Assembly: GCA_031547085.1 (NCBI GenBank)
Contig: JAVBSH010000128.1
Location: forward strand, 39,632 to 103,631
Direction of reading: 5' to 3'
DNA length: 64,000 nt
Source: Bacteroidales bacterium
GTDB lineage: Bacteria > Bacteroidota > Bacteroidia > Bacteroidales > UBA4181
In this document: positions 1 through 64,000 of the stretch, in pieces
Position numbering within the stretch: the first letter of the stretch is position 1
How the letters are laid out: each line of letters starts with the position of its first letter
Program-made: the position numbers and the translations under genes
The notes under the pieces: model-generated
Databases searched by the model: none
What the model saw: the letters and a program-made list of their open reading frames with translations, nothing else
What the model was told of the DNA's origin: nothing

Positions 1-411
1 TTTAAACCCCGCCACAAGATATTGTGCGACTATGTGAAAACCCATAGCAGAATGCATACCTTTATCCATTCATGCGGTTCTATTTCGAGTCTGATGCCCG
101 ACATGATCGATGCCGGGATAGAGATATTCAACCCGGTGCAAACCAATGCTTACAACATGTCTCCTGAATTCCTTAAAAAAGAATTCGGACAATCCTGTAC
201 TTTCTGGGGTGGAGGCATCGAAAATGTGGGTGTGTTGAATATCGGGAGCAAACAGCAAATCCGGGAACAGGTATTGGAACGAATGGAGATTTTTTCCAAA
301 GGAGGAGGATTCGTATTCAATACGATACACAATATATTACCCGACGTGCCTCCTGAAAACATCATTACACTTTTCGAAGCCGTACAAGAATTCAATAATC
401 GTCAATATTAA
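1..411 (+). CDS. URO-D (uroporphyrinogen decarboxylase) family protein, C-terminal part; 5' end outside window
   Basis: Frame 1 is open from base 1; the track ORF 22..411 starts at an internal TTG. The peptide HSCGSISSLMPDMIDAGIEIFNPVQ...GGGFVFNTIHNILPDVPPENI resembles the C-terminal half of URO-D/MtaA-type TIM-barrel enzymes. Confidence 0.6.
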   Translation, partial: FKPRHKILCDYVKTHSRMHTFIHSCGSISSLMPDMIDAGIEIFNPVQTNAYNMSPEFLKKEFGQSCTFWGGGIENVGVLNIGSKQQIREQVLERMEIFSKGGGFVFNTIHNILPDVPPENIITLFEAVQEFNNRQY

Positions 412-452
412 AAAAATAAATCGACCAACAACCAATCAACAAAACACTTATC

Positions 453-1847
453 ATGAATAAAATTATAACTGTTATACTTACATTTTGTGTTATTCCCATT
501 TGTTTTGGACAGACAAGCAATCGAAAATCATTAACCCAACTTCAACAGGAATTTGTAGACCTCCGGTTCGGGATGTTCATCCACTACAATATTCCCACAT
601 ACATGGGCGACGATTGGGCTGATCCCGATGCATTGCCGGCCATTTTCAATCCTAAGAAATTAGATTGCAAACAATGGGCTAAAGCCGCAAAAGACGCCAA
701 TATGTCCTACGGGTGCCTCACCACCAAGCACCACAGCGGATTCTGTATCTGGAACACCAAGACAACCGATTATAGCGTGGTGAATAGTCCCTACAAAAAG
801 GACATTGTCAAGGAATATGCCGATGCTTTCAGGGCGCAGGGGCTAAAGGTGATGCTCTATTATTCGATCCTCGATACACATCATAAATTACGTCCCCACC
901 AGATACAGTCTTACCATATTGAAATGGTGAAAAACCAGTTGACCGAGCTTTTGACCAACTACGGAGAAATCGCAGCATTGATCATCGACGGCTGGGATGC
1001 ACCCTGGTCGAGAATATCATACGACGAAATCCCTTTCGAAGACATTTACTACTTAGTCAAACGCCTGCAACCCAATTGCTTGGTAATGGACCTGAATGCG
1101 GCCAAATATCCGTCGGAAGCGTTGTTCTACACCGATATCAAATCGTACGAACAAGGTGCAGGACAACACATATCGAAGGATAGCAACAAACTCCCTGCAT
1201 TATCCTGTCTTCCGGTTAACGACAACTGGTTTTGGAAAGAACATTTTCCGAAAAGTCCGGTAAAATCACCCCAAGAAATGGTTAACAACAACATTATACC
1301 CATGAACAAGGTGTATTGCAATTTTATACTGAATGTGGCACCCAATCGCGACGGGTTGATCGACGATAATGCTGTTGCCGCCCTGAAAGAGATCGGAAAA
1401 ATATGGCAAAATAAAGGTCCTGTATCATCTTTGCCTGTATTTGACGCTCCGATCATATCATCGAATATTGCCAAATTCAAACCCAGCAATTCGAGTTGGG
1501 GCAATGATATGAGCATTATGGATTTTGCCAATGATGATCGTTTCAGCAGTTCGTGGCATTCCAACCCGGCAGTAAAAACACCCTGGTGGGAAGTGGAGTT
1601 AGGTGAAGAACAGGGCTTTAATATGATCTCGATTGCTGAGGGCGGCAGAGATCTGCGTATCAAGAAATATCATATCGAGTACCTTGAAAGCAATGTATGG
1701 AAACCCCTGGTGGCCGAAACAATTGCAGGACGGGTGAAGGTACACCGATTCAACCGCGTTTGGGGAAACAAAGTACGGATCACCATCGACGAATGTAGCG
1801 ATGTCCCGGCCATTGCCGAGTTTGGAGTGTACAATGAACGAAAGTAA
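453..1847 (+). CDS. GH29 alpha-L-fucosidase with C-terminal F5/8 type C (discoidin) domain
   Basis: Signal peptide MNKIITVILTFCVIPICFG|Q. GH29-like motifs FGMFIHYNIPTY and TKHHSGFCIWNTKTTDYSV. The C-terminal ~130 aa (WWEVELGEEQGFNMISI...KVRITIDE) resemble a discoidin carbohydrate-binding module. Confidence 0.85.
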   Translation: MNKIITVILTFCVIPICFGQTSNRKSLTQLQQEFVDLRFGMFIHYNIPTYMGDDWADPDALPAIFNPKKLDCKQWAKAAKDANMSYGCLTTKHHSGFCIWNTKTTDYSVVNSPYKKDIVKEYADAFRAQGLKVMLYYSILDTHHKLRPHQIQSYHIEMVKNQLTELLTNYGEIAALIIDGWDAPWSRISYDEIPFEDIYYLVKRLQPNCLVMDLNAAKYPSEALFYTDIKSYEQGAGQHISKDSNKLPALSCLPVNDNWFWKEHFPKSPVKSPQEMVNNNIIPMNKVYCNFILNVAPNRDGLIDDNAVAALKEIGKIWQNKGPVSSLPVFDAPIISSNIAKFKPSNSSWGNDMSIMDFANDDRFSSSWHSNPAVKTPWWEVELGEEQGFNMISIAEGGRDLRIKKYHIEYLESNVWKPLVAETIAGRVKVHRFNRVWGNKVRITIDECSDVPAIAEFGVYNERK

Positions 1848-1917
1848 AAAACAGGCGCCGGCGGACACAGCAACAATGCTAATGCGGCTGTTAAACACCC
1901 ATGTAAACACCAACATC

Positions 1918-4329
1918 ATGAATAGATTATCCATATTTAGTTTCCTGATCATCTTCCTAACCGCATGCCAATCCGGTAAGGAGCAGAATCCCAACCTGTC
2001 GCTTTGGTACCAGCAGCCGGCCGACGAGTGGATGAAAGCCACGCCCATTGGTAACGGACGCCTTGGTGCAATGGTACATGGTGGTATTGCCATGGAAAAA
2101 CTGGCGTTGAACGAGGTTACCATGTGGTCGGGACAACCGGATCCGGATCAGCAAACGAGAACCGATGGAAAGCAAAGGCTGGCTGCCGTTCGGAAACTTT
2201 TTTTTGAAGGAAAGTATGAAGAAGGCAGCCAGATGGCGGCACATGACCTTATTGTCGGTTCGCGCTCATTCGGAACGCACGTCCCCACTGGAGATCTAAC
2301 ACTCCGTTTCGGCCACAACGAAGCTGCCGCTACCGGTTACAAACGCGAATTAAACCTGCGCGATGCCATCACAAGAGTCTCGTACCAGGTGGACGGTGTC
2401 ACGTATCGGCGGGAATATTTCTGTTCAAATCCTGACAATATATTGGTGATCAGGCTATCATCGGACAAAAAAGGACAATTGGACTTCGATCTTGGATTGA
2501 CAATGATGCGTAAATCAGACAGCACTGTTTTCGCAGTAAACAACAACAGCCTAGAATTTTCCGGTAAGGTCTGTTTTCCGAAATTCGGGCCGGGAGGGGT
2601 CAAATTCGCCGGTAAAGTTGAAGTAGCGGCCTTGGGCGGGATCATTCAGGCAAGCGATACCATATTGAAGGTAAACGGGGCTGATGAAGTAATAATTATG
2701 CTTGATATCCGTACCGATTACGACAACCCGGAATACCGATCCGTATGTCGGGCAACAGTCGAAAAGGCTATTGCTAAAGGATTCGAATCAGTGAAAAAAG
2801 ACCATGTTGCCGACTACAAAGAGCTGTTTGATAGGGTAGACATCTCATTGGGGAGTAGCGAAGCGGACAAGAAACCAACCGACGTGCGTTGGAAAGCCAA
2901 AAAGGAAGGAGCAACAGATCCCGGACTCGATGCTCTTTTCTTCCAGTATGGACGTTACCTGTTGATTGCCTCCTCACGCGAAAACTCGCCGTTGCCATCG
3001 AATCTGCAAGGCATCTGGAACGACAATCTGGCATGCAACATGGGTTGGGCATGCGACTACCATCTGGATATCAATATCGAACAAAACTATTGGCCATCGA
3101 ACATCACCAACCTGCACGAATGCAATGCGCCGCTGTTTCGCTACATCAAGTTTTTGTCCGAACATGGCGCCCAAATGACACAAGATATATTCGGAAACCC
3201 CGGTTGGTCGGCAAATACAATTGTCAATTCATGGGGATACACAGCTCCTGCAAGCACATATTGGGGATTATTTCCTACAGCCGGAGCTTGGATTGCCTCG
3301 CACCTGTGGACACATTACGAATACACAAACGACAAGGATTTCCTGGAAAAGACAGCTTATCCCATCCTGAAAAGTGCCGCCACATTTTTCCTCGACTATA
3401 TGACGGAACTTCCCGGTACGGATTACATGGTTACCGGCCCAAGTATCTCGCCCGAAAACTCGTTCCGTTACAACGGTGCTGAGTTCACACTGTCCATGAT
3501 GCCCACCTGCGATCGTGTATTGGTATTTGAAACCTATATGTCGTGCATCCGAGCATCCGAAATATTAGGTATGGATATAGATTTCCGCCAATCGCTGGAA
3601 GAAGCGCTAAAGAGATTCCCGCCTTTCAGAATCGGGAAAAACGGCACTTTGCAGGAATGGCTCGAGGACTTTGAGGAGACCCAACCCAACCATCGCCACA
3701 CCACACACCTGCTGGCATTGTACCCGTTTTCGCAGATTTCGCTGGCTCATACGCCTGAATTAGCTGCCGCAGCGCGAAAAACCATCGAGAGACGACTGAA
3801 TGCTCCTGGTTGGGAAGACGTGGAATGGAGCCGCGCCAATATGATCAACTTTTATGCCCGCCTCAAAGACCCGCAGGAAGCTTACAACAGCTATGCCGGA
3901 CTGCTCAACACCTTCACCCGCGAGAACCTACTCACCATCTCACCCAAGGGAATTGCAGGTGCGCCGTGGGATATCTTCATCATCGACGGCAACGGAGCCG
4001 GGACATCCGGCATGGCCGAAATGTTGATACAAAATCACGAAGGCTACATCGAATTTTTGCCGGCACTTCCGGAACAATGGAAGACAGGATATTTTAAAGG
4101 CCTTTGCGTGAAAGGCAGTGCCGAAACAGATGCCGAATGGACGGATGGGAAAATAACCCAGATGACAGTTAGGGCAACAACGGATGGAACTTTTGCAGTA
4201 AAGTTACCGCGGAATGACTGTCCTGCAAAAATATCCCTTAACGGGAAAAACCAGGAGTCAACCATCCAGAACGGAGATAGGATCACCTTAACAATGAAGA
4301 AAGGTGATATCTGGAAGGTAAGGTATTAA
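1918..4329 (+). CDS. GH95 family glycoside hydrolase (alpha-L-fucosidase type)
   Basis: I chose the ATG at 1918 (MNRLSIFSFLIIFLTAC, lipoprotein signal) rather than the track start 1801, which overlaps the GH29 3' end. GH95-like motifs: LWYQQPADEWMKATPIGNGRLGAMVHG, NEVTMWSG, NLQGIWND, DYHLDINIEQNYW. Confidence 0.85.
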   Translation: MNRLSIFSFLIIFLTACQSGKEQNPNLSLWYQQPADEWMKATPIGNGRLGAMVHGGIAMEKLALNEVTMWSGQPDPDQQTRTDGKQRLAAVRKLFFEGKYEEGSQMAAHDLIVGSRSFGTHVPTGDLTLRFGHNEAAATGYKRELNLRDAITRVSYQVDGVTYRREYFCSNPDNILVIRLSSDKKGQLDFDLGLTMMRKSDSTVFAVNNNSLEFSGKVCFPKFGPGGVKFAGKVEVAALGGIIQASDTILKVNGADEVIIMLDIRTDYDNPEYRSVCRATVEKAIAKGFESVKKDHVADYKELFDRVDISLGSSEADKKPTDVRWKAKKEGATDPGLDALFFQYGRYLLIASSRENSPLPSNLQGIWNDNLACNMGWACDYHLDINIEQNYWPSNITNLHECNAPLFRYIKFLSEHGAQMTQDIFGNPGWSANTIVNSWGYTAPASTYWGLFPTAGAWIASHLWTHYEYTNDKDFLEKTAYPILKSAATFFLDYMTELPGTDYMVTGPSISPENSFRYNGAEFTLSMMPTCDRVLVFETYMSCIRASEILGMDIDFRQSLEEALKRFPPFRIGKNGTLQEWLEDFEETQPNHRHTTHLLALYPFSQISLAHTPELAAAARKTIERRLNAPGWEDVEWSRANMINFYARLKDPQEAYNSYAGLLNTFTRENLLTISPKGIAGAPWDIFIIDGNGAGTSGMAEMLIQNHEGYIEFLPALPEQWKTGYFKGLCVKGSAETDAEWTDGKITQMTVRATTDGTFAVKLPRNDCPAKISLNGKNQESTIQNGDRITLTMKKGDIWKVRY

Positions 4330-4404
4330 GCTTGTGTTTTCCAATACATCGGCATCTATAGCCAGATATTTTATGATCGTATTTTTCATCAAAACAATAT
4401 TCTC

Positions 4405-5103
4405 ATGAACCATCACACTAAAAACTTATCTGTGGAACAGCTGGCCGGAATGATCGACCACACCTTCCTCAAAGCCTTCGGTAATGCCGGAGATATTGAA
4501 AAGTTGTGTGCCGAAGCCCGCAAATATAGGTTTGCTGCCGTGGCTGTCAATCCTGTCGAAGTTGAAACATGTATAGATCACCTAACCGGTTCAGGTGTGC
4601 GTATATGTACGGTTGTTGGCTTTCCTTTGGGGCAAACCAATATTCACTGCAAGCTTTTCGAAGCCAGAGACGCTATATTTCGAGGCGTTAGCGAAATAGA
4701 TATGGTGATCAACATCCGTGCTTTGCAAAAAGGACAAACAGACATCGTACGCAGGGAAATCGAAGAGATTTCAGCGCTTTGCAAATCCAACCATATCATT
4801 TGCAAGGTGATTTTAGAGACCTGTTATTTGTCTGGCCATGAAAAAGAGGCTGTATGCCTGATAGCGAAAGATGCCGGGGTAGATTTTGTGAAGACATCTA
4901 CCGGGTTTGGCACAGCCGGGGCAACCGTTGCAGATGTACGGTTGATGCGTAGGGTTGTCGGCGATGAGGTGGGGGTAAAGGCTTCCGGTGGGATCCGCGA
5001 CCTGGAAACAACGTTAGCCCTCATCGAAGCAGGTGCTACGCGTATAGGTACATCCAGCGGCGTAGCAATTATCGAAAGCTACAAACAATTGATAGGGAAT
5101 TAG
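4405..5103 (+). CDS. deoC: Deoxyribose-phosphate aldolase
   Basis: 232 aa. IDHTFLK at the N-terminus, FVKTSTGF (Schiff-base Lys motif) and VKASGGIR...GATRIGTSSG at the C-terminus, as in class I DeoC aldolases. Confidence 0.85.
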   Translation: MNHHTKNLSVEQLAGMIDHTFLKAFGNAGDIEKLCAEARKYRFAAVAVNPVEVETCIDHLTGSGVRICTVVGFPLGQTNIHCKLFEARDAIFRGVSEIDMVINIRALQKGQTDIVRREIEEISALCKSNHIICKVILETCYLSGHEKEAVCLIAKDAGVDFVKTSTGFGTAGATVADVRLMRRVVGDEVGVKASGGIRDLETTLALIEAGATRIGTSSGVAIIESYKQLIGN

Positions 5104-5201
5104 GCTCGGGGGGGTGAGTTTGCGGTTATGTTGCTTGCAATGCTATTAATTGTAACTTGTTGGGTATTAGAGATCTATCAGACATGGTTGATGCTTTGGG
5201 A

Positions 5202-5906
5202 TTACAGCAAATTCACAATTTTTACGGGATCCATTTCGCTGATTCGTTCAATAATCGTATCGACTGGAAGATCATCGTGGTATGTGATCATAAAATTCAT
5301 TTCAGTAGTGTTGCTTGTCAGATTGTGGTGTATGTCCACATTTATAACCGACAAAGGATAATTTTTCAGTATGGCCAATATGCGGTCGGAGGTAACAGAG
5401 CGACTTTCGGTAGTTACCGACAACACTTTGGTGGTATAATCAGGAATGATACGTTTCTCAAACCGCTCCAATACAATCAACGCCAGCAGCATCAAGCCGG
5501 CCGAAATTCCCGAAATGATGTATAATCCGGCCCCCACTCCCATTCCGATAGCCGAAATCAGCCAAATGGAGGCAGCTGTTGTCAACCCACGGACGTTGGA
5601 ACCAATCTTGATGATAGCGCCCGCGCCCAGGAACCCTATACCTGTAACGGTTTGCGCCGCAATACGTCCGGGATCGCCAACCCCATATGCCTGGGGAATA
5701 TAAATCGACAACATCATCAGCAATGTTGCCCCCAGACATATCAATATATGTGTCCGGAATCCTGCTGGTTGCAGTCGCCAACGACGTTCCAAACCTACCA
5801 TTCCGCCAATAACCAAGCTCACCAGCAGCCGGAAAGTGGCCGTAGTGGTATTAATATCCGTCGAATACAATGCTTCGTGAAGCCAATGTCCCATCATCTG
5901 ATGCAT
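5202..5906 (-). CDS. mgtC: MgtC/SapB family membrane protein
   Basis: LLVSLVIGGMVGLERRWRLQPAGFRTHILICLGATLLMM and DPGRIAAQTVTGIGFLGAGAIIK are MgtC-family signatures. The track ORF runs to 6224 but would overlap the divergent PiT gene, so I chose the ATG at 5906 (MHQMMGHW). Confidence 0.8.
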   Translation of the reverse strand: MHQMMGHWLHEALYSTDINTTTATFRLLVSLVIGGMVGLERRWRLQPAGFRTHILICLGATLLMMLSIYIPQAYGVGDPGRIAAQTVTGIGFLGAGAIIKIGSNVRGLTTAASIWLISAIGMGVGAGLYIISGISAGLMLLALIVLERFEKRIIPDYTTKVLSVTTESRSVTSDRILAILKNYPLSVINVDIHHNLTSNTTEMNFMITYHDDLPVDTIIERISEMDPVKIVNLL

Positions 5907-5993
5907 TTCTAAAATAATGGCAAAAATAATCGAATTGTCATTGAATTGTAAAAAACTTAACAATTTCTTAACATTAGAATGAAATGTTGCGCA

Positions 5994-6001
5994 TATTTTT
6001 G
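5994..6001 (+). promoter_or_regulatory. Candidate Bacteroidetes -7 promoter box (TAnnTTTG) for the PiT gene
   Basis: TATTTTTG at 5994-6001, 18 nt upstream of the ATG at 6019, matches the published Bacteroides -7 consensus TAnnTTTG. I found no clean -33 TTTG at the canonical spacing. Confidence 0.3.
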
Positions 6002-6018
6002 TCATATAATTATACATT

Positions 6019-8274
6019 ATGGACTTATACGTTATTCTTGTCGCATTCCTTTTGCTCTTAGCGTTTTTCGACCTGATGGTCGGTGTGAGCAATGACGCAT
6101 CCAATTTCCTGAACTCTGCAATCGGGTCCAAAGTCGCATCCTTTCGCACCATCATGATTTTTGCCTGTCTTGGGGTAATTATCGGCGCTACCTTTTCGAG
6201 TGGTATGATGGATATTGCACGCAACGGCCTGTTCGATCCTGAGAAATTCTACTTCAATGAAATTATCTGGATATTTGTAGGTGTGATGGTAGCCGATGTG
6301 TTGCTGCTTGACATCTTCAATAGTTTCGGATTACCCACATCTACCACGGTTTCCATTGTATTTGACCTGCTGGGAGCTTCGCTGGCCATGGCATTGTACA
6401 AAATATCACATTCAGATGGCGGTTTTGCTGAACTCGGGCAATACATCAATACCGAGAAAGCATTGGCAATCATCAGCGGGATACTTATCTCGGTGGTGGT
6501 AGCTTTTATCTCAGGCATCATCATCCAATGGGTGGTACGGGTCATCTTTTCGTTCGATTATCGCAAATCATACAAATACTTTGGGGCTATCTTCGGAGGT
6601 ATTGCTATTACGGCCATTGTCTATTTCATGATCATGAAAGGGGCCAAAGGAGCATCGTTCATGAAACCTGAATACCTCGAATACATCACTACGCATAATT
6701 GGCAATTGCTGTTGGGCAATTTTATATGCTGGACGGTTGTTTTGCAGTTGCTCATGTTGCTTTTCCGTACCAATGTACTGAAAATCGTGATCCTTGTGGG
6801 GACATTTGCCCTGGCAATGGCTTTTGCAGGCAATGATTTGGTAAACTTCATCGGGGTTCCGCTGGCAGGATTGGAATCATACAAACAATATGTAGCATCG
6901 GGTGTTGCTGACAGCAGCCTGATGATGGGTGCGTTGAAAGCGCCCGTCAGTACGCCTACCATCTTTCTGCTGATCGCAGGGCTAGTAATGGCTGGAACAT
7001 TGGTATTCTCGCGTCGTGCACGCAAAGTGATCGACACGACTGTAAATCTCAGCCGCCAGGATGCAGGCGAAGAGCAATTTGATTCTACGTTGCTGGCACG
7101 TTCGCTGGTGCGCGGATCATTGAATGTGTCAAGCTTTTTCGAACGTGTTGTTCCCCGGCGTTGGCAAAGGAGGATTGATCGGCGTTTTCGTCATAAGAAA
7201 ACCGACGAGGATGTGGCTTTCGACCAGGTACGGGCTTCGGTTAATTTAGTAGTAGCCAGTATTCTGATTGCTTCAGCCACTTCATTAAAGCTTCCGTTAT
7301 CTACCACTTATGTCACTTTTATGGTCGCAATGGGTAGTTCGCTGGCCGACCGTGCATGGGACCGCGAAACAGCAGTGTACCGTATTACCGGTGTGATTAC
7401 TGTCATTGGCGGATGGTTCATTACGGCTATTTCGGCATTGACTTTGTCGTGTCTTGTTACCGGTTTCCTTATCTGGGGCAAATGGATTGCTTTTGCCATA
7501 TGTATGGCGGTAGTGGGATATTTCATGTTCCGCTCGTTGTTCGTTTCTGAAAAGGCTGAAAAGGAAAAAGAAAAGAAAAAAGTGAAAGAAGACGCCTTGC
7601 TGAGCGCCAAAACGGTAACTGCGTCGAAGGTGTTTGAGAGTTGTAATGAAGAGATTGTATCGGCAGCCATATCGGCTTCCAAGCTCTATTATCTCACGCT
7701 CAATAATTTTCTTGCAGGAAAACGGAAGGCTTTAAAAGGCATACACGACGATGTATACGAACTGAGTAAACATACGAAAGATCTTAAGAATAATTCTTAC
7801 AAGGTGATTGCCAAGTTGCAAGGAGAGGCATTGGAATCGAGTCAGTATTATGTGCAGGTGGTGGATGCATCCCGTGAAGTGGGCAATAGTGTGTTTCATA
7901 TCTATAAACCGGCTTATGAATATTTGGATAATAACCACACCCCATTTTCCAGCACACAGATGACTGAACTCACTGAGTTGAATGACGAAGTGTCTGTATT
8001 TTTCAACATGATCCTGCATACTATAAAAAACCGCAAATACGAAAACTCATCGGAGGAAATACGCAAACGAAAAGTAAGCGTACTCGCGCTGGTCGACATC
8101 CTCCAACGCAAGCAGTTGAAGCGCATCAAAAAACAGGAAGTATCCACTCGCAACAGTGTGCTTTATCTCAACATATTGACTGAAACCAAAAACCTGACTT
8201 TGTTCTCGGTGAGCTTAGTGAAAGCAAATCGCAATTTTTACCAGATGGTATCGGAAAAAAAGATATCCAAATAG
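6019..8274 (+). CDS. PiT (PHO4) family inorganic phosphate transporter with long C-terminal PhoU-like helical domain
   Basis: N-terminal GVSNDASNFLNSAIGS and second-half AGNDLVNFIGVPLAG match the duplicated PiT GANDVAN-type motif. There are many TM segments. The C-terminal ~240 aa are soluble and helical (PhoU-like by composition only). Confidence 0.75.
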   Translation: MDLYVILVAFLLLLAFFDLMVGVSNDASNFLNSAIGSKVASFRTIMIFACLGVIIGATFSSGMMDIARNGLFDPEKFYFNEIIWIFVGVMVADVLLLDIFNSFGLPTSTTVSIVFDLLGASLAMALYKISHSDGGFAELGQYINTEKALAIISGILISVVVAFISGIIIQWVVRVIFSFDYRKSYKYFGAIFGGIAITAIVYFMIMKGAKGASFMKPEYLEYITTHNWQLLLGNFICWTVVLQLLMLLFRTNVLKIVILVGTFALAMAFAGNDLVNFIGVPLAGLESYKQYVASGVADSSLMMGALKAPVSTPTIFLLIAGLVMAGTLVFSRRARKVIDTTVNLSRQDAGEEQFDSTLLARSLVRGSLNVSSFFERVVPRRWQRRIDRRFRHKKTDEDVAFDQVRASVNLVVASILIASATSLKLPLSTTYVTFMVAMGSSLADRAWDRETAVYRITGVITVIGGWFITAISALTLSCLVTGFLIWGKWIAFAICMAVVGYFMFRSLFVSEKAEKEKEKKKVKEDALLSAKTVTASKVFESCNEEIVSAAISASKLYYLTLNNFLAGKRKALKGIHDDVYELSKHTKDLKNNSYKVIAKLQGEALESSQYYVQVVDASREVGNSVFHIYKPAYEYLDNNHTPFSSTQMTELTELNDEVSVFFNMILHTIKNRKYENSSEEIRKRKVSVLALVDILQRKQLKRIKKQEVSTRNSVLYLNILTETKNLTLFSVSLVKANRNFYQMVSEKKISK

Positions 8275-8292
8275 CGGTATTTAACGCCACTG

Positions 8293-8371
8293 ACCTGCTG
8301 GGTCTCTAAGACCCGGTAGGTCTGGATGCTTGGTAAAACCTACCGGGTCTTAGAGACCCAGCAGGTTTTTA
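8293..8371. terminator. Bidirectional intrinsic terminator built from two inverted copies of a 29-nt hairpin element
   Basis: ACCTGCTGGGTCTCTAAGACCCGGTAGGT (8293-8321) and its exact reverse complement (8338-8366), followed by TTTTT. It lies between the convergent PiT and TPP-decarboxylase genes. Confidence 0.75.
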
Positions 8372-8424
8372 TGTCAATAATAACTTACTTAAATAAAGGG
8401 CATTGATTGATAATTTCCAAACCA

Positions 8425-9552
8425 TTAGCCCAAAAATTTCATCAATCGTTCTTTTACTTCGTAAGGTTTCACCTTCGGCCTGCCGAGATTTTTTTTCGAG
8501 CCTTTAGCAGTTTGCAGGTGAATGAATGTCAGGGTTGGGTCTTGCTTCCACTCCTTAATGCGTTGTTCCAGCGCATCAGTACCATCTACATGGTATGCAT
8601 TGGCATAACCACATGCCGCCGCTACCTTGGCAAAGTCAACATTATGCGATGCCGTTGCCTGCCCGCCGGTAGAATCATGGCAATTATTATCCAGCAGAAT
8701 ATGCAGCATGTTGCGGGGCGCATAGCAAGCATTGGTTGCCAGCGATCCCATGCGCATGAGTAAGGCTCCATCTCCATCGATGGCAATCACTTTCTTGTCA
8801 GGACGAGCCAAAGCCAGTCCTAAAGCCATCGAACCGATGCATCCCATCGAGCCAACCATGTAAAGGTAATTGGGAGCATCCTCAATTTCGTATAATTCAC
8901 GTCCGGTAGTTCCTGTAGTGGCCAGCATCACCGTATCGGCATCCTTCAAGTTATTCAACCGTTCCAGTACCGACAGCCGTGTTGGCCGTTGACCTGTACC
9001 TGTAAATCCTTTCAGGTGCGCGTTTTGCACCGATGGCAGGCTTTTTTGTTTTAACTCTACATCATCGAATGTATCTTTTTTCACCACAAAAAAGAAGGAT
9101 TGCCCGTTTTCGATGATCTTATCAGCATGTTGTAACTGTTTTTCAGCTTCGGCCATATCTCCCGAAAGGTATTGCCAGGGAATCTGCATCACGTCAAGGA
9201 ATTTTTCGGTAATGGTTCCCATCAGCTCGTGTTGAGGCTCATCGGCCAGGCCGGGTTCGCCCCGGAGGCTGACAAACCCCAGTACTGGTATACGGAAAGT
9301 ATAATTCAGCGATGTCAACGGCGAAGTGGCGTTGGTTAATCCCGAGTTCTGCATCAATACTACCGACTTGTGTCCGCCAAGATACGCACCGGCACAAATA
9401 GCCACCGCATCGCCTTCATTGGCCGCCATCACATAACGGCAATCATTGATGGAATAATTAATCAGGTTTTTAAGAAACGAACAGGGAACACCGCTGTAAA
9501 AATCGAAACCTTTCTGTTTCAGGCTATCGCCATAAGATTGGGTATGAAGCAC
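8425..9552 (-). CDS. Phosphonopyruvate decarboxylase-like TPP-dependent decarboxylase (sulfopyruvate decarboxylase not excluded)
   Basis: 375 aa. FYSGVPCSFLK, AANEGDAVAICAGAYLGG, VLMQNSGLTNATSPLTSL, RGEPGLADEPQHELMG and the TPP motif IAIDGDGALLMRMGSL match the fused alpha/beta Ppd/ComDE family. Confidence 0.7.
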   Translation of the reverse strand: MLHTQSYGDSLKQKGFDFYSGVPCSFLKNLINYSINDCRYVMAANEGDAVAICAGAYLGGHKSVVLMQNSGLTNATSPLTSLNYTFRIPVLGFVSLRGEPGLADEPQHELMGTITEKFLDVMQIPWQYLSGDMAEAEKQLQHADKIIENGQSFFFVVKKDTFDDVELKQKSLPSVQNAHLKGFTGTGQRPTRLSVLERLNNLKDADTVMLATTGTTGRELYEIEDAPNYLYMVGSMGCIGSMALGLALARPDKKVIAIDGDGALLMRMGSLATNACYAPRNMLHILLDNNCHDSTGGQATASHNVDFAKVAAACGYANAYHVDGTDALEQRIKEWKQDPTLTFIHLQTAKGSKKNLGRPKVKPYEVKERLMKFLG

Positions 9553-9686
9553 TTTTATATTTTATTAATATTGAACATACTATAAGTGGGACAAAATTAG
9601 TGATATTTGTTTGAAAAATGCATCCGACGCTTGCAATGTATCATTTACAACTTTTTATTACCTTTGTCCGTCATTAACCCCTTGAA

Positions 9687-10640
9687 ATGAAAATTTATTA
9701 CTTACTTTTTTGCTGGCTGGTTTGCTTTGGAACGCCCGATTTATTCGCGCAAAGGATAACCGCCGAAGAATATATCAATACCTATAAGGATTTAGCGATT
9801 TTGGAAATGAACCGGAGCGGTATTCCCGCCAGTATCACACTGGCGCAGGGAATGCTTGAATCGGGCAATGGAAATAGCCGCTTAGCGGTCAAAGCCAATA
9901 ATCATTTCGGGATCAAGTGCCACGGATGGGATGGCACCGAAATTTATCATGACGACAACGAAAAGGATGAATGTTTCCGCCATTACAGGACAGCCCAGGA
10001 ATCGTACCTCGACCATACCGATTTTCTGATGACCCGTAGTCGGTATGCTTTTCTTTTTGAATATAAATCAACCGATTACAAAAGCTGGGCAAGAGGATTG
10101 CGTAAAGCAGGTTATGCCACTGATCCCAATTATCCGCAACGGCTCATCGACCTGATCGAACGTTATGATCTACATCAATATGATGAGGGTGTGAAATTCC
10201 GTAAAAAACCGGTTGTCACAACAAAAATCGGAAAAACAACAGAAAAAGGTAAATCCACAGATGATTTTATTTCCATCAGTGTCGATAAATACCCGGTGAG
10301 AACAAACAACAGAACGGATTATATCATGGCCAAAGCAGGCGATACCTACGCTTCGCTAACCAAGGATCTGGAAATGATGCCCTGGCAGTTGCCGAAATAC
10401 AATGAAATACAAACTACTAAATCGTTATACGAAGGACAGGTGATATACGTGCAACCCAAACGACGCAAGGCCGAGAGAGGTAAAGACACCCATGTGGCAC
10501 AAGAAGGGGAGACGATGCATGATATATCGCAGAAATATGCGATCAAGTTACCGCGGTTGTACACTTTAAATCGTATGGAGGAAGGATCACAGCCTCAAGC
10601 TGGCGAAGTATTAAATTTACGGAAAAAGAAGAAAAAGTAA
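9687..10640 (+). CDS. Glucosaminidase (N-acetylglucosaminidase/muramidase-like) domain protein with two LysM repeats
   Basis: Signal peptide ...DLFA|Q. IPASITLAQGMLESGNGNSRLAVKANNHFGIKC is the glucosaminidase domain signature. Two LysM-like blocks follow (YIMAKAGDTYASLTKDL..., HVAQEGETMHDISQKYAIKL...). Confidence 0.8.
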   Translation: MKIYYLLFCWLVCFGTPDLFAQRITAEEYINTYKDLAILEMNRSGIPASITLAQGMLESGNGNSRLAVKANNHFGIKCHGWDGTEIYHDDNEKDECFRHYRTAQESYLDHTDFLMTRSRYAFLFEYKSTDYKSWARGLRKAGYATDPNYPQRLIDLIERYDLHQYDEGVKFRKKPVVTTKIGKTTEKGKSTDDFISISVDKYPVRTNNRTDYIMAKAGDTYASLTKDLEMMPWQLPKYNEIQTTKSLYEGQVIYVQPKRRKAERGKDTHVAQEGETMHDISQKYAIKLPRLYTLNRMEEGSQPQAGEVLNLRKKKKK

Positions 10641-10644
10641 TAGG

Positions 10645-12426
10645 ATGTTTTGTTTTAAGAGTTTCGGGTTTGCCTGCGGCGAGCTGACGGTTCGGGTTTG
10701 TTTTTTGTTTTTAACACTTTCTCTTTCTATTTTTAATGCCAGCGCACAACAGCAGAAAGATACGATCTTTCGCCAGCCGTTGAATCTTCCGGTTGCACTT
10801 GCCGGAACCTTTGCCGAGTTGCGTTCAAATCATTTCCATTCGGGCATTGATTTCCGGACACAAGGCTCCATCGGACACAAGGTTTATGCATGCGAACAAG
10901 GTTATGTGTCTCGGATTTCCGTTTCTCCGGGTGGATATGGAAACGCATTGTATATCACACATCCCAACGGATACACAACCGTTTACGGGCATTTGAATAA
11001 TTTTAACGAAGAAATTACGGCTTATGTCAAGCAACAACAATACAAACGGGAACAATTTTCTATCGCCATATACCCTGACTCCACCCGTCTTCCGGTAAAA
11101 CGAGGCGAAATTGTCGCTTTTTCGGGAAATACAGGAGGTTCGAGCGGCCCCCACCTGCATTTCGAGGTGCGTGATACAAAAACGGAAAACATCATCAATC
11201 CCCTATTATTCGGATTCGGCGTGAAAGATAACATTGCCCCGATCATACGACGTCTGGCTGTTTATCCCATTGGCAAAGGCAGTACAGTCAATGGTTCAAC
11301 TGATAAATTAATTCTGGATTTGGAGAAAGTCGGGAAAAGTTATCGTATCGCTGGAAACAAGAAACTAAAAATCAATGGGAAGGTAGCTTTTGGTATCGAC
11401 ACACACGACCAGAGCTATGGTTCGGTCAACCGATGCGGGCCATACGGCATAAAGCTATGGGTAGACAGTTCCCTGATGTTTTCCCAGACTATGGATCAGT
11501 TTTCATTTGATGAATCGCGTTACATCAACAGCCTGATTGATTATGAGTACTACATGAAGGAACATGTCCGGTTTAACCGCCTGTATATCGAACCGAATAA
11601 TCAGCTAAGCATGTATGACCACAATGTTGACAGGGGGATCGTATCATTTCCCGACTCTGCCGAACACAAGGGCCTGATAGTGGTACGCGACCTGCATGGT
11701 AATAATTCCAGGCTGAACTTTGTATTCAGCTATGTACCGGATAAGACAGCTCAGGCACCATCCGCGTATTTACGTGAATTAGTTGTTTTTCCTGACTTCT
11801 TGACAACGGCTTACAAGAAAGAATTCGTATATAGCCAGCAAGGTATCAGGGTCGTAATCCCTGCCGATGCGCTTTATGATGATATTGATTTCAAATACAG
11901 TTCTTCAAAAAAAACCAAGGGGTTATATTCGGATATATATTGTATCCATGATCCGTACACACCTTTGCATAAAGCCATGACCATTGAAATTGCCGCCGAC
12001 AGCCTTCCTGAATGTCTATACAGCAAAGCATTAATTGTACAGGTCGACAACGGAGGAAGGTCAAATGCTGGCGGGATATATCAAAACGGTGTTGTAAGAA
12101 CCGAATCAAGGTCATTTGGATGTTATGCCATTGGTGTTGACACTATTCCTCCACGCATCACACCCATCAACATCAAAAACGGGGCTAACTTGCGGGGCGT
12201 AAAAAACATTCGATTCAAAATCAGGGATGATTTTTCGGGTATCAATTCATACATAGGCCACATCGATGGAGTGTGGGTGCTTTTTGAATATGATGCTAAA
12301 AACGATCTGATATTTTATGACTTCGACGCTGAACGCATCGCCCAAAACACCCAGCACACACTCGAACTGAAAGTAACAGACAACAAAGGAAATACAACCG
12401 AATACTCGGCAAAATTTACTTGGTAA
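10645..12426 (+). CDS. M23 family metallopeptidase
   Basis: HFHSGIDFRT...YGNALYITHPNGYTTVYGHL...GNTGGSSGPHLHFEVRD contains the HxxxD and HxH LytM/M23 active-site motifs. It starts 4 nt after the preceding glucosaminidase gene. Confidence 0.8.
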   Translation: MFCFKSFGFACGELTVRVCFLFLTLSLSIFNASAQQQKDTIFRQPLNLPVALAGTFAELRSNHFHSGIDFRTQGSIGHKVYACEQGYVSRISVSPGGYGNALYITHPNGYTTVYGHLNNFNEEITAYVKQQQYKREQFSIAIYPDSTRLPVKRGEIVAFSGNTGGSSGPHLHFEVRDTKTENIINPLLFGFGVKDNIAPIIRRLAVYPIGKGSTVNGSTDKLILDLEKVGKSYRIAGNKKLKINGKVAFGIDTHDQSYGSVNRCGPYGIKLWVDSSLMFSQTMDQFSFDESRYINSLIDYEYYMKEHVRFNRLYIEPNNQLSMYDHNVDRGIVSFPDSAEHKGLIVVRDLHGNNSRLNFVFSYVPDKTAQAPSAYLRELVVFPDFLTTAYKKEFVYSQQGIRVVIPADALYDDIDFKYSSSKKTKGLYSDIYCIHDPYTPLHKAMTIEIAADSLPECLYSKALIVQVDNGGRSNAGGIYQNGVVRTESRSFGCYAIGVDTIPPRITPINIKNGANLRGVKNIRFKIRDDFSGINSYIGHIDGVWVLFEYDAKNDLIFYDFDAERIAQNTQHTLELKVTDNKGNTTEYSAKFTW

Positions 12427-12461
12427 TATTTCATTTAGTGATGTCCCAGTCCGTGTTAATG

Positions 12462-12492
12462 CGTTTGTAACGCCTGGTATGTGTTACAAACG
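12462..12492 (+). terminator. Hairpin downstream of the M23 peptidase gene (possible terminator)
   Basis: CGTTTGTAAC (12462-12471) / GTTACAAACG (12483-12492) form a 10-bp perfect stem with an 11-nt loop, 36 nt after the stop. No U-tract follows. Confidence 0.35.
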
Positions 12493-12647
12493 TGAGTCAG
12501 TGTCTTTCCGAGTTAAAAGAATATGGCAAGTTTTTACTCTTCAAATTGTCAACATTTGCTCCCGCAGATCATCGCAGAAGAATGAATAAGTCTGAGTGAT
12601 TAGTAGGGTAATGATCACATCAGAAGATGTTTGATCAATCTCCTAAT

Positions 12648-12678
12648 AAAAAAACCGGGATCATGTCCCGGTTTTTTT
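12648..12678. terminator. Bidirectional rho-independent terminator
   Basis: AAAAAAACCGGGA-TCATG-TCCCGGTTTTTTT: a 7-bp GC-rich stem flanked by an A-run and a T-run, between convergent M23 and secDF. Confidence 0.8.
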
Positions 12679-12698
12679 ATTCCTTTATGACTTTTTTA

Positions 12699-15600
12699 TC
12701 AAGCCTTGATTTTCTTTTCGTCCCTATGTTTCTTAAAGTTGATCAAGTCGTATACAATCGGAGCGGCATTGAATACCGACGAATACGTACCAACCGCAAT
12801 ACCAACCAACATGGCAAACGAGAATCCTCGAATCATTTCACCGCCGAAAATACAGATAATCAGCAACACGAACATGGTAGTGAGTGAAGTATTCATGGTA
12901 CGACCCAACGTGCTGTTGATAGCAGAGTTGTATAACTCCCTCATCGGGCGTTTGGGGTACAATCCCACATACTCACGGATACGGTCAAAGATAATCACCG
13001 AGTCGTTGATAGAGTAGCCTATAACGGTAAGAATCGCTGCAATGAAGTTCTGGTCGATTTCGAGCGAGAAAGGCACCACCTTCCACAGCAGCGAGTACAT
13101 GCCGATCATGATGACGGAGTCGTGAAACAACGAGATCACCGCAGCCAAACCGAACTGCCAGTTACGAAACCTGATAAAAATATACAGGAAGATAACCACC
13201 AGTGACAAGAGTACGGCAATGACGGCATTGCGCTTAATATCATCAGCAATGCTGGCACCCACTTTTTGCGTGTTCATCAGGTTATCGGTGCGGAATTGTT
13301 CCAAGGTAGTACCTTGCGCCAACAAGTATTTCGCACCGTCGAATAGGCGAACTTCCACTATACTGTCAATGTTATGCCTGAATTCGGGATTTTGGTCTTC
13401 TTCCATCAAATAGTCAGTGGTAATTTTTACCTGATTGTCCGAACCGAAAGTTTTCACTTCGGGCATGTTTTCATCAAAAGATTTACGCAACGACGATTGT
13501 AGTTCCACTGTATTCACCGGCGCAGCAAATCGAACGGTGTAGCTACGCCCCCCGGTAAAATCAATGCCATAATTAAATCCCTGAACAATGATGGATACCA
13601 TCCCAATACCAATCACAACAAGCGAAACAACATATAGTTTCCTACGGACACCAATAAAGTCAAACTTAGCATTGCGGAAAATATTTTCAGTGGCGGGAAC
13701 CGAGAATTTGATCGTTTTACCGCTATCCAGCAACCGTTCAAAAATCAAACGGGAAATGAAAATAGAACAGAATAACGAAGTGAGGATACCGAGTACCAAC
13801 GTGGTAGCAAAACCCTGAATAGGACCTGTCCCGAAAAAGAACAATACCAAACCGGTAAGGAATGTTGTGACATTACCGTCGATGATGGCAGAGTAAGCAT
13901 GCTTGTACCCGTCGGACACGGCAAGCCGTATCCCTTTTCCCGCTCGGAGTTCTTCGCGTATTCGCTCAAAGATGATGATATTCGCGTCATCGGCCATACC
14001 GAGTGTTAACACGATACCGGCAATACCGGGCAATGTAAGTACGGCCCCTAGCGAAGCCAGTACACCCATCAGGAAGAACATATTCACAAATAAGGCTGCA
14101 TCGGCGACAAGACCGGCACTGTTGTAATAAAAAGCAAGGTAGATCAATACCACGACCAAAGCCATGATAAACGACATGAAACCAGCACGGATCGATTCTT
14201 TACCTAATGTAGGACCAACCACTTCGTCCTGGATAATGCTTGCCTTGGCGGGAAGTTTACCCGATTTGAGGATGTTTGCAAGGTCAGTAGCTTCGTTGAT
14301 GGTAAAATTACCGGTGATTTGCGAATTACCGCCCGTTATTTCACCATTAACTTTTGGGGAAGAATATACGTTATTGTCCAACACGATGGCGATGGAACGG
14401 CCGATATTTTCCTTGGTCATGCGTGCCCAGGTCTGCGAACCGTCCCTGTTCATCTGCATCGATACTTCGGCTGACGAACCGCCACGCTGGTTAAAGTCGG
14501 CGTTTGCGCCGGTGATTACGTCCCCGCTGAGCGGCGGACGGCCATCACGACCAGTTTCCTTAATGGCATGCAACTCGAACAGGTCGGTTTCCTTACCGGT
14601 CTGTGGATTTTTGAAAGGTTTCACACCCCACAGGAACTTGACATCGCGGGGGAATAACTCGCGCACTTGCGGCATCGACAGATAACGGTTAACCTTTGCA
14701 GTATCCTTTATTGCCGCCATCCCAATGGTAGAACCGGGCATAAGTTGATTCTGAGATGCCTGGGGATTCAATACCGAAAACAAGGGGTAGCTTTTCGCCT
14801 GATCGCTTTGTAGCAATGCAGTACTATCTTTGGCTGGGGATTCCTGCGATAATCGTTCGAGCAGGTCTGCTTCTTTTGTTGTGTCCGGCTTAGCGGCAGC
14901 TTGCACATCCGGAGCCGGTTCGCTCTTCGCCGGATCAGTTGTTGTACCGGCTACTGTTTCCAATTCCCTTATTTTCTCATTGGCTTGTACCAAATAAGGA
15001 TAAATTTCAGAGTTTTCGTAGGTTTCCCAAAACTCCAGGTTAGCCGATCCTTGCAACAGTTTACGTACACGTTCGGGTTCTTTCACACCGGGTAATTCAA
15101 CCAAAATGCGTCCTTTGGTTTCCAGTTGCTGGATGTTGGGTTGAACTACGCCAAACTTATCGATCCTGGTACGGATAATATTAAAAGCATTGTCGATAGC
15201 ACTGTTCGATTCACTGCGCAATACGCGGAGCACTTCTTCATTGGAAGCGTCAAATTTGATTTTATCCCCTAATTCGGGAGTACGAAAAACAGCTGCTAAT
15301 TTTGCATTCGGGTCAATTTCACGGAAAGCCCTGCCGAAAAGCGTAATATAGTCATCCTGACTGTTGGCCTGCATTTGTGTAGCACGGGTGAGCGCTTGCT
15401 GGAAAGTAGGATCGGGATTGTAGTTGGACAATGCCTTGATGACATCGGCTACCGAAACTTCCAGAATCACGTTCATACCACCTTTCAAGTCAAGACCTAG
15501 GTTGATTTCGCGTTCCTTACATTCCTTATATGTATATTTACGTAGGCCTACAAAGTTATACACCACTTCATTGGATATTGAATCCAGGTATTGGGCTTCC

Positions 15601-15734
15601 TTGTCGTAATCGCCACCCGAAAACCTTTTGGCTTCTTTCTCAATAGTCCATGTTTTCCATGTAAATAACAATTGATACAGGCACACTAACGCCATAGCAA
15701 TGGCAAATGCCCTGATAATTCCTCTATTACGCAT
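12699..15734 (-). CDS. secDF: Protein translocase subunit SecDF (fused)
   Basis: 1011 aa. An N-terminal TM and large periplasmic domain are followed by two 6-TM bundles (LGLDLKGGMNVILEV, GIDFTGGRSYTVRF, IGYSINDSVIIFDRIRE), typical of Bacteroidetes SecDF fusions. Confidence 0.95.
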   Translation of the reverse strand: MRNRGIIRAFAIAMALVCLYQLLFTWKTWTIEKEAKRFSGGDYDKEAQYLDSISNEVVYNFVGLRKYTYKECKEREINLGLDLKGGMNVILEVSVADVIKALSNYNPDPTFQQALTRATQMQANSQDDYITLFGRAFREIDPNAKLAAVFRTPELGDKIKFDASNEEVLRVLRSESNSAIDNAFNIIRTRIDKFGVVQPNIQQLETKGRILVELPGVKEPERVRKLLQGSANLEFWETYENSEIYPYLVQANEKIRELETVAGTTTDPAKSEPAPDVQAAAKPDTTKEADLLERLSQESPAKDSTALLQSDQAKSYPLFSVLNPQASQNQLMPGSTIGMAAIKDTAKVNRYLSMPQVRELFPRDVKFLWGVKPFKNPQTGKETDLFELHAIKETGRDGRPPLSGDVITGANADFNQRGGSSAEVSMQMNRDGSQTWARMTKENIGRSIAIVLDNNVYSSPKVNGEITGGNSQITGNFTINEATDLANILKSGKLPAKASIIQDEVVGPTLGKESIRAGFMSFIMALVVVLIYLAFYYNSAGLVADAALFVNMFFLMGVLASLGAVLTLPGIAGIVLTLGMADDANIIIFERIREELRAGKGIRLAVSDGYKHAYSAIIDGNVTTFLTGLVLFFFGTGPIQGFATTLVLGILTSLFCSIFISRLIFERLLDSGKTIKFSVPATENIFRNAKFDFIGVRRKLYVVSLVVIGIGMVSIIVQGFNYGIDFTGGRSYTVRFAAPVNTVELQSSLRKSFDENMPEVKTFGSDNQVKITTDYLMEEDQNPEFRHNIDSIVEVRLFDGAKYLLAQGTTLEQFRTDNLMNTQKVGASIADDIKRNAVIAVLLSLVVIFLYIFIRFRNWQFGLAAVISLFHDSVIMIGMYSLLWKVVPFSLEIDQNFIAAILTVIGYSINDSVIIFDRIREYVGLYPKRPMRELYNSAINSTLGRTMNTSLTTMFVLLIICIFGGEMIRGFSFAMLVGIAVGTYSSVFNAAPIVYDLINFKKHRDEKKIKA

Positions 15735-15897
15735 TTGTATCTTTCTTTAAATGTATGAGTTCAAATTAAAAAATTGAGCGCAAATATATAGTTTTTTTTA
15801 AAGCTAACGACAAACAATATGATATTTAAAGTAAAAAGGAGAATGGGAAAGGAGAAAATCCTGTTCAGGTATTCGTAGTTAGCACGCCATAGGAAGA

Positions 15898-16668
15898 TTA
15901 TACCGTTAGAAAATCAGCATCTCCTTTGAATGAATGTAACGAAACATCCGTTCCGTCAAAAACAGCATAAGTTTGACTCTCTATCCACTCACCGGTATTG
16001 ATATAGCGGCTGTTTTCGCCCAGACGCATATCCATTGCAAGATGGCGATGCCCGAAAACGAAAAAATCATAATGTTTTCCGGAAAGTTGCCGGCGGGCAT
16101 ACATGGCAATCTCTTCCCTGCCTATCCCTTCAAATGGTTCGTATAAACCACGGCGGGCACGGCTGTTTCTCGACCAATTTTTCCCGAAAGCAATTCCCCA
16201 GAAGGGATGAAGCATGGCATACATCATCCGCAGGAACTTGCTGCCGAAAGCCATATTGAGCATCCGTTCAATAAAACCCTCGGAACCGACATCATGCCCG
16301 TGCCCAACCAAGAATCGTTTACCATTGAGGTCAAATTCGGTCGGTTTCCTGTATATCTCAATATTCATTTCGTAAGGCAGGTAGTTGCGAATCCACTGGT
16401 CATGGTTGCCTGTAAAAAAGTATATCGGGATGCCATTATCGGTCAGTTCGGCCAATTTACCCAATAAGCGCACAAAACCACGGGGAACCACATGCCTGTA
16501 TTCGAACCAGAAATCGAACATATCGCCCAATAAAAAAATGGCTTCGGCATCGGTTTTCACCATGTCGAGCCATTTCACAAAATCCAGTTCCCGGCGGCGA
16601 CTTACCTCATCGGGCGCCATCGTCAGGTGCAGGTCGGATGCAAAATATATTTTTTTATTCGGTGACAA
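15898..16668 (-). CDS. lpxH: UDP-2,3-diacylglucosamine diphosphatase (LpxH-type calcineurin-like phosphoesterase)
   Basis: IYFASDLHL, LLGDMFDFW, GNHD and GHGH metallophosphoesterase motifs occur in LpxH order and spacing. It overlaps the upstream gene by 14 nt. Confidence 0.75.
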   Translation of the reverse strand: MSPNKKIYFASDLHLTMAPDEVSRRRELDFVKWLDMVKTDAEAIFLLGDMFDFWFEYRHVVPRGFVRLLGKLAELTDNGIPIYFFTGNHDQWIRNYLPYEMNIEIYRKPTEFDLNGKRFLVGHGHDVGSEGFIERMLNMAFGSKFLRMMYAMLHPFWGIAFGKNWSRNSRARRGLYEPFEGIGREEIAMYARRQLSGKHYDFFVFGHRHLAMDMRLGENSRYINTGEWIESQTYAVFDGTDVSLHSFKGDADFLTV

Positions 16669-17824
16669 GAAAGAGTTCGTCCAGTTTCTTATTCAGCGCT
16701 TCTCCTTTCAAACCTTTGGAGATAATTGAACCATCCTTGTCTATCAGGAAACTAGTGGGGATTGTTTCTACGCCATATTCCTTTACGATTTCCGAATCCC
16801 AAAATTTGAAATCGCACACATTTGTCCACGGCAAACCATCTTCCTTAATTGCGCGTTCCCACGGCGATCTGGATTGATCGAGCGAAACCTGGAACACATC
16901 AAATCCCCGGTTACGGTATGTATTATATGTGTTCAGCAGGTTGACATTTTCCGTGCGGCATTCGGGACTCCATGACGCCCAGAAATCAAGCAGGACATAT
17001 TTCCCTTTGAGCGATGACAGTTTTTTGATCTGCCCGTCGGGTGATTGTAATGCAATCTCTGGCGCATCACGCCCCAGCATCGACAACATCCGGTTGAGTT
17101 TTTTGATGCGGTACTGTTCATTCATTTCGATCACATTGGCATGCAACGACTTTACAAACGGTACTTCCGGGTAACGTTTAAAGAATATAGAATCGGCTAC
17201 GCGGAAATACTTAATATCTTCTTCGTGACTGAACAAGAATATATTAGGCGCTAATTGCTGATACAAAGCGTAAATCACAACCAACGACTGGGGATTCTGA
17301 TTGATAAAACGGATATTGTAAGCACGTAAGCTATCGACTTCATTGATATAATTCCATTCAAATTGGCGTTGTATGTTCACGAAATTACGGTTTCCGATGA
17401 ATTTCTGAAGCGTTTTGTCAAGCGAATCACCCACAAATACCGTGTGATCCAGTCGTTGGCTCAAGCGACGGATATTTTTTGAATCCTCGCTTCCTTCCAC
17501 ATTGTAGGTTACCGGAAGGTGACGGGCATCGCCGCTAAGAACAACTTTTTCGCCCGGACGGACCAATATCGTGACAATTTTATCATTGACAGTCAAAGAG
17601 TAGAAAGTAGGCTGGCTTATTTTTTGTTTAAATGCAAAATATCCTTTTGCATCTATCCGCATAGAGTCTTTGGCCGCGACCTTCCCGCCTACGCCCAATT
17701 CCCGGAAATATATCATCTCAGTATTGGTTCCGTTCAGGGTACCTTTGACCTGGATGGTTTTCTCCTTGCTACAACCAGCTAATACAAAAACCAAAACGGC
17801 AATAAGAGTAAAGAAATTCTTCAT
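16655..17824 (-). CDS. TlpA/AhpC-TSA-like thioredoxin-fold lipoprotein with degenerate SxxC active site
   Basis: Lipoprotein signal MKNFFTLIAVLVFVLAGC. The C-terminal thioredoxin fold reads KYVLLDFWASWSPECR, with codon AGT (Ser) where paralog 53147-54271 has WCRPC. Confidence 0.75.
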   Translation of the reverse strand: MKNFFTLIAVLVFVLAGCSKEKTIQVKGTLNGTNTEMIYFRELGVGGKVAAKDSMRIDAKGYFAFKQKISQPTFYSLTVNDKIVTILVRPGEKVVLSGDARHLPVTYNVEGSEDSKNIRRLSQRLDHTVFVGDSLDKTLQKFIGNRNFVNIQRQFEWNYINEVDSLRAYNIRFINQNPQSLVVIYALYQQLAPNIFLFSHEEDIKYFRVADSIFFKRYPEVPFVKSLHANVIEMNEQYRIKKLNRMLSMLGRDAPEIALQSPDGQIKKLSSLKGKYVLLDFWASWSPECRTENVNLLNTYNTYRNRGFDVFQVSLDQSRSPWERAIKEDGLPWTNVCDFKFWDSEIVKEYGVETIPTSFLIDKDGSIISKGLKGEALNKKLDELFLVTE

Positions 17825-17881
17825 CTACAAATGTGTTTTAAAAATCGAAGCTCTATATGTGCTGATATAAAAACAAATACA

Positions 17882-17925
17882 GGCTATAGAAATCCATCCT
17901 TCCCGAAGGCTGTAAGTCTATAGCC
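17882..17925 (-). terminator. Hairpin downstream of recO (possible terminator)
   Basis: GGCTATAGA (17882-17890) / TCTATAGCC (17917-17925) form a 9-bp stem with an inner CCTT/AAGG helix. On the minus strand it is followed by the T-rich CTGTATTTGTTTTTAT. Confidence 0.4.
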
Positions 17926-17986
17926 GGTTTCGTAACTACTATTAACATACATTAACAAAAACCGCACCAAAAATATATCAAATTTA

Positions 17987-18709
17987 TCAATCTTGAAAAA
18001 CATTTCGTAATACAGGAAACGATTTCATTTTTCCGAAACTATCTACATGCATCGAATAATAGCCTAAAAGGTATTCGGTAAGATAATTCCTTTGATGATG
18101 ATTGATTTGCAAACTATCCAAATGTTCAAACGACATCCCGAGCAGCTGCCTCAGCAGGAGGTTATATTCCGGAAAAGGCGACGAAACCGTTGGTATCACC
18201 ACAAAATCACCCCGTCGCAAATCGAAGTATGTATCTTCTGACGATTGTTCCGTATTGGGATAAAAACCAAGATAGCGGGTATAGTGCACTAGAAACATCA
18301 GGTGAAAATTAGCGGTACCGTTGTCGTTCAAGTCAAGTGTTTGGATGGTGTGCAGCAGGAAATCGAACAGCCCGGGATTCGATTCTTCCTCTTTGAGCGT
18401 TTTATGGAGAAGTTCGGCAATGAACAAGGCAACACAGTTTTTCACCGGATCAAAGGGGATACTTTGCGGCGGGTAAATCATCTGCACATTCGATATCCGT
18501 TGCATTTGCCGGTTGGTACGGTGGTGTAGGTCGACCTCGATAAGATGCAACGGCTGGAACAGAACAGCCCGTACTTGCGATTTCTTACTGAAAGCGCCTT
18601 TTACGAAAACAGTTTGCCGCCCTGCATATTCGGTATACAAATGGACAATTAAATTGCTATCCCCATAGCGGAGATGGTTCAATACAATGGCTCGGGTATT
18701 GGCAATCAA
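17987..18709 (-). CDS. recO: DNA repair protein RecO
   Basis: 240 aa. The N-terminal OB-fold-like RAIVLNHLRYGDSNLIVHLYTEYAGRQTVFVKGA is typical of Bacteroidetes RecO. Confidence 0.85.
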   Translation of the reverse strand: MIANTRAIVLNHLRYGDSNLIVHLYTEYAGRQTVFVKGAFSKKSQVRAVLFQPLHLIEVDLHHRTNRQMQRISNVQMIYPPQSIPFDPVKNCVALFIAELLHKTLKEEESNPGLFDFLLHTIQTLDLNDNGTANFHLMFLVHYTRYLGFYPNTEQSSEDTYFDLRRGDFVVIPTVSSPFPEYNLLLRQLLGMSFEHLDSLQINHHQRNYLTEYLLGYYSMHVDSFGKMKSFPVLRNVFQD

Positions 18710-18762
18710 GGCTTTTTATGATAAAAACAAGGATGCTACTTTTGATATTGACTGCAAAAATA

Positions 18763-18807
18763 CCAAAAAACAAAATAAAAAGCGCGTGCTTGATCACAAA
18801 CACGCGC
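18763..18807 (-). terminator. Rho-independent terminator ending the ECF-sigma operon
   Basis: The minus strand reads GCGCGTG-TTTGTGATCAAG-CACGCGC followed by TTTTTATTTTGTTTTTTGG, 29 nt after the stop of 18836..19630. Confidence 0.8.
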
Positions 18808-18835
18808 CAAATGGTCTTTAGCCTAATGAATATTA

Positions 18836-19630
18836 TCAATCAATATTAAACGTCACCCCAATAGTCATCCGGGGCAATTCAACAGGAATCACCTCCTTGT
18901 TGAAAACATCAGTAAACCGGTAATGAGCATGCACCTCGAACCACCCAAACCCAATGCCTGCAAAAGCGCTTGCCGTAAACGGATTAAAAGCGTAACCATT
19001 CCGGTATTTATTTTTAATGGAATAATCGCCGGTTTCCAATTTCGACTTATAGAATCGTCCGTATGACCATTCGCCCTGAACCCCGGCGTCTATGTACACC
19101 CCGTCGGAATTGGGACGCGAACGGTTGCCCGGAAAGATATAGAACCGGTTAAAAACACCCACTCCAAGGTTATTGCTGCGGAATACTTCTTTGTACGGTT
19201 CGGTCGCTGCACCAATCATAGGCTCCGATGCATCCTTCAACCTGTAGTTGTAGAAGGCATATTGCCCCGTCACCCCAATCCCGTACCAACGCGTAGGATG
19301 GAAGCAATAGCGGTAACCCGTATTGAACTGGTACGATTTGCCACTGTATATTTTCAGGTAATCGGCGCCGTTATCGGGAAGCATAAACTCCAACCCGATA
19401 TACCAAGAGGATGTGTGGTAGCGCCTTCTGGGCTTATACTCCTCCTTGTCTTTTTTACGCGTAATTACCGTTTTCGTGCGATCATTGATATCAATTTGCA
19501 CAATGGTGTCATTACCTTCCGTACTTTTCCTGACGGAAAATTCCAGATTACCGATTTTCACCCGCTGCTGGGCCAGTGAAATGCATAAAGGCAAGCAAAT
19601 AAGAAAAATAAAGATAAATATTTTTTTCAT
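18836..19630 (-). CDS. Hypothetical secreted protein, probable outer-membrane beta-barrel (paralog A)
   Basis: Signal peptide ...CISLA|QQ. The composition alternates aromatic and Gly-rich segments. It is clearly paralogous to 19731..20528 (shared ...AHYRFTDVFNKEVIP..L...IG..F C-terminus, YIG(L/V)(E/S)FM(L/V)P, FYNYR(L/M)KD). Confidence 0.5.
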   Translation of the reverse strand: MKKIFIFIFLICLPLCISLAQQRVKIGNLEFSVRKSTEGNDTIVQIDINDRTKTVITRKKDKEEYKPRRRYHTSSWYIGLEFMLPDNGADYLKIYSGKSYQFNTGYRYCFHPTRWYGIGVTGQYAFYNYRLKDASEPMIGAATEPYKEVFRSNNLGVGVFNRFYIFPGNRSRPNSDGVYIDAGVQGEWSYGRFYKSKLETGDYSIKNKYRNGYAFNPFTASAFAGIGFGWFEVHAHYRFTDVFNKEVIPVELPRMTIGVTFNID

Positions 19631-19733
19631 CTGGTTATAATTTTATTTTTTTAAGGTCAGATGGAATGTCCATGGATAATTATTACGGTTGGTGCACGTT
19701 AATGCATGGACATTTCATGGTGATATGGTTTTA
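19631..19733 (-). repeat. Conserved intercistronic element, copy A (second copy at 43046-43180)
   Basis: It fills the whole gap between the two barrel paralogs. By eye it shares blocks with copy B: CTG(G/T)TTATAATTTTAT, TTTTAAGGTCAGATGGAAT, CCATGGATAAT(T/C)ATTACG(G/A)TTGGTG(C/A)AC and CATGG..ATTTCAT. It contains the 10-bp inverted repeat AATGTCCATG/CATGGACATT. Confidence 0.6.
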
Positions 19734-20528
19734 ATGAAATTGGATTCCGATGGACAATGGAGGCAAATCCATTGGTATGACATCCTTATTGAACACATCG
19801 GTAAAACGGTAATGAGCAACAATGGCTATCTTGTTCCATCCCAACCGGACGCAGGCGGATGCATTGAACGGGTTAAAAGCGTAACCGTCGCGGTACTTCT
19901 CTTTGCCGTGCGAATTCGATTTGGTTTTGAAAAACCGGCTGTACGAAAAATCCCCCTGGACACCGCAGTCGATATACAATCCGCTGGTATTCGTGTGTTG
20001 TTTCGCCGGCGCTAAGTAGAAACGGGTATACAAGCCTGCCCCGATATTATTACTCCTGTAAACCTGCTTAGATAAACTGTTTGCCTCGATAGTGTGACCA
20101 ATTACCTCGTTTGCAAATGCAGGACTTTCGGTAAGATCTTTCATCCGATAATTATAAAACGAGTATTGCAAAGTTCCCAATAGCGAAAAATGGCGGGTGA
20201 CACGGTAACGTTCCTGTAAGCCGATATCCAAATGATACGTATTGCCGCCCCATATACGGTAATAATCATCGCTATGTTCGGGAACCATAAAACTGACGCC
20301 GATATAGCAATTCGACCGGAAATAATGGTTTTTGACCTTCTTTTTATCATTATTGTTGGCATTTTCCTTTATCGGTTCGTTGGTTGTGATTTGGAAAAAA
20401 CGGACAACCGTATCATTTCCCTGCTTCCCGAAATTCATTTCCATATTTCCGATTCTCAGACCGGATTGGGCAATCATTGTCCCTGTTGCCAGGAATGCAA
20501 AATATAATATAAAAATAATCTTCTTCAT
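19731..20528 (-). CDS. Hypothetical secreted protein, probable outer-membrane beta-barrel (paralog B)
   Basis: Signal peptide ...GTMIA|QS. Paralog of 18836..19630 (see that entry). Confidence 0.5.
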   Translation of the reverse strand: MKKIIFILYFAFLATGTMIAQSGLRIGNMEMNFGKQGNDTVVRFFQITTNEPIKENANNNDKKKVKNHYFRSNCYIGVSFMVPEHSDDYYRIWGGNTYHLDIGLQERYRVTRHFSLLGTLQYSFYNYRMKDLTESPAFANEVIGHTIEANSLSKQVYRSNNIGAGLYTRFYLAPAKQHTNTSGLYIDCGVQGDFSYSRFFKTKSNSHGKEKYRDGYAFNPFNASACVRLGWNKIAIVAHYRFTDVFNKDVIPMDLPPLSIGIQFH

Positions 20529-20595
20529 GGTATAATGGTTTTGTTATGAGTGAAAGGCAATGCGTTTGATGCTTCTAATTTTATGAAAAATCAAA

Positions 20596-21126
20596 TTATT
20601 TGCTCGATGTCCCTATTTCGCCGTTCATCACGGCATCAATCAGGGTTTTGTCAATTTTACCGGCCAGATGCATCACTGTTAGCGACGAGCTGGCCGAAGT
20701 GATGAATAGCAAGGCTCCTTGACAATCCTTGCAGTCGGGTTTATTGCGTACATATAGTTCGATCCTTTCGCCGGAGTTTTTCACCTTCATGATTTCTTCA
20801 AAATCCGTTTTCACAGCGGCTTGTAATTCTGCTGTAAGCGCTTCGCGATTGGGACGGCCTTTCCCGTTAGCGCCGTCGTTGAGGGTCAGGATACGCAAAC
20901 CTGTGATCTTCGAAATCAGGTCCTGGGTCTTCTTGTCATTGGTTTTGCCGTTTTTCATCATCCCCAGTAGGGCAGGCGAAATAGTGATAGATTCAACACC
21001 TTCCTTTTCCTCGTATTTGTCAAAAATCTTAAGGATAGGATCGTCTCCGCCTTCCTTTTGTGCAAAAGCACCTGTTGGCATACTGATCAACATAATAGTA
21101 ATGAATATGGAAACTACTCTCTTCAT
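20596..21126 (-). CDS. DUF4252 domain-containing protein
   Basis: Signal peptide ...GAFA|QK. IFDKYEEKEGVESITISPALLGMM...ISKITGLRILT...LTVMHLAGKIDKTLIDAVM matches my memory of the DUF4252 family, which commonly follows ECF sigma genes in Bacteroidetes. Confidence 0.7.
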   Translation of the reverse strand: MKRVVSIFITIMLISMPTGAFAQKEGGDDPILKIFDKYEEKEGVESITISPALLGMMKNGKTNDKKTQDLISKITGLRILTLNDGANGKGRPNREALTAELQAAVKTDFEEIMKVKNSGERIELYVRNKPDCKDCQGALLFITSASSSLTVMHLAGKIDKTLIDAVMNGEIGTSSK

Positions 21127-21208
21127 GTGATTATTTTTTTACAATTCTAATCAATATTGGTTGGGCGTAAGCCCGGTTCAAAAATTTAAAGATTCACAAA
21201 ATGATAAC

Positions 21209-21736
21209 TTATTGGATGGAATTGGCTTCCTGAAACTTATTGCCAACTTCTTCCAATTGTTGGAATGCATCGGATATCTTGCCGAATTGTTGCAACGATT
21301 GATTGCCTTCCTGCACTTTCTCGAAAGCTGCCATGCTGTTCCTCGCCTTTTGCATGGAAGCGGCCAGTTGTTGCAGTTTACCTTCGGCCGACTCCATGGC
21401 TGCGGTTTCATCGTAGATGCGATGGCCGTCCACATAATAGGCATATTGGTCTTGACGGAGCGTTTTGGGCAATCCCACCAGGAACAGGATGGCAATACAT
21501 GCAGCAACACCTGTGATGATCGCCCAATTCAACCGAATGGTACGTGTTATCGTCTTTGGGGCAGCCGGTTCCACTGTCCGCTCCCCGGCAAAGAATACGA
21601 ATATAGGCTGGTATGCTTTCAGTGAATCAGGCACGTCCTTTCCTGCAAAGAAACGCTGTAATTCGCGTTCTTCGTCCAACGACGTTGCTCCGTCGAAATA
21701 GCGTTGGAGCAACTCATGTATTTTTTGTTCGTTCAT
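21209..21736 (-). CDS. Putative anti-sigma factor / single-pass membrane protein
   Basis: It overlaps the sigma gene stop by 4 nt. The N-terminal cytoplasmic helix is MNEQKIHELLQRYFDGATSLDEERELQRFFAG, there is one central TM (WAIITGVAACIAILFLVGL), and the C-terminal part is a periplasmic coiled-coil. No zinc-finger anti-sigma motif is present, so the assignment is by position only. Confidence 0.5.
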   Translation of the reverse strand: MNEQKIHELLQRYFDGATSLDEERELQRFFAGKDVPDSLKAYQPIFVFFAGERTVEPAAPKTITRTIRLNWAIITGVAACIAILFLVGLPKTLRQDQYAYYVDGHRIYDETAAMESAEGKLQQLAASMQKARNSMAAFEKVQEGNQSLQQFGKISDAFQQLEEVGNKFQEANSIQ

Positions 21737-22233
21737 ACCTTCATTTGTTTTAAAAGTTCTTCACGTATCTTTTGCCGGGCACGCGACAGGTTGGTTCGCA
21801 CGGCTCCGTCGTTCATTCCGAGTATCTCGCCGATTTCTTCCAACTCATACCCTTCCACATCTCGCAAACGGATCACCATCTGTTGCTGTTCGGGCAGGCG
21901 TTCGATCAAACGCCTCACAAATGCGGCCATATCGGCTTGTTCAACACTCTTGTATGGCGTTTGCTCATGTTGCGTATGGAGGGTTTCGGTCAATTCGGCT
22001 GTTCTGCTGTGCGGCGACCTGACATAATCGAGGCACCGGTTACGCACAGCGCTCATCGCATAAGCTTCCACACTACGCAGGGCATCCAGCTCATTGTGTC
22101 GTTCCCACAATTTTACACCAACTTCCTGGACTACATCTTCGGCCTCGTCCGTTCGCTTGGTATAAGCCAAGGCAAAGCGATACAGCTTCGGGCGCAGATG
22201 TGCCATTAATTGATTAAATCCGGTTTTGTCCAT
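21733..22233 (-). CDS. ECF (sigma-70 family, group 4) RNA polymerase sigma factor
   Basis: 166 aa. Region 2 is EDVVQEVGVKLWE and region 4 HTH is QQQMVIRLRDVEGYELEEIGEILGMNDGAVRTNLSRARQKI. Confidence 0.9.
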   Translation of the reverse strand: MDKTGFNQLMAHLRPKLYRFALAYTKRTDEAEDVVQEVGVKLWERHNELDALRSVEAYAMSAVRNRCLDYVRSPHSRTAELTETLHTQHEQTPYKSVEQADMAAFVRRLIERLPEQQQMVIRLRDVEGYELEEIGEILGMNDGAVRTNLSRARQKIREELLKQMKV

Positions 22234-22293
22234 TCACTTACAACGTTTTTGCCTTGGCTTTCAATGATCGTTATAACGCTTTTTCAAAATGAA

Positions 22294-22318
22294 GACGATG
22301 TACAAAAAGAATTGTTAC
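22294..22318 (-). promoter_or_regulatory. Candidate ECF-type autoregulated promoter (GTAAC-N16-CGTC)
   Basis: The minus strand reads TGTAACAATTCTTTTTGTACATCGTCTTC. AAC and CGT are separated by 16 nt, as in the general ECF -35/-10 consensus, about 60 nt upstream of the sigma ATG (22233). Confidence 0.35.
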
Positions 22319-22739
22319 ACGATCATGATATTTTTCTTTTGAAATATGCATTGAGATGAAATAATTTTACAAATCAGACTGTACAACAGATACTTAAATG
22401 GATCATCTTTTTCCCATACACGACGACGTCATATTAAGTGTCCACCCTTTTTAAGGACAAAAAACCTAAATGACGTAACTGACCTATTGTTTTCAAACTT
22501 AGCGTAAGCGAGCTCGCCGAAAGGCAAACCTGACAGGTCTTTGCTACGAATAAAATCCATCAGGTCTTTGAAAATTAATAAGTTGCGATATAGTTCATTG
22601 TGACCAAGTAAACGGGGGTACGAGTTTACGCGCGGAGACAGCTTTAGGTATCAAAAACGATATTCATATATTGACCTCAAATATTGCCCCAATCTAGGAG
22701 CATTTTCTGACAGTATGTCAGAACTCGTACCCATTCCTG

Positions 22740-22982
22740 CCCCTTCAATTTTTTGAAGCCCGGAGATTGCCATCAAATTTCACCATCAATTTTTTGAAGA
22801 CGAAAGAATGGGTACCTTTTTCCACCATCAACGGACGTTTTGTCAGATAATGCGGACGTGCTACCACCTTCATTTTTTTGATAGTGGAAGATTGCCATCA
22901 GATCCCACTGTCAATTTTTTGAAGCCGGAAACTGCCCCCATTCTGCTACCATCAATTTATTGACGACGAAAGAGTGCCTACC
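22740..22982. repeat. Degenerate tandem array, 6 units of 41-42 bp, each starting C(A/C)CC(A/T)TCAA-T-rich-TTGA(A/C)G
   Basis: The TCAA anchor recurs at 22745, 22786, 22828, 22870 (as TCAT), 22911 and 22952, giving spacings of 41, 42, 42, 41 and 41. Units 1/5, 2/6 and the second halves of 1/4 are most alike. The array abuts the TGA stop (22983-22985) of the dipeptidase gene. Confidence 0.7.
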
Positions 22983-23807
22983 TCAGATCTTATCAATCAA
23001 CTTATAACGTTGTTTTGCTTCGCTCAGCGAGCAGGCGTTGAAATGCCACCATTCCCCGCTGATGCTGCGAAAACCGGCTTGCCACATCACTTGACGAAGG
23101 AGTTGCCTGTTCCGTACCTGATGAACATTCAGCAATCCCTGATCGATTAATTCCTGTTCGTTGAGCGTACCTGCTGCCTTACCAAAATAATCGAATGGAG
23201 TTCCCATATCCAAAGGCTGCAACAAACTGTCGGCCAAGGTCAGGTCTACGGCAGCCCCATAGTTATGAAGGCCGGTCTGGCCGGGTTGCGCCACATAACG
23301 GTGATACTTTGTATCCTTCACCGCATCCCATAAAGCTTGCTGCACAGTCAAGGGACGCATTGCGTCGTACACCAGTAACCGCAAGCCGGGATTCGATTTT
23401 CTCAGAAGCTGTTGCGCTTCGGCCAACATCATAGCCACATCATGCTGTAAATAAGCGCCGTCAATATCTTCATAAAGTACTCTCCCTGTAAAATTATCAG
23501 TCGTTGCATATTTTAACAATATGCCGATGGTACTGTCGATATCATGTATATTTACCAAACGCAAGCTATCTATGATACGGCGTATCCGCGGTTCCGGTGA
23601 ATGTATGAGGCAAGTAGCAGAATCAGGCTTATCCGGTTGTTCGGGAATATGATCAACCTCAGGGCTTACTATTTCCTGTGTCGGACTTATCTTTACCAAA
23701 ACAAGTAACACACATACAATAGAAATGCACAGTATTGCAACTAAATATTTTGTTTTCAATCTATTATAATACAATTGCCGATGTAAAGTTAGTTTATTTA
23801 TATACAA
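22983..23807 (-). CDS. M15 family D-alanyl-D-alanine dipeptidase (VanX/DdpX-like), membrane-anchored
   Basis: N-terminal TM (YLVAILCISIVCVLLVLV). LLVYDAMRPLTVQQALW, GLHNYGAAVDLTL, MGTPFDYFG and GEWWHFN match the VanX-type M15D motif order. Confidence 0.8.
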   Translation of the reverse strand: MYINKLTLHRQLYYNRLKTKYLVAILCISIVCVLLVLVKISPTQEIVSPEVDHIPEQPDKPDSATCLIHSPEPRIRRIIDSLRLVNIHDIDSTIGILLKYATTDNFTGRVLYEDIDGAYLQHDVAMMLAEAQQLLRKSNPGLRLLVYDAMRPLTVQQALWDAVKDTKYHRYVAQPGQTGLHNYGAAVDLTLADSLLQPLDMGTPFDYFGKAAGTLNEQELIDQGLLNVHQVRNRQLLRQVMWQAGFRSISGEWWHFNACSLSEAKQRYKLIDKI

Positions 23808-23996
23808 AAACTACTCGACGATTTATATTCAAAAAATATATCATTTTGCTGAGATGCGCAAAAACAAAGAGTTCTAATGGGATTATATTATCTTTGCATT
23901 TTCGGTAAAAAAAACAAACACATTTTTATTTTTTACGTATACTCTCTTGTGCTTAGATTAAACAAATGGACCAATCAAAATATATAATTCCAGGAT

Positions 23997-26585
23997 ATGT
24001 CGAATGTCAATGAATATGCTGCTGATTCTGACTTTTCAGGGATGCAACATTTTAAGGAAGAACTCGGACGACTTCGGAAACAGATAGAAGACCTGAACCG
24101 GCAGGAGGCAAAAAACCAACACATCATATCGCATATTGCAGATATTGTATTTGTTGTTAACAAATCCGGGATTGTTGTAGATTGTACTATCGGGTACGGC
24201 ACATTTACGGATTTGAGGAAAGAACAAATCACAGGACTTACCATTTGGGATGTGTACAAACTCCTTTATTTGGAAGACTCTTTGTATAAGCATCCAATGA
24301 GTTTTACCGATTTGCCGGTTTTATACCAGGCAGCCAAAGTCGATGAGAAAAGTACGCAAACCATTATGCGGCCCGACGGAGACGTGGTATATACCCAGGC
24401 CGAACATTCGCTTCTGACAGAACACAATGAAAATTTTATATGCATTGCTGTCAGGGACATAACCGCTGAACATGTTCAAAAATACCATCTGGAACGCAAC
24501 CGGGTCCGGATGCGTATGATGGTCAAACAACGCACGGAAGAGTATGATGCGTTGAATCAGGAATTGCTGAAAGTAAATAACGAATTATCCGAACAGATAC
24601 GTGAAAAAGTAAAGGCACAGGACGAACTGGCTGAAATTGTCCGCGCACAAGCGTTTGCCGACAGTGAAAAACGGTTCAGGAGCATTGTCGATAAATTGCA
24701 GGATATGGTGACAGTGGTCGACGAAAAAAATGTGATCACCTACGTCACGCCATCGTGCCAAACCACTTATGGATATGCCGAAGAAGAACTGATTGGCCAA
24801 TCAGCCTACTCCATTATTCATCCCGACGATATTTCCAAGGTGAAAGTATATATGCAGTCGGTGCTGCAATACGAAGAAGTGGCTGATTGCAATTACCGTA
24901 TCCGCAGGAAAAATGGCGAGTGGGCGGAAGTAAAGGTTGTTACCGTCAACATGTCGGTCAATCCGCATATCAACGGATATGTAACAACATATACCGACAT
25001 TACCGAACAGGTGCGGGCACAGCAGCGTATCGAATACAACCTGGCCAAGCAACAGTTGCTCAACCGCATCATGGTGCCCATGCAGAAAAGCGAAAATATT
25101 TCGGATGCTGTCAATGGCGCTATTGCGGAAGTCGGACGTTTTGCCGATGTCGGGAAAGTATTTATATTCGAAAAGTCGAATGACGGAAAATCCACCAGCA
25201 TAACCTACGAATGGTGCAACACGGGAATTGTTCCGCTAAAAAACAAAATACAACAATTATCTACCGATATCTTCAATCCCTGGGCAACCGATTTTTCCAG
25301 CGGTATTATTATTCGTTATCCCGGAATAAAAAACATCAGTTCATATTTGGCAGAAACAATTGCATCGGAAGGTCTGAAAAGTATGATTGCACTTCCCCTG
25401 TTTGTAAACGGGAATTTGTGCGGATACCTCGGTTTTTCCGAATATGGTAACAATCGTAACTGGACACACGAGGAGGAGAGCCTGTTGATCAATTTTGCAC
25501 AGATCATCTCGTCCGTGCTTCAACGGCAAAAGTCGGACAAGGCGCAACATTTGCTCCACCAAGCATTGAGTACGGTTCTCGACAATATCCCCATTCATAT
25601 TTACGTAGTAGACAAGGAAAAACGCGAGATACTGTTTGCCAATCGCGCTGTACGCGACGCCGAAGACGAGCTCGTGGATATCAAACAGAATATGGATGAT
25701 GTGGGGACGCACATCTTTGAACACTACGACCAACAGAACGATAGCTGGACATACCAGATATCGACACCCATCACATGGATTGACGGGCGTTTGGTGTATC
25801 TCCGTACCATCGAGGATATTACCGAACGGAAAAAGATGGAAATAGAATTGCTCAATGCCAAGGAACATGCGGAAGAATCGGATAAGCTCAAATCGGCTTT
25901 CCTGGCCAATATGTCGCACGAGATCCGGACGCCGATGAATGCGATTATCGGGTTTTCGCAGTTGCTTTCTAAAGAAATTACCTCTATTGAATTACAGAAA
26001 TATTGCGGCGTCATCAACGAGAACTGCAATGTTTTGCTTAAATTGATTGATGATATTATCGACATATCGAAAATCGAGGCGGAACAACTGAAAATCAGCC
26101 TTGTGCCATGCAATCTGAACCGCTTTTTGGAAGAGATCAAGAATCATTATCTACAGCAAATGCAGCACTTGTATAAAGATAAGGTCGAATTGGTGGTGGA
26201 TGAACTGCCGCAAAATACGATCATTGCGACTGATAGTATTCGATTACGACAGATACTTGGGAACTTGTTGGATAATGCCATCAAGTTTACCGATAAAGGA
26301 TACATTAAAGTGGGATGCAGTATCCCAGGCGATGGGTTCATCCATTTTTCCGTTACCGATTCGGGTATCGGCATACCTGAAAAACAGCAACAGGTTATAT
26401 TTGAGCGATTTAGGCAACTGGAACAGTTACGTAACCTGAACGGTACAGGCTTAGGATTAGCTATTTCCAAAAGCCTGGCACAAATGCTGGGTGGAAATAT
26501 GGGCGTGCGTTCTATTGTTGGCGAAGGTTCTATTTTCTATTTTACGATCAAATACGAACTGGTACAAGAACAAACGATTTTCTAA
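23997..26585 (+). CDS. PAS/GAF-domain sensor histidine kinase (no receiver domain, no adjacent response regulator)
   Basis: H-box [19 protein letters not shown]-box [13 protein letters not shown]-boxes DSGIGIP / [13 protein letters not shown]. Upstream there are PAS-like ([16 protein letters not shown]...) and GAF-like segments. Confidence 0.85.
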
Positions 26586-26591
26586 TTTTTA

Positions 26592-26627
26592 AAAAGCCGT
26601 TGGTACTTTATTCTATCAGCGGCTTTT
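26592..26627 (+). terminator. Intrinsic terminator of the PAS kinase gene
   Basis: AGCCGTTGGTA (26595-26605) pairs with TATCAGCGGCT (26614-26624), 11 bp including two G-U wobbles that work only on the plus-strand RNA. It is flanked by AAAA/TTTT. Confidence 0.6.
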
Positions 26628-26682
26628 CAATTTGTGCCTGTTGATATATGATCAAAAACACGGTTTTAGAAATATACGCATC

Positions 26683-27120
26683 TCAGGCAATGTATAATCT
26701 TTTCTCCATAGCGATATGTGCCATACCAATCTCAGTGAAAATATCGCCAACAGGCGCATAACCACATTTTGCATAAAAACCGGATGCAGTTATCCTTGCA
26801 TGGAGAGTGATCATTGAATATCTGTGCGTGCCGGCATATTGTTCGGCAAATGCCATGATCCCGGTTCCTATATTCTTCCGCTGCCAGTCCGGATGTACTG
26901 CCATCTGGCGTAATTTAACAACTTCGAGGTTTTGCCGGGTCAAGATGCAACATCCGATGATCTGTTCTGCTTCACAACATACAATGAAAACATCATCTTT
27001 TTCCCATTGCAGGTCAAACTCCGAAAAATTCAATCCCCAGGGTTCGCGCAGTACTTTGTAGCGAAGCGCTAACATTTTGTGATAATCGGGACTTCGATAT
27101 GTAATGATGGACAAGTTCAT
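26683..27120 (-). CDS. GNAT family N-acetyltransferase
   Basis: CCILTRQNLEVVKLRQMAVHPDWQRKNIGTGIM contains the acetyl-CoA-binding Q/RxxGxG motif. I chose the ATG at 27120 (MNLSIITY) because the track start 27159 lies inside the gld-operon terminator hairpin. Confidence 0.8.
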   Translation of the reverse strand: MNLSIITYRSPDYHKMLALRYKVLREPWGLNFSEFDLQWEKDDVFIVCCEAEQIIGCCILTRQNLEVVKLRQMAVHPDWQRKNIGTGIMAFAEQYAGTHRYSMITLHARITASGFYAKCGYAPVGDIFTEIGMAHIAMEKRLYIA

Positions 27121-27132
27121 GATACAAACATA

Positions 27133-27160
27133 AACAAAAAAGTGCAGCTTTTGCCGCACT
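27133..27160 (-). terminator. Rho-independent terminator of the porP-gldKLMN operon
   Basis: The minus strand reads AGTGCGGC-AAAA-GCTGCACT followed by TTTTTTGTTTATG. Confidence 0.65.
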
Positions 27161-27195
27161 TTAATTCTTAATTCTCAACTCTTAATTCTTAATTT
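27161..27195 (-). repeat. Heptamer-period array (5 x 7 nt) directly after the gldN stop
   Basis: Minus strand after TAG+G: AAATTAA GAATTAA GAGTTGA GAATTAA GAATTAA (plus strand TTAATTC TTAATTC TCAACTC TTAATTC TTAATTT). Confidence 0.8.
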
Positions 27196-27196
27196 C

Positions 27197-28087
27197 CTAA
27201 TACTCCCAAAGGTCTTGTTCCCAGTCGAATATTTCATTTTCGATCCGTTGTGCTTCATACAAGGCATCCAATCCGGTTGCATATTCCTGAATCGACCGGT
27301 TGTTATACACATTGGCTATCTGGTAGATATGTCCGGAATAACGGCACTGCATGAAGAAATCGTCAAAGGATATGTTTTGCGCATCATTGAAACGGTTGAA
27401 TACCGGATGGCGGGCCAGCACGTTACGTGCTTGGGGCATATACACCCACATGGTTTTCATCATATCTAACGCTCCATCGTCGCTGCCGTCGCGTGAATAT
27501 AGCCGGATGGGGCATATCCCGACAACCATACGGTTCAGTACGGAATGTCTCTTGTCAAAAAATATTTTTTCTTTGACCAAGAACCTCTTGACTTCATCGG
27601 TACGGGGAGGCTGGTTCGTTATTTTCCTTACCAGGTTACCATTTTCGTCAGGTACATCAATCGTGTCAATCTTGGCACCTAAATATTGATGAACTTCAGC
27701 CAAACTGATCTTACTGGAAAACTCATTATAATCATCATTAGGATTATACGGGGTAATTTCACCATTTTCGACGCCCTTCAACAGGAGATTTACCAGGTTA
27801 ACACGGCTACCAATGGGAGCTGTGGGGTAATACAACGGCAAATTCTGTTTTTCGCGCAAATCAATCATACGCCAGACAATCTTCTCGAACACCACATCAG
27901 CCTCCCTGACAGGAGCATAAGGGATTGGTTTCTTGAAAGGAATATTCTCCTTCTGGTATACTTCAATCATGTAATCAACCGCCGTAGTGGATGAGTCAAC
28001 TTTGGCTACCGCCGGTTGTTGCGCCGATAACGTACCGGCAAACACCCATAAACCCAATCCTAAAAATATACTACTTATGCGCTTCAT
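27197..28087 (-). CDS. gldN: Gliding motility / T9SS protein GldN (PorN)
   Basis: It is the last gene of the conserved porP-gldK-L-M-N order. Signal peptide MKRISSIFLGLGLWVFAGTLSA|QQ. I preferred the ATG at 28087 over the TTG at 28114, which overlaps gldM. Confidence 0.9.
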   Translation of the reverse strand: MKRISSIFLGLGLWVFAGTLSAQQPAVAKVDSSTTAVDYMIEVYQKENIPFKKPIPYAPVREADVVFEKIVWRMIDLREKQNLPLYYPTAPIGSRVNLVNLLLKGVENGEITPYNPNDDYNEFSSKISLAEVHQYLGAKIDTIDVPDENGNLVRKITNQPPRTDEVKRFLVKEKIFFDKRHSVLNRMVVGICPIRLYSRDGSDDGALDMMKTMWVYMPQARNVLARHPVFNRFNDAQNISFDDFFMQCRYSGHIYQIANVYNNRSIQEYATGLDALYEAQRIENEIFDWEQDLWEY

Positions 28088-28106
28088 AAATATAACTCTA
28101 CTTATT

Positions 28107-29735
28107 TTAATCAACTGTGAAACTAATGGAAGGCAATTCCCGGATCTTATTATCGGGGCCTACCGCTTTAATACCATCAAAAATTACTCTAGAACCTCTT
28201 GTTGCACCTTTAATGATGTCTCTCTGCTTATCAGAAATTTTTGCGCCTTTAACCGGCTCTTCCTGTACAAATTGCCCTTTACTGGCAGAAACGGTGAATT
28301 CAGTAACATTGAATTTCAACTCGAATTCAAAATTTTCCATATCCGCAAGAACAGCAATCTGGGCAGACAATGTACCTTTGTCAATCTTGCCTCCGATTTT
28401 ACCGGCAACTTTGGCAATAGGGCTGGGTACTGTCTTTACGCGGTATTTCATGCGCGTCATCTCGCGGGTTTGCCCTTCGATATTGGCCGATACAATAATG
28501 AACGCTTCACCTTGGGTCGCTGGTTTTGCAATCCAGTCACCTCCCGATCTGACCAACGATCCGTTGGTGATACTTGCCGATATTTTTTCAGCAGGAACGC
28601 CCGAAACTGATATACTGATAGGGTTATCCAAACTCACGTACAATACATTCATTTTAGTGGCCGAAACAACAGCATTGGCTTCGCCTACCTGGTATTCGGA
28701 AGTGAACGGATAACTCGTCATGCCTTCGGGAGTCATCATACGCAACAATCCTTGCAAGGTGTAATTCCCGACAGAGGGCGAACTCTTATAAATAGCCCTG
28801 CCTTTTGCATCGTACGGCAATGCTCTGCCTTCGCCTACCATTTCGTAACCTGAAGCGGTTTTTCTGTATTGACCGAGTATAATTTCAGGCTTCTGCAAAC
28901 TGTCGTAAGCAGCCAGAAGGATACGGGCTTCGAATTCGTTGCCCTTCAGCACATAATTTGATTTGGACAATACAATGGCTTCCATCTTGTTCACCTTGGT
29001 ATCGCTTGCACCAATCTGCGCCAACAGGTTTTGTACTATATCTGCTTCAGCATTCCTTACATCACTTTGCAGTTTCGACATCATGGTGATCACTGCCACC
29101 ATCGGGATGTGTTCAAAATGGCTTGATTCCCAAGTCTGCACTGTACCATCTTTACCTGCCGGAGGAGCGTCGGTATTCAGCGCTTCTTTGATGGCCGTCT
29201 GGATGGAAGGATCGGTTGTCATGGAAAGAAGTTGTTCCCTGTAGGAATCAATCTTACCTTTCAATTCTTCACCCTTCTTTCCTACGATCATAATTTGCGC
29301 CGGCTTATCCAAATTGTCTTTGGAAGCGATCAATGCATCATTGATGTCGTAAGTTGATTTTTTCTCTCGCTTGGAACCGACGATCCATTCGGCAGGAGTG
29401 AGTGCAGGAGCATCGTCGCCATCGCAGTGCTTAACGATTTCCACTTTCAGTTCCTGGATGTCGTACGCCAATTGGTCGGCCATATCCTTTACGCTGTATG
29501 CTTTGTCGCGGAAAGGCCCTACTTTGGCAGCGCTCTTTTCCATTTGTGCATCAAAGATACCGTATGCCGATTCATTCTTGGCGACGAAGTTTGCGGTTGT
29601 CTTAACCAACCCATTGTCTACGAGGACAAAAGCATTGAGAATGTCTGCGGATACATTGAGTGCCAACATTGCTGTGAGCACCAAGTACATCATCCCGATC
29701 ATCTTTTGCCTCGGCGTCTCTTTTCCGTGACCCAT
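28107..29735 (-). CDS. gldM: Gliding motility / T9SS protein GldM (PorM)
   Basis: The N-terminus MGHGKETPRQKMIGMMYLVLTAMLALNVS matches the conserved GldM N-terminal TM motif. 542 aa, mostly periplasmic. Confidence 0.9.
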   Translation of the reverse strand: MGHGKETPRQKMIGMMYLVLTAMLALNVSADILNAFVLVDNGLVKTTANFVAKNESAYGIFDAQMEKSAAKVGPFRDKAYSVKDMADQLAYDIQELKVEIVKHCDGDDAPALTPAEWIVGSKREKKSTYDINDALIASKDNLDKPAQIMIVGKKGEELKGKIDSYREQLLSMTTDPSIQTAIKEALNTDAPPAGKDGTVQTWESSHFEHIPMVAVITMMSKLQSDVRNAEADIVQNLLAQIGASDTKVNKMEAIVLSKSNYVLKGNEFEARILLAAYDSLQKPEIILGQYRKTASGYEMVGEGRALPYDAKGRAIYKSSPSVGNYTLQGLLRMMTPEGMTSYPFTSEYQVGEANAVVSATKMNVLYVSLDNPISISVSGVPAEKISASITNGSLVRSGGDWIAKPATQGEAFIIVSANIEGQTREMTRMKYRVKTVPSPIAKVAGKIGGKIDKGTLSAQIAVLADMENFEFELKFNVTEFTVSASKGQFVQEEPVKGAKISDKQRDIIKGATRGSRVIFDGIKAVGPDNKIRELPSISFTVD

Positions 29736-29771
29736 TTTTTATGATGTTAGTTATAGATTGATTAATACAAA

Positions 29772-30617
29772 TTATCCTCTTACATTCATTGCCGACAACA
29801 TGTTACCATAAATGGTATTCAGGTTGGCAAGGTTACGGTTCAGGTTAGCCATTTCTTCGCGGTAGCGATGTGTCTCGTCAACCGACATCTTCATGTCAGT
29901 TAGCATCTTTTCCATACCGCTATATACAGCCTGCGATTTCTGCAAATGATCGTTGGTTCCGCGCAATTGCAGTTCATATACTGCATTCAGCGCTGAAAGG
30001 TTCTTGTTCATACCTTCCAATTGTGCGGCATATCCCCTGCTACTGTCGCTGATCGTTGCCATGGCTGCCGACGAATTGTTGATAGCGCTGGCCGATTGTT
30101 GCAATCCTGCTGCTGTCTGTTGGAAAGTCATTGCCAATCCGCCAACCGAGTCTGCCGCTGCGCTTACATTCTGTACATATTTGGATGTAGCTGCCGTCGC
30201 TTGCGAAACATCAGATATTCCGACTGCCGTTGCATTTAATTTATCGAATGAAGCATTCAAACTCTTGATGACAGTAGGATCTATTCCTCCCAGACCGCCC
30301 ATCAAATCGTCAAATCTTTCCAATGCTCCGGAACTTCTTGATACTTCCCTGGCTCCTTCCAGTTCGTCAGGATCGGTCATACCGGCTAATTCAGGATATA
30401 CCAATGTCCAGTCCAATTCTTCGTGCAAAGGTTCGAAAGCCGAGAAGAAGAAGATGATCGCTTCCGTACACAACCCCACAGTAAGCATGATACCAGCACC
30501 CGGCCAGTGTTGAATTTTAAACAACGCACCAATAATAACCACTGCTGCTCCGAGACCGTACAATTTGGCCATAAATTTTTTCCAACCGGAACTTTGTGTT
30601 AATTCTCCAAGACCCAT
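29772..30617 (-). CDS. gldL: Gliding motility / T9SS protein GldL (PorL)
   Basis: Two N-terminal TM helices (YGLGAAVVIIGALFKIQHWPGA..., IIFFFSAFEP) followed by a cytoplasmic coiled-coil region, in the expected position between gldK and gldM. Confidence 0.9.
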   Translation of the reverse strand: MGLGELTQSSGWKKFMAKLYGLGAAVVIIGALFKIQHWPGAGIMLTVGLCTEAIIFFFSAFEPLHEELDWTLVYPELAGMTDPDELEGAREVSRSSGALERFDDLMGGLGGIDPTVIKSLNASFDKLNATAVGISDVSQATAATSKYVQNVSAAADSVGGLAMTFQQTAAGLQQSASAINNSSAAMATISDSSRGYAAQLEGMNKNLSALNAVYELQLRGTNDHLQKSQAVYSGMEKMLTDMKMSVDETHRYREEMANLNRNLANLNTIYGNMLSAMNVRG

Positions 30618-30672
30618 AATTATTCTTTTTTAATGTTATTTAAATTTTTACTCTTTTATACTTATTTATGAT

Positions 30673-32016
30673 TTATTTCACTGAATTGCCCAAGAAGGGA
30701 CGCACACACCTGAAACCGATATAAGTTGATGCGGTATCCTGATACTCGTAAGCACGGGTACTTACCTGGAGGTAAAGTTCGATATCCTTCCATGAACCAC
30801 CACGAATGACTTTGCGTTTCATTACTGCGGGTTCATCCGGACGTGCATTGTACTTGTAATCGGGATTCAAGTCATGCGTGAAGCGGGCTGCCGATTCATC
30901 GTAAGCGCTGCTGGTCCATTCGGCCACATTACCTGCCATGTCATACAATCCCCATTCGTTAGGTTCGTATGTACCTACACGTACTGTAAGTACTCCGCCG
31001 TCATCGGCATAATTACCACGCAATGGCTTAAAGTTGGCGAGAAAGCAACCCTGATTGTTACGGGTGTAAGGACCACCCCACGGATATTTTTGATTTTGAA
31101 GGCCGCCACGTGCCGCATATTCCCATTCGGCTTCAGTCGGCAGACGATAATGGTGTACACCCGGATCCCTTGCTTCTATCAAGGCATTGTTTAACAACTC
31201 GGTACGCCAGATGCAGAAAGCAGTTGCCTGTTTCCAGTTAACGCCAACCACCGGGTAGTTGTCATAAGCGACATGCCAGAAGTACATATTGGTCATCGGC
31301 TCGTTATACGAATAAGAGAAGTCGCTGATCCAGCACAAGGTGTCGGGATAAACCGGCACATTATCGCGCATCACGAAAGTCGAACGGTCTTTTACTTCCA
31401 CTTTTTCACCCAATGCATTGAATGCAAATCCTTCATACTTTTTCTTTTCGTAATTATACCTGTTGCGCGGATGGGCTGCTTGCTTCATATCCACCCAATA
31501 GTATTCGTAAATCAATTTACGGGTGTCGATTTCCTTCCGGCCGAAAAAACGTTCGTTTTCGGCAAGATACATTTCTTCCAATGCCTCTTTCTGATCTTCG
31601 TTTTTCCGGGTATCAATTTTGGTATTCCAATTCAAAGGACGCTTGTCTTCATCCAAAGCATCATAGCTGTCGCCTTCTTTCAGGAAGCCGTCAACTCCCG
31701 CCTTTGCCAGGGTACGACGCATGATAGAGTCTCTCACCCAATAAACCCACTGACGATATTCATTATTCGTGATTTCCGTTTCATCCATCCAGAACGCATC
31801 AATAGTCACAGTCTTCGACATATTATTCTGCGCCCACATGGCATCCTGGTCACTTGGCCCGATGGTGAATGCACCCAAAGGAATAAATACCATTCCATAC
31901 GGGTCGGGCTCAAAATAATTACCGCGCCCGGTCACCCCGGTCAATTCACCGCTGGTGCTGCTACCGCAACCGTAAAGAATGAAAAAAAGAAAACTCAAAG
32001 GGATTAATCGCTTCAT
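30673..32016 (-). CDS. gldK: Gliding motility / T9SS lipoprotein GldK (PorK), SUMF1/FGE-fold
   Basis: The ATG at 32016 gives MKRLIPLSFLFFILYGC (lipobox). FGE-type motifs are present (YRLPTEAEWEYAARGG, GNVAEWT, RGGSW). The track start 32064 would overlap porP. Confidence 0.9.
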   Translation of the reverse strand: MKRLIPLSFLFFILYGCGSSTSGELTGVTGRGNYFEPDPYGMVFIPLGAFTIGPSDQDAMWAQNNMSKTVTIDAFWMDETEITNNEYRQWVYWVRDSIMRRTLAKAGVDGFLKEGDSYDALDEDKRPLNWNTKIDTRKNEDQKEALEEMYLAENERFFGRKEIDTRKLIYEYYWVDMKQAAHPRNRYNYEKKKYEGFAFNALGEKVEVKDRSTFVMRDNVPVYPDTLCWISDFSYSYNEPMTNMYFWHVAYDNYPVVGVNWKQATAFCIWRTELLNNALIEARDPGVHHYRLPTEAEWEYAARGGLQNQKYPWGGPYTRNNQGCFLANFKPLRGNYADDGGVLTVRVGTYEPNEWGLYDMAGNVAEWTSSAYDESAARFTHDLNPDYKYNARPDEPAVMKRKVIRGGSWKDIELYLQVSTRAYEYQDTASTYIGFRCVRPFLGNSVK

Positions 32017-32047
32017 ATTGTCGAACATTAATACTTTCTTACTTTTT

Positions 32048-32983
32048 TTATAAAAACCGTACACTTTTATACTTTTTAACTACTTTTTCTTTAACTAAAC
32101 TGAAACAATAACTGAGGGTTACTTCATGTGATCCCCCGGGTGCATATTGCCTGACGCTTGTATAAGAATAATCGAACGAATATCCTATTTTCAAGCCGTT
32201 GAATATATCAACCCCGATCATGGCAATCACCGCATCATTTAACCGGTATCCGATTCCGCCCCAAACCTTTTTGTTGTACATGACGTTCACGTTCGCTGTA
32301 AGCTGGGAGGCTGTTCCGTCGGAATAGGCCATCAACGATGGTGTCATTTCCCATGCAGGATTTTGGAGCGGGAGCAAACAACCTGCTGTGGCGTAATAAT
32401 GCCTTTTCAGAGTGTAATTTGTTGCTTCGTATTTCAAACTGGGTTCGAGAAGGTGCGTGGTGGATAATCCCAGATACACCTTTTCGGCACGGTAAAATAC
32501 TCCCAATCCCATATCAAATCCCATAATGCTTTCATTTTCTTTTGGGATAGAAAGATCGTTATTCGGATCGCCGCCGGGTATCGACCAAATGGCCGACAGG
32601 GCTTTGTTCAGGAACATCCCGCTGACACCAATTCCCAATTTGCCGGGACCGACATTCATCCGGTAAGCGTAATCCAAGCCGACACTAACATTTTGGTCGA
32701 ACCCGAGTTCGTCGCTCATCAGCGTGAGACCCACCCCATGATTGACGCCAAATAACTTAAACGGCGCATTGGCCGTAAAGACAGACGTTACCGGCGCTCC
32801 ATCCAAACCAACCCACTGCTGGCGATGAACAGCCGAGAGACAAATGGCGTCGTGGCTGCCAGCGTAGCCGGGATTGACCGCCATGTGATTGAACATATAC
32901 TGGCTGTACTGCGGATCCTGTTGGGCTATGACTTCAAAGACCATGGTAAAGCCGCACAAAAGACCGAATAGCAATCTCCTCAT
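32048..32983 (-). CDS. porP: PorP/SprF family type IX secretion system membrane protein
   Basis: Signal ...FEVIA|QQ, then the signature DPQYSQYMFNHMAVNPGYAG. beta-barrel-like. Start taken at 32983 (MRRLLFGLL); 33016 is also possible. Confidence 0.85.
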   Translation of the reverse strand: MRRLLFGLLCGFTMVFEVIAQQDPQYSQYMFNHMAVNPGYAGSHDAICLSAVHRQQWVGLDGAPVTSVFTANAPFKLFGVNHGVGLTLMSDELGFDQNVSVGLDYAYRMNVGPGKLGIGVSGMFLNKALSAIWSIPGGDPNNDLSIPKENESIMGFDMGLGVFYRAEKVYLGLSTTHLLEPSLKYEATNYTLKRHYYATAGCLLPLQNPAWEMTPSLMAYSDGTASQLTANVNVMYNKKVWGGIGYRLNDAVIAMIGVDIFNGLKIGYSFDYSYTSVRQYAPGGSHEVTLSYCFSLVKEKVVKKYKSVRFL

Positions 32984-33202
32984 TCCTTTATCGTAATTCT
33001 TATAGAATATTGACATTTACAAAAAAACGTAAAATAACTAAAAAAATTGTTTACGAACAAAAATGCCGTTCGGAATTTTGTTTGCGCATTAACATACCAT
33101 TATACTGAATAAGGAAGCAAATGGTTACATTTTTTGTGGAAGATTTCATATTTTTTTAAATAAAAATACATAAATCGCTGATTGTCAATTAGAATTATTT
33201 TC

Positions 33203-34330
33203 CTAATTGATTCTCTGGTACATTTTCCACCACCGGTCAGGTATTTCCTGTTCGGATGCCTTGATATAATCATCTTGTGTACAAGAGATAATTTCACCTC
33301 CGCGGTCATTGTTCAATGAGGGAACTTCCATCCACCAACGTTCGGTTTTGACGTTTTTGTAAAAACATAAGTTGTGGTGCAATTGATCGAAATAAATAAC
33401 GTATTTTTTGAAATTTTGAACAGAGTCCTTCGGATTCTCCGGATTCCGCCGCTTTACTCCCTCAATAAAATACCACGCTATTTGCGCTGCCAGCTTGGCT
33501 GTGATATGCTGTACATCATTTTGCGGGATCATATCGAATATCCCCAATGACTTGCAACGATACCCCAACCCGGCATAATATCCTATCTGGCATATTTCCT
33601 CACCCGAAAAACCATTCGGCGAAGTTTCCGAAGCTGCCGGGGCATCCGAATACTTGACGGCGTTCATGCTGATACTCAAAATGTCGGAATCGCGTATTAC
33701 AGGCTCGCTGTCACTAATGTTACCGGCCCGGACTTCGCCCAAACGATATGCCTCGAAATGCCGGTCTCTGAAATATTCCAATTCCTGCTGCGACACGTAA
33801 TATGATTGATAACCGAGGTTACAGAAATATACAGGCAGGTCGTTCTGTTCAAAAACCAGCGTATTGAGCGGATGCTTTCCTACACCGTAAACGGGAAGCC
33901 TGAGCCGGGAAGCCACACTTATCATGGTAGTTTTTTGACCTTCGAAAGCCAGGTAATTACCATAAAACAAGTCCGTTGTCCCACCTATGAGTAATGTAAC
34001 AATGTTACGTTCATAAAGTTCAGACAACACATGCCGCAACCCGTAATAAGTATCCGTCAGATTTTTTCCTGTACGCAGGTTGCCAAGATCGATAACCGTA
34101 CCCGGTGCGCCAGCCGATAATGCATATAATTGCCGGCGTACCTGCTCAGGCGATTTTATTTCGCCGGCGCCGTCAGAAAATCGGTCTTCGGGAACGCCCA
34201 GGATAGCTACTTTGGCCGTTTCGGGTATCTCAAAATCAGGTTTTCCGCTGTACAAAACAGCGGTATTGCCAAAACTATCCGGATCGCTTGCATGACAACT
34301 GACAGGTATCAGGTAATCGGTCAGGTTCAT
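33203..34330 (-). CDS. Arginase/formimidoylglutamase-fold family protein
   Basis: 375 aa. VAILGVPEDR...TLLIGGTTDL... has the layout of the ureohydrolase fold. It overlaps the topA stop by 4 nt. Metal-ligand motifs were not confidently identified by eye. Confidence 0.55.
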   Translation of the reverse strand: MNLTDYLIPVSCHASDPDSFGNTAVLYSGKPDFEIPETAKVAILGVPEDRFSDGAGEIKSPEQVRRQLYALSAGAPGTVIDLGNLRTGKNLTDTYYGLRHVLSELYERNIVTLLIGGTTDLFYGNYLAFEGQKTTMISVASRLRLPVYGVGKHPLNTLVFEQNDLPVYFCNLGYQSYYVSQQELEYFRDRHFEAYRLGEVRAGNISDSEPVIRDSDILSISMNAVKYSDAPAASETSPNGFSGEEICQIGYYAGLGYRCKSLGIFDMIPQNDVQHITAKLAAQIAWYFIEGVKRRNPENPKDSVQNFKKYVIYFDQLHHNLCFYKNVKTERWWMEVPSLNNDRGGEIISCTQDDYIKASEQEIPDRWWKMYQRIN

Positions 34331-36657
34331 TTCTTTGCTTTTTTGCGGGTTGTCTTAGTCGGTTTTTCAGCACTGTCCTTGATGATCTTCATGCAATCGT
34401 CCAAGCTAAGTGCCGATGGATCCTGTTTTTTTGGTATTTTGTAATTATCCTTCTTGTAGGAAATATAAGGTCCGAACCGGCCGTTCAGGATTTGAAGGTC
34501 GGGTTCCTTGTCGAAGGTTTTAATCACCTTGTTACGGTCGGCTTCGCGTTTCGCCTCAATAACTTCGATTGCCCTGTCGAGCGATACGGTGAGCGGATTG
34601 TCCGTAGCCGGTTTCAAGGAATAGAACTTGGAATTGTGCAACAGGTACGGGCCAAACCGTCCTACAGCCGCCGTAATATCTTTATCTTCATATTTTCCCA
34701 CTTTGCGTGGAAGTTTAAACAGCTCCAACGCCTCTTCAAGTGTGATGGTCTCGATGTGCTGGTCTTTCAGTAAGCCTGCAAAACGGGGCTTGTCGTCGTC
34801 CGACACTTCACCGATTTGTACCAACGGCCCGTACTTACCGATTTTAACCACCACCGGTTTACCCGTTTCGGGATCGACACCCAATTTGCGTTCGCCCACC
34901 GTACGTTCGGACGTTTTGGTGGTGAGATCGACTTTACTATGGAACGGCCGGTAGAATTTGTCGATCATCTTCGTCCAGTTCAACTTCCCTTCGGCAATTT
35001 CGTCGAATTCCTTTTCAACCGAAGCTGTGAAGTTATAATCCAGAATGTCGTCGAAATGACCGATCAGGAAATCATTTACAATCATACCGATATCGCTGGG
35101 GAAGAGTTTGGATTTTTCCGCACCCGTGATCTCGGTTTTGATTTCTTCTTTTAGTGTCTTATTATTTAATGTATAAACGGCATATTCGCGTTCGACACCC
35201 GTTTTGTCTTCTTTCACCACATAACCACGTTGCTGGATGGTGGAAATAGTAGGCGCATAAGTGGAAGGACGCCCGATACCGAGCTCTTCGAGTTTTTTAA
35301 CCAAACTGGCTTCGGTATAGCGTGGCGGGTGATGTGTGAACCGTTGAGTGGCTATTATTTCGTCCGAAACAAGATTTTGCCCCTTGTTGATAGGTGGCAG
35401 CAAAGTGCCTTTTTCTTCTTCGTTCTCGTCGTCGAACGATTCGATGTATAATTTGAGAAAACCGTCGAATTTGATCACCTCGCCTGTTGCCACAAATTTT
35501 TCGGGTGTGGTAGAAATATCAATGGTGACGGTGGTTTTTTCCAATTGCGCGTCACTCATCTGCGAAGCAACCGTACGTTTCCAGATCAGTTCATACAGGC
35601 GTTTTTCCTGTGCCGAACCAGTAACGTCCTCCTTGTCCATATAAGTCGGGCGGATAGCTTCGTGTGCTTCCTGGGCGCCTTTGGTCTTGGTTTTATACTG
35701 GCGGCTTTGCGAATATTGTGCACCAAATTCTTTGGTGATCACTTTTTTAGCCATACCGATGGCTACATCCGATAGGTTGACTGAGTCAGTACGCATGTAA
35801 GTGATTTTCCCGGCCTCGTAAAGTTTTTGAGCGATGGACATGGTTTGCGCCACCGAAAAACCCAATTTGCGACTGGCTTCCTGTTGCAGGGTGGATGTGG
35901 TAAAGGGTGGAGCCGGCGATTTTTTCGCAGGTTTGGTGGTCACATCCGCTACCTGATAGCTCGCAGGTTTACAACGTTCCAGAAAAGCGATGGTTTCCTT
36001 CGCAGTATCAAACCGTTCATTCAGTTCGGCATTGAGGAAAGCCTTCTTTTCCTTCTCGGAAAGCAGGAATTTGCCAACGACTTTAAAGGACGACTGGCTT
36101 TTGAAATCACGTATTTCGCGTTCGCGTTCCACCAGCAGCCGAACGGCAACCGATTGCACCCGTCCTGCCGATAGCGCCGGCTTTACCTTCTTCCAAAGGA
36201 TCGGCGACAGTTCAAACCCCACTAAGCGGTCGAGCACACGGCGAGCCTGCTGCGCATCGACTAAATTCTTGTCGATATCGCGCGGATTGTCCACAGCTTT
36301 CAGTATGGCATCCTTGGTGATCTCGTTGAAAACGATACGCTTGGTATTGTTCTTTTTCAAATCGAGCACTTCGGCCAAATGCCAGGCAATGGCTTCTCCT
36401 TCGCGGTCTTCATCGGAAGCGAGCCACACCGTTTTGGCTTGTTTCGCTAATTTCTTCAATTCGGCAACTACCGGCTTCTTGTCGTCCGAAACAATGTATT
36501 GTGGTTGGTAATCGTGTGCGACATCAATTCCCAGATTTTTCTTCTCCAAATCGCGTATATGTCCGAAACTTGATTTTACCAGGTAATCTTTACCAAGGAA
36601 TTTTTCAATGGTTTTGGCTTTGGCCGGCGATTCAACAATGACTAAGTTCTGTTCCAT
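34327..36657 (-). CDS. topA: DNA topoisomerase I
   Basis: TOPRIM start LVIVESPAKAKTIEKFLG, DEDREGEAIAWH, and active-site region ITYMRTDS. 776 aa with a basic C-terminal tail. Confidence 0.95.
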   Translation of the reverse strand: MEQNLVIVESPAKAKTIEKFLGKDYLVKSSFGHIRDLEKKNLGIDVAHDYQPQYIVSDDKKPVVAELKKLAKQAKTVWLASDEDREGEAIAWHLAEVLDLKKNNTKRIVFNEITKDAILKAVDNPRDIDKNLVDAQQARRVLDRLVGFELSPILWKKVKPALSAGRVQSVAVRLLVEREREIRDFKSQSSFKVVGKFLLSEKEKKAFLNAELNERFDTAKETIAFLERCKPASYQVADVTTKPAKKSPAPPFTTSTLQQEASRKLGFSVAQTMSIAQKLYEAGKITYMRTDSVNLSDVAIGMAKKVITKEFGAQYSQSRQYKTKTKGAQEAHEAIRPTYMDKEDVTGSAQEKRLYELIWKRTVASQMSDAQLEKTTVTIDISTTPEKFVATGEVIKFDGFLKLYIESFDDENEEEKGTLLPPINKGQNLVSDEIIATQRFTHHPPRYTEASLVKKLEELGIGRPSTYAPTISTIQQRGYVVKEDKTGVEREYAVYTLNNKTLKEEIKTEITGAEKSKLFPSDIGMIVNDFLIGHFDDILDYNFTASVEKEFDEIAEGKLNWTKMIDKFYRPFHSKVDLTTKTSERTVGERKLGVDPETGKPVVVKIGKYGPLVQIGEVSDDDKPRFAGLLKDQHIETITLEEALELFKLPRKVGKYEDKDITAAVGRFGPYLLHNSKFYSLKPATDNPLTVSLDRAIEVIEAKREADRNKVIKTFDKEPDLQILNGRFGPYISYKKDNYKIPKKQDPSALSLDDCMKIIKDSAEKPTKTTRKKAKK

Positions 36658-36769
36658 CGGGTATCACTAAAGTATCAAAAAACGATGCAAAGAAAAACAA
36701 ATAGAACCGGATGTTCAAAATTTTACGATAATTATTTCGTAATTTTGCGTTTTCTTTTAAAAAAGCGAT

Positions 36770-39133
36770 ATGGTTAAAAAGCAGGCGACAGCCTCTCAGA
36801 AGAAGAAATTTCTACATATTTTTTGGGGAACGGCAGCAGGATTGTTCCTGTGTGTGATTCTTTTGTTTATTTTGATAGCCAATGGAAAATTTGGTTTCAT
36901 GCCTACATTTGAATACTTAGAAAACCCGAATGCCGATATTGCATCAGAAGTATATTCGTCTGACGGTGTATTATTAACCACTTTTTTCCTGGAGAAAAAC
37001 CGGAATCCTGTTGAATATAAGGATCTGCCTCCATATTTGATCAATGCCCTGATTGCCCGTGAGGATCATCGTTTTGTCGACCATTCGGGAATCGACGGGT
37101 TAGGTTTGATGCGTGTGGCGGTAAAAACCGTGCTGTTGCAGAAATCGGGCGAAGGCGGGGGAAGCACCATTACCCAACAGTTGGCCAAACAATTGTTCGA
37201 GCGCGATACTACCAGATACAACTGGGGAATTGCACAAAAAATGCACATGGCAACTATTAAGTTCCGCGAATGGGTAATCGCCGTGCGGCTTGAGAAACAA
37301 TATACGAAACAGGAAATTGTCACCATGTACCTGAATATGGTGCCTTTTGGAGGCCAGATTTACGGAATCAAGTTGGGTGCACGCAGTTATTTCGGTAAAA
37401 GCGTCGATTCGCTGAGGATTGAAGAAGCCGCCATGCTGGTGGGAATGTTGCAGCGTCCCACTTACTACAACCCTGTGAAACATCCCGAAAGGACGACCAT
37501 CCGGCGCAATGGTGTGCTGAGCAAGATGGAAGAAAACGGGTTCCTGAGCCGGCAAGCCTGCGATTCGCTCAAACAGATACCACTCCAACTGAATTACGAG
37601 CGGCTCGATCATGAAACGAGCAGCGCTCCTTATTTCCGCGAATACCTGCAACAGATCATGAGAAAGAAAGAACCTGTAAGGAAAGACAAGAACCCGGAAA
37701 GTTTCCGTAAGGATTCCACACAATGGGCGGATGATCCGTTGTATGGGTGGTGTAATAAAAATTTGAAACCGGACAAAGCACCATATAATTTATATACAGA
37801 CGGACTGAAAATATACACTACGATCGATTCGCGGATGCAGAAGTATGCCGAAGAGGCTATGGAGAAACACATGAAGGAAAAACAAAAGGAATTCTTCAAG
37901 GAAAAGAAAGGCCGCAAAAAGGCTCCTTTCTCAACCGACTTAACCGATAAGGAAATTGAAGATATCATGATGTCGGCAATGCGCCGGACGGAGCGCTATA
38001 ATTTGATGAAAAACCGTGGTGTATCGCAGAAAGAAATCCTGAAAAAATTCCAGGAACCATGCGAAATGACTGTCTTTTCATGGGATGGCGATAAAGATAC
38101 GATCATGAGCCCGTGGGATTCGATCCGTTACCATAAAGCGTTCCTGCGCTCCAGCATGATGGCTATGAACCCGCATACCGGTGAAGTAAAAGCATATGTG
38201 GGCGGTATCAACTACCGTCATTTCAAATATGATGGGGTAACAATGCAGAAACGGCAGGTGGGGTCTACGTTCAAACCGTTCCTGTATACGTTGGCATTTC
38301 AGGACAAAAAAGATTTGACCCCTTGTTATAAGGTGTTGAATGTGCAGCAAACATTCAACATTCCCGGCGATACCGTTCCGTATGCTCCTAAAAGTTCCGG
38401 AAATAAAAAATTTTTCAATAAATGGGTAACCCTGAAATGGGGCTTGGCTGCATCGGAAAACAATGTAACAGCTTGGTTGTTGAAACAGGTCTCACCGGCT
38501 GCTGTGGCGGATATGGCTCATAAAATGGGAATCACCAGCTATATTGATCCGGTATATTCCATCGTCCTTGGACCAGCCGAACTATCTGTGGCAGAAATGA
38601 CGGCGGCATATTCGGTATATCCCAACGGCGGCGTGTATTCCGAGCCGATTTTTGTAACCCGCATCGAAGATAAAAATGGGAACCTGTTGCAGCGGTTCAA
38701 CTCATACAAGGAAGAGGCTATCAGTGCACAGACAGCCTATCTGATGGTAAACATGCTGATGGGCGTGGTAAGAGGCGGCACGGCATCGCGGCTGCGTTCT
38801 TCAGCCTACCCCTATCAGTTGATGAATGAAATAGGCGGAAAGACCGGTACAACGCAAGCCCATGCCGATGGATGGTTTATGGGGATTACTCCCGACCTGG
38901 TAACAGGTGTATGGGTTGGTGGCGAAGAACGTTCTATCCGGTTCGATGTCATGGAACGCGGGCAGGGCGCGTCCATGGCGTTGCCAATCTTTGGCCTCTT
39001 TATGAAGAAAGTGTATGCCGATAAAAAGATCGGGTTGACACAAGGTCCGTTTGAACGTCCTAATAATTTCAATATTAACCTGGATTGCGGTCCGGATCAG
39101 GATTTGGATGGCACTACCGTCTATGATGAGTAG
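36770..39133 (+). CDS. mrcA: Penicillin-binding protein 1A (bifunctional glycosyltransferase/transpeptidase)
   Basis: GT51 motifs IAREDHRFVDHSGID and GGSTITQQLAK. Transpeptidase motifs STFKP (SxxK), SGN (SxN) and KTGT. Confidence 0.9.
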   Translation: MVKKQATASQKKKFLHIFWGTAAGLFLCVILLFILIANGKFGFMPTFEYLENPNADIASEVYSSDGVLLTTFFLEKNRNPVEYKDLPPYLINALIAREDHRFVDHSGIDGLGLMRVAVKTVLLQKSGEGGGSTITQQLAKQLFERDTTRYNWGIAQKMHMATIKFREWVIAVRLEKQYTKQEIVTMYLNMVPFGGQIYGIKLGARSYFGKSVDSLRIEEAAMLVGMLQRPTYYNPVKHPERTTIRRNGVLSKMEENGFLSRQACDSLKQIPLQLNYERLDHETSSAPYFREYLQQIMRKKEPVRKDKNPESFRKDSTQWADDPLYGWCNKNLKPDKAPYNLYTDGLKIYTTIDSRMQKYAEEAMEKHMKEKQKEFFKEKKGRKKAPFSTDLTDKEIEDIMMSAMRRTERYNLMKNRGVSQKEILKKFQEPCEMTVFSWDGDKDTIMSPWDSIRYHKAFLRSSMMAMNPHTGEVKAYVGGINYRHFKYDGVTMQKRQVGSTFKPFLYTLAFQDKKDLTPCYKVLNVQQTFNIPGDTVPYAPKSSGNKKFFNKWVTLKWGLAASENNVTAWLLKQVSPAAVADMAHKMGITSYIDPVYSIVLGPAELSVAEMTAAYSVYPNGGVYSEPIFVTRIEDKNGNLLQRFNSYKEEAISAQTAYLMVNMLMGVVRGGTASRLRSSAYPYQLMNEIGGKTGTTQAHADGWFMGITPDLVTGVWVGGEERSIRFDVMERGQGASMALPIFGLFMKKVYADKKIGLTQGPFERPNNFNINLDCGPDQDLDGTTVYDE

Positions 39134-39142
39134 CCAGATTCC

Positions 39143-40291
39143 TTGAACAACAGAATGATTAAGGTATCAACGACATACCATTTTTCCCCGGTGCCGCAAG
39201 AACCACAGGTAAGGCCTCCCACAGGACAAGACCGTTCGCTCCAGATGAATATACCTGTCCGGAAACTTGAAATTGACCTGGACCGGGCACAGGAAGTGAT
39301 TGAACAGGCTGAAAAACGCGAACAGGCTATCATTTCCCGGAAGCGTCGTTCAGCAGCGCCAGTGGCGGAACAGATCAGGGAGACATCTATTGAAATTGAT
39401 TCGCTGATGGCAAAATATCAGGCTATCGGATGCTCGCCACGGGCAAACTTTCCAGACACATTCTCGCTGACGATTCTTGAGCGCTACTATCAACCAATGA
39501 CGGGTGCGTTGAAGTCCGACACCATCAATCATGCCTCTGATGCGGATAGCTTACAGCTTGCAGCGCCTGTTGCAATCGTGAATATTACGCCTCCCCCTGT
39601 AACTGGGCTTGTCAGCGCCATGCGTCCGGAGGGATATCCGTCTGCTGTCACCTTATTTTTAATGTGTGCATTGTCTTTGCTGGCTGGTATCAAGTTCCAT
39701 TTCGGGGAAAACCTGCGGCAAGCCATCAAATCTTTTTTTAATTATCAGCAGGCCCGCCGGATGCTTGTAGAACGTCGCGAATCCGATAAGCAAGCTACCT
39801 TATATTCCAATATTTTATTTTCGTTCGTAGCCGGTATATTCATATCGCTGGTATTACCTTTTTTCGGCATCAGCCTGCCTTGGGATAGTTATGGCTTGTC
39901 GATTGTGTCTTTTTCATTAGCAGTAGGCTTGCTATATATGGTGAAAGCCGGAATCTGGAAAACACTTGGTGTTGTATTTGTAGTCCAACCATTTTCGAGG
40001 GAATATGTTTACAGTATGTTCTTATACAACTGCAACCTCAGCCTGTTCATCTTCCCGTTTGTGGCGGCTATTCCATTTGTTTCCGGCGAAGTATTGCCAT
40101 ACTTGATATTTGGTGCAGCAACCATCCTGGGGATCGCGTACTTGTTAAGGATTTGGAGAATTTTTCAAATTATTCATGCACAAAATGCACCAGTGTACTA
40201 TTTCATTTTGTATCTTTGCACGCTCGAAATTTTACCGCTTTTGCTATTTGTCAAAGTCTGTAAAGTATTGAATGATTGTTTAGTGATGTAA
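39143..40291 (+). CDS. DUF4271-like multi-pass membrane protein
   Basis: A soluble N-terminal ~150 aa is followed by about 6 TM helices. Its position immediately upstream of hemD matches the DUF4271-hemD pairing I recall in Bacteroidetes. Confidence 0.55.
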   Translation: MNNRMIKVSTTYHFSPVPQEPQVRPPTGQDRSLQMNIPVRKLEIDLDRAQEVIEQAEKREQAIISRKRRSAAPVAEQIRETSIEIDSLMAKYQAIGCSPRANFPDTFSLTILERYYQPMTGALKSDTINHASDADSLQLAAPVAIVNITPPPVTGLVSAMRPEGYPSAVTLFLMCALSLLAGIKFHFGENLRQAIKSFFNYQQARRMLVERRESDKQATLYSNILFSFVAGIFISLVLPFFGISLPWDSYGLSIVSFSLAVGLLYMVKAGIWKTLGVVFVVQPFSREYVYSMFLYNCNLSLFIFPFVAAIPFVSGEVLPYLIFGAATILGIAYLLRIWRIFQIIHAQNAPVYYFILYLCTLEILPLLLFVKVCKVLNDCLVM

Positions 40292-40369
40292 TTTCAGCCT
40301 GGTTTTTGAGGGTTATGCAGACTCGCGAAATTCAGGTGTTTGCTTTATCAAGAATAATATTATCATACT

Positions 40370-41122
40370 TTGAAGGTTAAAAAAATTCTGGTATCACAGC
40401 CGCATCCCGGGGAAACCGAGAAATCGCCGTTCACCGAACTGGCTGAAAAATACCATGTGAAAGTTGAGTTCAGGCCATTTATCAGGGTCGAAGGTGTGAC
40501 GGCGAAAGAATTCCGCCAATACAGGGTTGATATTTTGGCGCATGGGGCAGTTTTCCTCACCAGTAAAACTGCGGTAGATCATTATTTCCGCATTTGCGAT
40601 GAGATGCGTGTAACCGTACCCGATACGATGAAATATTTTTGCACTTCGGAATCAATCGCCAATTATTTGCAGAAGTACATTGTATACCGCAAACGGAAAA
40701 TATTTTACGGGACAAAAGTTGAAGATTTGCTGGAACTGATGCAGAAACACAAGGAAGAAAAGATCTTCCTGCCTCTATCCGACCCGCATAAACCCGAAAT
40801 ACCCAAGTTGCTCGATAAGAAGAAGTACAAGTACACCAAGGTGATTCTTTACCGTACAATTTCCAGTGACTTGTCAGACATTGACATCAAAGATTATGAT
40901 ATTCTGGCGTTCTACAGTCCTACCGAAATAAAGTCGTTGTTCCAGAATTTCGACGGGTTTGTACAAGGCGAAACCAAGGTTGCATGTTTTGGTCCGGCAA
41001 CAGCAAAGGCGGCAAAAGCAGCCGGCTTGCATATCGACATTTCGGCGCCCAAACCCGGCGTGCCTTCCATGACCATGGCCATAGAACAGTACCTGAAAGA
41101 TCTGAACAAAAACGGGAAATAA
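40370..41122 (+). CDS. hemD: Uroporphyrinogen-III synthase (HemD family)
   Basis: (M)KVKKILVSQPHPGETEKSPFTELAEKYHVKVEFRPFI is a typical Bacteroidetes HemD N-terminus. The start codon is TTG at 40370, and no in-frame ATG lies nearby. Confidence 0.75.
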   Translation: MKVKKILVSQPHPGETEKSPFTELAEKYHVKVEFRPFIRVEGVTAKEFRQYRVDILAHGAVFLTSKTAVDHYFRICDEMRVTVPDTMKYFCTSESIANYLQKYIVYRKRKIFYGTKVEDLLELMQKHKEEKIFLPLSDPHKPEIPKLLDKKKYKYTKVILYRTISSDLSDIDIKDYDILAFYSPTEIKSLFQNFDGFVQGETKVACFGPATAKAAKAAGLHIDISAPKPGVPSMTMAIEQYLKDLNKNGK

Positions 41123-41168
41123 TTCCGGATAAAACCTGGCGGACAGTCGGGTGATAACAAATTCTGAA

Positions 41169-41564
41169 ATGGCTATTCCGGTCCATACATTGTGTAAAGA
41201 AGAACGTCTGTGTGGAAAACGTGCCATTTCGGAGTTGTTTAATGGTGGGAATACTTATTTCAAAGCGCCCTATAAGGTGTTCTGGATAAAAATCCCGACC
41301 TCTACTCCATATCCAAGCCGTTTTGCCGTATCAGTACCCAAAAGCAGGTTCAAGCGTGCAGTAAAGCGCAATTTGATGAAGCGTCGCACACGCGAGGCTT
41401 TCCGCGCTAATAAACAATTATTGAATGATGTAATCGGGGATGGACAGCAAATACATTTGATGGTGATATATACGTCCTCTGGTTTATTGACGGTGACGGA
41501 ATTGAACGAAGCAATGAAAAAGATACTGCAACACATTGCCCGACAATATGCCGAATCCGTTTAA
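41169..41564 (+). CDS. rnpA: Ribonuclease P protein component
   Basis: [17 protein letters not shown]...[29 protein letters not shown] is the basic RnpA motif. I preferred the ATG at 41169 over the GTG at 41151. Confidence 0.85.
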
Positions 41565-41769
41565 ATATCTATTCATTGGCATGGTGAAGTTTTATCAGTA
41601 TTGCATTTCACCGCTCACGCCTGCATCATGTCGCTATACGCCAACCTGCTCACAATACGCTATTGAGGCTTTGCAGAAGCATGGCGTCATCAAAGGCGGA
41701 TGGCTGGCCTTGAAACGCATCCTGCGGTGTCATCCATGGGGCGGTCACGGATTCGATCCTGTCCCCTGA
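41548..41769 (+). CDS. yidD: Membrane protein insertion efficiency factor YidD
   Basis: [59 protein letters not shown] is the YidD signature. It overlaps rnpA by 17 nt. Confidence 0.85.
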
Positions 41770-42533
41770 CCGTTCCAAATCTCCCAAGCTTTATCCGCCT
41801 GTAAATACAACATATGCTCACCATTATGCACGGCGGCTCCCATCTCCTTCCCTTTGTTCATAAATAATGTTTCCGCAGGATTGTACACCAAATCATATAG
41901 AAAGTGTTCGCTGGTCAGGTATTGATAGGGAATAGCCGGGCATGTATCAGTATTAGGATGCACCCCCAATGGTGATGTGTTGATAATGAGTTTATTAGCA
42001 ACCATGTCGCCGGCTTCCAATTGTTCGTATGTTTTATACACACCCTGGCCTTCGTGACGCGATACGATATGTGTGTCAATATTCAACCGGAATAAAGCGT
42101 ACGCCACAGCCTTCGATGCTCCGCCTGTGCCCAACACCAAAGCTTGTCGCGGAAGCTCAGTATCATGGTCGGAGAACCATTCTTCCAATGATCGGCTGAA
42201 TCCGTATACATCCGTATTGTAGCCTTTCAGGTAAATATTATCACCGTTGCGCACAACCTGTACCGTATTTACAGCACCGGTTTCCGTAGCTACATGATCC
42301 ATTTCATTCATATACGGGATGACCTGCTCTTTGTAGGGAATGGTCACATTAAACCCGCATAAGCCGGGGTGCTGTTTCAATAAGTTAATCAGTTCTTTAA
42401 TGTTATCAATCGGGAAATTCTTGTATGCATGATCTTCAAGACCTTCATTGATAAACTTTTCCGTAAAGTATCTTTGCGAAAAAGAATGTGACAAAGGATA
42501 TCCGATCAATCCGTATAAATAATTGTTATTCAT
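41745..42533 (-). CDS. aroE: Shikimate dehydrogenase
   Basis: [25 protein letters not shown] and the NAD(P) loop [11 protein letters not shown]. Confidence 0.85.
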
Positions 42534-42570
42534 TGTTGTTTAGATGATGATTCAATGTCGTTAAGTTAAT

Positions 42571-42595
42571 GCCACTGACTTGCTGGGTCTTTTAG
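42571..42595. repeat. Partial/decayed copy of the 29-nt hairpin element
   Basis: GCCACTGACTTGCTGGGTCTTTTAGATC compared with GCCACTGACCTGCTGGGTCTCTAAGACC at 8286-8313. The second arm is missing. Confidence 0.5.
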
Positions 42596-42634
42596 ATCAA
42601 AATATCAACAATACCTACAAGAGGTCACTACCAA

Positions 42635-43045
42635 TCAAGACAATAATACGGATAAAAATCCTATGCCAAGAACTATACCTATACGGATAAAATTCTCTTT
42701 TGCAAAACTAGGCGATTTTCTGCGTTTCCACCATAAAGCGGATAAGACAAGTGCCATGTATACCAATCCTGCAAAAAAGATGTACCATCCACTCGTGCCA
42801 TAATGTAATGCAATGAATACTACGCCCATTGTATAAGTTGTAATACTCATTCCGACACATATTTTTGCCAGCGTCATCGGCAGTCCTGTACGTTTTATTC
42901 CAAACAGCGGATACAGGATATACAGAAAAAATAACCCAATCAAGACAATAAATTGAAGTATGGCATAACCGGGTATTTGATTACATATCTGTAATATTCT
43001 TGCCAAAATGAATATACAACCTATTGCGATTTCAAACTTTTTCAT
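42635..43045 (-). CDS. Hypothetical small membrane protein (about 4 TM)
   Basis: 136 aa, almost entirely hydrophobic helices. No family recognised. Confidence 0.5.
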   Translation of the reverse strand: MKKFEIAIGCIFILARILQICNQIPGYAILQFIVLIGLFFLYILYPLFGIKRTGLPMTLAKICVGMSITTYTMGVVFIALHYGTSGWYIFFAGLVYMALVLSALWWKRRKSPSFAKENFIRIGIVLGIGFLSVLLS

Positions 43046-43180
43046 CTGTTTATAATTTTATCTTTTAAGGTCAGATGGAATTAGCTTCGCTGAGCTCCAC
43101 TACGTTCCGGTTCGCCATGGATAATCATTACGATTGGTGAACAGTAAGGTTCATGGCTATTTCATATCAGATATCTTTTT
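43046..43180 (-). repeat. Conserved intercistronic element, copy B (with ~32-nt insertion)
   Basis: It has the same blocks as 19631-19733, plus an insert TAGCTTCGCTGAGCTCCACTACGTTCCGGTTC. Its distal end supplies the last codons and the stop of ORF 43157..43714. Confidence 0.6.
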
Positions 43181-43714
43181 CGTGAATTGCTGCCATAGAA
43201 ACATGTTACTCCCACTGATGTTGATCTCTTTACCATTGTTGCGCAATTCAGTCAAGATATTGTTCAGCAGTTCGTAAGTTTTTATGTCTTTGATAAAGAA
43301 CTGGAACGTTTTGCCGGGGTCATTATCCAATACCAAATAGTTACCCGCTCCTTTCTTCCTGTCGCCATTTCCTAAAAAGCGTCCGGATATACCAGCCATT
43401 TCCTTATAGTCTCCGAAAGAAAACCGGATAGACTTGATGTCATTGCAATCATAAGTTTTTTCAATGGTTCCTTTCTTTGAGACGATATGAATAACATTGC
43501 CAAAAATAACCAATTTACCGGTTACATAGTACCAGGGACATATAAAAGACACTGCCCATAACAGAACACTGCATGCCATCAATACCAAAAAAGGATGGTA
43601 GGGACGAAAGCCATAATAAAGAATCAGCCAGAGGAAGACGCTAAATATTGAAATCCGGCTCAGCCAAAAGAAAATATTGTACTTTACTGTGGAAAACTCG
43701 AGATGAATCTGCAT
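43157..43714 (-). CDS. Hypothetical membrane protein (2-3 N-terminal TM + soluble C-terminal domain)
   Basis: 185 aa. No family recognised. Co-directional with, and 26 nt downstream of, the plug-CTD paralog. Confidence 0.5.
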   Translation of the reverse strand: MQIHLEFSTVKYNIFFWLSRISIFSVFLWLILYYGFRPYHPFLVLMACSVLLWAVSFICPWYYVTGKLVIFGNVIHIVSKKGTIEKTYDCNDIKSIRFSFGDYKEMAGISGRFLGNGDRKKGAGNYLVLDNDPGKTFQFFIKDIKTYELLNNILTELRNNGKEINISGSNMFLWQQFTKKISDMK

Positions 43715-43740
43715 TAAAAAGTATCTGGAAGCTCAAACTG

Positions 43741-44607
43741 TCATTTATTCTTCACTCCTTTTACCATTTTTGTCTGTTTGCCATTATTTACGCTAAAGAA
43801 ATATACACCTGCACGCAAATGTTCCAAAGGAATGGTTTCAATCGGGTTAACGATTTTTTTGGTGTGTACAATAACGCCGTCTTCGGAAAGCACTCTCAGT
43901 ATGCAATTTTCAGCACCTGTGAGCTGCAACGTTCCGGCGAAAGGATTGGGGTAGATTTTCAGGCCGGGGAAAGGATCTTCCGTTTCAGCGAGGTCAACAT
44001 CAGTTTCGATAGCAGGGGCATCTTCGTTTTCCGGTTGTGTAGTCACCAAATCTGACTCTGATGGATATTCTGTTTCGGTCGTGACTGTATTTGTTTCGGA
44101 TTTAACAGAGTATTTGCCGCCTGATTTTGTGACAATGCTAATTACTCCGCCTGCTGCGCCGCGTTCCCCAAATATTGCCAATGCTGAGGCTTCTTTAAAT
44201 ATTGAAAAACTTTTGATGTCCTCGACTTGCAAACGCGTTAAATCGTCTGAAGAACTTTCCATCCCATCAATCAGGATCAGCGGTTGAACGGTTGAAGTTT
44301 CATGAGTACTAGTGAGAAAAATCTGTGTTCCGTCGGTTGTAGTTTGATCAACGGGCCGGGACGAGCTTATTCCCGGGACTCTCCCCCAAAACGTTTGGGT
44401 TAAATTGGATGTCGGCACTTCCAAAACAGGTGCCTTTATTGCTTGGCCGGGGGAAACACTGTTGCTATTTTCATCAACAACAGTGGCATTTTCCTGCGCA
44501 AGAAGTGAAAATGCACAAAATGATAGCACGATTACAGGAATGATGATTGTTTCCAATCTCTTAAAAAGCGCGGTTGCAACAACGAAAGAAAAGAATTGTG
44601 TACTCAT
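43741..44607 (-). CDS. TonB-dependent-receptor plug-like domain protein with T9SS type A C-terminal sorting domain (paralog 1)
   Basis: Signal ...FSLLA|QE. Plug-like block FWGRVPGI...LILIDGMESS...EDIKSFSIFKEASALAIFGERGAAGGVISIVTKSGG. An acidic linker follows. CTD is LKIYPNPFAGTLQLTGAENCILRVLSEDGVIVHTKKIV...LRAGVYFFSVNNGKQTKMVKGVK. There is no beta-barrel. Confidence 0.65.
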   Translation of the reverse strand: MSTQFFSFVVATALFKRLETIIIPVIVLSFCAFSLLAQENATVVDENSNSVSPGQAIKAPVLEVPTSNLTQTFWGRVPGISSSRPVDQTTTDGTQIFLTSTHETSTVQPLILIDGMESSSDDLTRLQVEDIKSFSIFKEASALAIFGERGAAGGVISIVTKSGGKYSVKSETNTVTTETEYPSESDLVTTQPENEDAPAIETDVDLAETEDPFPGLKIYPNPFAGTLQLTGAENCILRVLSEDGVIVHTKKIVNPIETIPLEHLRAGVYFFSVNNGKQTKMVKGVKNK

Positions 44608-44647
44608 GATTCAATATTTTGGTGGATAATGAATGTTTCGAAAACTG

Positions 44648-45508
44648 TTATTTACTTTTTATGCCTTTTACCATTTTTGTCTGTTTGCCATTATTTACGC
44701 TAAAGAAATATACACCTGCACGCAAATGTTCCAAAGGAATGGTTTCGATCGGGTTAACGAGTTTTTGAGTGTGTACAACAACACCGTCTTCGGAAAGCAC
44801 CCTCAGTATACAGTTTTCAGCACCTGTGAGCTGCAATGTTCCGGAGAAAGGATTGGGGTATATCTTCAGGTCGGGGAAAGAATCATCCGTTTCGGTAGGG
44901 TCAATATCGGTTTTGATAGCAGAAACAGTTTCATTTTCCAATTGCGTAGTGTCTAAATCTGGCGCTGCTAGGCTTTCCATTTCGGTTGTGGCTGTATCTG
45001 TTTCGGATTCAACCGAGATTTTGCCGCCATTTTTAGTGGTAATAAGAACAACCCCGTTAGCACCGCGTTCCCCGTACATTGCCGTTGCCGAAGCATCTTT
45101 GAGTATTGAAAAACTTTCGACATCTTCAGGACGTACATGATCAATAGCGCCTTCAACCCCATCAATCAGTACCAATGCTGATGATAATAATGCTGATGAT
45201 GAACAACTACAGTTGATATAAACCTCTGTGCCGTCAGGTTTAGTTTTGTTAGCAGCTTGCATCGAAATTATTCCTGCAACTCTTCCCCCTAACAGTTGGG
45301 ATACAGAGGATATCGGCACTTTCAAACCTGGTGCCGTTATTATCTTTTCGGAAGGAGCAGCGTTGTCATTCCCATTGAGAACATCGGCATTTTCCTGCGC
45401 AAAGAGCGAAAATGCACAAAATGACAACACGATTACAGGAAAGATGGCTTTTTTTGTTGTTTTAAAAAGTCTGGTCATCACAATGAAAGGAAGAACATGT
45501 GTACTCAT
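44648..45508 (-). CDS. TonB-dependent-receptor plug-like domain protein with T9SS type A C-terminal sorting domain (paralog 2)
   Basis: Signal ...FSLFA|QE. Plug-like block LGGRVAGI...LVLIDGVEGA...EDVESFSILKDASATAMYGERGANGVVLITTKNGG. The CTD is nearly identical to that of paralog 1. Confidence 0.65.
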   Translation of the reverse strand: MSTHVLPFIVMTRLFKTTKKAIFPVIVLSFCAFSLFAQENADVLNGNDNAAPSEKIITAPGLKVPISSVSQLLGGRVAGIISMQAANKTKPDGTEVYINCSCSSSALLSSALVLIDGVEGAIDHVRPEDVESFSILKDASATAMYGERGANGVVLITTKNGGKISVESETDTATTEMESLAAPDLDTTQLENETVSAIKTDIDPTETDDSFPDLKIYPNPFSGTLQLTGAENCILRVLSEDGVVVHTQKLVNPIETIPLEHLRAGVYFFSVNNGKQTKMVKGIKSK

Positions 45509-45837
45509 GACGAAAGATTTTAGTGGAATAGGAATGTTTCAAAGTTATAAAATTATTTTAAATATTTTGTCATTTCTTTGAAAAAAATAAATGATCGTGA
45601 GATCGGTTTTGAATTTCTATTTTGTGTCATTGTGGCTAACAGGTTGACACAAAGATACTAAAACAATACGCAACAATTTTTTTATTTTACATGTCCCTGA
45701 GTGAAGATTGTCGAACGATCAAAAGGGAAGTGCCTGTTTTGACAGAAAGCTTTGTTCAGTTGGATGAATATTACTACTTTTGCGATGGAATTCGATGATC
45801 GTTTGGCGGTTGTCAAATTCGTTTTAAGAATAAAAAA

Positions 45838-46227
45838 GTGGTTATAGCGGTAGACTTTGACGGGACAATTGTTGAAGACCGGTATCCGGGCATCGGCAAG
45901 GAGAAACGTTTTGCGTTCATGACGCTTAAAGCCTTGCAAAAGGACGGACATCGTCTGATATTGTGGACGTACCGTTCGGGGCAGGCATTGGAGGAAGCGG
46001 TAGAATTCTGTCGCAAGAACGGTGTCGAGTTTTATGCCGTCAACCGGAGCTATCCCGAGGAAGTGATGGATGAAAGCCAGATGAGCCGGAAAATACATGC
46101 CGACATTTTCATCGATGACCGTAATCTTGGTGGATTCGTGGAATGGGGAAAGGCATGGCAGATCATCAACAACGAACCCTTCCTTGAAGAAACGCCACAA
46201 AAAAAATGGAAATGGTTTAAAAGATAA
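45838..46227 (+). CDS. Small HAD-like hydrolase-fold protein (hypothetical)
   Basis: (M)VIAVDFDGTIVEDRYP carries the DxDGT motif I of HAD phosphatases. 129 aa. GTG start at 45838; an in-frame stop at 45796 leaves no upstream ATG. Confidence 0.55.
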   Translation: MVIAVDFDGTIVEDRYPGIGKEKRFAFMTLKALQKDGHRLILWTYRSGQALEEAVEFCRKNGVEFYAVNRSYPEEVMDESQMSRKIHADIFIDDRNLGGFVEWGKAWQIINNEPFLEETPQKKWKWFKR

Positions 46228-46230
46228 TAA

Positions 46231-46299
46231 TTACGAGTTACAAAGTTACAAGTTACGAGTCCGCGTAACTTGTAACTTGTAACTTGTAACTTGTAACTC
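46231..46299. repeat. Palindromic heptamer array (AAGTTAC x3 / GTAACTT x5)
   Basis: GAGTTAC-A-AAGTTAC-AAGTTAC-GAGTCCGC-GTAACTT x4-GTAACTC. AGTTACAAGTTACG (46244-46257) pairs perfectly with CGTAACTTGTAACT (46264-46277). It lies between the stop of 45838..46227 and the ATG of the cyclase gene. Confidence 0.85.
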
Positions 46300-46307
46300 A
46301 ATTTCAA

Positions 46308-47411
46308 ATGAAACTTGTTTTTTTGACACTCTGCTTGTGTGTTTCCCTGTTTACCACCTGTTCGTCGTGCAACCGGAGTAATAGGGAGTCGAAATCGAAA
46401 AATACGACGGAACAGCAACGCCCGCGTCAACAGAGGGCACGGATTGCCATTTCGTCGCCAAGAAATAATGAAAAGCAGGCACTGGGCTCCGCCATTATTT
46501 TGTCTGTCCAAGTAAAAGATACTTCCGACCCCATAGATTCGCTCCGCTGGTTCATTGGCGGCAGATGGTTGAAAACGACCAAGGGTGGGGATGTTACTTG
46601 GAACACATCGGGGCAAACTACGGGTACACACCGTATTGAGGCTGTGGCATATTATGTTTCGGGACAGCATGACATGGTGTCGACAAGTGTCGTTTTGTTG
46701 GCTGACAAGGCGCCTAAACAATACACATATAAAGTGGTGCAGACCTATCCGCACGACAGGAAAGCCTATACCCAGGGATTGGTTTTCGATAATGGTTTCC
46801 TGTACGAAAGTACTGGCCTGAAAGGCGAATCATCGCTACGTAAGGTCAATATCCAGACAGGCGAACCTATTCAAGTGACCAATATGCCGGGCGATATGTT
46901 TGGTGAAGGGCTGGCATTGGTGGATAATAAATTGATCCAATTAACTTGGCAAAATCAGGTGGCCTTTATATACCGGAAAGATGATTTCAAGGTGCTGGAT
47001 AAGATCAATTACTCGATGCGCGAAGGCTGGGGATTGGTTTTCGATGGCACGCACCTGCTGATGACCGACGGCTCGGCAACCCTTTATTCCCTGGATAAGG
47101 AATATCTCACGGAAGTACGCCGGTTGGAAGTGTGCGACAACAAAGGATTGGTGAGGGAATTGAACGAGTTGGAATATATCAACGGGGAGTTGTGGGCCAA
47201 TGTTTACCAAACAGACGACATCCTGCGCATCGATCCGGCCACAGGTGTTGTACTGGGATGTATCAATATGGAGGGATTGCTGAAACAAAGCGACAGGGAT
47301 AACGATACCAATGTGCTGAATGGCATTGCCTATGACGAGAAAACAGGAAAGATATATGTTACAGGGAAAAACTGGCCGAAACTGTTCGAAATACAGGTGG
47401 TAGAGAAGTAA
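46308..47411 (+). CDS. Glutaminyl-peptide cyclotransferase (beta-propeller, plant/bacterial type) lipoprotein with N-terminal extra domain
   Basis: Lipobox MKLVFLTLCLCVSLFTTC. YKVVQTYPHDRKAYTQGLVFDNGFLYESTGLKGESSLRKVNIQTGE and the following propeller repeats match type I glutamine cyclotransferase. About 130 aa of an extra Ig-like region precede it. Confidence 0.85.
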   Translation: MKLVFLTLCLCVSLFTTCSSCNRSNRESKSKNTTEQQRPRQQRARIAISSPRNNEKQALGSAIILSVQVKDTSDPIDSLRWFIGGRWLKTTKGGDVTWNTSGQTTGTHRIEAVAYYVSGQHDMVSTSVVLLADKAPKQYTYKVVQTYPHDRKAYTQGLVFDNGFLYESTGLKGESSLRKVNIQTGEPIQVTNMPGDMFGEGLALVDNKLIQLTWQNQVAFIYRKDDFKVLDKINYSMREGWGLVFDGTHLLMTDGSATLYSLDKEYLTEVRRLEVCDNKGLVRELNELEYINGELWANVYQTDDILRIDPATGVVLGCINMEGLLKQSDRDNDTNVLNGIAYDEKTGKIYVTGKNWPKLFEIQVVEK

Positions 47412-47439
47412 AAGTTACGAGTGACAGGTTACAAGTTAC
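47412..47439 (+). repeat. Heptamer array (4 x 7 nt) starting at the first base after the cyclase stop
   Basis: TAA then AAGTTAC GAGTGAC AGGTTAC AAGTTAC. Confidence 0.75.
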
Positions 47440-47449
47440 ACAACGGCAA

Positions 47450-47632
47450 CTAACAAAAGCGGCATTCTTCCGATGATGAGGATTTTTCCAACAGGTTTTT
47501 CAGGTCGCATCCCGGGCAACCGGCACATTTATTTACTTGTCCCTTTTTAACAAACACAAAACGATACAGCTTGTAGCATAACCAGGCTACAATCAACATG
47601 CCAATGATATATATGACAATGTCTTGTATCAT
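47450..47632 (-). CDS. FeoB-associated Cys-rich membrane protein family (small)
   Basis: MIQDIVIYIIGMLIVAWLCYKLYRFVFVKKGQVNKCAGCPGC: one TM followed by a CxxCxxC-like tail, as in the FeoB-associated small protein family. No feoB is present in the window. Confidence 0.55.
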   Translation of the reverse strand: MIQDIVIYIIGMLIVAWLCYKLYRFVFVKKGQVNKCAGCPGCDLKNLLEKSSSSEECRFC

Positions 47633-47740
47633 GATATAGAAACACATCATCATGCAAAATGTTCTATTTCAATACCTTTTTCCAATCTGTCACTGACAAT
47701 TATATCCGGCTACCGACATCAAAAATTGTACCTGTTTGAA

Positions 47741-50700
47741 TTATTCTGCCGACGGCAAACTGATGATAAACGTAGTACCCTCATTCGGGCGGGTCTTGAA
47801 ATTAATATTTCCGCCGGCGCTTTCGATGATGTTGCGTACAATGGATAATCCCACCCCCATACCGCTTGACTTGGTGGTAAAGTTCGGACGGAAAATTTTT
47901 TCCTGCATTTCTTCAGGGATTCCCAAACCATTGTCCTTAATGCGGATCCAGATAATCTGGTTAATTCTCAGGACGTCAATGAGTATCTCAGCTTGGCGGT
48001 CTTTTGGGATTGCTTGAAGTGCATTCTTGAACAGGTTAATGAATACACGCGATATCTGTTCTTTGTCGGCATAGATCATGGCGCGTTCCAGCCCGTGGAA
48101 ATCGGCGTGGAAAGCCCGTTTGTTCTCGTCGATGGCGAACAGGGGAACCACATTGTTGATTTTGGCAATGATGTCGATTTGTTCGTTTTGCGGCGCCGGC
48201 ATCTTGGCAAAGTTCGAGAACTCTGTGGCTATGGACGACAGGGTGTCGATCTGTTCCACCAGCGAACGTGATATCTTCTCCATATAATCGTCAAACCGTT
48301 CAGAACGGTTGTCGTAAGCCCGTTTGAGATGCTGGATGCTTAGTTTCATGGGTGTCAGCGGGTTGTTGATTTCATGAGCGATCTGCTTGGCCATTTCGCG
48401 CCAGGCCGATTCCCGTTCAGAACGTGCCAACCTGACGGCGCTTCGTGAAAGCTCCTCGATGGCTCGATTATATTCTTTCACCAATCCTCCCACTTCGTCG
48501 TGGCCTTCGTAACGGATCGGTTCGTTTTTCTCACCCAGCTTGATACTCCGGAATTTTTCCTGCAACATGATCAATGGCTGGGAAATCTGGTTACTCATCA
48601 TTACCGACACAATCACAGTAAGCAGGATGATGACCATGTAGAAATTGGTCATGGCCATGATAACGTTATAGATTTCTTCGGTCAGGGCATCCTGTTGCGT
48701 GAAATACGGCAGGTTCAGGAACGCGATTACCTTGTTCTCATTATCCACAAACGGCTCGTATGCCGATATATAATGTAGCCCGCCTATTTCTTCACGTTCG
48801 AGAATGGACGCACGCTGCCCATAAGCCAGTTGGATGTATGCATCGGGATTGATCTGTCTTCCTACCAAACCTTTATCAAATATGTCCGGGAGCGAAGTGG
48901 CAATCAATTGTCCATCTACATTAAAAAGGTTAACATCAATGAAAAACCTTTTCCGGAAGTAGGTCATCCAATCATACAGAAATTTATCATCTTCTTCCCA
49001 CTTATTGTCCATGCTTCTCTCGAAGATTATTGCATACAACAATTCGGCATGAATGCCGTGCATTTTTTCATTGATGATGTCGTTATTTTTATTCTGGTAC
49101 TGCCGGTTGATATAGAATACTGTCCCTACGCCGACGATCGCGAATGAAACCAGTATGATCGCGATCATGGAATATTGTATTTTGTTCCGGAAATTCCATT
49201 GAAATCCCCTTCTAATAAGAGGAAGATAAAATATTAACAATCCGATGGAAACCACCAGGAAGAAAAAGATAAAAATGTAGGAAAAATTAATGATCAGGTC
49301 ACTTGGTTTAGGCGAGTAGGTGCTCAATACGATCATGTTATTCTTGTCCGGCCTGTATATCAGGTGTTCCATTCCATCGAACAATACCGTATGGTATACA
49401 TTTTGATCAATTTGAAAAATATCTTGATTGATTTGGAAAATATCGCCTTTCAGATTGTATCTGTAATCCCCATATTGTTCTATTCTATTGTTATTACGAT
49501 ACTTTGCATACGAATAACCCTTCAGGTTATCACTTCCGCTTGTCCGGCTGTCAAGCAGCAGTTCGGGATAGCCCACTTCATCCGATACTCCACTTAGACG
49601 TAGTTCAATAAATAGTTGAAGAGGCGGCTCGTCTCCCTTTTCCTTCCGAAACCAGCCAAGATATGAAGATACATCACCTTCACCCGTTCTATCGATATAC
49701 CAAAATTGTGAACGCGACACCTTGGTGCCTTTACTGCGGGTCAGTTGGTTAAAATAATTGATACAATTAACCTTCCGTTTCGTATCCTGAAAGGTCAGTA
49801 TATCGTTATCAGAACTCACAATACATTGAGAGATAATATAACGATTCCAATATGATGAATAGAGTTGTTGCCTTTTCAGGTAATCGACAACCTCATCAGT
49901 TGAGCCTTGGAGGCGAGCTTCATATACCAGATCGACCAAGGTAGTGGTGTCAGCAATGATTCTTTCAGTAACCTCCTTGAATAACGATTCGGCTGCCAGG
50001 TCGCGTTGTGATGACAGAGCGGTCACGATTACTTTTTTCTGATCTTCATACTTCAAACTGCTGTATTGGTTAACTTTCAGGGATGTAAACAAAGACAACA
50101 CAAAAACAACCAAAATGTAGTGTGAATATTTGAGCTTGATAGGTTTCTTTAGCCGGACAATCCCGACGAAATAGATCATAACGGACAGAAACAACATTGT
50201 AAGCAGGCTGACATATAATCCGGCCAAACTCCATCCGATCACCACCAACGATAAAATGAGAACGTAAGAGATGAGGAATTGGGAAAAAGTCATTTCCTGC
50301 TTGCAGAGCATCACTGTTTTATCGAGGAGCAGGCAAAAGGAAGCCATGAAAAACATGATGATTACATAACCGAAGAAACTGAACCAATTCAATAATAATG
50401 CCCGGTTAGGATCTTCGAATATACCGGATGAATCAATCACCAGCGTCCGCAGCAACTGATTGATGGCAAAAAAACCGACGATGACAACAGCCAGGGATAC
50501 CCCTGCATAAGCAAAATACTTCCAGCGATGTTCGTAAAAGAGCGGAAACCGCAGATACCGGTATATTTCAAGTACAAAAAAGGCAATGAATATGCTCCAT
50601 AATCCAAGTTGGCCGAGGGAAGGAAACCATGTCGCCCCAAAATGGTAGGGACTAAATATTTCCAGTTGATAGAATACTCCGGGAATTTGCCAGCGTTGCA

Positions 50701-51529
50701 TCAGGTAACGCACGCCCAACAATAGCAAAGCAAGTAGCAGGAAGTACAGGTTTTTCGATGCTGAACTGCGCAATGTGACGAAAATGCTGTCCAGCAACAA
50801 GAAAAACACAAAGACAGCCAACAGGTATATCAATGCGGGGACATACGTTTGCCATTGATAATGGCATGTGCTGTCGAAAATCAACGACCAGACGAATTTT
50901 CTCTGGTTGTCGGTAATCGGATGACTACCGGGGGACTGTTCCGGGGATATCTTGGTATTGTCAGGCAACCTGTAATCCTTCTGGAACGAGGTTTTTAGGT
51001 ATTTGTTTTCGTAAGTATAAACGTTTTTGATCAGGACAAGCCCAATGATGTGAAAATCACCCCGGTGTTGCACAAATGAGGCATACCGGCCATTTCCCAA
51101 ACTGATGTAGGGTTTGTTGAACTCCGATGGAGCATATGATTCCGGTGCGACAACATCTTTGGTCGACCAATATATCAACGAGTCGCCTTGGTATGCAAAT
51201 ACATACAAACCGTGCTTTTTCAACTCCTTCTCATATTTTGTATGAAACTGTATGAAACACGGATTGTACGGAGTTTCGGCGGTACAAAGTTCCACCGAGT
51301 TCATATACTGGTGTAGCCTTTGCTCCTTTTCTATAAAGATATTTTGTATTTTCCGGGCATGTTTGTCATCGAACCTGGGAAATAGGACATTGATTTCGAT
51401 GAGTTTGGCAACCAGTAACAGGCACACAAAGGTTACCAAAAGCCGCACTGACCAATCGGACATATGCAACTTCCGCTGAAGATGTTTCAAGCGGGAACCA
51501 AACGAATATTCGTGCCTGCGGTTGTTCAT
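47741..51529 (-). CDS. Large multi-pass sensor histidine kinase (NtrY-like H-box)
   Basis: I chose the ATG at 51529 (MNNRRHEY); the track start 51664 overlaps yifB. There are more than 10 predicted TM helices and two extracytoplasmic regions. H-box AHEINNPLTPMKLSIQHL, N-box NLFKNALQA, G-boxes DNGLGIP / GMGVGLSIVRNI. Confidence 0.8.
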   Translation of the reverse strand: MNNRRHEYSFGSRLKHLQRKLHMSDWSVRLLVTFVCLLLVAKLIEINVLFPRFDDKHARKIQNIFIEKEQRLHQYMNSVELCTAETPYNPCFIQFHTKYEKELKKHGLYVFAYQGDSLIYWSTKDVVAPESYAPSEFNKPYISLGNGRYASFVQHRGDFHIIGLVLIKNVYTYENKYLKTSFQKDYRLPDNTKISPEQSPGSHPITDNQRKFVWSLIFDSTCHYQWQTYVPALIYLLAVFVFFLLLDSIFVTLRSSASKNLYFLLLALLLLGVRYLMQRWQIPGVFYQLEIFSPYHFGATWFPSLGQLGLWSIFIAFFVLEIYRYLRFPLFYEHRWKYFAYAGVSLAVVIVGFFAINQLLRTLVIDSSGIFEDPNRALLLNWFSFFGYVIIMFFMASFCLLLDKTVMLCKQEMTFSQFLISYVLILSLVVIGWSLAGLYVSLLTMLFLSVMIYFVGIVRLKKPIKLKYSHYILVVFVLSLFTSLKVNQYSSLKYEDQKKVIVTALSSQRDLAAESLFKEVTERIIADTTTLVDLVYEARLQGSTDEVVDYLKRQQLYSSYWNRYIISQCIVSSDNDILTFQDTKRKVNCINYFNQLTRSKGTKVSRSQFWYIDRTGEGDVSSYLGWFRKEKGDEPPLQLFIELRLSGVSDEVGYPELLLDSRTSGSDNLKGYSYAKYRNNNRIEQYGDYRYNLKGDIFQINQDIFQIDQNVYHTVLFDGMEHLIYRPDKNNMIVLSTYSPKPSDLIINFSYIFIFFFLVVSIGLLIFYLPLIRRGFQWNFRNKIQYSMIAIILVSFAIVGVGTVFYINRQYQNKNNDIINEKMHGIHAELLYAIIFERSMDNKWEEDDKFLYDWMTYFRKRFFIDVNLFNVDGQLIATSLPDIFDKGLVGRQINPDAYIQLAYGQRASILEREEIGGLHYISAYEPFVDNENKVIAFLNLPYFTQQDALTEEIYNVIMAMTNFYMVIILLTVIVSVMMSNQISQPLIMLQEKFRSIKLGEKNEPIRYEGHDEVGGLVKEYNRAIEELSRSAVRLARSERESAWREMAKQIAHEINNPLTPMKLSIQHLKRAYDNRSERFDDYMEKISRSLVEQIDTLSSIATEFSNFAKMPAPQNEQIDIIAKINNVVPLFAIDENKRAFHADFHGLERAMIYADKEQISRVFINLFKNALQAIPKDRQAEILIDVLRINQIIWIRIKDNGLGIPEEMQEKIFRPNFTTKSSGMGVGLSIVRNIIESAGGNINFKTRPNEGTTFIISLPSAE

Positions 51530-51569
51530 TCCGTATTCTAAAATTACTGCCGGTAACCGGCCTGTTCTG

Positions 51570-53105
51570 TCAAGCGCCCCAACCTTCCCTGTCGAGACTG
51601 CGGTATTGGATTGCCTCTGCCAAATGATGCACTTGTATAACGGGCGATGCCTCCAGATCGGCAATAGTGCGCGATACTTTGAGGATGCGGTCGTAAGCCC
51701 GTGCCGACAAGCCGAGCTTTTGCATGGCCGTTTTCATGATGCTCTGGCCGGCTGTATCAATGTTACAATATCGCCGCAACATTTTCGAATTCATCTGCGC
51801 GTTGCAATGAAATCCCGGGTGCTCGGCGTAACGTTCTTTCTGTATGTTACGGGCTGCGATTACCCTTTCGCGGATGATATGGCTCGGTTCCGACACCCGT
51901 AGTTCGGACAATTTTTCGAACGGCACGGGAACCACCTCGATATGTATGTCGATGCGGTCGAGCAACGGGCCGGAAATCCGGCTCAGGTATTTTTGTACAA
52001 ACCCCGGTGCACACATGCATTTCTTTTCAGGATGGTTGTAGAAACCGCACGGACAAGGGTTCATGGAAGCCACCAGCATGAAACTGGCCGGATATTCAAC
52101 GGCAAACCTGGCGCGTGAGATGGTGATCACACGATCCTCGAGCGGCTGGCGCATCACTTCGAGCACTGTCCGCTTAAATTCGGGCAATTCATCGAGGAAC
52201 AATACGCCGTTGTGTGCCAGCGATATTTCGCCGGGCTGAGGGAACGACCCTCCGCCCACCAGGGCTACATCGCTGATGGTATGATGCGGCGAACGGAAAG
52301 GCCGGCGAGTGACCAACGCTGCATCCTTTCCTGTTTTTCCGGCTACCGAATGAATCTTGGTGGTTTCCAGTGCTTCTTCGAGTGTCAGTGGCGGCAAGAT
52401 ACCGGGAAGCCGTTTGGATAACATGGTTTTTCCTGAACCCGGCGGTCCGATGAGAATGATGTTGTGTCCACCGGCGGCAGCTATTTCCATGGCGCGTTTT
52501 ACGTTTTCTTGACCTTTCACATCCGAAAAATCGGATTCGTAATTGTTTTTGTGAAGAAATTCCGCATCAAGGTCGACGATAACACGCTCCAAGCCTTCTT
52601 TCCCATCGAAAAAGTCAATCACTTCCTTGATGTTGTTTGCACCATAGACACTTATCCCGTCAACCACGGCGGCTTCGCGTGCATTTTGTTTTGGGAAAAT
52701 GCAGGTGGTAAAACCTTCACTTTTGGCCTGTATGGCAATAGGCAATGCTCCTTTAACGGGTTGGATGGTTCCATCGAGCGAAAGTTCACCCATAATGATA
52801 CACTGTTCCAGTCCAGTGCTTTTCATCTGTTCCGATGCCGCCAGTATACCGATGGCTAGCGGTAGGTCGTAAGCCGAACCTTCCTTACGGATGTCGGCGG
52901 GCGCCATGTTGATCACCACCTTCTTGCCCGGCATGCGATAACCATAAGTCTGCAAAGCCGATTCGATGCGCTGCTGGCTTTCTTTCACAGCATTATCGGG
53001 CAAGCCCACCATGAAGAAATTAATTCCCTGGCTGGCGCTCACCTCAATAGTGATGGTAGTCGCCTTAATGCCGTATACAGCGCTTCCGAAAGTCTTGATC
53101 AGCAT
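51570..53105 (-). CDS. yifB: YifB/ComM family Mg-chelatase-like AAA+ ATPase
   Basis: N-terminal Lon-protease-like domain, Walker A GPPGSGKTMLSKRLPGILPPL, FLDELPEF, and a C-terminal ChlI-like helical region. Confidence 0.9.
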   Translation of the reverse strand: MLIKTFGSAVYGIKATTITIEVSASQGINFFMVGLPDNAVKESQQRIESALQTYGYRMPGKKVVINMAPADIRKEGSAYDLPLAIGILAASEQMKSTGLEQCIIMGELSLDGTIQPVKGALPIAIQAKSEGFTTCIFPKQNAREAAVVDGISVYGANNIKEVIDFFDGKEGLERVIVDLDAEFLHKNNYESDFSDVKGQENVKRAMEIAAAGGHNIILIGPPGSGKTMLSKRLPGILPPLTLEEALETTKIHSVAGKTGKDAALVTRRPFRSPHHTISDVALVGGGSFPQPGEISLAHNGVLFLDELPEFKRTVLEVMRQPLEDRVITISRARFAVEYPASFMLVASMNPCPCGFYNHPEKKCMCAPGFVQKYLSRISGPLLDRIDIHIEVVPVPFEKLSELRVSEPSHIIRERVIAARNIQKERYAEHPGFHCNAQMNSKMLRRYCNIDTAGQSIMKTAMQKLGLSARAYDRILKVSRTIADLEASPVIQVHHLAEAIQYRSLDREGWGA

Positions 53106-53113
53106 GCGTCGTA

Positions 53114-53145
53114 AATTATGAATTAGGAGTTATGAATGATGAGTG
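53114..53145. repeat. Heptamer array filling the tlpA-like/yifB intercistronic gap
   Basis: The plus strand reads AATTATG AATTAGG AGTTATG AATGATG AGTG. It lies 1 nt from the TAA stop (53147-53149) and 8 nt from the yifB ATG (53105). Confidence 0.7.
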
Positions 53146-53146
53146 T

Positions 53147-54271
53147 TTACTTGTCTTTGTCATTAGTTTCCAACAGTTCTGCCAATTTCTTTTCCAGGTC
53201 GTTGGGTTGAAGTCCTTTGGCAAGGATTTTACCTTCCTTGTCCAGTAGAACGGTGTATGGGATCGAATTGACCGAATAAAGCTTTGCAGCGGCGCTTTGC
53301 CAGAATTTTAGGTCCGACATTTGCGGCCAGGTCAGCCCGTCGGCTTCAATTGCCTGCACCCATTCCCCTTTATCCCTGTCCAGTGAAATACCGACTATTT
53401 CAAAACCTTTATCCTTATACTTGTTGTATAGCTTCACCACATGCGGATTTGCCATCCGGCACGGTCTGCACCACGATGCCCAGAAGTCGATCAGCACATA
53501 TTTGTCTTTACCAGTATAATCCGAAAGAGCAATTACATCACCATTGGGTGCCGGCAATTTGATATCGGGCGCCGGTTGCCCCTCAGCCAGACGCTTGGCA
53601 GCGCCCGCTTTTTCCTTGATGCTTTGTACCCACGGCGACTTGCTGTTTACCTCGTCGAAACCATTGGCATAAGTTTCCATCTGGTCGGCTGTGATATAAT
53701 ACGAAAGGGTTTTGTCCACCACCAGGGCTGTAACCATCGAATTGGGATGATCCGTTGTAAATTTCATCATATAGTCGATCCGTTGTTGCCTGATCTCGTC
53801 CATCTGGGCCAGATAACCTTTTTCTTTTTCAGCGTCCGTTTCGCCGGAAAGTTTAAGCGACATGTAGTCGTCGTTCACCTTTTTGATGCTTTTCTCGAAT
53901 TCAGCCATGCCGTTATTGAACTCGTCAAATAAATCGTTTTCTTTCGATCCTGTTATTTTCGAATCCTGCATATTTTTCAGGTCGAAGACAACGTCGATGA
54001 CTGAATTTTCGACAAAAAACTGTGCCGGGCCATTTTTCCCTACATACAATAGGCTGTATTCGGGATATTCCACGGTACCTTTCATCTCGAATTTCCCGTT
54101 TTTAACCACACAGCTATCAATACCCACCGGTTCCATGTCGATGGTTACTTTTTTCAGTACCACTTTTTGTCCGTCAGCATCCGCCAAATCGCCCTTAATA
54201 GTATATCCTGTGTGTTCTTTACATGCTTGCAATGCAAACACTGCTATGATTATCCAAACTAAACGTTTCAT
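53147..54271 (-). CDS. TlpA family thiol:disulfide oxidoreductase lipoprotein (canonical CxxC)
   Basis: Lipobox MKRLVWIIIAVFALQAC (ATG 54271). A DUF4369-like N-terminal domain is followed by YVLIDFWASWCRPCR. Confidence 0.8.
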   Translation of the reverse strand: MKRLVWIIIAVFALQACKEHTGYTIKGDLADADGQKVVLKKVTIDMEPVGIDSCVVKNGKFEMKGTVEYPEYSLLYVGKNGPAQFFVENSVIDVVFDLKNMQDSKITGSKENDLFDEFNNGMAEFEKSIKKVNDDYMSLKLSGETDAEKEKGYLAQMDEIRQQRIDYMMKFTTDHPNSMVTALVVDKTLSYYITADQMETYANGFDEVNSKSPWVQSIKEKAGAAKRLAEGQPAPDIKLPAPNGDVIALSDYTGKDKYVLIDFWASWCRPCRMANPHVVKLYNKYKDKGFEIVGISLDRDKGEWVQAIEADGLTWPQMSDLKFWQSAAAKLYSVNSIPYTVLLDKEGKILAKGLQPNDLEKKLAELLETNDKDK

Positions 54272-54442
54272 TGATGATTGATTTAATATCATGCAAAGGT
54301 ACGATATTCATCAATATATACAGCGTTGTGATGGCGTTTTTTCAACAACAGCTGCCATCAACTACACTGCATGGTAAATACTATCGAGTAAATAATTGAC
54401 GTTTTGATATTGTTGTTCAATTCTGATTTACTGCGCTTTGCG

Positions 54443-54470
54443 TCAATTGTCAATTATCAATTATCAATTA
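54443..54470 (-). repeat. Heptamer array after the stop of the 708-aa hydrolase gene
   Basis: Minus strand after TAA+TAAAT: AATTGAT AATTGAT AATTGAC AATTGAC. Confidence 0.8.
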
Positions 54471-54474
54471 TTTA

Positions 54475-56601
54475 TTACGGCATTCTGGCCAAACCTTCCC
54501 AGTGTACATCCCAATTACCGTCCTTCGGAAAACCGGGAGTGTCGGTTTCGCAACCGTCCCAACCGGCGCACATCATCGCCACGGTGGTAAGCAAGCCGCC
54601 GTTGCCGGGAAGGTAGATACGCAGGCGGGCATCCTGGTAATTATGTCCGTTCACTAAATAGGTATTGGTCCGTTTGTCCATCAGCAGAGCGCCAACCGCT
54701 TTTTCGGGTTCGCCGAGTCGGGCCGCACTCATGGCAGTCATCGGGTAATCCCAACCCCATGTGTGGTCCCAGTTCCAACGATCCCATATCCAATGGAGCG
54801 TATTTTGCATTACTTCGGCACGCATCAGCCTGCTTTGCGGGAAGATGCCCAGGGCACCCAGTACGGCCGGGTGGTCGGATGTGAAACGTACATCGCTGTA
54901 CGTTTCCGGGGCTGTTTCGGCAGCCAGGTACAAACCGTCCTTTTCGGCCAACGGAGACAGTTTATTGATCACCTCATCCCATTGCGGATTCCGATTCTGC
55001 CCGGTACGTTCGCGCCATTGCTGCGCCACTCCCAACGCATAATGCCAGTATGAAAGTTCGAATGGAGGGTTGGTTGTTTCAGCTGGGCGTAATGTTTCCT
55101 GCGCCGGGATGATACCTTTCAGTACATAACGGTCGCCTTGTTCGTCATACGTGGCAAATGAAGCCATAAACCCGGCTGTTTCATCTACCAGTCGTTTGTA
55201 TTTGTTAAGTACTTCCGGTGTGGGATTGTTACGGTAGATAAGTTCGGCCATGTAGATAAAATGCGGTTGCTGCCAGATGAGGAACGAACCAACGCCTGAA
55301 GGCGCTTCCAATGCCGACGGGTCAGTCATCTTCATCCATCGTATACCCTTAAAGCCTTGCCTTTCGGCGATGGATTTGGCGATGGGATAGGCCGTGTTGT
55401 ACCAGTCCATGCTGCGTTCGAGCAGGTCGGTGCGGTTCCATAGCGCAAAATGAACAGCATGCCACCAATGCATTTCCAGGTGGAACTTGCCAAACCAACT
55501 GTTGTAGGTGAGCCCTGTTTCCTGTGGAGGCATCGATCCGGCACACTGTATGGCCATGAGGTATTGCGACAATACCACGCGGCGTTCCAATTCAGAGGCT
55601 TCCTTTGCCTTGCAAGCCGAGAAATCAATTGCCCCGCCCCGTTGCCAGAAGCTTTGCCAATACGCGGACGATGCCACTAATGCATGATTGAATGAAGGGA
55701 GCGGATCGGAAGTCGGTTTCTCTGTAAAGAAACAAACCACGGAAAAATCATCGCTTTCGGGCGAGAGTACAAAGTGATGTTTTGCCTTTTCGGCGATTGT
55801 GGCTTTACCTGTCCAATTCACGGTTACATGATACGTTGTATTGTCTAATTGTCGTTCGAAGGTGATACCCTGTTCCGTCCGGTTCACGATTGTGGAGGAA
55901 TGTTTTTCGGGGTTGTCCCAATCGCAGGCATCATCGGTATGTTTGCCGGTGGGGTAGGGGAAGCGAAAATTCAGTTTCAGGCGGCCGTCCTTGATTAATG
56001 CCGATCTGATGTGTGCTGCCATGGCGTCTTTCTGCGGATGGCAGACTGTTTGTACATCCACGGAAATGTTATCCAATTCGAAATGACTTTCTATCGTGCC
56101 GTCCCATAATTTTAGTTCCTGCCGGATGCTTTTCAACTCATCGGCATTCACCTTGCTGCCATCGGTATGCGTCAGTTCCAGGCCGATGATGCCAAGGTGC
56201 AGGCGGTGCGGATTAGCACGGTACCAGTCAGCAGCCTCCTTCGGTCGTCCGGGTTCATTGAACTGCACTGCATAAGGCTCTTCCCACCCACGGAAGTTGT
56301 AATTTTTCAGGGTTTCCTCGAATTCGTAGTTCTCCGGGTTGGTGAATTTATGCCATCCCCATTGCGACTGGGTACCTAACGGAACTCCTGCGCTGTATAA
56401 CTCGGGAAATGTCTGCAATCCCGTAGCATCCACCGTATAGGCAAATTCGCCGTTGCCTACCGATAGCGACGATAATTCATCAAATTGGTTTATTACCGGG
56501 CTGTTCCGGTTAACCAGCGCCTGGCGGTCTATTTTTACAGGTTCTTTTGTGTTACAAGCAGCAAAGAGAACCAGTGCGCTACAATAAAGCCATTGTTTCA
56601 T
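54475..56601 (-). CDS. Putative glycoside hydrolase lipoprotein ((alpha/alpha)6-like), family not assigned
   Basis: Lipobox MKQWLYCSALVLFAAC. 708 aa. Trp/His-rich helical repeats (FGKFHLEMHWWHAVHFALWN, YWHYALGVAQQW) resemble six-hairpin glycosidases. Its context is pectin/RG genes. Family membership cannot be settled by eye. Confidence 0.45.
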   Translation of the reverse strand: MKQWLYCSALVLFAACNTKEPVKIDRQALVNRNSPVINQFDELSSLSVGNGEFAYTVDATGLQTFPELYSAGVPLGTQSQWGWHKFTNPENYEFEETLKNYNFRGWEEPYAVQFNEPGRPKEAADWYRANPHRLHLGIIGLELTHTDGSKVNADELKSIRQELKLWDGTIESHFELDNISVDVQTVCHPQKDAMAAHIRSALIKDGRLKLNFRFPYPTGKHTDDACDWDNPEKHSSTIVNRTEQGITFERQLDNTTYHVTVNWTGKATIAEKAKHHFVLSPESDDFSVVCFFTEKPTSDPLPSFNHALVASSAYWQSFWQRGGAIDFSACKAKEASELERRVVLSQYLMAIQCAGSMPPQETGLTYNSWFGKFHLEMHWWHAVHFALWNRTDLLERSMDWYNTAYPIAKSIAERQGFKGIRWMKMTDPSALEAPSGVGSFLIWQQPHFIYMAELIYRNNPTPEVLNKYKRLVDETAGFMASFATYDEQGDRYVLKGIIPAQETLRPAETTNPPFELSYWHYALGVAQQWRERTGQNRNPQWDEVINKLSPLAEKDGLYLAAETAPETYSDVRFTSDHPAVLGALGIFPQSRLMRAEVMQNTLHWIWDRWNWDHTWGWDYPMTAMSAARLGEPEKAVGALLMDKRTNTYLVNGHNYQDARLRIYLPGNGGLLTTVAMMCAGWDGCETDTPGFPKDGNWDVHWEGLARMP

Positions 56602-56814
56602 TGAGTCTATTTTGATATGAAGTATTAGGTTGACTTATACAGGTGTGAAAGTGGTTTTTTAGCTGGTATAGCCGGATAGGCTCTTGCTTTCTACCATGTA
56701 AAGCAGGAGCCTTACTTTTATACTTTACGCGGGCAAGTTTTACCTCCGTCGAGATCGGTTACTCACTATCGTTCGTGAAATCGCTAGCGCTAAGTTTGCT
56801 AAGTTGTGCACGTT

Positions 56815-56849
56815 GAGGCTGTTCAAAAACAGACTTTTTGAACAGCCTC
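56815..56849. other. Perfect 15-bp inverted repeat (5-nt loop)
   Basis: GAGGCTGTTCAAAAA-CAGAC-TTTTTGAACAGCCTC, 75 nt downstream of the stop of 56925..57653. No flanking U-tract on either strand. Confidence 0.7.
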
Positions 56850-56924
56850 GTCAAACCGACATCATATCGTTGACACGACATTAGTACGAGTATGTGCATG
56901 GAGACATCTCTTTGTACCCGGATG

Positions 56925-57653
56925 TTATTCTTTTGGTTCGTCTTTTTTTGCACCTCCTTTGCGTTGCGCCAAAAGGGTGCTGTAATCCTTGATGATGGCA
57001 TTGAGATCGGTTACCACTGTGTCGAACCGGTTGTCCTTATAACGGTCGATATCGGCATTGATGGCGTCCTTAATGGAGGTAAAAGCGGGATCGACTTTTA
57101 AACGGACGACTTTTACATTGCCCGACGGACGATTAGTTTTATCGTCGCGGCAAAGTTTGTCAACTTCTGCAAACCGTTGATTGGCGCTCAGCAACTTGTC
57201 TAACCGTCCTTGCGCTCCAATCTGGTCAATATCGGCCTGGTAGGGTTTCAATTCGTTTCCTAACTGTATGATCATGGATGTTTCGGCCTGGTCAGCCAAC
57301 TTCCAAGGGTTACCCACTTGCCGGATGATGCGCATGACACGTTTTGCAGCTTCAAAATCGGCAGCTTCCTCTTCATCGAAAAGGAATGATTTCACATAAT
57401 GGTAAAGTTGGCTGTGCATCCGGTCGCGATAATAATCGGCCGCATCCCTTTGTGCGGTTATAGAGCTACCTAACTCCACCGACAATGCTGTTTCCTCCTC
57501 CTGCATCAGCTGTGCCAGGTCATCATACAATGCACGGATGTTCAGGTTGTCAGGGTCATGTTTCAGGAGCGCTTCCAGTATGAGCCTGATAAATTGCATA
57601 TGTTCCTTGTTCCGCAGGTTGTGAGGCGAGAATTTTACGATTTTAGTTTTCAT
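56925..57653 (-). CDS. Hypothetical all-helical protein (possibly DUF6261-like, low confidence)
   Basis: 242 aa with no signal peptide. The N-terminus KFSPHNLRNKEHMQFIRLILEAL recalls the RLRNxEHxQF start of a Bacteroidetes DUF family. This is from memory only. Confidence 0.45.
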   Translation of the reverse strand: MKTKIVKFSPHNLRNKEHMQFIRLILEALLKHDPDNLNIRALYDDLAQLMQEEETALSVELGSSITAQRDAADYYRDRMHSQLYHYVKSFLFDEEEAADFEAAKRVMRIIRQVGNPWKLADQAETSMIIQLGNELKPYQADIDQIGAQGRLDKLLSANQRFAEVDKLCRDDKTNRPSGNVKVVRLKVDPAFTSIKDAINADIDRYKDNRFDTVVTDLNAIIKDYSTLLAQRKGGAKKDEPKE

Positions 57654-57756
57654 TTATTGTGTTTTTAAAGGTTAAATAATGCATAAAGATAATTTATTTT
57701 TACAAATGTTGTATGGATGATAGATTTTTGTTCAATATTTTTTTTGGGATGATAGC

Positions 57757-57966
57757 AAAACCATGACGACAGTACCTTCCGGACTTACGGAGCACACTAA
57801 AACAATGACAACTATACCCTCCGGATATGCGGAACATACTAAAACTACGACGACCTTACCCTCCGGATTTACGGAGCATCCCAAAACCACGGCGACGATA
57901 CTCTCCGGACTTGCGGAGTATATTAAAACCGCGACAATATATCCTCCGCAGTTGCGGACGGCGTTT
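57757..57966. repeat. Tandem array, 5 units of exactly 42 bp, each with an invariant TCCG-N6-CGGA inverted repeat
   Basis: Units start at 57757, 57799, 57841, 57883 and 57925 (AAAAC[CAT]..G.C.A.....C.TCCGNNNNNNCGGA......). The array overlaps the track ORF 57763..57993 (76 aa, 14-aa repeats T-T-x-P-S-G-x-x-E-H-x-K-T). Confidence 0.85.
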
Positions 57967-58009
57967 TATGCATGTTTTTACTCTATGATGTAATCTCGGT
58001 CACTTAATC

Positions 58010-58043
58010 AACCCTGTCAGCAGCTTTGCAACCTAACAGGGTT
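58010..58043. other. Hairpin (8-bp stem, 18-nt loop) after the 42-bp array
   Basis: AACCCTGT (58010-58017) / ACAGGGTT (58036-58043). Confidence 0.4.
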
Positions 58044-58110
58044 AGGCAAAATTCTAAACGACATTTCCTGATGAATTGAAAAGATAGAAATGGACAGCGA
58101 TTTTCCTCGA

Positions 58111-58896
58111 TTATTCCAAACCGAGTTTCCTGAAATCTTCTATTTCCTTTTGCATCTTTTCCAACTCTCCGTCTAACTTTTTACTATACTTTTTAAGTGA
58201 TGCTTCTGTAACTTCGGTTCCTTCAAAACAAAGCATATTGTCTAATTCAGTTTCTTCTATAAGTTTGAAAATCTCTTCTTGAGGATTCTCCAACCTGCTA
58301 TTGATAAGTACTAACTCAATCCTGATCCTCCACAGTCTATATAAAAGTTTAGCATGGAGACCAATATGCTGATATGTCTTGAAAGCGGTAGGCATGATGA
58401 AGGCTCCGCATGCATGATACTGTCCTGCTGCGTTTTGAAATGACCCCATTTCGCTTGCATACCCCATAATGATCGGGTAAGCAAAGGTATTCATCACATC
58501 TATCATTCGTTCAATTTCTTCTCTAACCTTTTTTCTGACTTCTTTTTTGTCTTTAATGCCATCTTCAAACAGGGACTTGAAGATCGAAAATAAGGTATCT
58601 GCTTGAGGAGAACCCCATCCTTTGGGTATTGAAAAATCAGGGGATATCTTGTCCCCATGCGCTAAGACATCAATGGCTGATAACGGAGATTTATTCAATT
58701 CAAGCTTAAACCGCTCGATATTTTCAATCGTCATTTTTGCTTTTTCCCACTCGCTCGATTCGATTATTGAACGTCTTGCATAAAAGACCTGTGCCAGGAT
58801 AAAACATAAAGACACCAAAGTGCCGATATAATAAAGATTCGGTAGCCAAACCTTAACCTCACCATACCATTTTTGCTTTTGCTTTTTGTTTTTCAT
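58111..58896 (-). CDS. Hypothetical N-terminally membrane-anchored helical protein, AT-rich gene
   Basis: The ATG at 58896 gives a Lys-rich start MKNKKQKQKWYGEVK plus one TM (LPNLYYIGTLVSLCFILAQVF). The remainder is soluble and helical with a C-terminal coiled coil. No family confidently recognised. Confidence 0.5.
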   Translation of the reverse strand: MKNKKQKQKWYGEVKVWLPNLYYIGTLVSLCFILAQVFYARRSIIESSEWEKAKMTIENIERFKLELNKSPLSAIDVLAHGDKISPDFSIPKGWGSPQADTLFSIFKSLFEDGIKDKKEVRKKVREEIERMIDVMNTFAYPIIMGYASEMGSFQNAAGQYHACGAFIMPTAFKTYQHIGLHAKLLYRLWRIRIELVLINSRLENPQEEIFKLIEETELDNMLCFEGTEVTEASLKKYSKKLDGELEKMQKEIEDFRKLGLE

Positions 58897-59009
58897 AGAA
58901 TGACATATAAGAAATGTCGACAAATATAAAACATAACTTTAATAAAACAGAAGCAACTGTTTTATACTTGCATTTTATACTTTAATCTGATATTTCAGAA
59001 ATTAACCGG

Positions 59010-60179
59010 TCATTTACCCAATTCCAAGCATCCCATGATGAATGGCCCCGTAGCTTTTGTATCGTTATCGCGGATCTTTTCGCTGATGTAATATTCGAAA
59101 CTGCCGTCGCGGTATGGTTTTCCGCCCAAGCCTCCCACCGAGCAGCATTGTGTGAGGTTTAGCGTTCCATCTTCATTTACTTTGATCAATTTGGTGGTGA
59201 GTCCATTGAAAGCTTTTTCGGCCACTTTTCGGTATTTCTTCGGGAGATATCCCTTGTTGACAGCCTTGGCGTATGAATACATGAACATTGACGATGCCGA
59301 TGCTTCCAGATAGTTGCCCTTGCGTGTCCCCTGGTCGATCACCTGATACCAAAGGCCGGTTTTATCCTGGTATTTGGGCAAAACCGAAGCCAGTTTATTG
59401 ATGATGTCGATAACATCCTTGCGATGCGGATGATTTTCGGGCACAAAATCGAGGATGTCGACCATTGCCATGAAATACCAGCCAATAGCGCGTCCCCAAA
59501 AGTTGGGCGATTGCCCGGTGGTTTTGTTTGCCCACTGTTGTTGGCGGCTTTCATCGTATGCATGGTATAATAGGCCTGTTTTTGGGTCGACCGTATGTTT
59601 GTAGGTAACCAATACCTCATGAATTGCCTTGTCTATTAAATCGGGACGATGATACAATTTGCCGTATTGCGCCATATAAGGCCCGGCCATATAAATGCCA
59701 TCCAACCAAATCTGGTGCGGATATATTTTCTTGTGCCAGAACACGCTGTCGGTCGTCTGCGGATGTTTGTCCAACTGGCTCAGCAGGGTATCCATGGTTA
59801 TCCGGAATTTCTGTTGCCCGGAGTAGTCGTAAATTTCAAACAGTATCTTTCCTGCATTGATGAAATCGATGTTGTAATCGGTGGTTTTGTAATGAAGGAT
59901 AGAGCCATCGGGTTGTACCATGTGGTCGGCCCAACGGAATACATAATCATAATATTTGTTGTCGCCTGTATCATGCCATATTTTGAGCAGGGCGCAACAT
60001 CCCAATCCTTGTGGATAACTCCATACATAGCGTGTGCCATAGTCGAGTTGCCATGCTTCCGGAAACCGTTTCATCTCCGAATCGGCAAAACGCACCGACC
60101 ATTTGTCGTTTTTGGATTGCGAAAAACCTGTTTGAAGAAATAGAACGAAACAACAAAAAAGGATACCTGCTTTTTTCAT
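59010..60179 (-). CDS. GH88/GH105 family unsaturated glycuronyl (rhamnogalacturonyl) hydrolase
   Basis: Signal ...TGFS|QS. WSYPQGLGCCALLKIW, WLDGIYMAGPYMAQYG and FWGRAIGWYFMA match the YteR/UGL (alpha/alpha)6 fold. The PL11 neighbour favours GH105. Confidence 0.8.
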   Translation of the reverse strand: MKKAGILFCCFVLFLQTGFSQSKNDKWSVRFADSEMKRFPEAWQLDYGTRYVWSYPQGLGCCALLKIWHDTGDNKYYDYVFRWADHMVQPDGSILHYKTTDYNIDFINAGKILFEIYDYSGQQKFRITMDTLLSQLDKHPQTTDSVFWHKKIYPHQIWLDGIYMAGPYMAQYGKLYHRPDLIDKAIHEVLVTYKHTVDPKTGLLYHAYDESRQQQWANKTTGQSPNFWGRAIGWYFMAMVDILDFVPENHPHRKDVIDIINKLASVLPKYQDKTGLWYQVIDQGTRKGNYLEASASSMFMYSYAKAVNKGYLPKKYRKVAEKAFNGLTTKLIKVNEDGTLNLTQCCSVGGLGGKPYRDGSFEYYISEKIRDNDTKATGPFIMGCLELGK

Positions 60180-60193
60180 ATACTATACCATTC

Positions 60194-61108
60194 TTAATCA
60201 ATAAACTTCATTTCTTTCAGCCACTCCATGCACAACGCAGGCCATATCTCCGTGGAGCCAGGATTATTACCCACACTGATAGCGTGCGCCCCATAAGGGA
60301 AAATATGCAGTGACGAAGATACACCGGCCTTTTTTAGCGCTTGATACAATACCACGCTATTGAGTGGTGGTACGCTATTGTCATTGTCGGCATGCACTAA
60401 AAAAGCAGGAGGCGTAGCGGATGTTATCCTTGTTTCGTTCGACCATGCTTTCACAAGGTCGTCACTGGGATTATTGCCCAACAGGTTTTGTTTACTGCCT
60501 TTATGAGCGATGGCATCGTCGAATGAGATGACACCCGAAATCAGCATCATGAAAGCCGGTGCGAAGCCATATTGATCCGGTCCATCGCCAATGGTCGATA
60601 CATCTTCGGGGTGCGTGGCTAATGAAGAAGCTACATGTGCACCGGCCGATGTGCCATTTACACCGATGCGTGTTGGGTCGATGCCCCATCTTGCCGCATT
60701 GGCGCGGATGATACGCATAGCACGTTGGGCATCCTGTAAAGGCGCTATGTGGCGAGTAACCAGATCGCGTGAAGTGGGTAGCCGGTGAACTACAATAAAG
60801 GCATTGATGCCTCGTTGCTGGAAAAACTTGGCTGTGGGGTTATTGCCATACGATTCGGGCAACCGCACATAACCGCCACCGGGAACAATCAGTACTGCTA
60901 CACCGGTGTTTTTGTCTTTTGGCGCAAGATAGGCGTACATCCGGGGAGTACCCACCTGGTAGAGCCGCTCCTGGGCAATGCTATCCGTAAGTTTGATGCC
61001 GCGACTGTTGGGCATTCTCCCTTCGGGCCACAGGGGAATCATTTCCTGGGAACGGGTAGTGTGAATACAGCAGATTGCTGCAATGATGAATGTAATGGTT
61101 CTTTTCAT
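60194..61108 (-). CDS. alpha/beta-hydrolase fold carbohydrate esterase
   Basis: Signal ...TTRS|QE. LIVPGGGY (oxyanion region), nucleophile elbow GTSAGAH (GxSxG), and C-terminal HADND/H residues. It lies 14 nt upstream of the GH88/105 gene. Confidence 0.75.
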   Translation of the reverse strand: MKRTITFIIAAICCIHTTRSQEMIPLWPEGRMPNSRGIKLTDSIAQERLYQVGTPRMYAYLAPKDKNTGVAVLIVPGGGYVRLPESYGNNPTAKFFQQRGINAFIVVHRLPTSRDLVTRHIAPLQDAQRAMRIIRANAARWGIDPTRIGVNGTSAGAHVASSLATHPEDVSTIGDGPDQYGFAPAFMMLISGVISFDDAIAHKGSKQNLLGNNPSDDLVKAWSNETRITSATPPAFLVHADNDNSVPPLNSVVLYQALKKAGVSSSLHIFPYGAHAISVGNNPGSTEIWPALCMEWLKEMKFID

Positions 61109-61169
61109 GATGGTTCTTTATTATTTTCAAAATATTTACTTCGTTTTACATGCAATATGTCCGATCAGA

Positions 61170-61196
61170 TTCGAAACTTCAAACCCGAAACTCAAA
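61170..61196 (-). repeat. Heptamer array following the 29-nt hairpin element
   Basis: The minus strand reads GTTTTGA GTTTCGG GTTTGAA GTTTCGA (plus strand TCGAAAC TTCAAAC CCGAAAC TCAAAAC). Confidence 0.7.
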
Positions 61197-61225
61197 ACCT
61201 ACCGGGTCTTCCAGACCCAGCAGGT
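61197..61225 (-). terminator. 29-nt hairpin element (third full copy) abutting the PL11 stop codon; probable terminator
   Basis: The minus strand reads ACCTGCTGGGTCT-GGA-AGACCCGGTAGGT followed by TTTTGAGTTT. It matches the arms at 8293-8366 except for two loop bases. Confidence 0.65.
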
Positions 61226-63084
61226 TATTGCTTTTTAATCACATATATCTTTGGTTGTGGTACCTGTTCCAGTCCGTCACCAATGTAAAAACCAAGGTGT
61301 GGCGGCTGATTGTATGCTACATTCTGCCATGCAATACTTAATCGGTACACTGGGTCGTGCATCAGCGTGTAAAGACGGTGGTCTGTGGGGACGGTTGTGG
61401 TGAATAACAACAATTGACTGGGATCTTCCCTGTTGTAAAGAATCACCTCTTCCCGCCAATCACCAAGTATATCGGCACTGAGACAGGGATTTCTCTTGGC
61501 CCCGTTGATAGACATCCCTCCATAGTTTGTGAAATCAATCAGGCGGTCGACCCCGTTGCCGTTCCACTTATCAATGCGCGTGCCGTCGAGTAGCTCGTCC
61601 TGCAAGTCGCCATCCCAGTAAATGCGGAAGTTAACAGACGGTTTGCGTGTCGAAACCGGTTGTCCCTTGATGTTGTATACCGTGTCGCTTGCCGAGCTCC
61701 AGAACTCGAAGCCTCGGTAACGCGGGTCGATATCGGCAGCCAATCCCCGCCCGACGTCGAAAGTTGTGGGACGACCAAAGAGCAATGCTCCCGTAGCGGC
61801 ATCACGCAGTTCTACACCTGCACGGTTGGGTGTTTGTTCGTGTACGTCAAAGAACTCCAGTCCCGGACGGTCGGGGTCAAGGTCTGACAGGTGCCCTGCA
61901 TCGCCATGCCCCAGGCCAGTGGTATACATCAGTTTGCCATTGTGGTCGATGGCCGCACCTCCATAAACGATCTCGTCGAACCCATCGCCGTCCAGGTCTC
62001 CAACCGCTATGTTATGGTTACCCTGTCCGAAAGCCGTTGTTCCGGGCGTATGTCCTGTTCCCGAATCATATACCCACCGTTCTTCCAACCTGCCATTTCG
62101 GAAATCGTAGGCTGCCAGCACAGCTCGGGTATAGTAGCCGCGGCACATCACCAGACTGGGATGCACCCCGTCCAGGTAAGCAATGCAGGCCAGATAGCGG
62201 TCGGCACGGTTTCCGCGGTTATCGCCCCATGTTTCACGTACAGTATTACCTCGCGGCGGATTATAAGCAATCGTATGTATCCCGGCTCCGGTAGTACCAT
62301 TGAAAACCGTCAGGTATTCCGGCCCATCAAGGATAATGCCCCGTTCGTTGCGGTAATCAGCTGAAGGGTCGTCATTACCCATGATAACATATTTCCCTTT
62401 GCCATCAATGGTTCCCGGCGCTGTTTTGCAAGCCACCTTTGCAATGCCGTCACCATCGAGGTCGTATACCATGAATTGTGTATAGTGAGCTCCTGCACGG
62501 ATGTTTCGTCCGAGGTCAATCCGCCAAAGCTGCCGACCGTCAAGTTTATACGCATCCAGATACACATTATCCGTATAGCCGTCGTGTGCATTATCCCTGG
62601 CACGGGCATTCCATTTGACAACAATTTCATATTCGCCATCACCGTCCAGGTCGCCAACACTGCAATCGTTGGGAATATACTCTATCTTCCGTCCCCGTTC
62701 CGTTATTTCTGTTTTCAGTGCGGGACGGTTTAGCTGGATGACCTTATATGGAGTTGCCCAGGGCGTCACTGCTTTCGATGTTTCTATTTCCTTCCCTTTC
62801 ACTACTGTTTTTACAATGTAGCTACCCTCAACCGTGCCATTTGTGTCCAGCAGATTGGTAGCGCCGGCAATAGGTTTAGGGTTAACGAGTTCTTTCCCGT
62901 TGCGATAGATATTGAATTGTGTTTGCGGGTCGTCGGTTCCAAGTAGCCGCCAGCTAATGTATACGCCATTACCGGTTTGGACAGCGACCAGTCCCCTGTC
63001 GAGCGCTTCCATCTGTCGTTGGGCTATTGCAGAAGTCACCAAAATTCCCAACAACATGAAAATAGAAAATATTTTTGCCATCAT
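61225..63084 (-). CDS. PL11 family rhamnogalacturonan lyase (YesW/YesX-like beta-propeller)
   Basis: Signal ...SAIA|QR. LDRGLVAVQTGNGVYISWRLLGTDD and repeated Ca-binding DLDGDGEYEIVVKW / VYDLDGDGIAKV / VGDLDGDGFDEIVYG blocks. Confidence 0.8.
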   Translation of the reverse strand: MMAKIFSIFMLLGILVTSAIAQRQMEALDRGLVAVQTGNGVYISWRLLGTDDPQTQFNIYRNGKELVNPKPIAGATNLLDTNGTVEGSYIVKTVVKGKEIETSKAVTPWATPYKVIQLNRPALKTEITERGRKIEYIPNDCSVGDLDGDGEYEIVVKWNARARDNAHDGYTDNVYLDAYKLDGRQLWRIDLGRNIRAGAHYTQFMVYDLDGDGIAKVACKTAPGTIDGKGKYVIMGNDDPSADYRNERGIILDGPEYLTVFNGTTGAGIHTIAYNPPRGNTVRETWGDNRGNRADRYLACIAYLDGVHPSLVMCRGYYTRAVLAAYDFRNGRLEERWVYDSGTGHTPGTTAFGQGNHNIAVGDLDGDGFDEIVYGGAAIDHNGKLMYTTGLGHGDAGHLSDLDPDRPGLEFFDVHEQTPNRAGVELRDAATGALLFGRPTTFDVGRGLAADIDPRYRGFEFWSSASDTVYNIKGQPVSTRKPSVNFRIYWDGDLQDELLDGTRIDKWNGNGVDRLIDFTNYGGMSINGAKRNPCLSADILGDWREEVILYNREDPSQLLLFTTTVPTDHRLYTLMHDPVYRLSIAWQNVAYNQPPHLGFYIGDGLEQVPQPKIYVIKKQ

Positions 63085-63150
63085 GATTGATATAATCCCG
63101 TTTATCTTGACGCTTTTAATTCTGACATTATAATGCTTTGCGCAATATAG

Positions 63151-63175
63151 TCATTTTCAATTCTCAATTTTCAAT
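63151..63175 (-). repeat. Heptamer array overlapping a stop codon
   Basis: The minus strand reads AATTGAA AATTGAG AATTGAA AATGACT. The first two units encode the last residues (I-E-N) and the TGA stop (63164-63166) of ORF 63164..63796. Confidence 0.7.
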
Positions 63176-63796
63176 TATTTGATAGCTTGATCCGTTGCGG
63201 GTTTCTACCAATTGTACTTTTTCGGTTTTTTGCACCTCGACACCTGTTAATCGGATATTCCGGGCATCGTCCAGTACAAAAGCCGGGCGATCATCAGCCT
63301 CCATAAAGCCAACTTGTACATTATGGAAACGTATGTTGGCTGCATGACGTACAAAAAAAGCCGATGCCGGTATCGTACCGAACATCCAGGGTTCGGGGTA
63401 GAGTTTTTCGTTTTCGGGCGGTGCCAGTTTACCGTCTTCCGCTGAATGACCGCCCCGGTATAGAATCCGAATATTCGATAAGACACGCGCACGGATGACG
63501 AATTTTCCCTTTGCCAACCATTGATTGGTGATTTCGAAATCGATGCCGTCTTTAGTCTTATTGGTTTTGATGTTCCCGGGATGATTCAACCATGTGCTCT
63601 GCCCGCCCGAAATAATTCCCAACTTGAAATTTCCCGTCATTCCATTCATCAGGAAAGCAAATTCGGGAAACGCACAGGCAACGATTTTCGGTGCATCTTT
63701 ATTTCCTGCTAGAACATGAATGAACAGGTTTTTGTCCTGTGCAAAAGCATTTCCAACCAGGAACATAAAAATGAACGGCAGCATCAATCTGGTCAT
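63164..63796 (-). CDS. Secreted protein resembling only the C-terminal part of a GH28 parallel beta-helix
   Basis: Own signal peptide MTRLMLPFIFMFLVGNAFA|QD. PENEKLYPEPWMFGTIPASAFFVRHAANIRFHNVQVGFMEADDRPAFVLDDARNIRL resembles the conserved C-terminal segment of GH28 enzymes. Its ATG overlaps the upstream stop (ATGA). Confidence 0.45.
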   Translation of the reverse strand: MTRLMLPFIFMFLVGNAFAQDKNLFIHVLAGNKDAPKIVACAFPEFAFLMNGMTGNFKLGIISGGQSTWLNHPGNIKTNKTKDGIDFEITNQWLAKGKFVIRARVLSNIRILYRGGHSAEDGKLAPPENEKLYPEPWMFGTIPASAFFVRHAANIRFHNVQVGFMEADDRPAFVLDDARNIRLTGVEVQKTEKVQLVETRNGSSYQIIEN

Positions 63797-64000
63797 GGCA
63801 TCTTTTCTGCTATGAGTTGCGAATTGTCTGTCGTTTGCAGTTGCACATCATTCACGGTAAAATTATTGGTGTATTTTACAGCACCTGCTTTCCCGGCTTC
63901 CACTTTTATGTTGCTCAGTGACACACCGTCGATGATGGAGCTTTCTGTACCAATGCAGTTGATGAAAGTTTTTACATGCTTGCCTTTGATATTCGAAACA
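63793..64000 (-). CDS. GH28-like glycoside hydrolase, C-terminal end (5' part outside window)
   Basis: My own translation of the minus strand from 63999 gives VSNIKGKHVKTFINCIGTESSIIDGVSLSNIKVEAGKAGAVKYTNNFTVNDVQLQTTDNSQLIAEKMP*. These are beta-helix-type repeats (xxNIxxxN). It is absent from the ORF track because no start codon lies within the window. Confidence 0.5.
   Translation of the reverse strand, partial: VSNIKGKHVKTFINCIGTESSIIDGVSLSNIKVEAGKAGAVKYTNNFTVNDVQLQTTDNSQLIAEKMP

Follow-up and report, generated by a model that had tools for sequence, protein, structure and literature searches.

We have found that two gaps between genes in a 64,000-nt stretch of Bacteroidales DNA (the window) hold members of a ~90-base repeat family that is widespread in Bacteroidota and apparently uncatalogued. 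Our preferred reading, which we put at roughly two in three, is that both copies, A and B, belong to a large Bacteroidota family of non-autonomous insertion elements of ~90 nt that home to ATGAAA. Its copies rebuild the start codon of the gene that they enter, preserve a covarying hairpin and carry a short sequence complementary to the start-codon junction.

Copies A (19631-19718) and B (43046-43165) both lie on the minus strand, where the first-pass annotation of the window had placed two similar gaps, and they have two conserved blocks in common. One block, CACCAAYCGTAATRATTATCCATGG, stands at 19670-19694 in A and at 43115-43139 in B, and no such matches are expected from shuffled sequence. 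The other is the 18-mer TTCCATCTGACCTTAAAA, followed in both copies by ATAAAATTATAA(C/A)CAG and then ATGAAAAA, so that the shared core and the shared 3´ ending (CAG, then ATGAAA) listed in that annotation are indeed present in both. The similarity had been drawn over the whole gap; it is real, but it starts at the upstream ATGAAA rather than at the upstream gene's own stop codon, and a plain gap-to-gap alignment, while matching the blocks, has to accommodate an extra 32 nt in copy B (43081-43112) between the hairpin and the 18-mer. The inverted repeat reported around this core also exists in both copies. Its arms in copy A span 17 nt at 88% complementarity, flanking ATGAAA/TTCCAT included (19661-19677 with 19702-19718), and those in copy B are GCCATG/CATGGC (43114-43119 with 43152-43157); the CCATGG on which it was said to be centred is not a conserved family feature, and the stem sequence varies freely among lineages. 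A covariance model of the family (R1) finds these two copies only in the window, at 90.3 and 58.3 bits, the third-best match (26.5 bits) being a reverse-strand echo of copy A. The parts of the two copies are as follows.

19631-19718, minus strand: copy A, whole unit, 88 nt from the 5´ ATGAAA to CAG, separating two barrel paralogues (R1 90.3 bits, E ~1e-15)
19713-19718, minus strand: copy A 5´ ATGAAA, read as the displaced former start codon, 12 nt past the TAA (19731-19733) of barrel gene 1
19705-19712, minus strand: copy A, 5´ arm of hairpin P1, TGTCCATG, with family covariation in 8/8 pairs
19675-19694, minus strand: copy A, conserved loop motif CACCAACCGTAATAATTATC (family consensus CAC..A..G.AATGATTAT)
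19667-19674, minus strand: copy A, 3´ arm of hairpin P1, CATGGACA, pairing with the 5´ arm
19649-19666, minus strand: copy A, conserved single-stranded block TTCCATCTGACCTTAAAA, the 18-mer
19658-19666, minus strand: copy A, family-invariant core TTCCATCTG, whose CATCTG is complementary to the start-codon CAGATG
19631-19648, minus strand: copy A, A-rich tail AAATAAAATTATAACCAG, running into the start codon
19625-19630, minus strand: copy A 3´ ATGAAA, the start and Lys codons of barrel gene 2 (ORF 18836-19630)
43046-43165, minus strand: copy B, whole unit, 120 nt, between ORF 43157-43714 and ORF 42635-43045 (R1 58.3 to 69.5 bits)
43160-43165, minus strand: copy B 5´ ATGAAA, through which the upstream ORF reads before stopping at the element's own TAG (43157-43159)
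43152-43159, minus strand: copy B, 5´ arm of P1, TAGCCATG
43113-43119, minus strand: copy B, 3´ arm of P1, CATGGCG
43081-43112, minus strand: copy B, 32-nt insertion AACCGGAACGTAGTGGAGCTCAGCGAAGCTAA between P1 and the conserved block
43063-43080, minus strand: copy B, conserved block TTCCATCTGACCTTAAAA, pairing with 43040-43048
43040-43062, minus strand: copy B, A-rich tail GATAAAATTATAAACAG and 3´ ATGAAA, the start of ORF 42635-43045

Copy B belongs to a subfamily (with L010, L026, L075, L099 and L111) for which ATGAAATAGCC is the consensus start, and the 3´ end of its insertion recurs, as reverse complement, at the equivalent place in L010.

Across the family the unit is 86-91 nt long and keeps one order: ATGAAA, hairpin P1, a loop motif (..CAC..AATGATTAT..), the core TTCCATCTG(R)C, an A-rich tail running to CAG, and a second ATGAAA. 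ATGAAA bounds every copy on both sides, and in alignment A2 the flanking hexamer is invariant or nearly so in essentially all copies; the orientation of the element is, by construction, that of the transcribed strand. The hairpin varies in sequence among copies with its pairing kept, and A makes up 59% of the tails, G 5%. The inverted repeat lies inside the unit, with ~40 nt of conserved, non-complementary sequence 3´ of its 3´ arm, and the two ends of the element (YNNNCATG... and ...TTATAAACAG) are unrelated. The units are short and non-coding and occur in many dispersed copies; in 69 of 93, every frame is interrupted by stop codons. The interval separating the two ATGs (5´ and 3´) falls into the three frames in 31, 34 and 28 copies, and these counts reveal no frame preference and no frame or leader-peptide constraint. 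The relic ORF that opens at the 5´ ATG is unconserved, runs for 2-12 codons and mostly stops inside the hairpin; the 5´ ATGAAA is directly trailed by a stop codon in 13 of 93 copies, copy B among these.

The first-pass annotation had recommended counting copies in the genome and in relatives, and these prove to be far more than two private ones: at least 117 genome loci contain the 18-mer TTCCATCTGACCTTAAAA, against a chance estimate of ~17. Among the 18-mer matches listed, ~105 are true copies with the full architecture, all in Bacteroidota except for two MAGs that are probably mis-binned. The R1 model recovers 109 copies in genome loci and 62 more in independently ascertained metagenome loci. 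Copies occur in the orders Bacteroidales, Marinilabiliales, Flavobacteriales, Cytophagales, Chitinophagales and Sphingobacteriales, and in isolates that include Algoriphagus, Winogradskyella, Aquimarina, Niabella (N. ginsengisoli), Chryseobacterium (C. pennipullorum) and Agaribacillus aureus. Since the first sample was ascertained by the exact 18-mer, it overstates the conservation of that block; in tail-based sampling TTCCATCTG(R)C is the one stretch that hardly varies, and there are relatives in which the block is missing or is split by a hairpin. BLAST against plasmids and phages gave no match, and the four matches in a scan of viral contigs are each a coding-sequence coincidence. Searches of Rfam 15 returned nothing in the window at the gathering threshold, only noise for copy A at E up to 10, and, for 15 copy-bearing loci, one match (DUF805b) elsewhere in its locus. 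A full-text literature search for the core as DNA or RNA on either strand met only unrelated primers, and none of the keyword searches (Bacteroidetes repeats, MITEs, insertion at start codons) came upon a description that fits.

Downstream of the element lie unrelated genes, for which the 3´ ATGAAA usually provides the true start codon. In 75 of 106 copies an ORF of 60 aa or more begins at its ATG, compared with 28% when ATGAAA sites are picked at random from these loci, and ~29% of copies have no downstream ORF of that length. Ten downstream proteins tested against Pfam gave matches that begin at profile position 1 or 2, with SIR2, IlvD, HutH, Ddl, Ugd, ProC, MsrA, LacI and ExbD among the Pfam-matched proteins, and 70 downstream proteins fall into 68 unrelated clusters that represent no one gene family or pathway. 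One ATGAAA stays upstream as a relic and the other is the working start behind the element's A-rich leader; the gene stays intact because insertion at an ATGAAA start rebuilds the start codon. The label "intercistronic", given to the two original gaps, suits the 21 of 72 copies that have a same-strand gene no more than 40 nt upstream, but another 16 of 72 adjoin a divergent gene. The constant feature of the element is the start codon, not operon context.

Covariation analysis, also recommended in the first-pass annotation, supports hairpin P1 in 8/8 pairs; UA closes it in 49 copies and CG in another 48. P1 has a covariation score of 0.323, compared with 0.118 for shuffles (0/500 reach it) and at most 0.055 for slid controls, and the metagenome set repeats it (0.302 against 0.109). 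The arms were misaligned in the raw MAFFT alignment, so that RNAalifold missed P1, which was recovered by an anchored analysis and the covariance model. In a strand test, G.U (44 cells) exceeds A.C (18 cells), with G.A/A.G in 102 cells, which points to formation of the structure on the sense strand. The folded unit would consist of the one long-range hairpin P1 near the 5´ end, with variable inner stems, and an unstructured, A-rich 3´ part; a pseudoknot between loop AUGAUU and tail AAUUAU is unsupported (77.7% of cells paired, 76.7% in shuffles). A second pairing, CAUCUG:CAGAUG, joins the core to the start codon and is present in 95-97% of cells, with compensatory variants (CAUGUG/CACAUG, CAUAUG/CAUAUG and CAUCAG/CUGAUG); it is broken in ~19 of ~100 block-ascertained copies. 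This guide pairing fits RNA-level and DNA-level function equally well. Folding predictions for 71 unique copies pair the start codon with the block in 72% of them, and in silico mutation of the block raises the predicted probability that the start codon is unpaired from 0.12 to 0.43.

A small mobile insert was among the options raised in the first-pass annotation, and several observations support it besides the copy number. In one Prevotellaceae MAG, 15 near-identical copies precede different genes; copies are near-identical within a genome while lineages differ, and tandem arrays combine different subfamilies (L038, L043, L064, L092). Filled and empty sites can be compared at two places. The filled site L012 reads degV, spacer, ATGTAA, an 88-nt insert and the remainder of plsY, and the empty sites L246 to L255, whose flanks align with it, read degV, 20 nt and ATGAAACC (plsY). 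The junction between barrel genes 1 and 2 is filled in the window and empty in L120 (TAA, 18 nt, ATGAAAAAAATATTT). Empty sites carry a single ATGAAA and filled sites have ATGAAA at both junctions. As alignments between species, with flanks ~80% identical, the two comparisons show insertion exactly at the start codon; neither a polymorphism among strains nor an excision product or circular junction was observed. Clustering of all ORFs in 117 loci of 8 kb each in search of a mobilisation gene gave no recurrent neighbour (the largest family is found in 11 loci), and no TnpA, TnpB or Y1 gene was seen beside the copies in these loci.

We suggest that an enzyme encoded elsewhere moves the element via a single-stranded intermediate and that this enzyme would recognise the hairpin together with the conserved TTCCATCTG. 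The latter may act as an internal guide to the CAG|ATG junction by base pairing, much as guide and cleavage site pair in IS200/IS605. In mRNA, the same pairing would bury the start codon in a 6-bp stem closing an A-rich loop. The element probably dampens or conditions translation of the downstream gene by hiding its start codon, and translational control of that gene is a plausible role. A bolder proposal is that the family is the non-autonomous form of an undescribed nucleic-acid-guided mobile element, in which the hairpin and the guide TTCCATCTG steer the enzyme to ATG AAA; we offer it tentatively, as a possibility that is somewhat improbable. If true, such an element would home to start codons and leave a working start behind, and, as guide and partner co-vary, its choice of target would be reprogrammable in principle.

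Membership in a known class of element is a rival to our preferred reading. A REP/REPIN-type or IS200/IS605-derived (PATE-like) element mobilised by a Y1 HUH endonuclease (RAYT/TnpA) would account for a recognised feature resembling a hairpin with an adjacent conserved single-stranded sequence, for the lack of terminal inverted repeats, for the short fixed target and for an internal sequence complementary to the junction. We consider it unlikely, however: the 5´ GT[AG]G foot is absent, the units measure 86-91 nt and not 20-40 nt, a single long-range hairpin takes the place of two terminal ones, the subclass 2.6 repeats (PMC6006769 Table S1) are unlike the element, and the 8-kb loci revealed no Y1 gene beside the copies. 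Quite unlikely in our view is a conserved cis-regulatory RNA (translational operator, thermometer, protein-binding leader or processing site) that is kept by the host and copied through duplication or recombination. The covarying sense-strand hairpin with its excess of G.U over A.C and its tandem G.A pairs, the phylum-wide conservation of loop motif AATGATTAT and core TTCCATCTG, the predicted sequestration of the start codon in 72% of copies and the compensatory changes in its pairing would all suit such an RNA. It does not explain why the 68 clusters among 70 downstream proteins, housekeeping enzymes included, have no common function, why no gene follows 28 of 106 copies, why copies are near-identical within a genome and differ between lineages, why subfamilies mix in tandem arrays, or why related species differ in presence and absence exactly at the start codon. 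A regulatory role gained after insertion is possible and forms part of the main explanation.

Other readings are much less probable in our view. The element could be removed at the level of RNA or ribosome, as a minimal intron-like sequence or through translational bypass with matching AUG AAA as take-off and landing sites, and it has traits that recall this: ATGAAA is identical at both ends, the hairpin begins right after the first AAA, a stop codon follows the 5´ ATGAAA directly in the 13 copies mentioned above, and an internal sequence is complementary to both junctions. We nevertheless regard it as very improbable, given that no ORF enters the element in 88 of 103 copies, that the 3´ AUG behind its conserved A-rich leader starts full-length proteins, and that nothing in it is ribozyme-like or matches an Rfam ribozyme; in-frame upstream ORFs are not enriched (5, 8 and 3 by frame). 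Copy B as a split gene is likewise unsupported: its upstream ORF, for which no close homologues were found, is as long as the distant homologues of its protein (185 to 193 aa, exhaustive HMMER). We give hardly any weight to a role in transcription of the downstream gene, as promoter or other signal, which the position directly upstream of genes and one weak sigma-70-like match in copy A might suggest. The absence of a Bacteroidetes promoter box noted in the first-pass annotation extends to the family, where the -7 box TAnnTTTG occurs in 3/109 copies in sense and 2/109 in antisense; sigma-70-like matches are at shuffle level (1 found, 1.4 expected), no terminator-like site was found, and the conserved block lies just ~16 nt from the ATG. 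Chance or a local segmental duplication in the source genome, without wider meaning, is what that annotation would have concluded from two copies only, with neither conservation nor structure. The 64-kb window does hold just two copies, but the situation is clearly a different one, and more than 100 true genome copies in dozens of genomes and six orders, together with the 62 metagenome copies, rule this reading out for practical purposes.

If the insertion-element reading is confirmed, the family is a phylum-wide selfish element that has solved the problem of insertion into compact genomes. ATGAAA is the commonest gene start of Bacteroidota. The family would also place a structured leader before numerous unrelated genes, some of them housekeeping genes (ddl, proC, ilvD and plsY, for example), and be a genome-wide source of variation in translation. 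Bacteroidota lack Shine-Dalgarno-led initiation, and for this reason the accessibility of the start codon should matter in these organisms. For annotators, the family is a marker of true start codons and accounts for many "conserved intergenic" matches, and presence or absence of copies may serve as a marker in strain typing. The apparent pairing of guide and junction makes for a well-defined search for the mobilising enzyme, with possible value as a tool.

Several known systems resemble the element in part. FopS/GibS is a multi-copy sRNA family of Bacteroides that acts at target start codons; FopS RNAs come from free-standing genes with their own promoters and a Rho-independent terminator, are confined to Bacteroidaceae and are in Rfam (PMC11697453). 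The element is instead part of mRNA leaders, has neither promoter nor terminator and has no match in Rfam 15, and identity with FopS/GibS is rejected. With the bypass sequences of T4 gene 60 and the mitochondrial byp elements it has matching AAA codons in common, but most copies offer no ORF halves to join. MIRUs (mycobacterial interspersed repetitive units) are gene-oriented repeats of ~50-100 bp, often within operons and sometimes tandem, that preserve the downstream start codon, and they have been described with small ORFs that overlap, at their ends, the stop and start codons on either side. Our element is likewise a short gene-oriented repeat, tandem at times, that keeps the downstream start; it differs in having no in-frame small ORF (31/34/28 by frame, the relic ORF being unconserved), in its covarying hairpin and conserved core, in its phylum-wide range and in that just 29% of its copies sit in tight intercistronic gaps. 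A MITE carries terminal inverted repeats, and its target duplication is determined by a DDE transposase. Bacterial examples (Correia/CREE, ERIC, RUP and those of P. gingivalis) are, like the element, dispersed sequences of ~100 bp that are co-transcribed and can alter the expression of neighbours. The MITE-like label of the first-pass annotation nonetheless fails in the strict sense: the two ends are unrelated, terminal inverted repeats are absent, and ATGAAA always flanks the element in place of a target duplication differing by copy.

REP/REPIN sequences and their RAYTs offer a closer parallel, as small non-autonomous hairpin repeats in many copies, with a conserved single-stranded foot, an enzyme encoded elsewhere and no terminal inverted repeats. 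The element is three times longer, its consensus has no GTAG/GTGG foot (GT[AG]G), and it sits at start codons, not after genes. The repeats of Bacteroidetes RAYT subclass 2.6 are GC-rich 24-mers such as GCTAGCGCGAGCGTCCCGCTCGTG (PMC6006769 Table S1). They are unrelated in sequence to the element, CCATCTGAC is absent from that table, and they were rejected as its identity. The IS605-related RNA families of Rfam do not match the element either. As a rule, IS200/IS605 elements carry one hairpin at either end, with the guide 5´ of the hairpin, whereas our element has a single long-range hairpin with the putative guide 3´ of it on the structured strand, and the same hexamer at both junctions, an arrangement compatible also with site-specific duplication. 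Its likeness to IS200/IS605 and their ORF-less derivatives (PATEs) lies in the strand-specific structure and would extend to a fixed short target with no variable duplication, a putative internal guide and a removal predicted to be seamless.

The two spacers that the first-pass annotation had aligned by eye do share two blocks of sequence, and the inverted repeats it noted in both are real.

Settings of the two copies
Copy A, 19631-19718, minus strand: spacer between the barrel paralogue ORFs 19731-20528 and 18836-19630
Copy B, 43046-43165, minus strand: spacer between the small membrane-protein ORFs 43157-43714 and 42635-43045

Block 1 (CACCAAYCGTAATRATTATCCATGG) occurs in the window only at 19670-19694 and 43115-43139, and shuffled sequence gave zero matches. 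Block 2, the shared 18-mer TTCCATCTGACCTTAAAA, lies at 19649-19666 in copy A and 43063-43080 in copy B, and is followed on its 3´ side in both by ATAAAATTATAA(C/A)CAG-ATGAAAAA. Similarity begins at an upstream ATGAAA (19713-19718; 43160-43165), and copy B carries an extra 32 nt (43081-43112). The CCATGG on which the repeats were earlier described as centred is not conserved across the family. Copy A folds clearly better than shuffled sequences (z = -3.9), and copy B with its insertion does not (z = -1.2). The 3´ end of this insertion (minus strand) is TCAGCGAAGCTAAT; its reverse complement ATTAGCTTCGCTGA is found in the same place, between the 3´ arm of hairpin P1 and TTCC, in the copy at compared locus L010, and the near-identical ATTAGCTGCGCTGA in that at L026. 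The pattern suggests either a second tiny insert whose orientation can be reversed or an additional hairpin that varies.

An exact scan for the 18-mer on both strands of one genome per species (596 Gb), where by our estimate ~17 matches are expected by chance, returned at least 117 loci. Among the matches listed, 13 are plain coding-sequence coincidences, including all those in archaea, Patescibacteria, Lachnospira, Phormidesmis (a cyanobacterial MAG) and Brocadiaceae, and ~105 have the full architecture of the window copies, which excludes a private duplication within this genome. Hosts of the family are Bacteroidales, Marinilabiliales, Flavobacteriales, Cytophagales, Chitinophagales and Sphingobacteriales, cultured isolates among them. 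A covariance model built from 47 copies identified 109 copies in 100 sources, with copies A and B as the only matches in the window, and 62 further matches in a second, metagenomic sample picked by the tail AATTATAAACAGATGAAA rather than by the block; the search for further copies proposed in the first-pass annotation thus shows a large family. In the tail-picked sample, the truly constant core is reduced to TTCCATCTG(R)C, the rest of the 18-mer being variable, and some relatives have the core split by a GC-rich hairpin or lack it. Such a hairpin, between TTCC and ATCTG, marks a subfamily at metagenome loci L134, L161, L162, L168, L175, L224 and L230; at L143, L160, L165, L184 and L231 the loop motif and tail are kept and the core is missing. 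The tail also occurs with no element upstream (e.g. at metagenome loci L129, L141, L147, L176, L186, L188 and L193), and if these sites are ordinary gene starts, it would resemble the leader consensus native to the host organisms. Typical copies are also seen in a MAG labelled Limnohabitans (L032, L038, L043, L048, L056) and in one labelled Victivallales (L116, identical over the stretch read to Flavobacteriaceae locus L025); mis-binning probably explains these contigs.

The consensus unit opens with ATGAAA, Y, a 5´ arm, a variable inner stem and ..CAC.A..G.AATGATTAT.., and continues with the 3´ arm, R, the core and an A-rich tail (59% A, 5% G) with terminal ACAG, then a second ATGAAA. Terminal inverted repeats are absent from the element. 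The two ATGs are mostly 86-91 nt apart, a spacing that does not favour multiples of three (31/34/28); the first usually opens an unconserved ORF of 2-12 codons, and 69 of 93 copies have stops in all three frames. The earlier remark that no Bacteroidetes -7 box is present extends to the family, with a box in just 3 of 109 copies; a search for terminator-like sites found none, and the one sigma-70-like match is at the shuffle level.

Insertion is documented by filled and empty versions of the same sites. Between degV and plsY, the filled site (L012, also L030 and L069) reads ...ATGAAATAA, a 17-nt spacer, ATGTAA and an 88-nt insert, which ends with a new ATGAAA followed by CCGGCT..., the remainder of plsY. 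In ten contigs of a relative (PlsY 85% identical), this junction lacks the element and reads ...ATGAAATAA, 20 nt of spacer, then ATGAAACC..., and its flanks can be aligned with those of the filled site on both sides. The former plsY start in L012 has decayed to ATGTAA. Likewise, the junction of the two barrel genes in the window reads TAA, 12 nt, ATGAAA, element, ATGAAAAAAATATTT, and its empty counterpart at L120 (barrel 2 58% identical) TAA, 18 nt, ATGAAAAAAATATTT. Fifteen loci of one Prevotellaceae MAG have nearly identical copies ahead of different genes. Tandem arrays at L038, L043, L064 and L092 place TCGAGCATG-type beside TGCCC-type units; local duplication would not yield such mixed subfamilies, which are expected if a new copy would land on the ATGAAA supplied by an older one. 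That copies A and B belong to the family and that it inserts at start codons is well supported; for the layered explanation as a whole, a non-autonomous element homing to start codons, with a guide and translational damping, we put the probability at about 0.65.

The barrel operon (18836-22233, minus strand) encodes an ECF sigma factor, a putative anti-sigma factor, DUF4252 and barrel proteins. Two barrel paralogues are present in the window and L120 and one was seen in L118 and L121, where the barrel gene is preceded by 87-100-nt spacers free of the element. A DUF805b RNA match (RF02914; 42.3 bits) at L071 1787-1821 (minus strand) is unrelated to the copy there (2764-2862).

In 75 of 106 copies, an ORF of 60 aa or more starts at the second ATG; the corresponding figure for random ATGAAA sites in these loci is 28%. 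Ten downstream proteins (SIR2, IlvD, aromatic amino-acid lyase, response regulator, MsrA, LacI, Ddl, UDP-glucose dehydrogenase, ProC and ExbD) all match their own Pfam family from profile position 1 or 2, so this ATG is a real start. A regulon-specific leader is ruled out, as clustering the 70 proteins downstream left 68 unrelated groups. The upstream context varies.

Upstream context of 72 copies
Same-strand ORF ending within 40 nt: 21/72
Same-strand ORF, wider gap: 27/72
Divergent gene: 16/72
No ORF upstream within the locus: 8/72

Constant across these settings is the start codon, rather than a junction within an operon. The first-pass interpretation is supported in part: the mobile insert among its readings is upheld by the filled and empty sites, and "intercistronic" as the defining setting is too narrow, given the first class above. 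At copy B, the upstream ORF runs through the relic ATGAAA and ends at the element's TAG, and clean loss of the copy would join both flanking ORFs in one frame. That they are halves of a split gene is not supported, since the upstream protein has detectable homologues of 185 and 193 aa only (27-29% identity), which equal that ORF in length; family-wide, upstream ORFs running into the element show no ATG-frame preference. Both ORFs flanking copy B (minus strand) are orphans; for the upstream one, 1.84 billion representatives contain just two distant homologues and a repeat match in a 3750-aa protein. Just upstream of the pair lie tandem paralogues of ~287 aa (43741-44607 and 44648-45508, minus strand); in a Pfam scan, the former had an unusual architecture of TonB-receptor Plug and T9SS C-terminal sorting domain with no barrel.

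P1 joins the bases directly after the first ATGAAA with those directly before TTCC. All 8 of its 8 pairs vary on both sides (closing pair UA in 49 copies, CG in 48), and the covariation analysis suggested at first pass favours it: the score is 0.323 versus 0.118 in shuffles, of which 0/500 reach the observed value, at most 0.055 with partners shifted 1-3 columns, and 0.302 versus 0.109 in the metagenome set. These alignments were fitted to the covariance model, which biases them towards structure; an anchored count without gaps, which preceded any model, gave the same variety of complementary arms. G.U exceeds A.C (44 versus 18 cells) and tandem G.A/A.G occurs in 102 cells, so the folded strand is the sense strand. 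In a second interaction, CAUCUG in the core is complementary to CAGAUG, made up of the element's three final bases and the start codon; this pairing holds in 95-97% of cells, with matched variants CAUGUG/CACAUG (L038, L043, L057, L092, L101), CAUAUG/CAUAUG (L048) and CAUCAG/CUGAUG (L079). It is not obligatory, because the partner is mismatched in ~19 copies among those selected for an exact core. In predicted folds of 71 unique copies, the core pairs with the start codon in 72%, and the unpaired probability of the start codon rises from 0.12 to 0.43 upon in-silico core mutation; in ~20% of copies, copy A included, the core instead lengthens P1 by pairing with the upstream AUG. A pseudoknot of loop motif and tail was not supported. 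Based on these models, we tentatively suggest that the element may damp translation of the downstream gene.

No gene recurs beside copies in the neighbourhoods within the loci, plasmid and phage collections gave no match, and viral contigs contain no member of the family. A structure-defined hairpin, an adjoining conserved single-stranded core and complementarity of this core to the junction recall Y1 HUH single-strand transposition (IS200/IS605, REP/RAYT). Bacteroidetes have Y1 subclasses of their own (PMC6006769), but because the repeats reported for these show no sequence relationship to the element, whose hairpin and guide are also arranged differently, we go no further than to infer that insertion may be guide-directed and single-stranded; guide-based mobilisation taken alone appears less likely than not. 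No Rfam 15 family matches the element, and no published description was found in the searchable literature outside subscription journals. We classify the element as a small non-autonomous bacterial repeat. Its closest analogue by arrangement is the mycobacterial MIRU, and by likely mechanism REP/RAYT and IS200/IS605 derivatives; it lacks defining features of each. It stands out by being placed strictly at ATGAAA starts, by regenerating the start codon, and by an internal complement that co-varies with that codon.

Follow-up and report, generated by a model that had tools for sequence, protein, structure and literature searches.

Heptanucleotide tandem repeats have, to our knowledge, been known from scattered bacteria since 1990, with neither mechanism nor function established. 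The omega repressor of plasmid pSM19035 likewise binds operator and centromere arrays made up of contiguous heptads. Coding-strand arrays of about four units that lie near stop codons or overlap them, in some cases as inverted pairs, have been described in Xanthomonas and Nostoc (Rehm et al., 2015; PMC4692102), in Beggiatoaceae and some Bacteroidetes (MacGregor, 2015; PMC4679880), and in Geobacter (Aklujkar et al., 2009; PMC2700814). The repeats of Rehm et al. are G-rich, with the unit GGGAATC in Xanthomonas and GGGGAYT in Nostoc; they are enriched between co-directional ORFs, mostly transcribed, and linked neither to mobile elements nor to phase-variable genes (PMC4692102). MacGregor reported direct repeats of TAACTGA, which supply stops in three frames, from Beggiatoaceae, Cyanobacteria and five Bacteroidetes, with reverse copies inside ORFs (PMC4679880). 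The Geobacter metallireducens elements are runs of tandem heptanucleotides, with four copies of GGACCGG or five of MTYCTGA, and a regulatory role was proposed for them, untested in that paper (PMC2700814). Among long simple sequence repeats, 7-nt units were over-represented in scattered lineages and slippage was proposed (Mrazek et al., 2007, as summarized in PMC4679880), and Calothrix STRR heptamers figure among cyanobacterial repeats (as summarized in PMC4692102). Finally, the Vibrio cholerae ctx promoter carries TTTTGAT heptads (bioRxiv 10.1101/2021.05.14.444153).

We analyzed a 64-kb stretch of DNA from an uncultured member of the Bacteroidales (hereafter, the window), calling arrays of period 7 and at least 3 copies with Tandem Repeats Finder (TRF). 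Period 7 accounted for 9 of the 13 window arrays with three or more copies. When the sequence was shuffled 100 times with local dinucleotide content preserved, the mean was 0.09 period-7 arrays and the maximum was 1, an excess of about 100-fold that was specific to period 7, since other periods showed none. The period-7 arrays noted in an earlier, sequence-only reading of this DNA are thus real. AT-rich arrays in AT-rich spacers are what a chance or low-complexity artefact of intergenic DNA would produce; this explanation is ruled out by the excess over shuffles, by the flat background of other periods, and by GC-rich units in a 63% GC genome (below), and we regard it as vanishingly improbable. 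Coordinates are collected in Table 1.

Table 1. Heptamer arrays and neighboring features in the 64-kb window.
Feature	Coordinates	Strand	Details
Locus 1, direct array	27161..27195	-	Period 7, 4.9 copies (27161-27194), 85% matches, TRF unit TTAATTC
gldN stop codon TAG	27197..27199	-	ORF 27197..28114; Pfam GldN, E = 7e-63
Intrinsic-terminator-like hairpin AAAGTGCGGC-AAAA-GCTGCACTTT, then T-run	27129..27162	-	Hairpin 27162->27139; adjoins locus 1
Locus 2 left arm, (AGTTACN) x 4	46231..46260	+	TRF unit TTACAAG, 4.1 copies
Locus 2 right arm, (GTAACTT) x 4.9	46265..46299	+	TRF 46265-46298, 100% matches; inverted relative to left arm
Locus 3, AAGTTAC GAGTGAC AGGTTAC AAGTTAC	47412..47440	+	4.1 copies; 0 nt behind glutaminyl cyclase stop
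Locus 4	53114..53145	-	4.1 copies (53114-53142); 1 nt behind stop
Locus 5, sense TAATTGA x 3, then CAATTGA	54443..54471	-	TCAATTA, 4.1 copies, 95% matches
Mini-hairpin motif CGCAAAGCGCAG	54431..54442	-	Directly 3' of locus 5; from alignment
Locus 6, weak degenerate stretch	61170..61199	-	Period 14, 2 copies only; no convincing heptamer array
REP-like hairpin ACCTACCGGGTCTTCCAGACCCAGCAGGT	61197..61225	-	Adjoins locus 6; abuts rhamnogalacturonan-lyase gene stop
Locus 7, sense TAATTGA AAATTGA GAATTGA AAATGA	63151..63176	-	TRF 63153-63176, 3.4 copies
Extra period-7 array, AAAGGAG x 3.4	15835..15857	-	76% matches; intergenic; missing from the sequence-only reading

Clear arrays were found at six of the seven loci listed in the sequence-only reading, with 3.4-4.9 units each, all intergenic and all 0-4 nt behind a stop codon or overlapping it; that reading had placed each within 0-7 nt of a stop or of a hairpin abutting one. 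Its central observation, an array 1 nt after the gldN TAG with a hairpin and T-run behind it, was confirmed by TRF and by the Pfam assignment of GldN. On the sense strand, locus 1 reads AAATTAA GAATTAA GAGTTGA GAATTAA GAATTAA; it is unpaired in the predicted RNA fold and has stop codons in three of three sense frames, and the terminator is the neighboring hairpin (27139-27162), separate from the array. Of the six further loci, 2-5 and 7 hold up and locus 6 is weak. The proposed common (A/G)TT core is borne out by four AATT-core arrays and three GTTAC-core arrays, and not by locus 6; the window contains AATTRA, GTTAC and TCATAAT unit types. Three weaker candidates (33177, 8400 and 12581) gave no tandem-repeat signal at a score of at least 30. 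The array absent from the earlier list is some 40 nt downstream of the stop codon at 15898.

The left arm of locus 2 starts 3 nt past the stop of a 129-aa gene (45838..46227), the right arm ends 8 nt upstream of the glutaminyl cyclase ATG (46308), and RNA folding predicts a single hairpin for the two arms together, at -36.7 kcal/mol (z = -8.7). Locus 3 sits between the glutaminyl cyclase stop and the stop (47450) of a convergent 67-aa ORF. Locus 4 fills the 41-nt spacer from the stop of a thioredoxin-like gene (53147) to the ATG of a Mg-chelatase/ComM-like gene (53105), and its predicted RNA structure is 0 kcal/mol, with 200 of 200 shuffles folding at least as well; loci 2 and 4 are the only window arrays that end 8 nt ahead of an ATG. 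Locus 5 begins 3-4 nt past the stop of a 708-aa gene. At locus 7, the TGA that ends a DUF4450-like gene (63164-63166) belongs to the second unit; the sequence-only reading likewise had one array overlapping its stop. A motif similar to the CGCAAAGCGCAG mini-hairpin also follows locus 7 and an array at L001:12818, as judged by alignment. A promoter of the downstream gene inside loci 5 and 7 was considered and rejected for the window, as neither locus offers a suitably spaced TAnnTTTG box. The REP-like hairpin beside locus 6 is related to a palindrome at 8294-8365.

By their architecture, the arrays belong to the heptanucleotide tandem-repeat class reported by Rehm et al. and MacGregor: head-to-tail 7-nt units, about four per array, adjacent to stops, occasionally in inverted pairs, and lineage-specific. 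They are thus of a described element class, which the sequence-only reading had not recognized (PMC4692102, PMC4679880, PMC2700814). The repeats of Rehm et al. resemble the window's arrays in being built of tandem 7-nt units, preferably about four, in lying nearer to the 5' neighboring ORF, and in occasionally forming tandem inverted pairs. In contrast, they are G-rich and were read as G-quadruplex formers, whereas the window units are AT-rich and unable to form quadruplexes; they also come from another host phylum and contain no stop triplets. The TAACTGA repeats share more: two to six direct heptamer copies in intergenic DNA, some overlapping the end of the upstream ORF; stops in three frames on the forward strand and an open reverse strand, as at loci 5 and 7 and the right arm of locus 2; and orthologous spacers of close relatives that lack the repeats. 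Tandem TAACTGA itself is absent from the window, where the nearest unit, TAATTGA, differs from it by one base, and sets in 'Maribeggiatoa' mostly end 1 nt before a start codon, whereas the window arrays abut stops. The Geobacter elements share blocks of four to five heptamers, many per genome, and some sites drawn as paired and strand-switching; however, a genome there carries 16-49 dispersed copies of one consensus unit, whereas here nearly every locus has its own, and some Geobacter elements lie within genes. The repeats of Mrazek et al. and the cyanobacterial STRR heptamers are intergenic like the window's but differ in unit sequence, and, as summarized in the later papers, those surveys do not resolve placement relative to stops or inverted-pair hairpins. 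A literature search for literal AATTGA arrays returned nothing relevant.

Other described elements fit less well. The whole window had no match in Rfam 15 at the gathering score. As the sequence-only reading had argued, the layout is not that of a CRISPR, in which repeats of 23-50 nt alternate with unique spacers, since the units are contiguous 7-nt copies. Nor are the arrays themselves intrinsic terminators, which combine a GC-rich stem-loop with a U-run: direct arrays are unpaired in the predicted RNA fold, and the predicted locus 2 hairpin has no U-run.

We extended the comparison to 828 kb of related and metagenomic loci. This sample contained 287 period-7 arrays and no more than 32 of any other period, and the period-7 arrays fell into 86 canonical units; thus, the period is constant and the sequence is not. 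Copy number showed a shoulder at 4-5 units and a sharp fall above 5.5, and 34 of 257 arrays had an inverted partner within 90 nt; an inverted pair other than locus 2 is that at L004:7411-7484. The AATTGAN unit occurred on at least 120 contigs of 25-64% GC in the metagenome scan, and TAACTGA and TAATTGA units were mixed within one array of metagenome locus L121. Of 27 sense AATTGAN arrays between co-directional genes, 25 were closer to the preceding stop than to the start that follows (median 1 nt), and the position behind stops described in the sequence-only reading extends to the wider sample. Its claim of a fixed placement does not: the same unit occurs directly before starts, near -7 boxes, inside ORFs and in divergent intergenic regions, and about 10% of arrays in the metagenome sample end at an ATG.

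Most AT-rich arrays would present a TAA or TGA in each unit on the sense strand, and, as 7 mod 3 equals 1, three such units are enough to close each of the reading frames. In the window, 5 of 8 arrays had sense-strand stops in three of three frames; the antisense strand gave 0 of 8, and intergenic 30-mers taken as background gave 6%. Loci 5 and 7 and the right arm of locus 2 have three-frame stops in sense and none in antisense. These counts are what would be expected if the arrays were selected as fail-safe translational stops or insulators, catching read-through or frameshifted ribosomes before the terminator or the next cistron. In the wider sample, among arrays 0-10 nt behind a stop, those with stop triplets confined to the sense strand outnumbered those with stop triplets confined to the antisense strand 30:6, and the pattern TAA-N-TGA describes TAATTGA as well as the published TAACTGA. 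However, the bias was 10:4, and not significant, in arrays outside the search pattern, and a stop triplet on a given strand is present in about 62% of heptamer units anyway. The left arm of locus 2 and locus 3 lack three-frame sense stops. GC-rich arrays such as GGGCAGA (below) lie flush with stop codons yet contain no stop triplets, which also holds for the published GGGAATC, and the three-frame-stop argument is therefore not general. Finally, a single extra stop would be as useful as 30 nt. We find selection for fail-safe stops distinctly improbable.

Long ORFs terminated at the TGA of the first array unit in 14 cases, of the second in 14 and of the third in 9, the spread predicted if reading frames enter an array at random, and arrays inside called ORFs lay in the stop-free orientation in 32 cases and forward in 2. 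From such counts, a stop-bearing array may touch or replace the end of an ORF harmlessly and probably could not sit further inside it.

Orientation also matters at promoters. Reverse AATTGAN arrays are separated by 6 nt from a Bacteroidetes -7 promoter box that reads on the other strand, whereas forward arrays are flush with stops, and in 5 of 8 cases the N position creates a TTG at a distance of 19 nt from that box. Thus, at least some arrays are under local selection, and promoter co-option is real at loci other than those of the window. This recalls the omega and ctx heptads, for which copy number matters for promoter activity, much as metagenome AATTGAN arrays stand 6 nt upstream of -7 boxes. 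The likeness is one of geometry alone: contiguous 7-bp units in direct and inverted arrangement. The omega and ctx heptads have one fixed unit and a known binder and lie in promoters, whereas the window arrays have variable units and lie behind stops.

A broader version of this idea is that the arrays are cis-regulatory sites with one heptad per protein subunit, defining a global post-transcriptional or termination-linked regulon. Candidate binders would be S1 or a cold-shock-domain protein on RNA (footprint 6-7 nt), or an omega-like ribbon-helix-helix protein on DNA; S1, Csp or CsrA was suggested for the TAACTGA repeats (MacGregor, 2015; PMC4679880). The narrow length of 4-5 units, the direct and inverted arrangements, the orientation-dependent placement and the recurrence of the AATTGA hexamer across 25-64% GC are consistent with binding. 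So is the kept hexamer with a varying seventh base, heterogeneous in 60 of 136 AATTGA runs, but the search pattern itself fixed the hexamer. Mismatches were concentrated in single columns (z = 11), at least partly through duplication of variant units and higher-order repeats and, for AATTGAN, also through the search pattern. More seriously, units differ wholly between loci of one genome, both in the window and in L136 (below), which argues against a single binding protein; orthologous sites lack arrays; and no candidate protein was found. We therefore consider a binding-site regulon unlikely.

We compared gene ends with relatives at 70-76% amino-acid identity. The genome-collection scan returned GldN from two MAGs only (70-73% identity), and the best glutaminyl cyclase homolog was 76% identical. 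Neither gldN ortholog (L001 and L002) has an array, and both keep the C-terminus and the homologous terminator hairpin. In the syntenic glutaminyl cyclase ortholog (L003), arrays are missing on both sides: the locus 2 hairpin is absent, and the spacer orthologous to locus 3 is 16 nt without an array. Array placement is thus not conserved between relatives, and the terminator is. The sequence-only reading had counted a lack of conserved placement against itself, which is in part what these gene ends show. Between L013 and L050, which are 95% identical, a 39-nt indel carries (ATAAATC) x 3. In L003, a 23S-rRNA-IVP-like protein gene is bracketed by arrays, as the glutaminyl cyclase gene is in the window.

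The Thermoanaerobaculia show such turnover as well. We found 11 period-7 arrays in 21.7 kb of L136-138 and 0 in the syntenic L134/135. The L136 arrays (3.4-5.1 copies) occupy most intergenic spacers, where the sister lineage has none, and their units differ by locus (GGGCAGA, AGCTCTT, GCAGTAG, CACGGAA and GCCGACC); GC-rich units in a 63% GC genome show the same architecture as the AT-rich ones. One array hairpin, 89 nt long, is 0 nt away from a stop codon. At the pilB-pilT junction, where PilB is 94-100% identical, the spacer is empty or holds an inverted pair, either AT-rich, (AATTGAA)4, or GC-rich, (AGCTCKC)4; every insert falls between the stop codon and the Shine-Dalgarno sequence. This junction is a natural experiment on array origin.

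Array hairpins of 90-125 nt are present or absent as wholes at identical junctions of near-identical strains, 0-15 nt behind the stop, which would be expected if the arrays, chiefly the inverted pairs, were MITE- or REPIN-like non-autonomous mobile elements, or their footprints, that insert behind stops. A 3' flank of similar sequence (CGCAAAGC...CAGAATTRAA), found beside AATTGAN arrays at unrelated loci and in a relative, fits this picture, as does the bracketing of the glutaminyl cyclase and 23S-rRNA-IVP-like genes, each by one unit type. However, a different unit at each locus of one genome leaves no dispersed identical copies, and two unrelated unit types occupy one junction in sister strains. 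At the position of the amplified (GSGCAGA)4...(TCTGCSC)4 hairpin of L136, L134 has a simple hairpin, GTGGCAGA...TCTGCCAC, that matches it in place. The insertions at pilB-pilT and FHA show no target-site duplication, we saw no association with a transposase, and Rehm et al. found none with mobile elements (PMC4692102). Mobility is, in our judgment, improbable.

With moderate confidence, we hold instead that the arrays are heptanucleotide tandem repeats made in place, with fast turnover, and tolerated just behind the stop. Arrays of 28-35 nt with 4-5 units would arise by duplication or misalignment of 7-nt units and would be gained and lost rapidly, surviving in the few unconstrained nucleotides between a stop and the next terminator hairpin, promoter, or ribosome-binding site and start. 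In the transcript, direct arrays are predicted to form an unstructured AU-rich 3'-UTR or intercistronic spacer of about 30 nt, and inverted pairs such as locus 2 to form stems of 28-35 bp. Arrays would set the distance from the terminating ribosome to the terminator or next start and would close three reading frames; their hairpins may serve as processing, stability or termination structures.

Simple slippage does not account for the narrow length distribution, with its shoulder and drop, for the recurrence of the AATTGA hexamer across contigs of such different GC content, or for an array-rich lineage beside an array-free syntenic sister. Two more specific origins were tried and rejected, the first as a general rule. 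By eye, seeding from the heptamer around the stop codon gave 5 of 7 matches at loci 1, 3 and 5, with a 1-nt register shift needed; in strict register the matches fell to 2-4 of 7, a level that other gene ends reach as well, and among non-overlapping arrays of a larger sample there were 8 in-phase stops against 6.9 expected and a unit similarity of 2.42 against 2.31 matches. For slippage provoked by hairpins, perfect GC-containing hairpins lay within 10 nt of an array edge in 4.1% of cases per side, compared with 4.5% 70 nt further off.

A more specific and, in our view, doubtful extension is that the array is an element defined by its architecture (4-5 heptamers, direct or as an inverted pair with a stem of about 30 bp), written behind stops by a dedicated lineage-specific process, used as a tunable 3'-UTR or intercistronic module, and common to Bacteroidota, Acidobacteriota, Xanthomonas, cyanobacteria and Geobacter. 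The writer might be a specialized polymerase, a template-switching or retro-type activity, or amplification of a hairpin stem, and the module might act through ribosome-terminator spacing, RNase III-type processing or attenuation.

The AT-rich family of uncultured Bacteroidales (NAATTGA, GAATTAA and AAGTTAC) follows the same rules of placement and length as the G-rich repeats of Xanthomonas and Nostoc; thus, G-quadruplex formation cannot be the common explanation. One unit is found over contigs of 25-64% GC. Genome annotation at present ignores heptamer arrays. Should such arrays affect termination, operon polarity or the stability of mRNA, they would supply fast-evolving variation in gene expression.

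Heptamers dominate the tandem arrays of the window: 9 of the 13 arrays with at least three copies have period 7, against a shuffle mean of 0.09 (maximum 1; 100 shuffles keeping local dinucleotide content). The sequence-only reading had placed such arrays directly behind stop codons, and they are indeed found there. The clear arrays at its loci are all intergenic, the distance from stop to array is 0-4 nt, and the 63151-63176 array includes the TGA stop of its own gene. At gldN (Pfam match, E = 7e-63), one G separates the TAG (27199-27197, minus strand) from the array, and the expected hairpin (10 bp, GC-containing) and T-run follow directly 3'. The supposed array at 61170-61199 proved to be degenerate only (period 14, two copies, beside a REP-like hairpin), and the weaker candidates at 33177-33202, 8400-8424 and 12581-12620 gave no tandem-repeat signal.

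Period-7 arrays (Tandem Repeats Finder) and neighboring features of the window
Feature	Coordinates	Strand	Details
gldN 3'-end array	27161-27195 (Tandem Repeats Finder: 27161-27194)	minus	4.9 copies; sense AAATTAA GAATTAA GAGTTGA GAATTAA GAATTAA
Array	46231-46260		4.1 copies, period 7
Array	46265-46299 (Tandem Repeats Finder: 46265-46298)		4.9 copies, period 7, 100% identical
Array	47412-47440		4.1 copies, period 7
Array	53114-53145 (Tandem Repeats Finder: 53114-53142)		4.1 copies, period 7
Array	54443-54471		4.1 copies, period 7
Array	63151-63176 (Tandem Repeats Finder: 63153-63176)		3.4 copies, period 7
Array absent from the sequence-only reading	15835-15857		period 7
Long perfect palindrome (CCTGCTGGGTCTCTAAGACCCGGTAGGT ... 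ACCTACCGGGTCTTAGAGACCCAGCAGG)	8294-8365		behind stop of gene 6019..8274
Single related hairpin	61197-61225		abuts rhamnogalacturonan-lyase gene stop
Tandem repeat	57757-57948		42-nt (or 84-nt) period, 4.6 copies, ~75% identity; the genes on either side (56925..57653 and 58111..58923) are 457 nt apart
67-aa Cys-rich ORF (..CAGCPGCDLKNLLEKSSSSEECRFC)	47450-47653	minus	nucleotide-level conservation in relative L003
210-aa ORF	63164-63796		stop inside array; matches only positions 1-52 of 212-position DUF4450 profile
CGCAAAGC(G) motif sites	54431-54442; 63135-63143; L001:12808-12818 (relative)		unrelated genes

Direct arrays in the window are predicted to be unpaired; the one at 53114-53145 has a predicted structure of 0 kcal/mol, and none of 200 shuffles folds less stably. 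Within 46231-46299, one unit is repeated in two arrays of opposite orientation, which together give a strong predicted hairpin (−36.7 kcal/mol, z = −8.7). An Rfam search of the whole window returned no matches.

All but one of the seven loci can be grouped in pairs (46231-47440, 53114-54471 and 61170-63176). The three pairs lie within the last 18 kb, and each flanks one gene, encoding glutaminyl cyclase, a thioredoxin-like protein or rhamnogalacturonan lyase, respectively; only the glutaminyl cyclase pair has a unit common to both members. In the relative L003, inverted GATTCAA arrays lie on both sides of a 23S-rRNA-IVP-like protein gene. Directly 3' of three AATTGAN arrays is a CGCAAAGC(G) mini-hairpin motif, then ..TAAAT..CAGAATTRAA; motif and array may constitute a small composite element. 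The palindrome and its related hairpin look like a dispersed REP-like element family. The DUF4450-matching ORF may be truncated or diverged, and the Cys-rich ORF is probably a real small gene, which the annotation may miss.

Placement was compared in the nearest genomes, uncultured Bacteroidales MAGs, and was not conserved. Their GldN proteins are 70-73% identical in amino acids, with identical C-terminal residues. An unrelated spacer of 21-27 nt leads from the gldN stop to the homologous terminator hairpin, with no heptamer array behind gldN. At the syntenic glutaminyl cyclase ortholog of L003 (76% identity) arrays are absent on both sides; the downstream sequence is kept, including the conserved convergent 67-aa ORF. 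The relatives have arrays elsewhere: one touching a stop codon in L001 (12818-12849), three in L003, where they separate genes of an ABC-transporter operon, and one inverted pair in L004. The array phenomenon is thus a property of the clade and not of individual sites, since the relatives lack the orthologous arrays and carry their own at other gene ends.

A scan of metagenome contigs for AATTGANAATTGANAATTGA found it in at least 120 contigs (25 to 64% GC among the matches listed), and an 828-kb sample of related and metagenomic loci had 287 period-7 arrays (86 canonical units) vs. at most 32 at any other period. Among the matches listed, 25 of 27 sense NAATTGA arrays between co-directional genes had the stop nearer than the next start (median distance from the stop, 1 nt), and long ORFs terminated at the TGA of unit 1, 2 or 3 in 14, 14 and 9 cases, which fits ORFs entering the array in any frame. 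All three sense frames are closed by five of eight window arrays, compared with none of eight in antisense and 6% of background intergenic 30-mers. That the arrays are selected fail-safe stops is nevertheless very unlikely, since stop-free GC-rich arrays also lie flush with stop codons.

Orientation relative to flanking co-directional genes was balanced among the matches listed (28:29), and within called ORFs 32 arrays had the stop-free orientation vs. 2 forward. A reverse-complement Bacteroidetes −7 box (TAnnTTTG) occurred within 40 nt upstream of 14 of 131 arrays, at exactly 6 nt in seven, against 1-2 in each of three control configurations. In five of the eight arrays placed 6-8 nt from the box, the variable base makes a TTG 19-21 nt from it; this base is C, and the box is on the opposite strand with the arrays 6-8 nt upstream. 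By their spacing, AATTGAN arrays near the box (metagenome contigs L035, L038, L047, L063, L064 and others) appear co-opted as −33 promoter elements, and the reverse orientation is linked to these putative promoters. About 1 in 10 metagenome arrays among the matches listed has its end right at an ATG. Because placement depends on orientation, the proposed fixed position holds as a strong tendency of the sense orientation to follow stops, but not as a fixed rule. On the low-GC contig L006 (1570-1650), an AATTGAA array lies ~30 nt upstream of a 16S rRNA-like conserved segment (GGAGGAAGGTGGGGATGACGTCAAA).

Arrays are gained and lost between close relatives. Two 95%-identical contigs are distinguished by a 39-nt indel that contains (ATAAATC) x 3, and share an identical AATTGAN array elsewhere. 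One GC-rich match is from Thermoanaerobaculia (Acidobacteriota), with its array at the pilB 3' end. Among lineages with 94-100% identical PilB, the pilB-pilT spacer is either 9-17 nt with a Shine-Dalgarno sequence alone, or contains an inverted pair, of (AATTGAA)4 or of (AGCTCKC)4 arrays; every such insert lies between stop codon and Shine-Dalgarno sequence. In the L136-138 lineage, a 21.7-kb stretch carries 11 period-7 arrays (3.4-5.1 copies), ten of them in five inverted pairs with a different GC-rich unit per pair and the eleventh with just a short inverted partner. Such hairpins occupy most intergenic spacers of this stretch, and the array-bearing spacers that were folded are predicted at −56 to −82 kcal/mol. 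No period-7 arrays occur in the syntenic sister lineage L134/135; L134 has a simple hairpin, GTGGCAGA...TCTGCCAC, exactly at the site of (GSGCAGA)4...(TCTGCSC)4 in L136. Another Thermoanaerobaculia spacer has an 89-nt array hairpin inserted flush with the stop codon (0 nt away). An inverted array pair also flanks a 60-aa DUF5522 gene in this locus.

These lineage comparisons point to generation or collapse of arrays in place. A different unit per locus is not what a single spreading mobile sequence would leave, and MITE-like mobility is quite improbable. Heptad-binding proteins that read the arrays are an unlikely alternative, given the unit diversity within one genome. All three rival readings, fail-safe stops included, are at odds with one or more observations, mainly this diversity and the stop-free GC-rich arrays.

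The arrays had been taken for an undescribed element class, but the class is already known, because published heptamer arrays match. Heptameric repeats of Xanthomonas and Nostoc form inverted pairs, with the 5' neighboring ORF at the shorter distance (Rehm et al. 2015, PMC4692102), and in Geobacter some elements consist of four or five heptanucleotides in tandem (Aklujkar et al. 2009, PMC2700814). TAACTGA repeats of Beggiatoaceae, Cyanobacteria and five Bacteroidetes have stops in three frames in forward orientation, reverse copies within ORFs, and are missing from orthologous spacers of close relatives (MacGregor 2015, PMC4679880). Mrazek et al. (2007), as cited in PMC4679880, found heptanucleotides to be the commonest long SSR and proposed slippage. 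TAATTGA and TAACTGA are one substitution apart, and an array mixing both units (L121:1527-1621) ties the Beggiatoaceae/cyanobacterial family to the one described here. New here are the AT-rich Bacteroidales family and a comparison across phyla that excludes G-quadruplexes as the trait shared by all.

The arrays are transcribed-strand neighbors of stop codons, their 5' side hugging the neighbor; their length settles at 4-5 units, inverted pairs form long predicted stems, and entire lineages are either array-rich or array-free. We infer that arrays would originate in place, when 7-nt units are misaligned or duplicated, and would persist where a short spacer, free of constraint, starts at a stop codon. 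The original observation stands and its interpretation is partly supported: the arrays belong to a known, poorly understood kind, whose role would be at most that of a sequence-independent spacer, insulator or hairpin.

Follow-up and report, generated by a model that had tools for sequence, protein, structure and literature searches.

The plug domain is a textbook case of a domain found only inside its barrel. The closest described counterparts of plugA and plugB, the two proteins analyzed here, are the SusC/RagA transporters (RagA 6SLI, the dextran SusC 8AA4 and the levan SusC 8A9Y), with which they share about 100 residues of homology, the SusC signature and a superposable core. Unlike these transporters, plugA and plugB lack the 22-strand barrel, the N-terminal extension, the TonB box and the SusD partner, and their plug is fused to an acidic linker and a type IX secretion (T9SS) C-terminal domain (CTD). 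In this respect they resemble T9SS type A cargo such as RgpB, mirolase and NucA: they begin with a putative Sec signal peptide (Q at +1), followed by a passenger, a linker and an Ig-like CTD of about 75 residues with a KIYPNPF-type motif, and T9SS genes are found in the same genome. However, the passenger is a transporter plug of about 100 residues, with no enzyme or adhesin repeat, and the CTD is far better conserved than the passenger.

The locus lies in a 64-kb window (the whole stretch of DNA analyzed) from the genome of an uncultured member of the Bacteroidales. The four open reading frames that were listed in the initial annotation are all present as described, on the minus strand. The features of the window are as follows.

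45540..45547, minus strand: candidate -7 promoter motif TAACTTTG, a match to TAnnTTTG found by motif scan
44648..45508, minus strand: plugA (P0001, 286 aa), from its ORF and domain matches
45023..45184, minus strand: plug core of plugA (residues 109-162), beta-beta-alpha-beta, from AF2 and Foldseek
44651..44875, minus strand: type A CTD of plugA (residues 212-286), from PF18962, TIGR04183, AF2 and Foldseek
43741..44607, minus strand: plugB (P0002, 288 aa), tandem paralog with the same architecture, from its ORF and domain matches
~44116-44286, minus strand: plug core of plugB
~43744-43968, minus strand: CTD of plugB
43157..43714, minus strand: 185-aa ORFan, from ORF and hydropathy, with no family match
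43046..43156, minus strand: intergenic repeat element 5' of the 136-aa gene, with a second copy at 19631-19730
42635..43045, minus strand: gene for a 136-aa membrane protein, from ORF and hydropathy, with no family match
46308-47411: glutaminyl cyclase gene
27197..33016, minus strand: T9SS core operon porP-K-L-M-N, from Pfam and TIGR03513

The plugA protein comprises a signal peptide (approximately residues 1-37, with predicted cleavage between A37 and Q38), a variable pre-plug segment (38-62), a SusC-type plug (63-163), an acidic linker (164-211) and the type A CTD (212-286). The linkers of both paralogs span 48 residues and contain 14 D+E versus 1 K+R. The Plug profile (PF07715, Pfam curated cut-off 23.9 bits) scores 34.3 bits in plugA and 30.9 bits in plugB, over positions 20-107 of 107. 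The 31-residue SusC signature (TIGR04057, cut-off 46.2 bits) is found above its cut-off in plugA (66.2 bits) and below it in plugB (32.3 bits). The SusC/RagA model (TIGR04056) gives whole-protein scores of 118 and 76 bits, respectively, both under its cut-off of 368 bits, and the alignment is limited to approximately positions 99-229 of the 981 in the model (108-229 for plugA). In addition, plugA aligns to residues 111-214 of RagA (6sli, E 4e-13), and the plug region is about 50% identical to the plugs of many SusC proteins. The assignment of the middle domain to the SusC-type plugs is borne out by sequence and, for its C-terminal core, also by predicted structure; the long motif string quoted in its support was given one residue out of register for plugA.

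Neither protein contains a beta-barrel, as had been proposed. When five full-length SusC proteins were used as tblastn queries against the 64-kb window, only the two plug regions were matched and no barrel segment, ruling out a disrupted SusC gene at this locus. Furthermore, plugA and plugB are not pieces of a broken SusC, because about 19 intact, diverged relatives have the same architecture. The CarboxypepD_reg N-terminal extension has no Pfam match in either protein, and there is no susD-like gene beside them. The combination of a plug with a T9SS CTD is real and rare, and neither this architecture (Plug with Por_Secre_tail) nor M56 with Plug was described in the literature that we searched.

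Neither the TonB box nor the first ~19 positions of the Pfam profile are covered by the plug match. Homology starts about 20 alignment columns downstream of the SusC consensus 'LDEVVVvGlG' (DEVVVxGxG), and the TonB-box pattern is matched by no family member. Two strings considered as a TonB-box relic ('KIITAPG' and 'VKIVPFG') were rejected, as their position in the alignment corresponds to the segment that follows the TonB box in SusC. These results bear on earlier suggestions that the free plug is a decoy that competes for TonB, or that it mimics SusC to absorb phages or bacteriocins. The plug matches real SusC plugs (~100-105 bits) just as well as it matches members of its own family, and fast evolution and tandem duplication would fit an arms race. 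However, a TonB decoy is unsupported because no TonB box is kept and export would take the protein out of the periplasm, the compartment of TonB. A SusC plug is buried inside its barrel, and receptor-binding proteins contact external loops; the mimic of a phage or colicin receptor is therefore unsupported as well, the plug not being the exposed part of SusC. PADLOC and PHROGs gave no match. We regard both versions of this idea as very unlikely.

The tails of both proteins were described as type A Por CTDs, and this holds for profiles and fold. Por_Secre_tail (PF18962, cut-off 27 bits) scores 33.2 bits in plugA and 32.6 bits in plugB, the NCBIfam model TIGR04183 (cut-off 23 bits) scores 33.9 and 33.3 bits, and in both paralogs the matches end 2-5 residues before the C-terminus. 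In the AF2 model, the CTD of plugA is an Ig-like beta-sandwich (pLDDT 81-91) that Foldseek matches to the solved CTDs of PorZ (5m11), NucA (8glk_D, TM 0.81), mirolase (8qb1) and RgpB (7pq4); 8glk_D is a substrate CTD bound in a T9SS complex. Hydropathy indicates one hydrophobic segment in each protein, at the N-terminus, and the A-Q pair at the putative signal-peptidase site is invariant in 17/17 aligned members. The invariant A-Q is consistent with the Q-rule of Bacteroidetes (PMC5837995, PMC10653852), and the window also contains the glutaminyl cyclase gene. The genes of the T9SS core operon are:

32048-33016, minus strand: porP/sprF, from Pfam PorP_SprF
30673-32064, minus strand: porK/gldK, from Pfam FGE-sulfatase
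29772-30617, minus strand: porL/gldL, from TIGR03513 (199 bits versus a cut-off of 68.3)
28107-29735, minus strand: porM/gldM, from Pfam GldM domains 1-4
27197-28114, minus strand: porN/gldN, from Pfam GldN

The presence of this operon in the window makes the export of plugA and plugB plausible, and porP-K-L-M-N would be expected to be the machinery that exports the two CTD proteins.

Residues 109-162 of plugA were modeled by AF2 with pLDDT 73-82, with an alignment of 17 sequences as well as with a SusC-rich alignment of 113 sequences, whereas residues 53-108, the N-terminal half of the plug, remained below 50 in both models. Foldseek superposes the core on the SusC/RagA plugs 8aa4_A, 8a9y_A and 6sml_B with an RMSD of 1.5-2.0 A over 53 columns. 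Eight of the plug-core residues are invariant in the family (L112, L114, D116, E119, G146, G152, V153 and T158). Within the plug, only the core is predicted to fold when no barrel surrounds it; the low pLDDT of the N-terminal half may be due to the absence of the barrel and not to real disorder. In BtuB, a mechanically strong plug subdomain keeps its fold while the N-terminal half is extracted (2017, PMC5413942). That subdomain occupies the same position in the plug, a stretch of ~64 residues that starts with the LIDG strand and ends with the ...TTK/R strand, and parallels both the AF2 result and the boundaries of the repeat unit described below. The BtuB result was obtained inside the barrel, whereas autonomy outside a barrel is here only predicted.

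The initial annotation had started from the premise that a plug functions only inside a barrel, which is not borne out by an exhaustive profile search: 127 of the 134 top non-family representatives are barrel-less and have at least three plug-core modules. Many barrel-less proteins carry 3-8 tandem modules, the repeat unit being the same core as in plugA, and some end in a T9SS CTD. Over half of the barrel-less module proteins (43/77) are of the BlaR1/M56 type and 9/77 are joined to TonB_C; one M56 plug-module gene follows a BlaI repressor gene. An example is Ancylomarina WP_154200160.1, annotated only as 'M56 family metallopeptidase'. Such arrays share with plugA and plugB the plug-core module of about 55-70 residues, the SusC signature and the lack of a barrel, but their 3-8 modules stand behind a 4-TM zinc-protease sensor, beside a BlaI gene, and are presumably periplasmic. 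plugA and plugB, on the other hand, have one module each and no Peptidase_M56 match, and are predicted to be secreted cargo. The M56 plug arrays are related to the M56-TonB_C fusions, still uncharacterised, that B. thetaiotaomicron encodes (bioRxiv 10.1101/2023.07.07.548152). Other proteins have a signal peptide, plug-core module(s), a type A CTD and no barrel, as plugA and plugB do, namely the metagenomic P0125 and P0176 and Bernardetia sp. WP_291728111.1 (P0200; Cytophagales), an independent combination of a signal peptide, three modules and a CTD. They differ in having 3-5 modules, in some cases with a TonB-box string per unit ('EVTVIGYG' three times in P0125), in their unrelated CTDs and linkers, and in belonging to a different order (Cytophagales). 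plugA and plugB are thus members of a larger set of proteins with plug modules but no barrel that had gone unrecognised.

This wider set raises the alternative of a periplasmic role, with the plug binding, for example, TonB-family or T9SS components and the CTD used for docking or turnover. Most barrel-less plug modules are in predicted periplasmic M56 tails, and both the fusions to TonB_C and the gene that follows the BlaI repressor gene point in this direction. As seven M56 plus module proteins also end in a CTD, the CTD is not always the mark of a simple secreted cargo. However, plugA and plugB have neither an M56 anchor nor a TonB box, whereas they do have a putative cleavable signal peptide, a canonical type A CTD and an acidic stalk similar to cargo linkers. 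We therefore consider a periplasmic role improbable.

The two paralogs are 60% identical overall, with identity distributed unevenly. The CTD is 91% identical in amino acids and 92% in nucleotides (dN/dS 0.17), whereas the N-terminal half of the plug is only 33% identical; dN/dS is 0.52 for the plug and approximately 1.0 for the pre-plug. These comparisons indicate a fast-evolving passenger and a conserved CTD under strong purifying selection, although the passenger values of 0.5-1.0 would also be compatible with weak constraint. The close family consists of about 19 clusters, all singletons and all from metagenome or MAG sequences. Its intact members are 43-60% identical and have a signal peptide, one or two plug modules, an acidic linker and a CTD; the number of modules and of linkers changes in frame (module duplications in P0003-5). 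One member, P0018, is from an ant fungus garden sample (PMC7381635). The names of neighbouring SusC matches give a hint, and only a hint, of a termite-gut origin. A scan of 185,579 species-representative genomes with one CTD peptide pattern ('LKIYPNPF') detected no family member and returned one full SusC and unrelated CTD cargo, and a single-protein scan of genome contigs had no match. The scan of metagenome contigs was dominated by ordinary SusC plugs and is uninformative on synteny. Genomic neighbours differ in every relative examined, and the analysis brought up no conserved neighbour, partner or ligand.

Several of these features could be explained if the genes were an evolutionary by-product, in which a 5' SusC fragment became fused to CTD-encoding sequence and the resulting near-neutral ORFs, with a plug part lacking a specific function, spread within one insect- or gut-associated Bacteroidales lineage. 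The passenger dN/dS, the tiny family of singleton clusters, the changing genomic neighbours, the lower GC content of the locus (0.406 versus 0.448) and the adjoining ORFan are all in line with this origin. Nevertheless, the ~19 members keep the order of their parts and the invariant plug-core residues, the module duplications stay in frame, the CTD is under strong purifying selection, and analogous multi-module proteins with a CTD exist in another order (Bernardetia). We consider a by-product an unlikely explanation.

The four genes had also been proposed to form a cluster, and in a functional version of this idea the two plug proteins would cooperate with the membrane proteins of 185 and 136 aa. 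The genes are co-directional, the first three are tightly spaced (plugB starts 40 bp past the plugA stop and the 185-aa ORF 26 bp past plugB), and no terminator-like site occurs within the cluster on the coding strand. By hydropathy, the 185-aa protein has two predicted TM segments at its N-terminus followed by a soluble tail, and the 136-aa protein has 4-5 predicted TM segments. However, the 185-aa protein is an ORFan, with no family match in Pfam, NCBIfam, PADLOC or PHROG and no homolog found in a database of 5.8 billion clusters; the 136-aa protein has no family match in Pfam or NCBIfam. By tblastn, neither small protein is present in any of 41 related loci, and the relatives have unrelated neighbours. 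An identical 136-aa protein is encoded on a Logan contig with aroE-rnpA-hemD, which breaks 118 bp upstream of it. Finally, the 136-aa gene has an upstream element of its own, a 111-bp repeat. A four-gene unit is therefore unsupported, a conserved four-gene operon is ruled out by the ORFan and the unrelated neighbours in relatives, and a functional four-gene system is extremely unlikely. Beside plugA and plugB are the ORFan, the small membrane protein gene, aroE, a BT0820-type HAD phosphatase and the glutaminyl cyclase gene.

The element upstream of the 136-aa gene, previously described as a conserved intercistronic element, is a genuine repeat with two copies, at 43046-43156 and at 19631-19730. 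Conservation extends over about 80 nt, the copy at 43046-43156 has a 31-nt insertion, and both copies stop just before an ATGAAA start, that at 19631-19730 upstream of another gene. It folds no better than shuffled sequences (RNA fold z-score only -1.08) and is probably a shared promoter or leader. A duplicated 5' leader is common to plugA and plugB, and plugB is without a TAnnTTTG motif of its own. TAACTTTG matches this Bacteroidetes -7 motif and ends 32 nt upstream of the plugA ATG, but it is only a candidate promoter of plugA, and weak evidence for one, because TAnnTTTG shows no enrichment across the window (59 occurrences versus 53 expected). Sigma-70 and terminator scans were at chance level, Rfam had no match within the 64 kb, and no convincing invertible-promoter inverted repeats were detected upstream of plugA.

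Taken together, we consider it somewhat probable that plugA and plugB are tandem-duplicated, T9SS-exported proteins that display a fast-evolving, plug-derived binding or scaffold module, and are neither a transport gate nor a TonB decoy. The Sec signal peptide would be cut before the invariant Gln and the protein would cross the periplasm, where its type A CTD would be recognised by the T9SS encoded about 10 kb away, leading to release or anchoring at the cell surface. There, the C-terminal plug core of about 55 residues, with the SusC signature, would fold alone, outside any barrel, and be held away from the CTD by the acidic stalk of about 48 residues, with the N-terminal half of the plug as a flexible, fast-evolving appendage. 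The core may be a small module for interaction or scaffolding, with the rapid turnover typical of surface proteins. Many barrel-less proteins of Bacteroidota reuse it as tandem 'beads', in BlaR1/M56 sensor tails and in multi-module T9SS cargo such as Bernardetia WP_291728111.1. The analysis shows the architecture of plugA and plugB, their homology, the lack of a barrel and a TonB box, the T9SS genes, the family and the wider class, whereas we infer that they are exported, that the core is autonomous and that it binds or acts as a scaffold. Since there is no barrel, and no TonB outside the cell, the plug cannot be a transport gate.

The least probable reading that we considered is a split transporter, in which the secreted plug enters from outside, or gates, a plug-less TonB-receptor-like barrel. 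Barrels of this kind occur in Bacteroidota: the T9SS component PorF/PG0534 has been described as plug-less (PMC8564354), and a plug is often missing from 'Type S' SusC-like transporters (bioRxiv 10.1101/2025.11.13.688124). If this reading were true, the plug core would represent an autonomous domain that has gone unrecognised and that, in BlaR1-type sensors as well as in T9SS cargo, docks into outer-membrane barrels or senses them.

As long as no ligand or phenotype has been found, plugA and plugB taken alone offer a modest pay-off. They present a plug sequence freed from its barrel and put on the type IX secretion pathway, and thus provide a natural way of testing whether the mechanically strong subdomain of the plug can fold autonomously. 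More broadly, they point to a systematic mis-annotation, as databases label barrel-less plug-module proteins generically, or wrongly as SusC receptors, and to an unexplored class of envelope sensors that combine M56 with plug arrays and, in some cases, also with TonB_C or a CTD.

Four ORFs, all co-directional on the minus strand, make up the interval 42635-45508:

44648-45508, minus strand: plugA (P0001), 286 aa
43741-44607, minus strand: plugB (P0002), 288 aa
43157-43714, minus strand: 185-aa protein with two transmembrane segments by hydropathy
42635-43045, minus strand: 136-aa membrane protein with four or five transmembrane segments by hydropathy

P0001 and P0002 are paralogs (60% identity, 40 bp between the genes). 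Both exceed the curated Pfam cut-offs for the TonB-dependent-receptor Plug (34.3 and 30.9 bits, respectively, cut-off 23.9) and for Por_Secre_tail (33.2 and 32.6 bits, cut-off 27), and both pass the NCBIfam model of the type A T9SS sorting domain. They cover positions ~99-229 of the 981 in the NCBIfam SusC/RagA model, P0001 also scores above the cut-off for the 31-residue SusC signature (66 versus 46 bits), and a PDB sequence search pairs its residues 62-165 with RagA 111-214 (E 4e-13). Each protein has a single hydrophobic segment, at the N-terminus, and none elsewhere. The plug is joined to the C-terminal sorting domain (CTD) by a 48-residue linker that contains 14 aspartates and glutamates and one lysine or arginine. 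The initial annotation had described a plug and a T9SS CTD without a barrel in two tandem paralogs; this architecture is confirmed, as is the plug relationship of the middle domain, while its first interpretation is supported in part.

Only one part of the plug is modeled with confidence. With a 17-member family alignment, AF2 is confident only in the CTD and in residues ~110-160 (beta-beta-alpha-beta); an alignment of 113 sequences, many of them true SusC plugs, gives pLDDT values of 74-82 for residues 109-162 and below 50 for residues 55-108. The confident 53 residues, the plug core, fit the corresponding cores of solved SusC/RagA plugs with an RMSD of 1.5-2.0 A, and the structure matches of the core model are exclusively TBDT plugs. 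In BtuB, plug residues 73-136 form a 'mechanically recalcitrant' C-terminal subdomain that stays folded while TonB pulls out the N-terminal 50 residues (PMC5413942); the plug core of P0001 matches this subdomain by position. Conservation between the paralogs divides along the same split, with amino acid identities of 44% in the pre-plug region, 33% in the N-terminal half of the plug, 57% in the plug core and 91% in the CTD (92% at the nucleotide level). The dN/dS ratio is ~1.0 for the pre-plug region, 0.52 for the whole plug and 0.17 for the CTD. A near-neutral chimera would agree with the first two of these values and sits poorly with the third, and we consider it unlikely.

The initial annotation had allowed that the genes might be fragments of a disrupted SusC gene. 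We searched the 64-kb window by tblastn with five full-length SusC proteins (1012-1150 aa); the only matches are the two plug regions, with no remnant of a barrel or of an N-terminal extension. Diverged relatives are all intact and share the architecture, and a disrupted gene is thus ruled out. Alignment with 100 SusC fragments places the start of homology in P0001 ~20 columns downstream of the SusC consensus 'LDEVVVvGlG', and no family member matches the TonB-box pattern. The plug region of P0001 scores ~100-105 bits against genuine SusC plugs, equal to its scores against its own family, and 'SGEPGKNxSEFWxRGIGTFG', a string typical of one SusC subclade, is kept in the relatives P0003 and P0008. 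Given these equal scores and the retained string, the family looks like a captured SusC 5' region, taken without the N-terminal extension and TonB box and placed before the linker and CTD. The host belongs to an uncultured Bacteroidales lineage: no other protein is more than 86% identical to its SecDF, and all named relatives are 'Bacteroidales bacterium' MAGs. An ant fungus garden is the source of one relative with three modules, and several of the nearest SusC matches are labeled termite gut.

A database of 5.8 billion protein clusters yielded ~17 close relatives with the same Plug and CTD annotation, and an exhaustive profile search added two (P0124 and P0134). All are intact, are 43-60% identical to P0001, and are built alike: signal peptide, plug, acidic linker, CTD. 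Three relatives have two plug modules (P0003-5) and three have a duplicated acidic linker (P0011, P0013, and P0014). P0134 (403 aa, L124 5370-6581) has an unrelated N-terminal region of ~240 residues followed by one plug core and a family-type CTD, showing that other passengers, too, can carry the core and CTD cassette. Roughly half of the family members (alignment A1) have Cys motifs, NC[GS]C or NCxxCN, in place of the SusC 'IRG' strand region ('IRGxG'). The forms seen are NCSC, NCGC, NCPIC, and NCAGC, and the site in P0001 is at residues ~99-103 (45199-45213). The paired cysteines may form a disulfide or a metal site. A Bernardetia protein has 'IRC' at this position.

A scan of other large ORFs revealed a complete T9SS core operon at 27197-33016 (minus strand), ~10 kb from the plug genes:

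32048-33016, minus strand: porP/sprF (Pfam PorP_SprF)
30673-32064, minus strand: porK/gldK (FGE-sulfatase fold)
29772-30617, minus strand: porL/gldL (TIGR03513, 199 bits, cut-off 68.3)
28107-29735, minus strand: porM/gldM (all four GldM domains)
27197-28114, minus strand: porN/gldN (Pfam GldN)

The CTD of P0001 is modeled with pLDDT 81-91, and in the PDB it most resembles other T9SS CTDs, those of PorZ, NucA (bound in the T9SS complex; TM 0.81), mirolase, and RgpB. The signal peptide closes with an Ala-Gln invariant in 17/17 aligned family members, corresponding to the Bacteroidetes 'Q-rule' of signal peptidase I substrates (PMC5837995, PMC10653852). Based on the operon, the CTD fold matches and the invariant Ala-Gln, the prediction that P0001 and P0002 are exported by the T9SS is well supported bioinformatically. 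A periplasmic role seems quite improbable. A glutaminyl cyclase gene (46308-47411, plus strand; Glu_cyclase_2, 311 bits; N-terminal Big_7 Ig domain) adjoins these two Q-rule substrates, probably by coincidence; enzymes of this class cyclize the N-terminal Gln of secreted Bacteroidetes proteins.

The proteins would be exported by Sec and cleaved before the Gln, after which the T9SS would export them and remove the CTD. An acidic stalk would then carry the folded plug core, displayed or released, and the N-terminal half of the plug would be a flexible, variable region; the core could be a module for binding or a scaffold, with rapid turnover. As the barrel is absent, a role as a transport gate is excluded. 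The TonB decoy suggested initially is unlikely because there is no TonB box and the protein would end up in the wrong compartment; a decoy or receptor mimic is very unlikely. That P0001 and P0002 act in trans as plugs for plug-less barrels (PorF, Type S transporters), an idea taken from literature hooks alone, has only the slimmest probability.

The initial annotation also treated the four genes as a functional unit, which is not borne out. They are adjacent and co-directional, yet the 185-aa protein is an ORFan with no homolog among the 5.8 billion protein clusters, none of 41 related loci encodes either small protein, and the neighbors differ in every relative (restriction-modification genes, an AI-2E transporter, an AAA-ATPase, pyruvate:ferredoxin oxidoreductase subunits, and a chloride channel). 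A 111-bp element (43046-43156, minus strand) lies upstream of the 136-aa gene, and a second copy of it (19631-19730, minus strand) precedes another gene. The copies share ~80 conserved nt, one has a 31-nt insertion, and each stops just before an ATGAAA start. The element matches nothing in Rfam, does not fold significantly as RNA, and is probably a shared promoter or leader; its repetition suggests that the 136-aa gene has a promoter or leader of its own. A four-gene system is accordingly highly improbable. GC content is 0.406 in the locus versus 0.448 in the window, and is lowest in the two small genes (0.384 and 0.358). An independent assembly of the same strain (L122, a 2916-bp Logan SRR23967709 contig) carries the 136-aa gene, aroE, rnpA, and hemD and ends 118 bp upstream of the 136-aa gene. 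This break falls within the repeated element, which may mean that the plug locus assembles poorly or differs from strain to strain.

The second copy of the element sits between tandem paralog genes for proteins of 264 and 265 aa, which look like small outer-membrane proteins. These and other features of the window are:

21733-22233, minus strand: ECF sigma factor, PG0214/GFO_1088-type
21209-21736, minus strand: 175-aa ORF, no assignment
20596-21126, minus strand: GFO_1090-family protein
19731-20528 and 18836-19630, minus strand: the 264/265-aa paralogs, with signal peptides and no family match
46243-46306: long imperfect hairpin made of heptamer tandem repeats (GTTACAA / TTGTAAC), between the genes for a BT0820-type HAD phosphatase and the glutaminyl cyclase
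54475-56601, minus strand: 708-aa ORF, no Pfam or NCBIfam match
58111-58923, minus strand: 270-aa ORF, no Pfam or NCBIfam match

The last two are surrounded by polysaccharide-degradation genes (GH88, 59010-60179; rhamnogalacturonan lyase, 61225-63084).

Searching the family profile against 1.84 billion representative proteins yielded, outside the family, proteins that match it in several stretches. The best 150 include 134 from outside the family, and 127 of these have at least three plug-core modules. A Pfam census of 77 of them (alignment A3) found Plug in 74, Peptidase_M56 (BlaR1) in 43, CarboxypepD_reg in 17, TonB_C in nine, Por_Secre_tail in seven, and a barrel family in none. The nine TonB_C proteins, often with the domain behind M56, combine in one polypeptide TonB_C and Plug, the partners of the TonB-box interaction. 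The Ancylomarina isolate protein WP_154200160.1 has M56 and four plug modules, and its gene overlaps the upstream gene of a BlaI-type repressor (Penicillinase_R; both genes at L123 4616-7211, GCA_009669305.1). This pair keeps the classic BlaI/BlaR1 arrangement, but the plug array replaces the penicillin-binding sensor domain. With a generic CTD model, 14/136 representatives end in a T9SS CTD: two family members, five multi-module cargo proteins, and seven with M56, modules, and CTD (P0143, P0182, P0244, P0219, P0253, P0178, and P0201). These seven are topologically puzzling, as they bring together an inner-membrane anchor and an outer-membrane secretion tag. Bernardetia sp. WP_291728111.1 is a complete cargo protein with a signal peptide, three modules, and a CTD, and the multi-module cargo protein P0125 has a SusC-style TonB-box string in 3/5 units. 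Array proteins carry generic source names ('M56 family metallopeptidase', 'TonB-dependent receptor plug domain-containing protein') or a wrong one ('SusC/RagA subfamily outer membrane receptor'), and NCBIfam has no dedicated model for them. Our literature search found no description of Plug and CTD or of M56 and Plug architectures, only related M56-TonB_C fusions mentioned as uncharacterized. P0001 and P0002 are thus predicted T9SS cargo whose passenger derives from a transporter plug, and the more interesting by-product is the barrel-less plug-core arrays of BlaR1-like sensors, a set that is large and undescribed.
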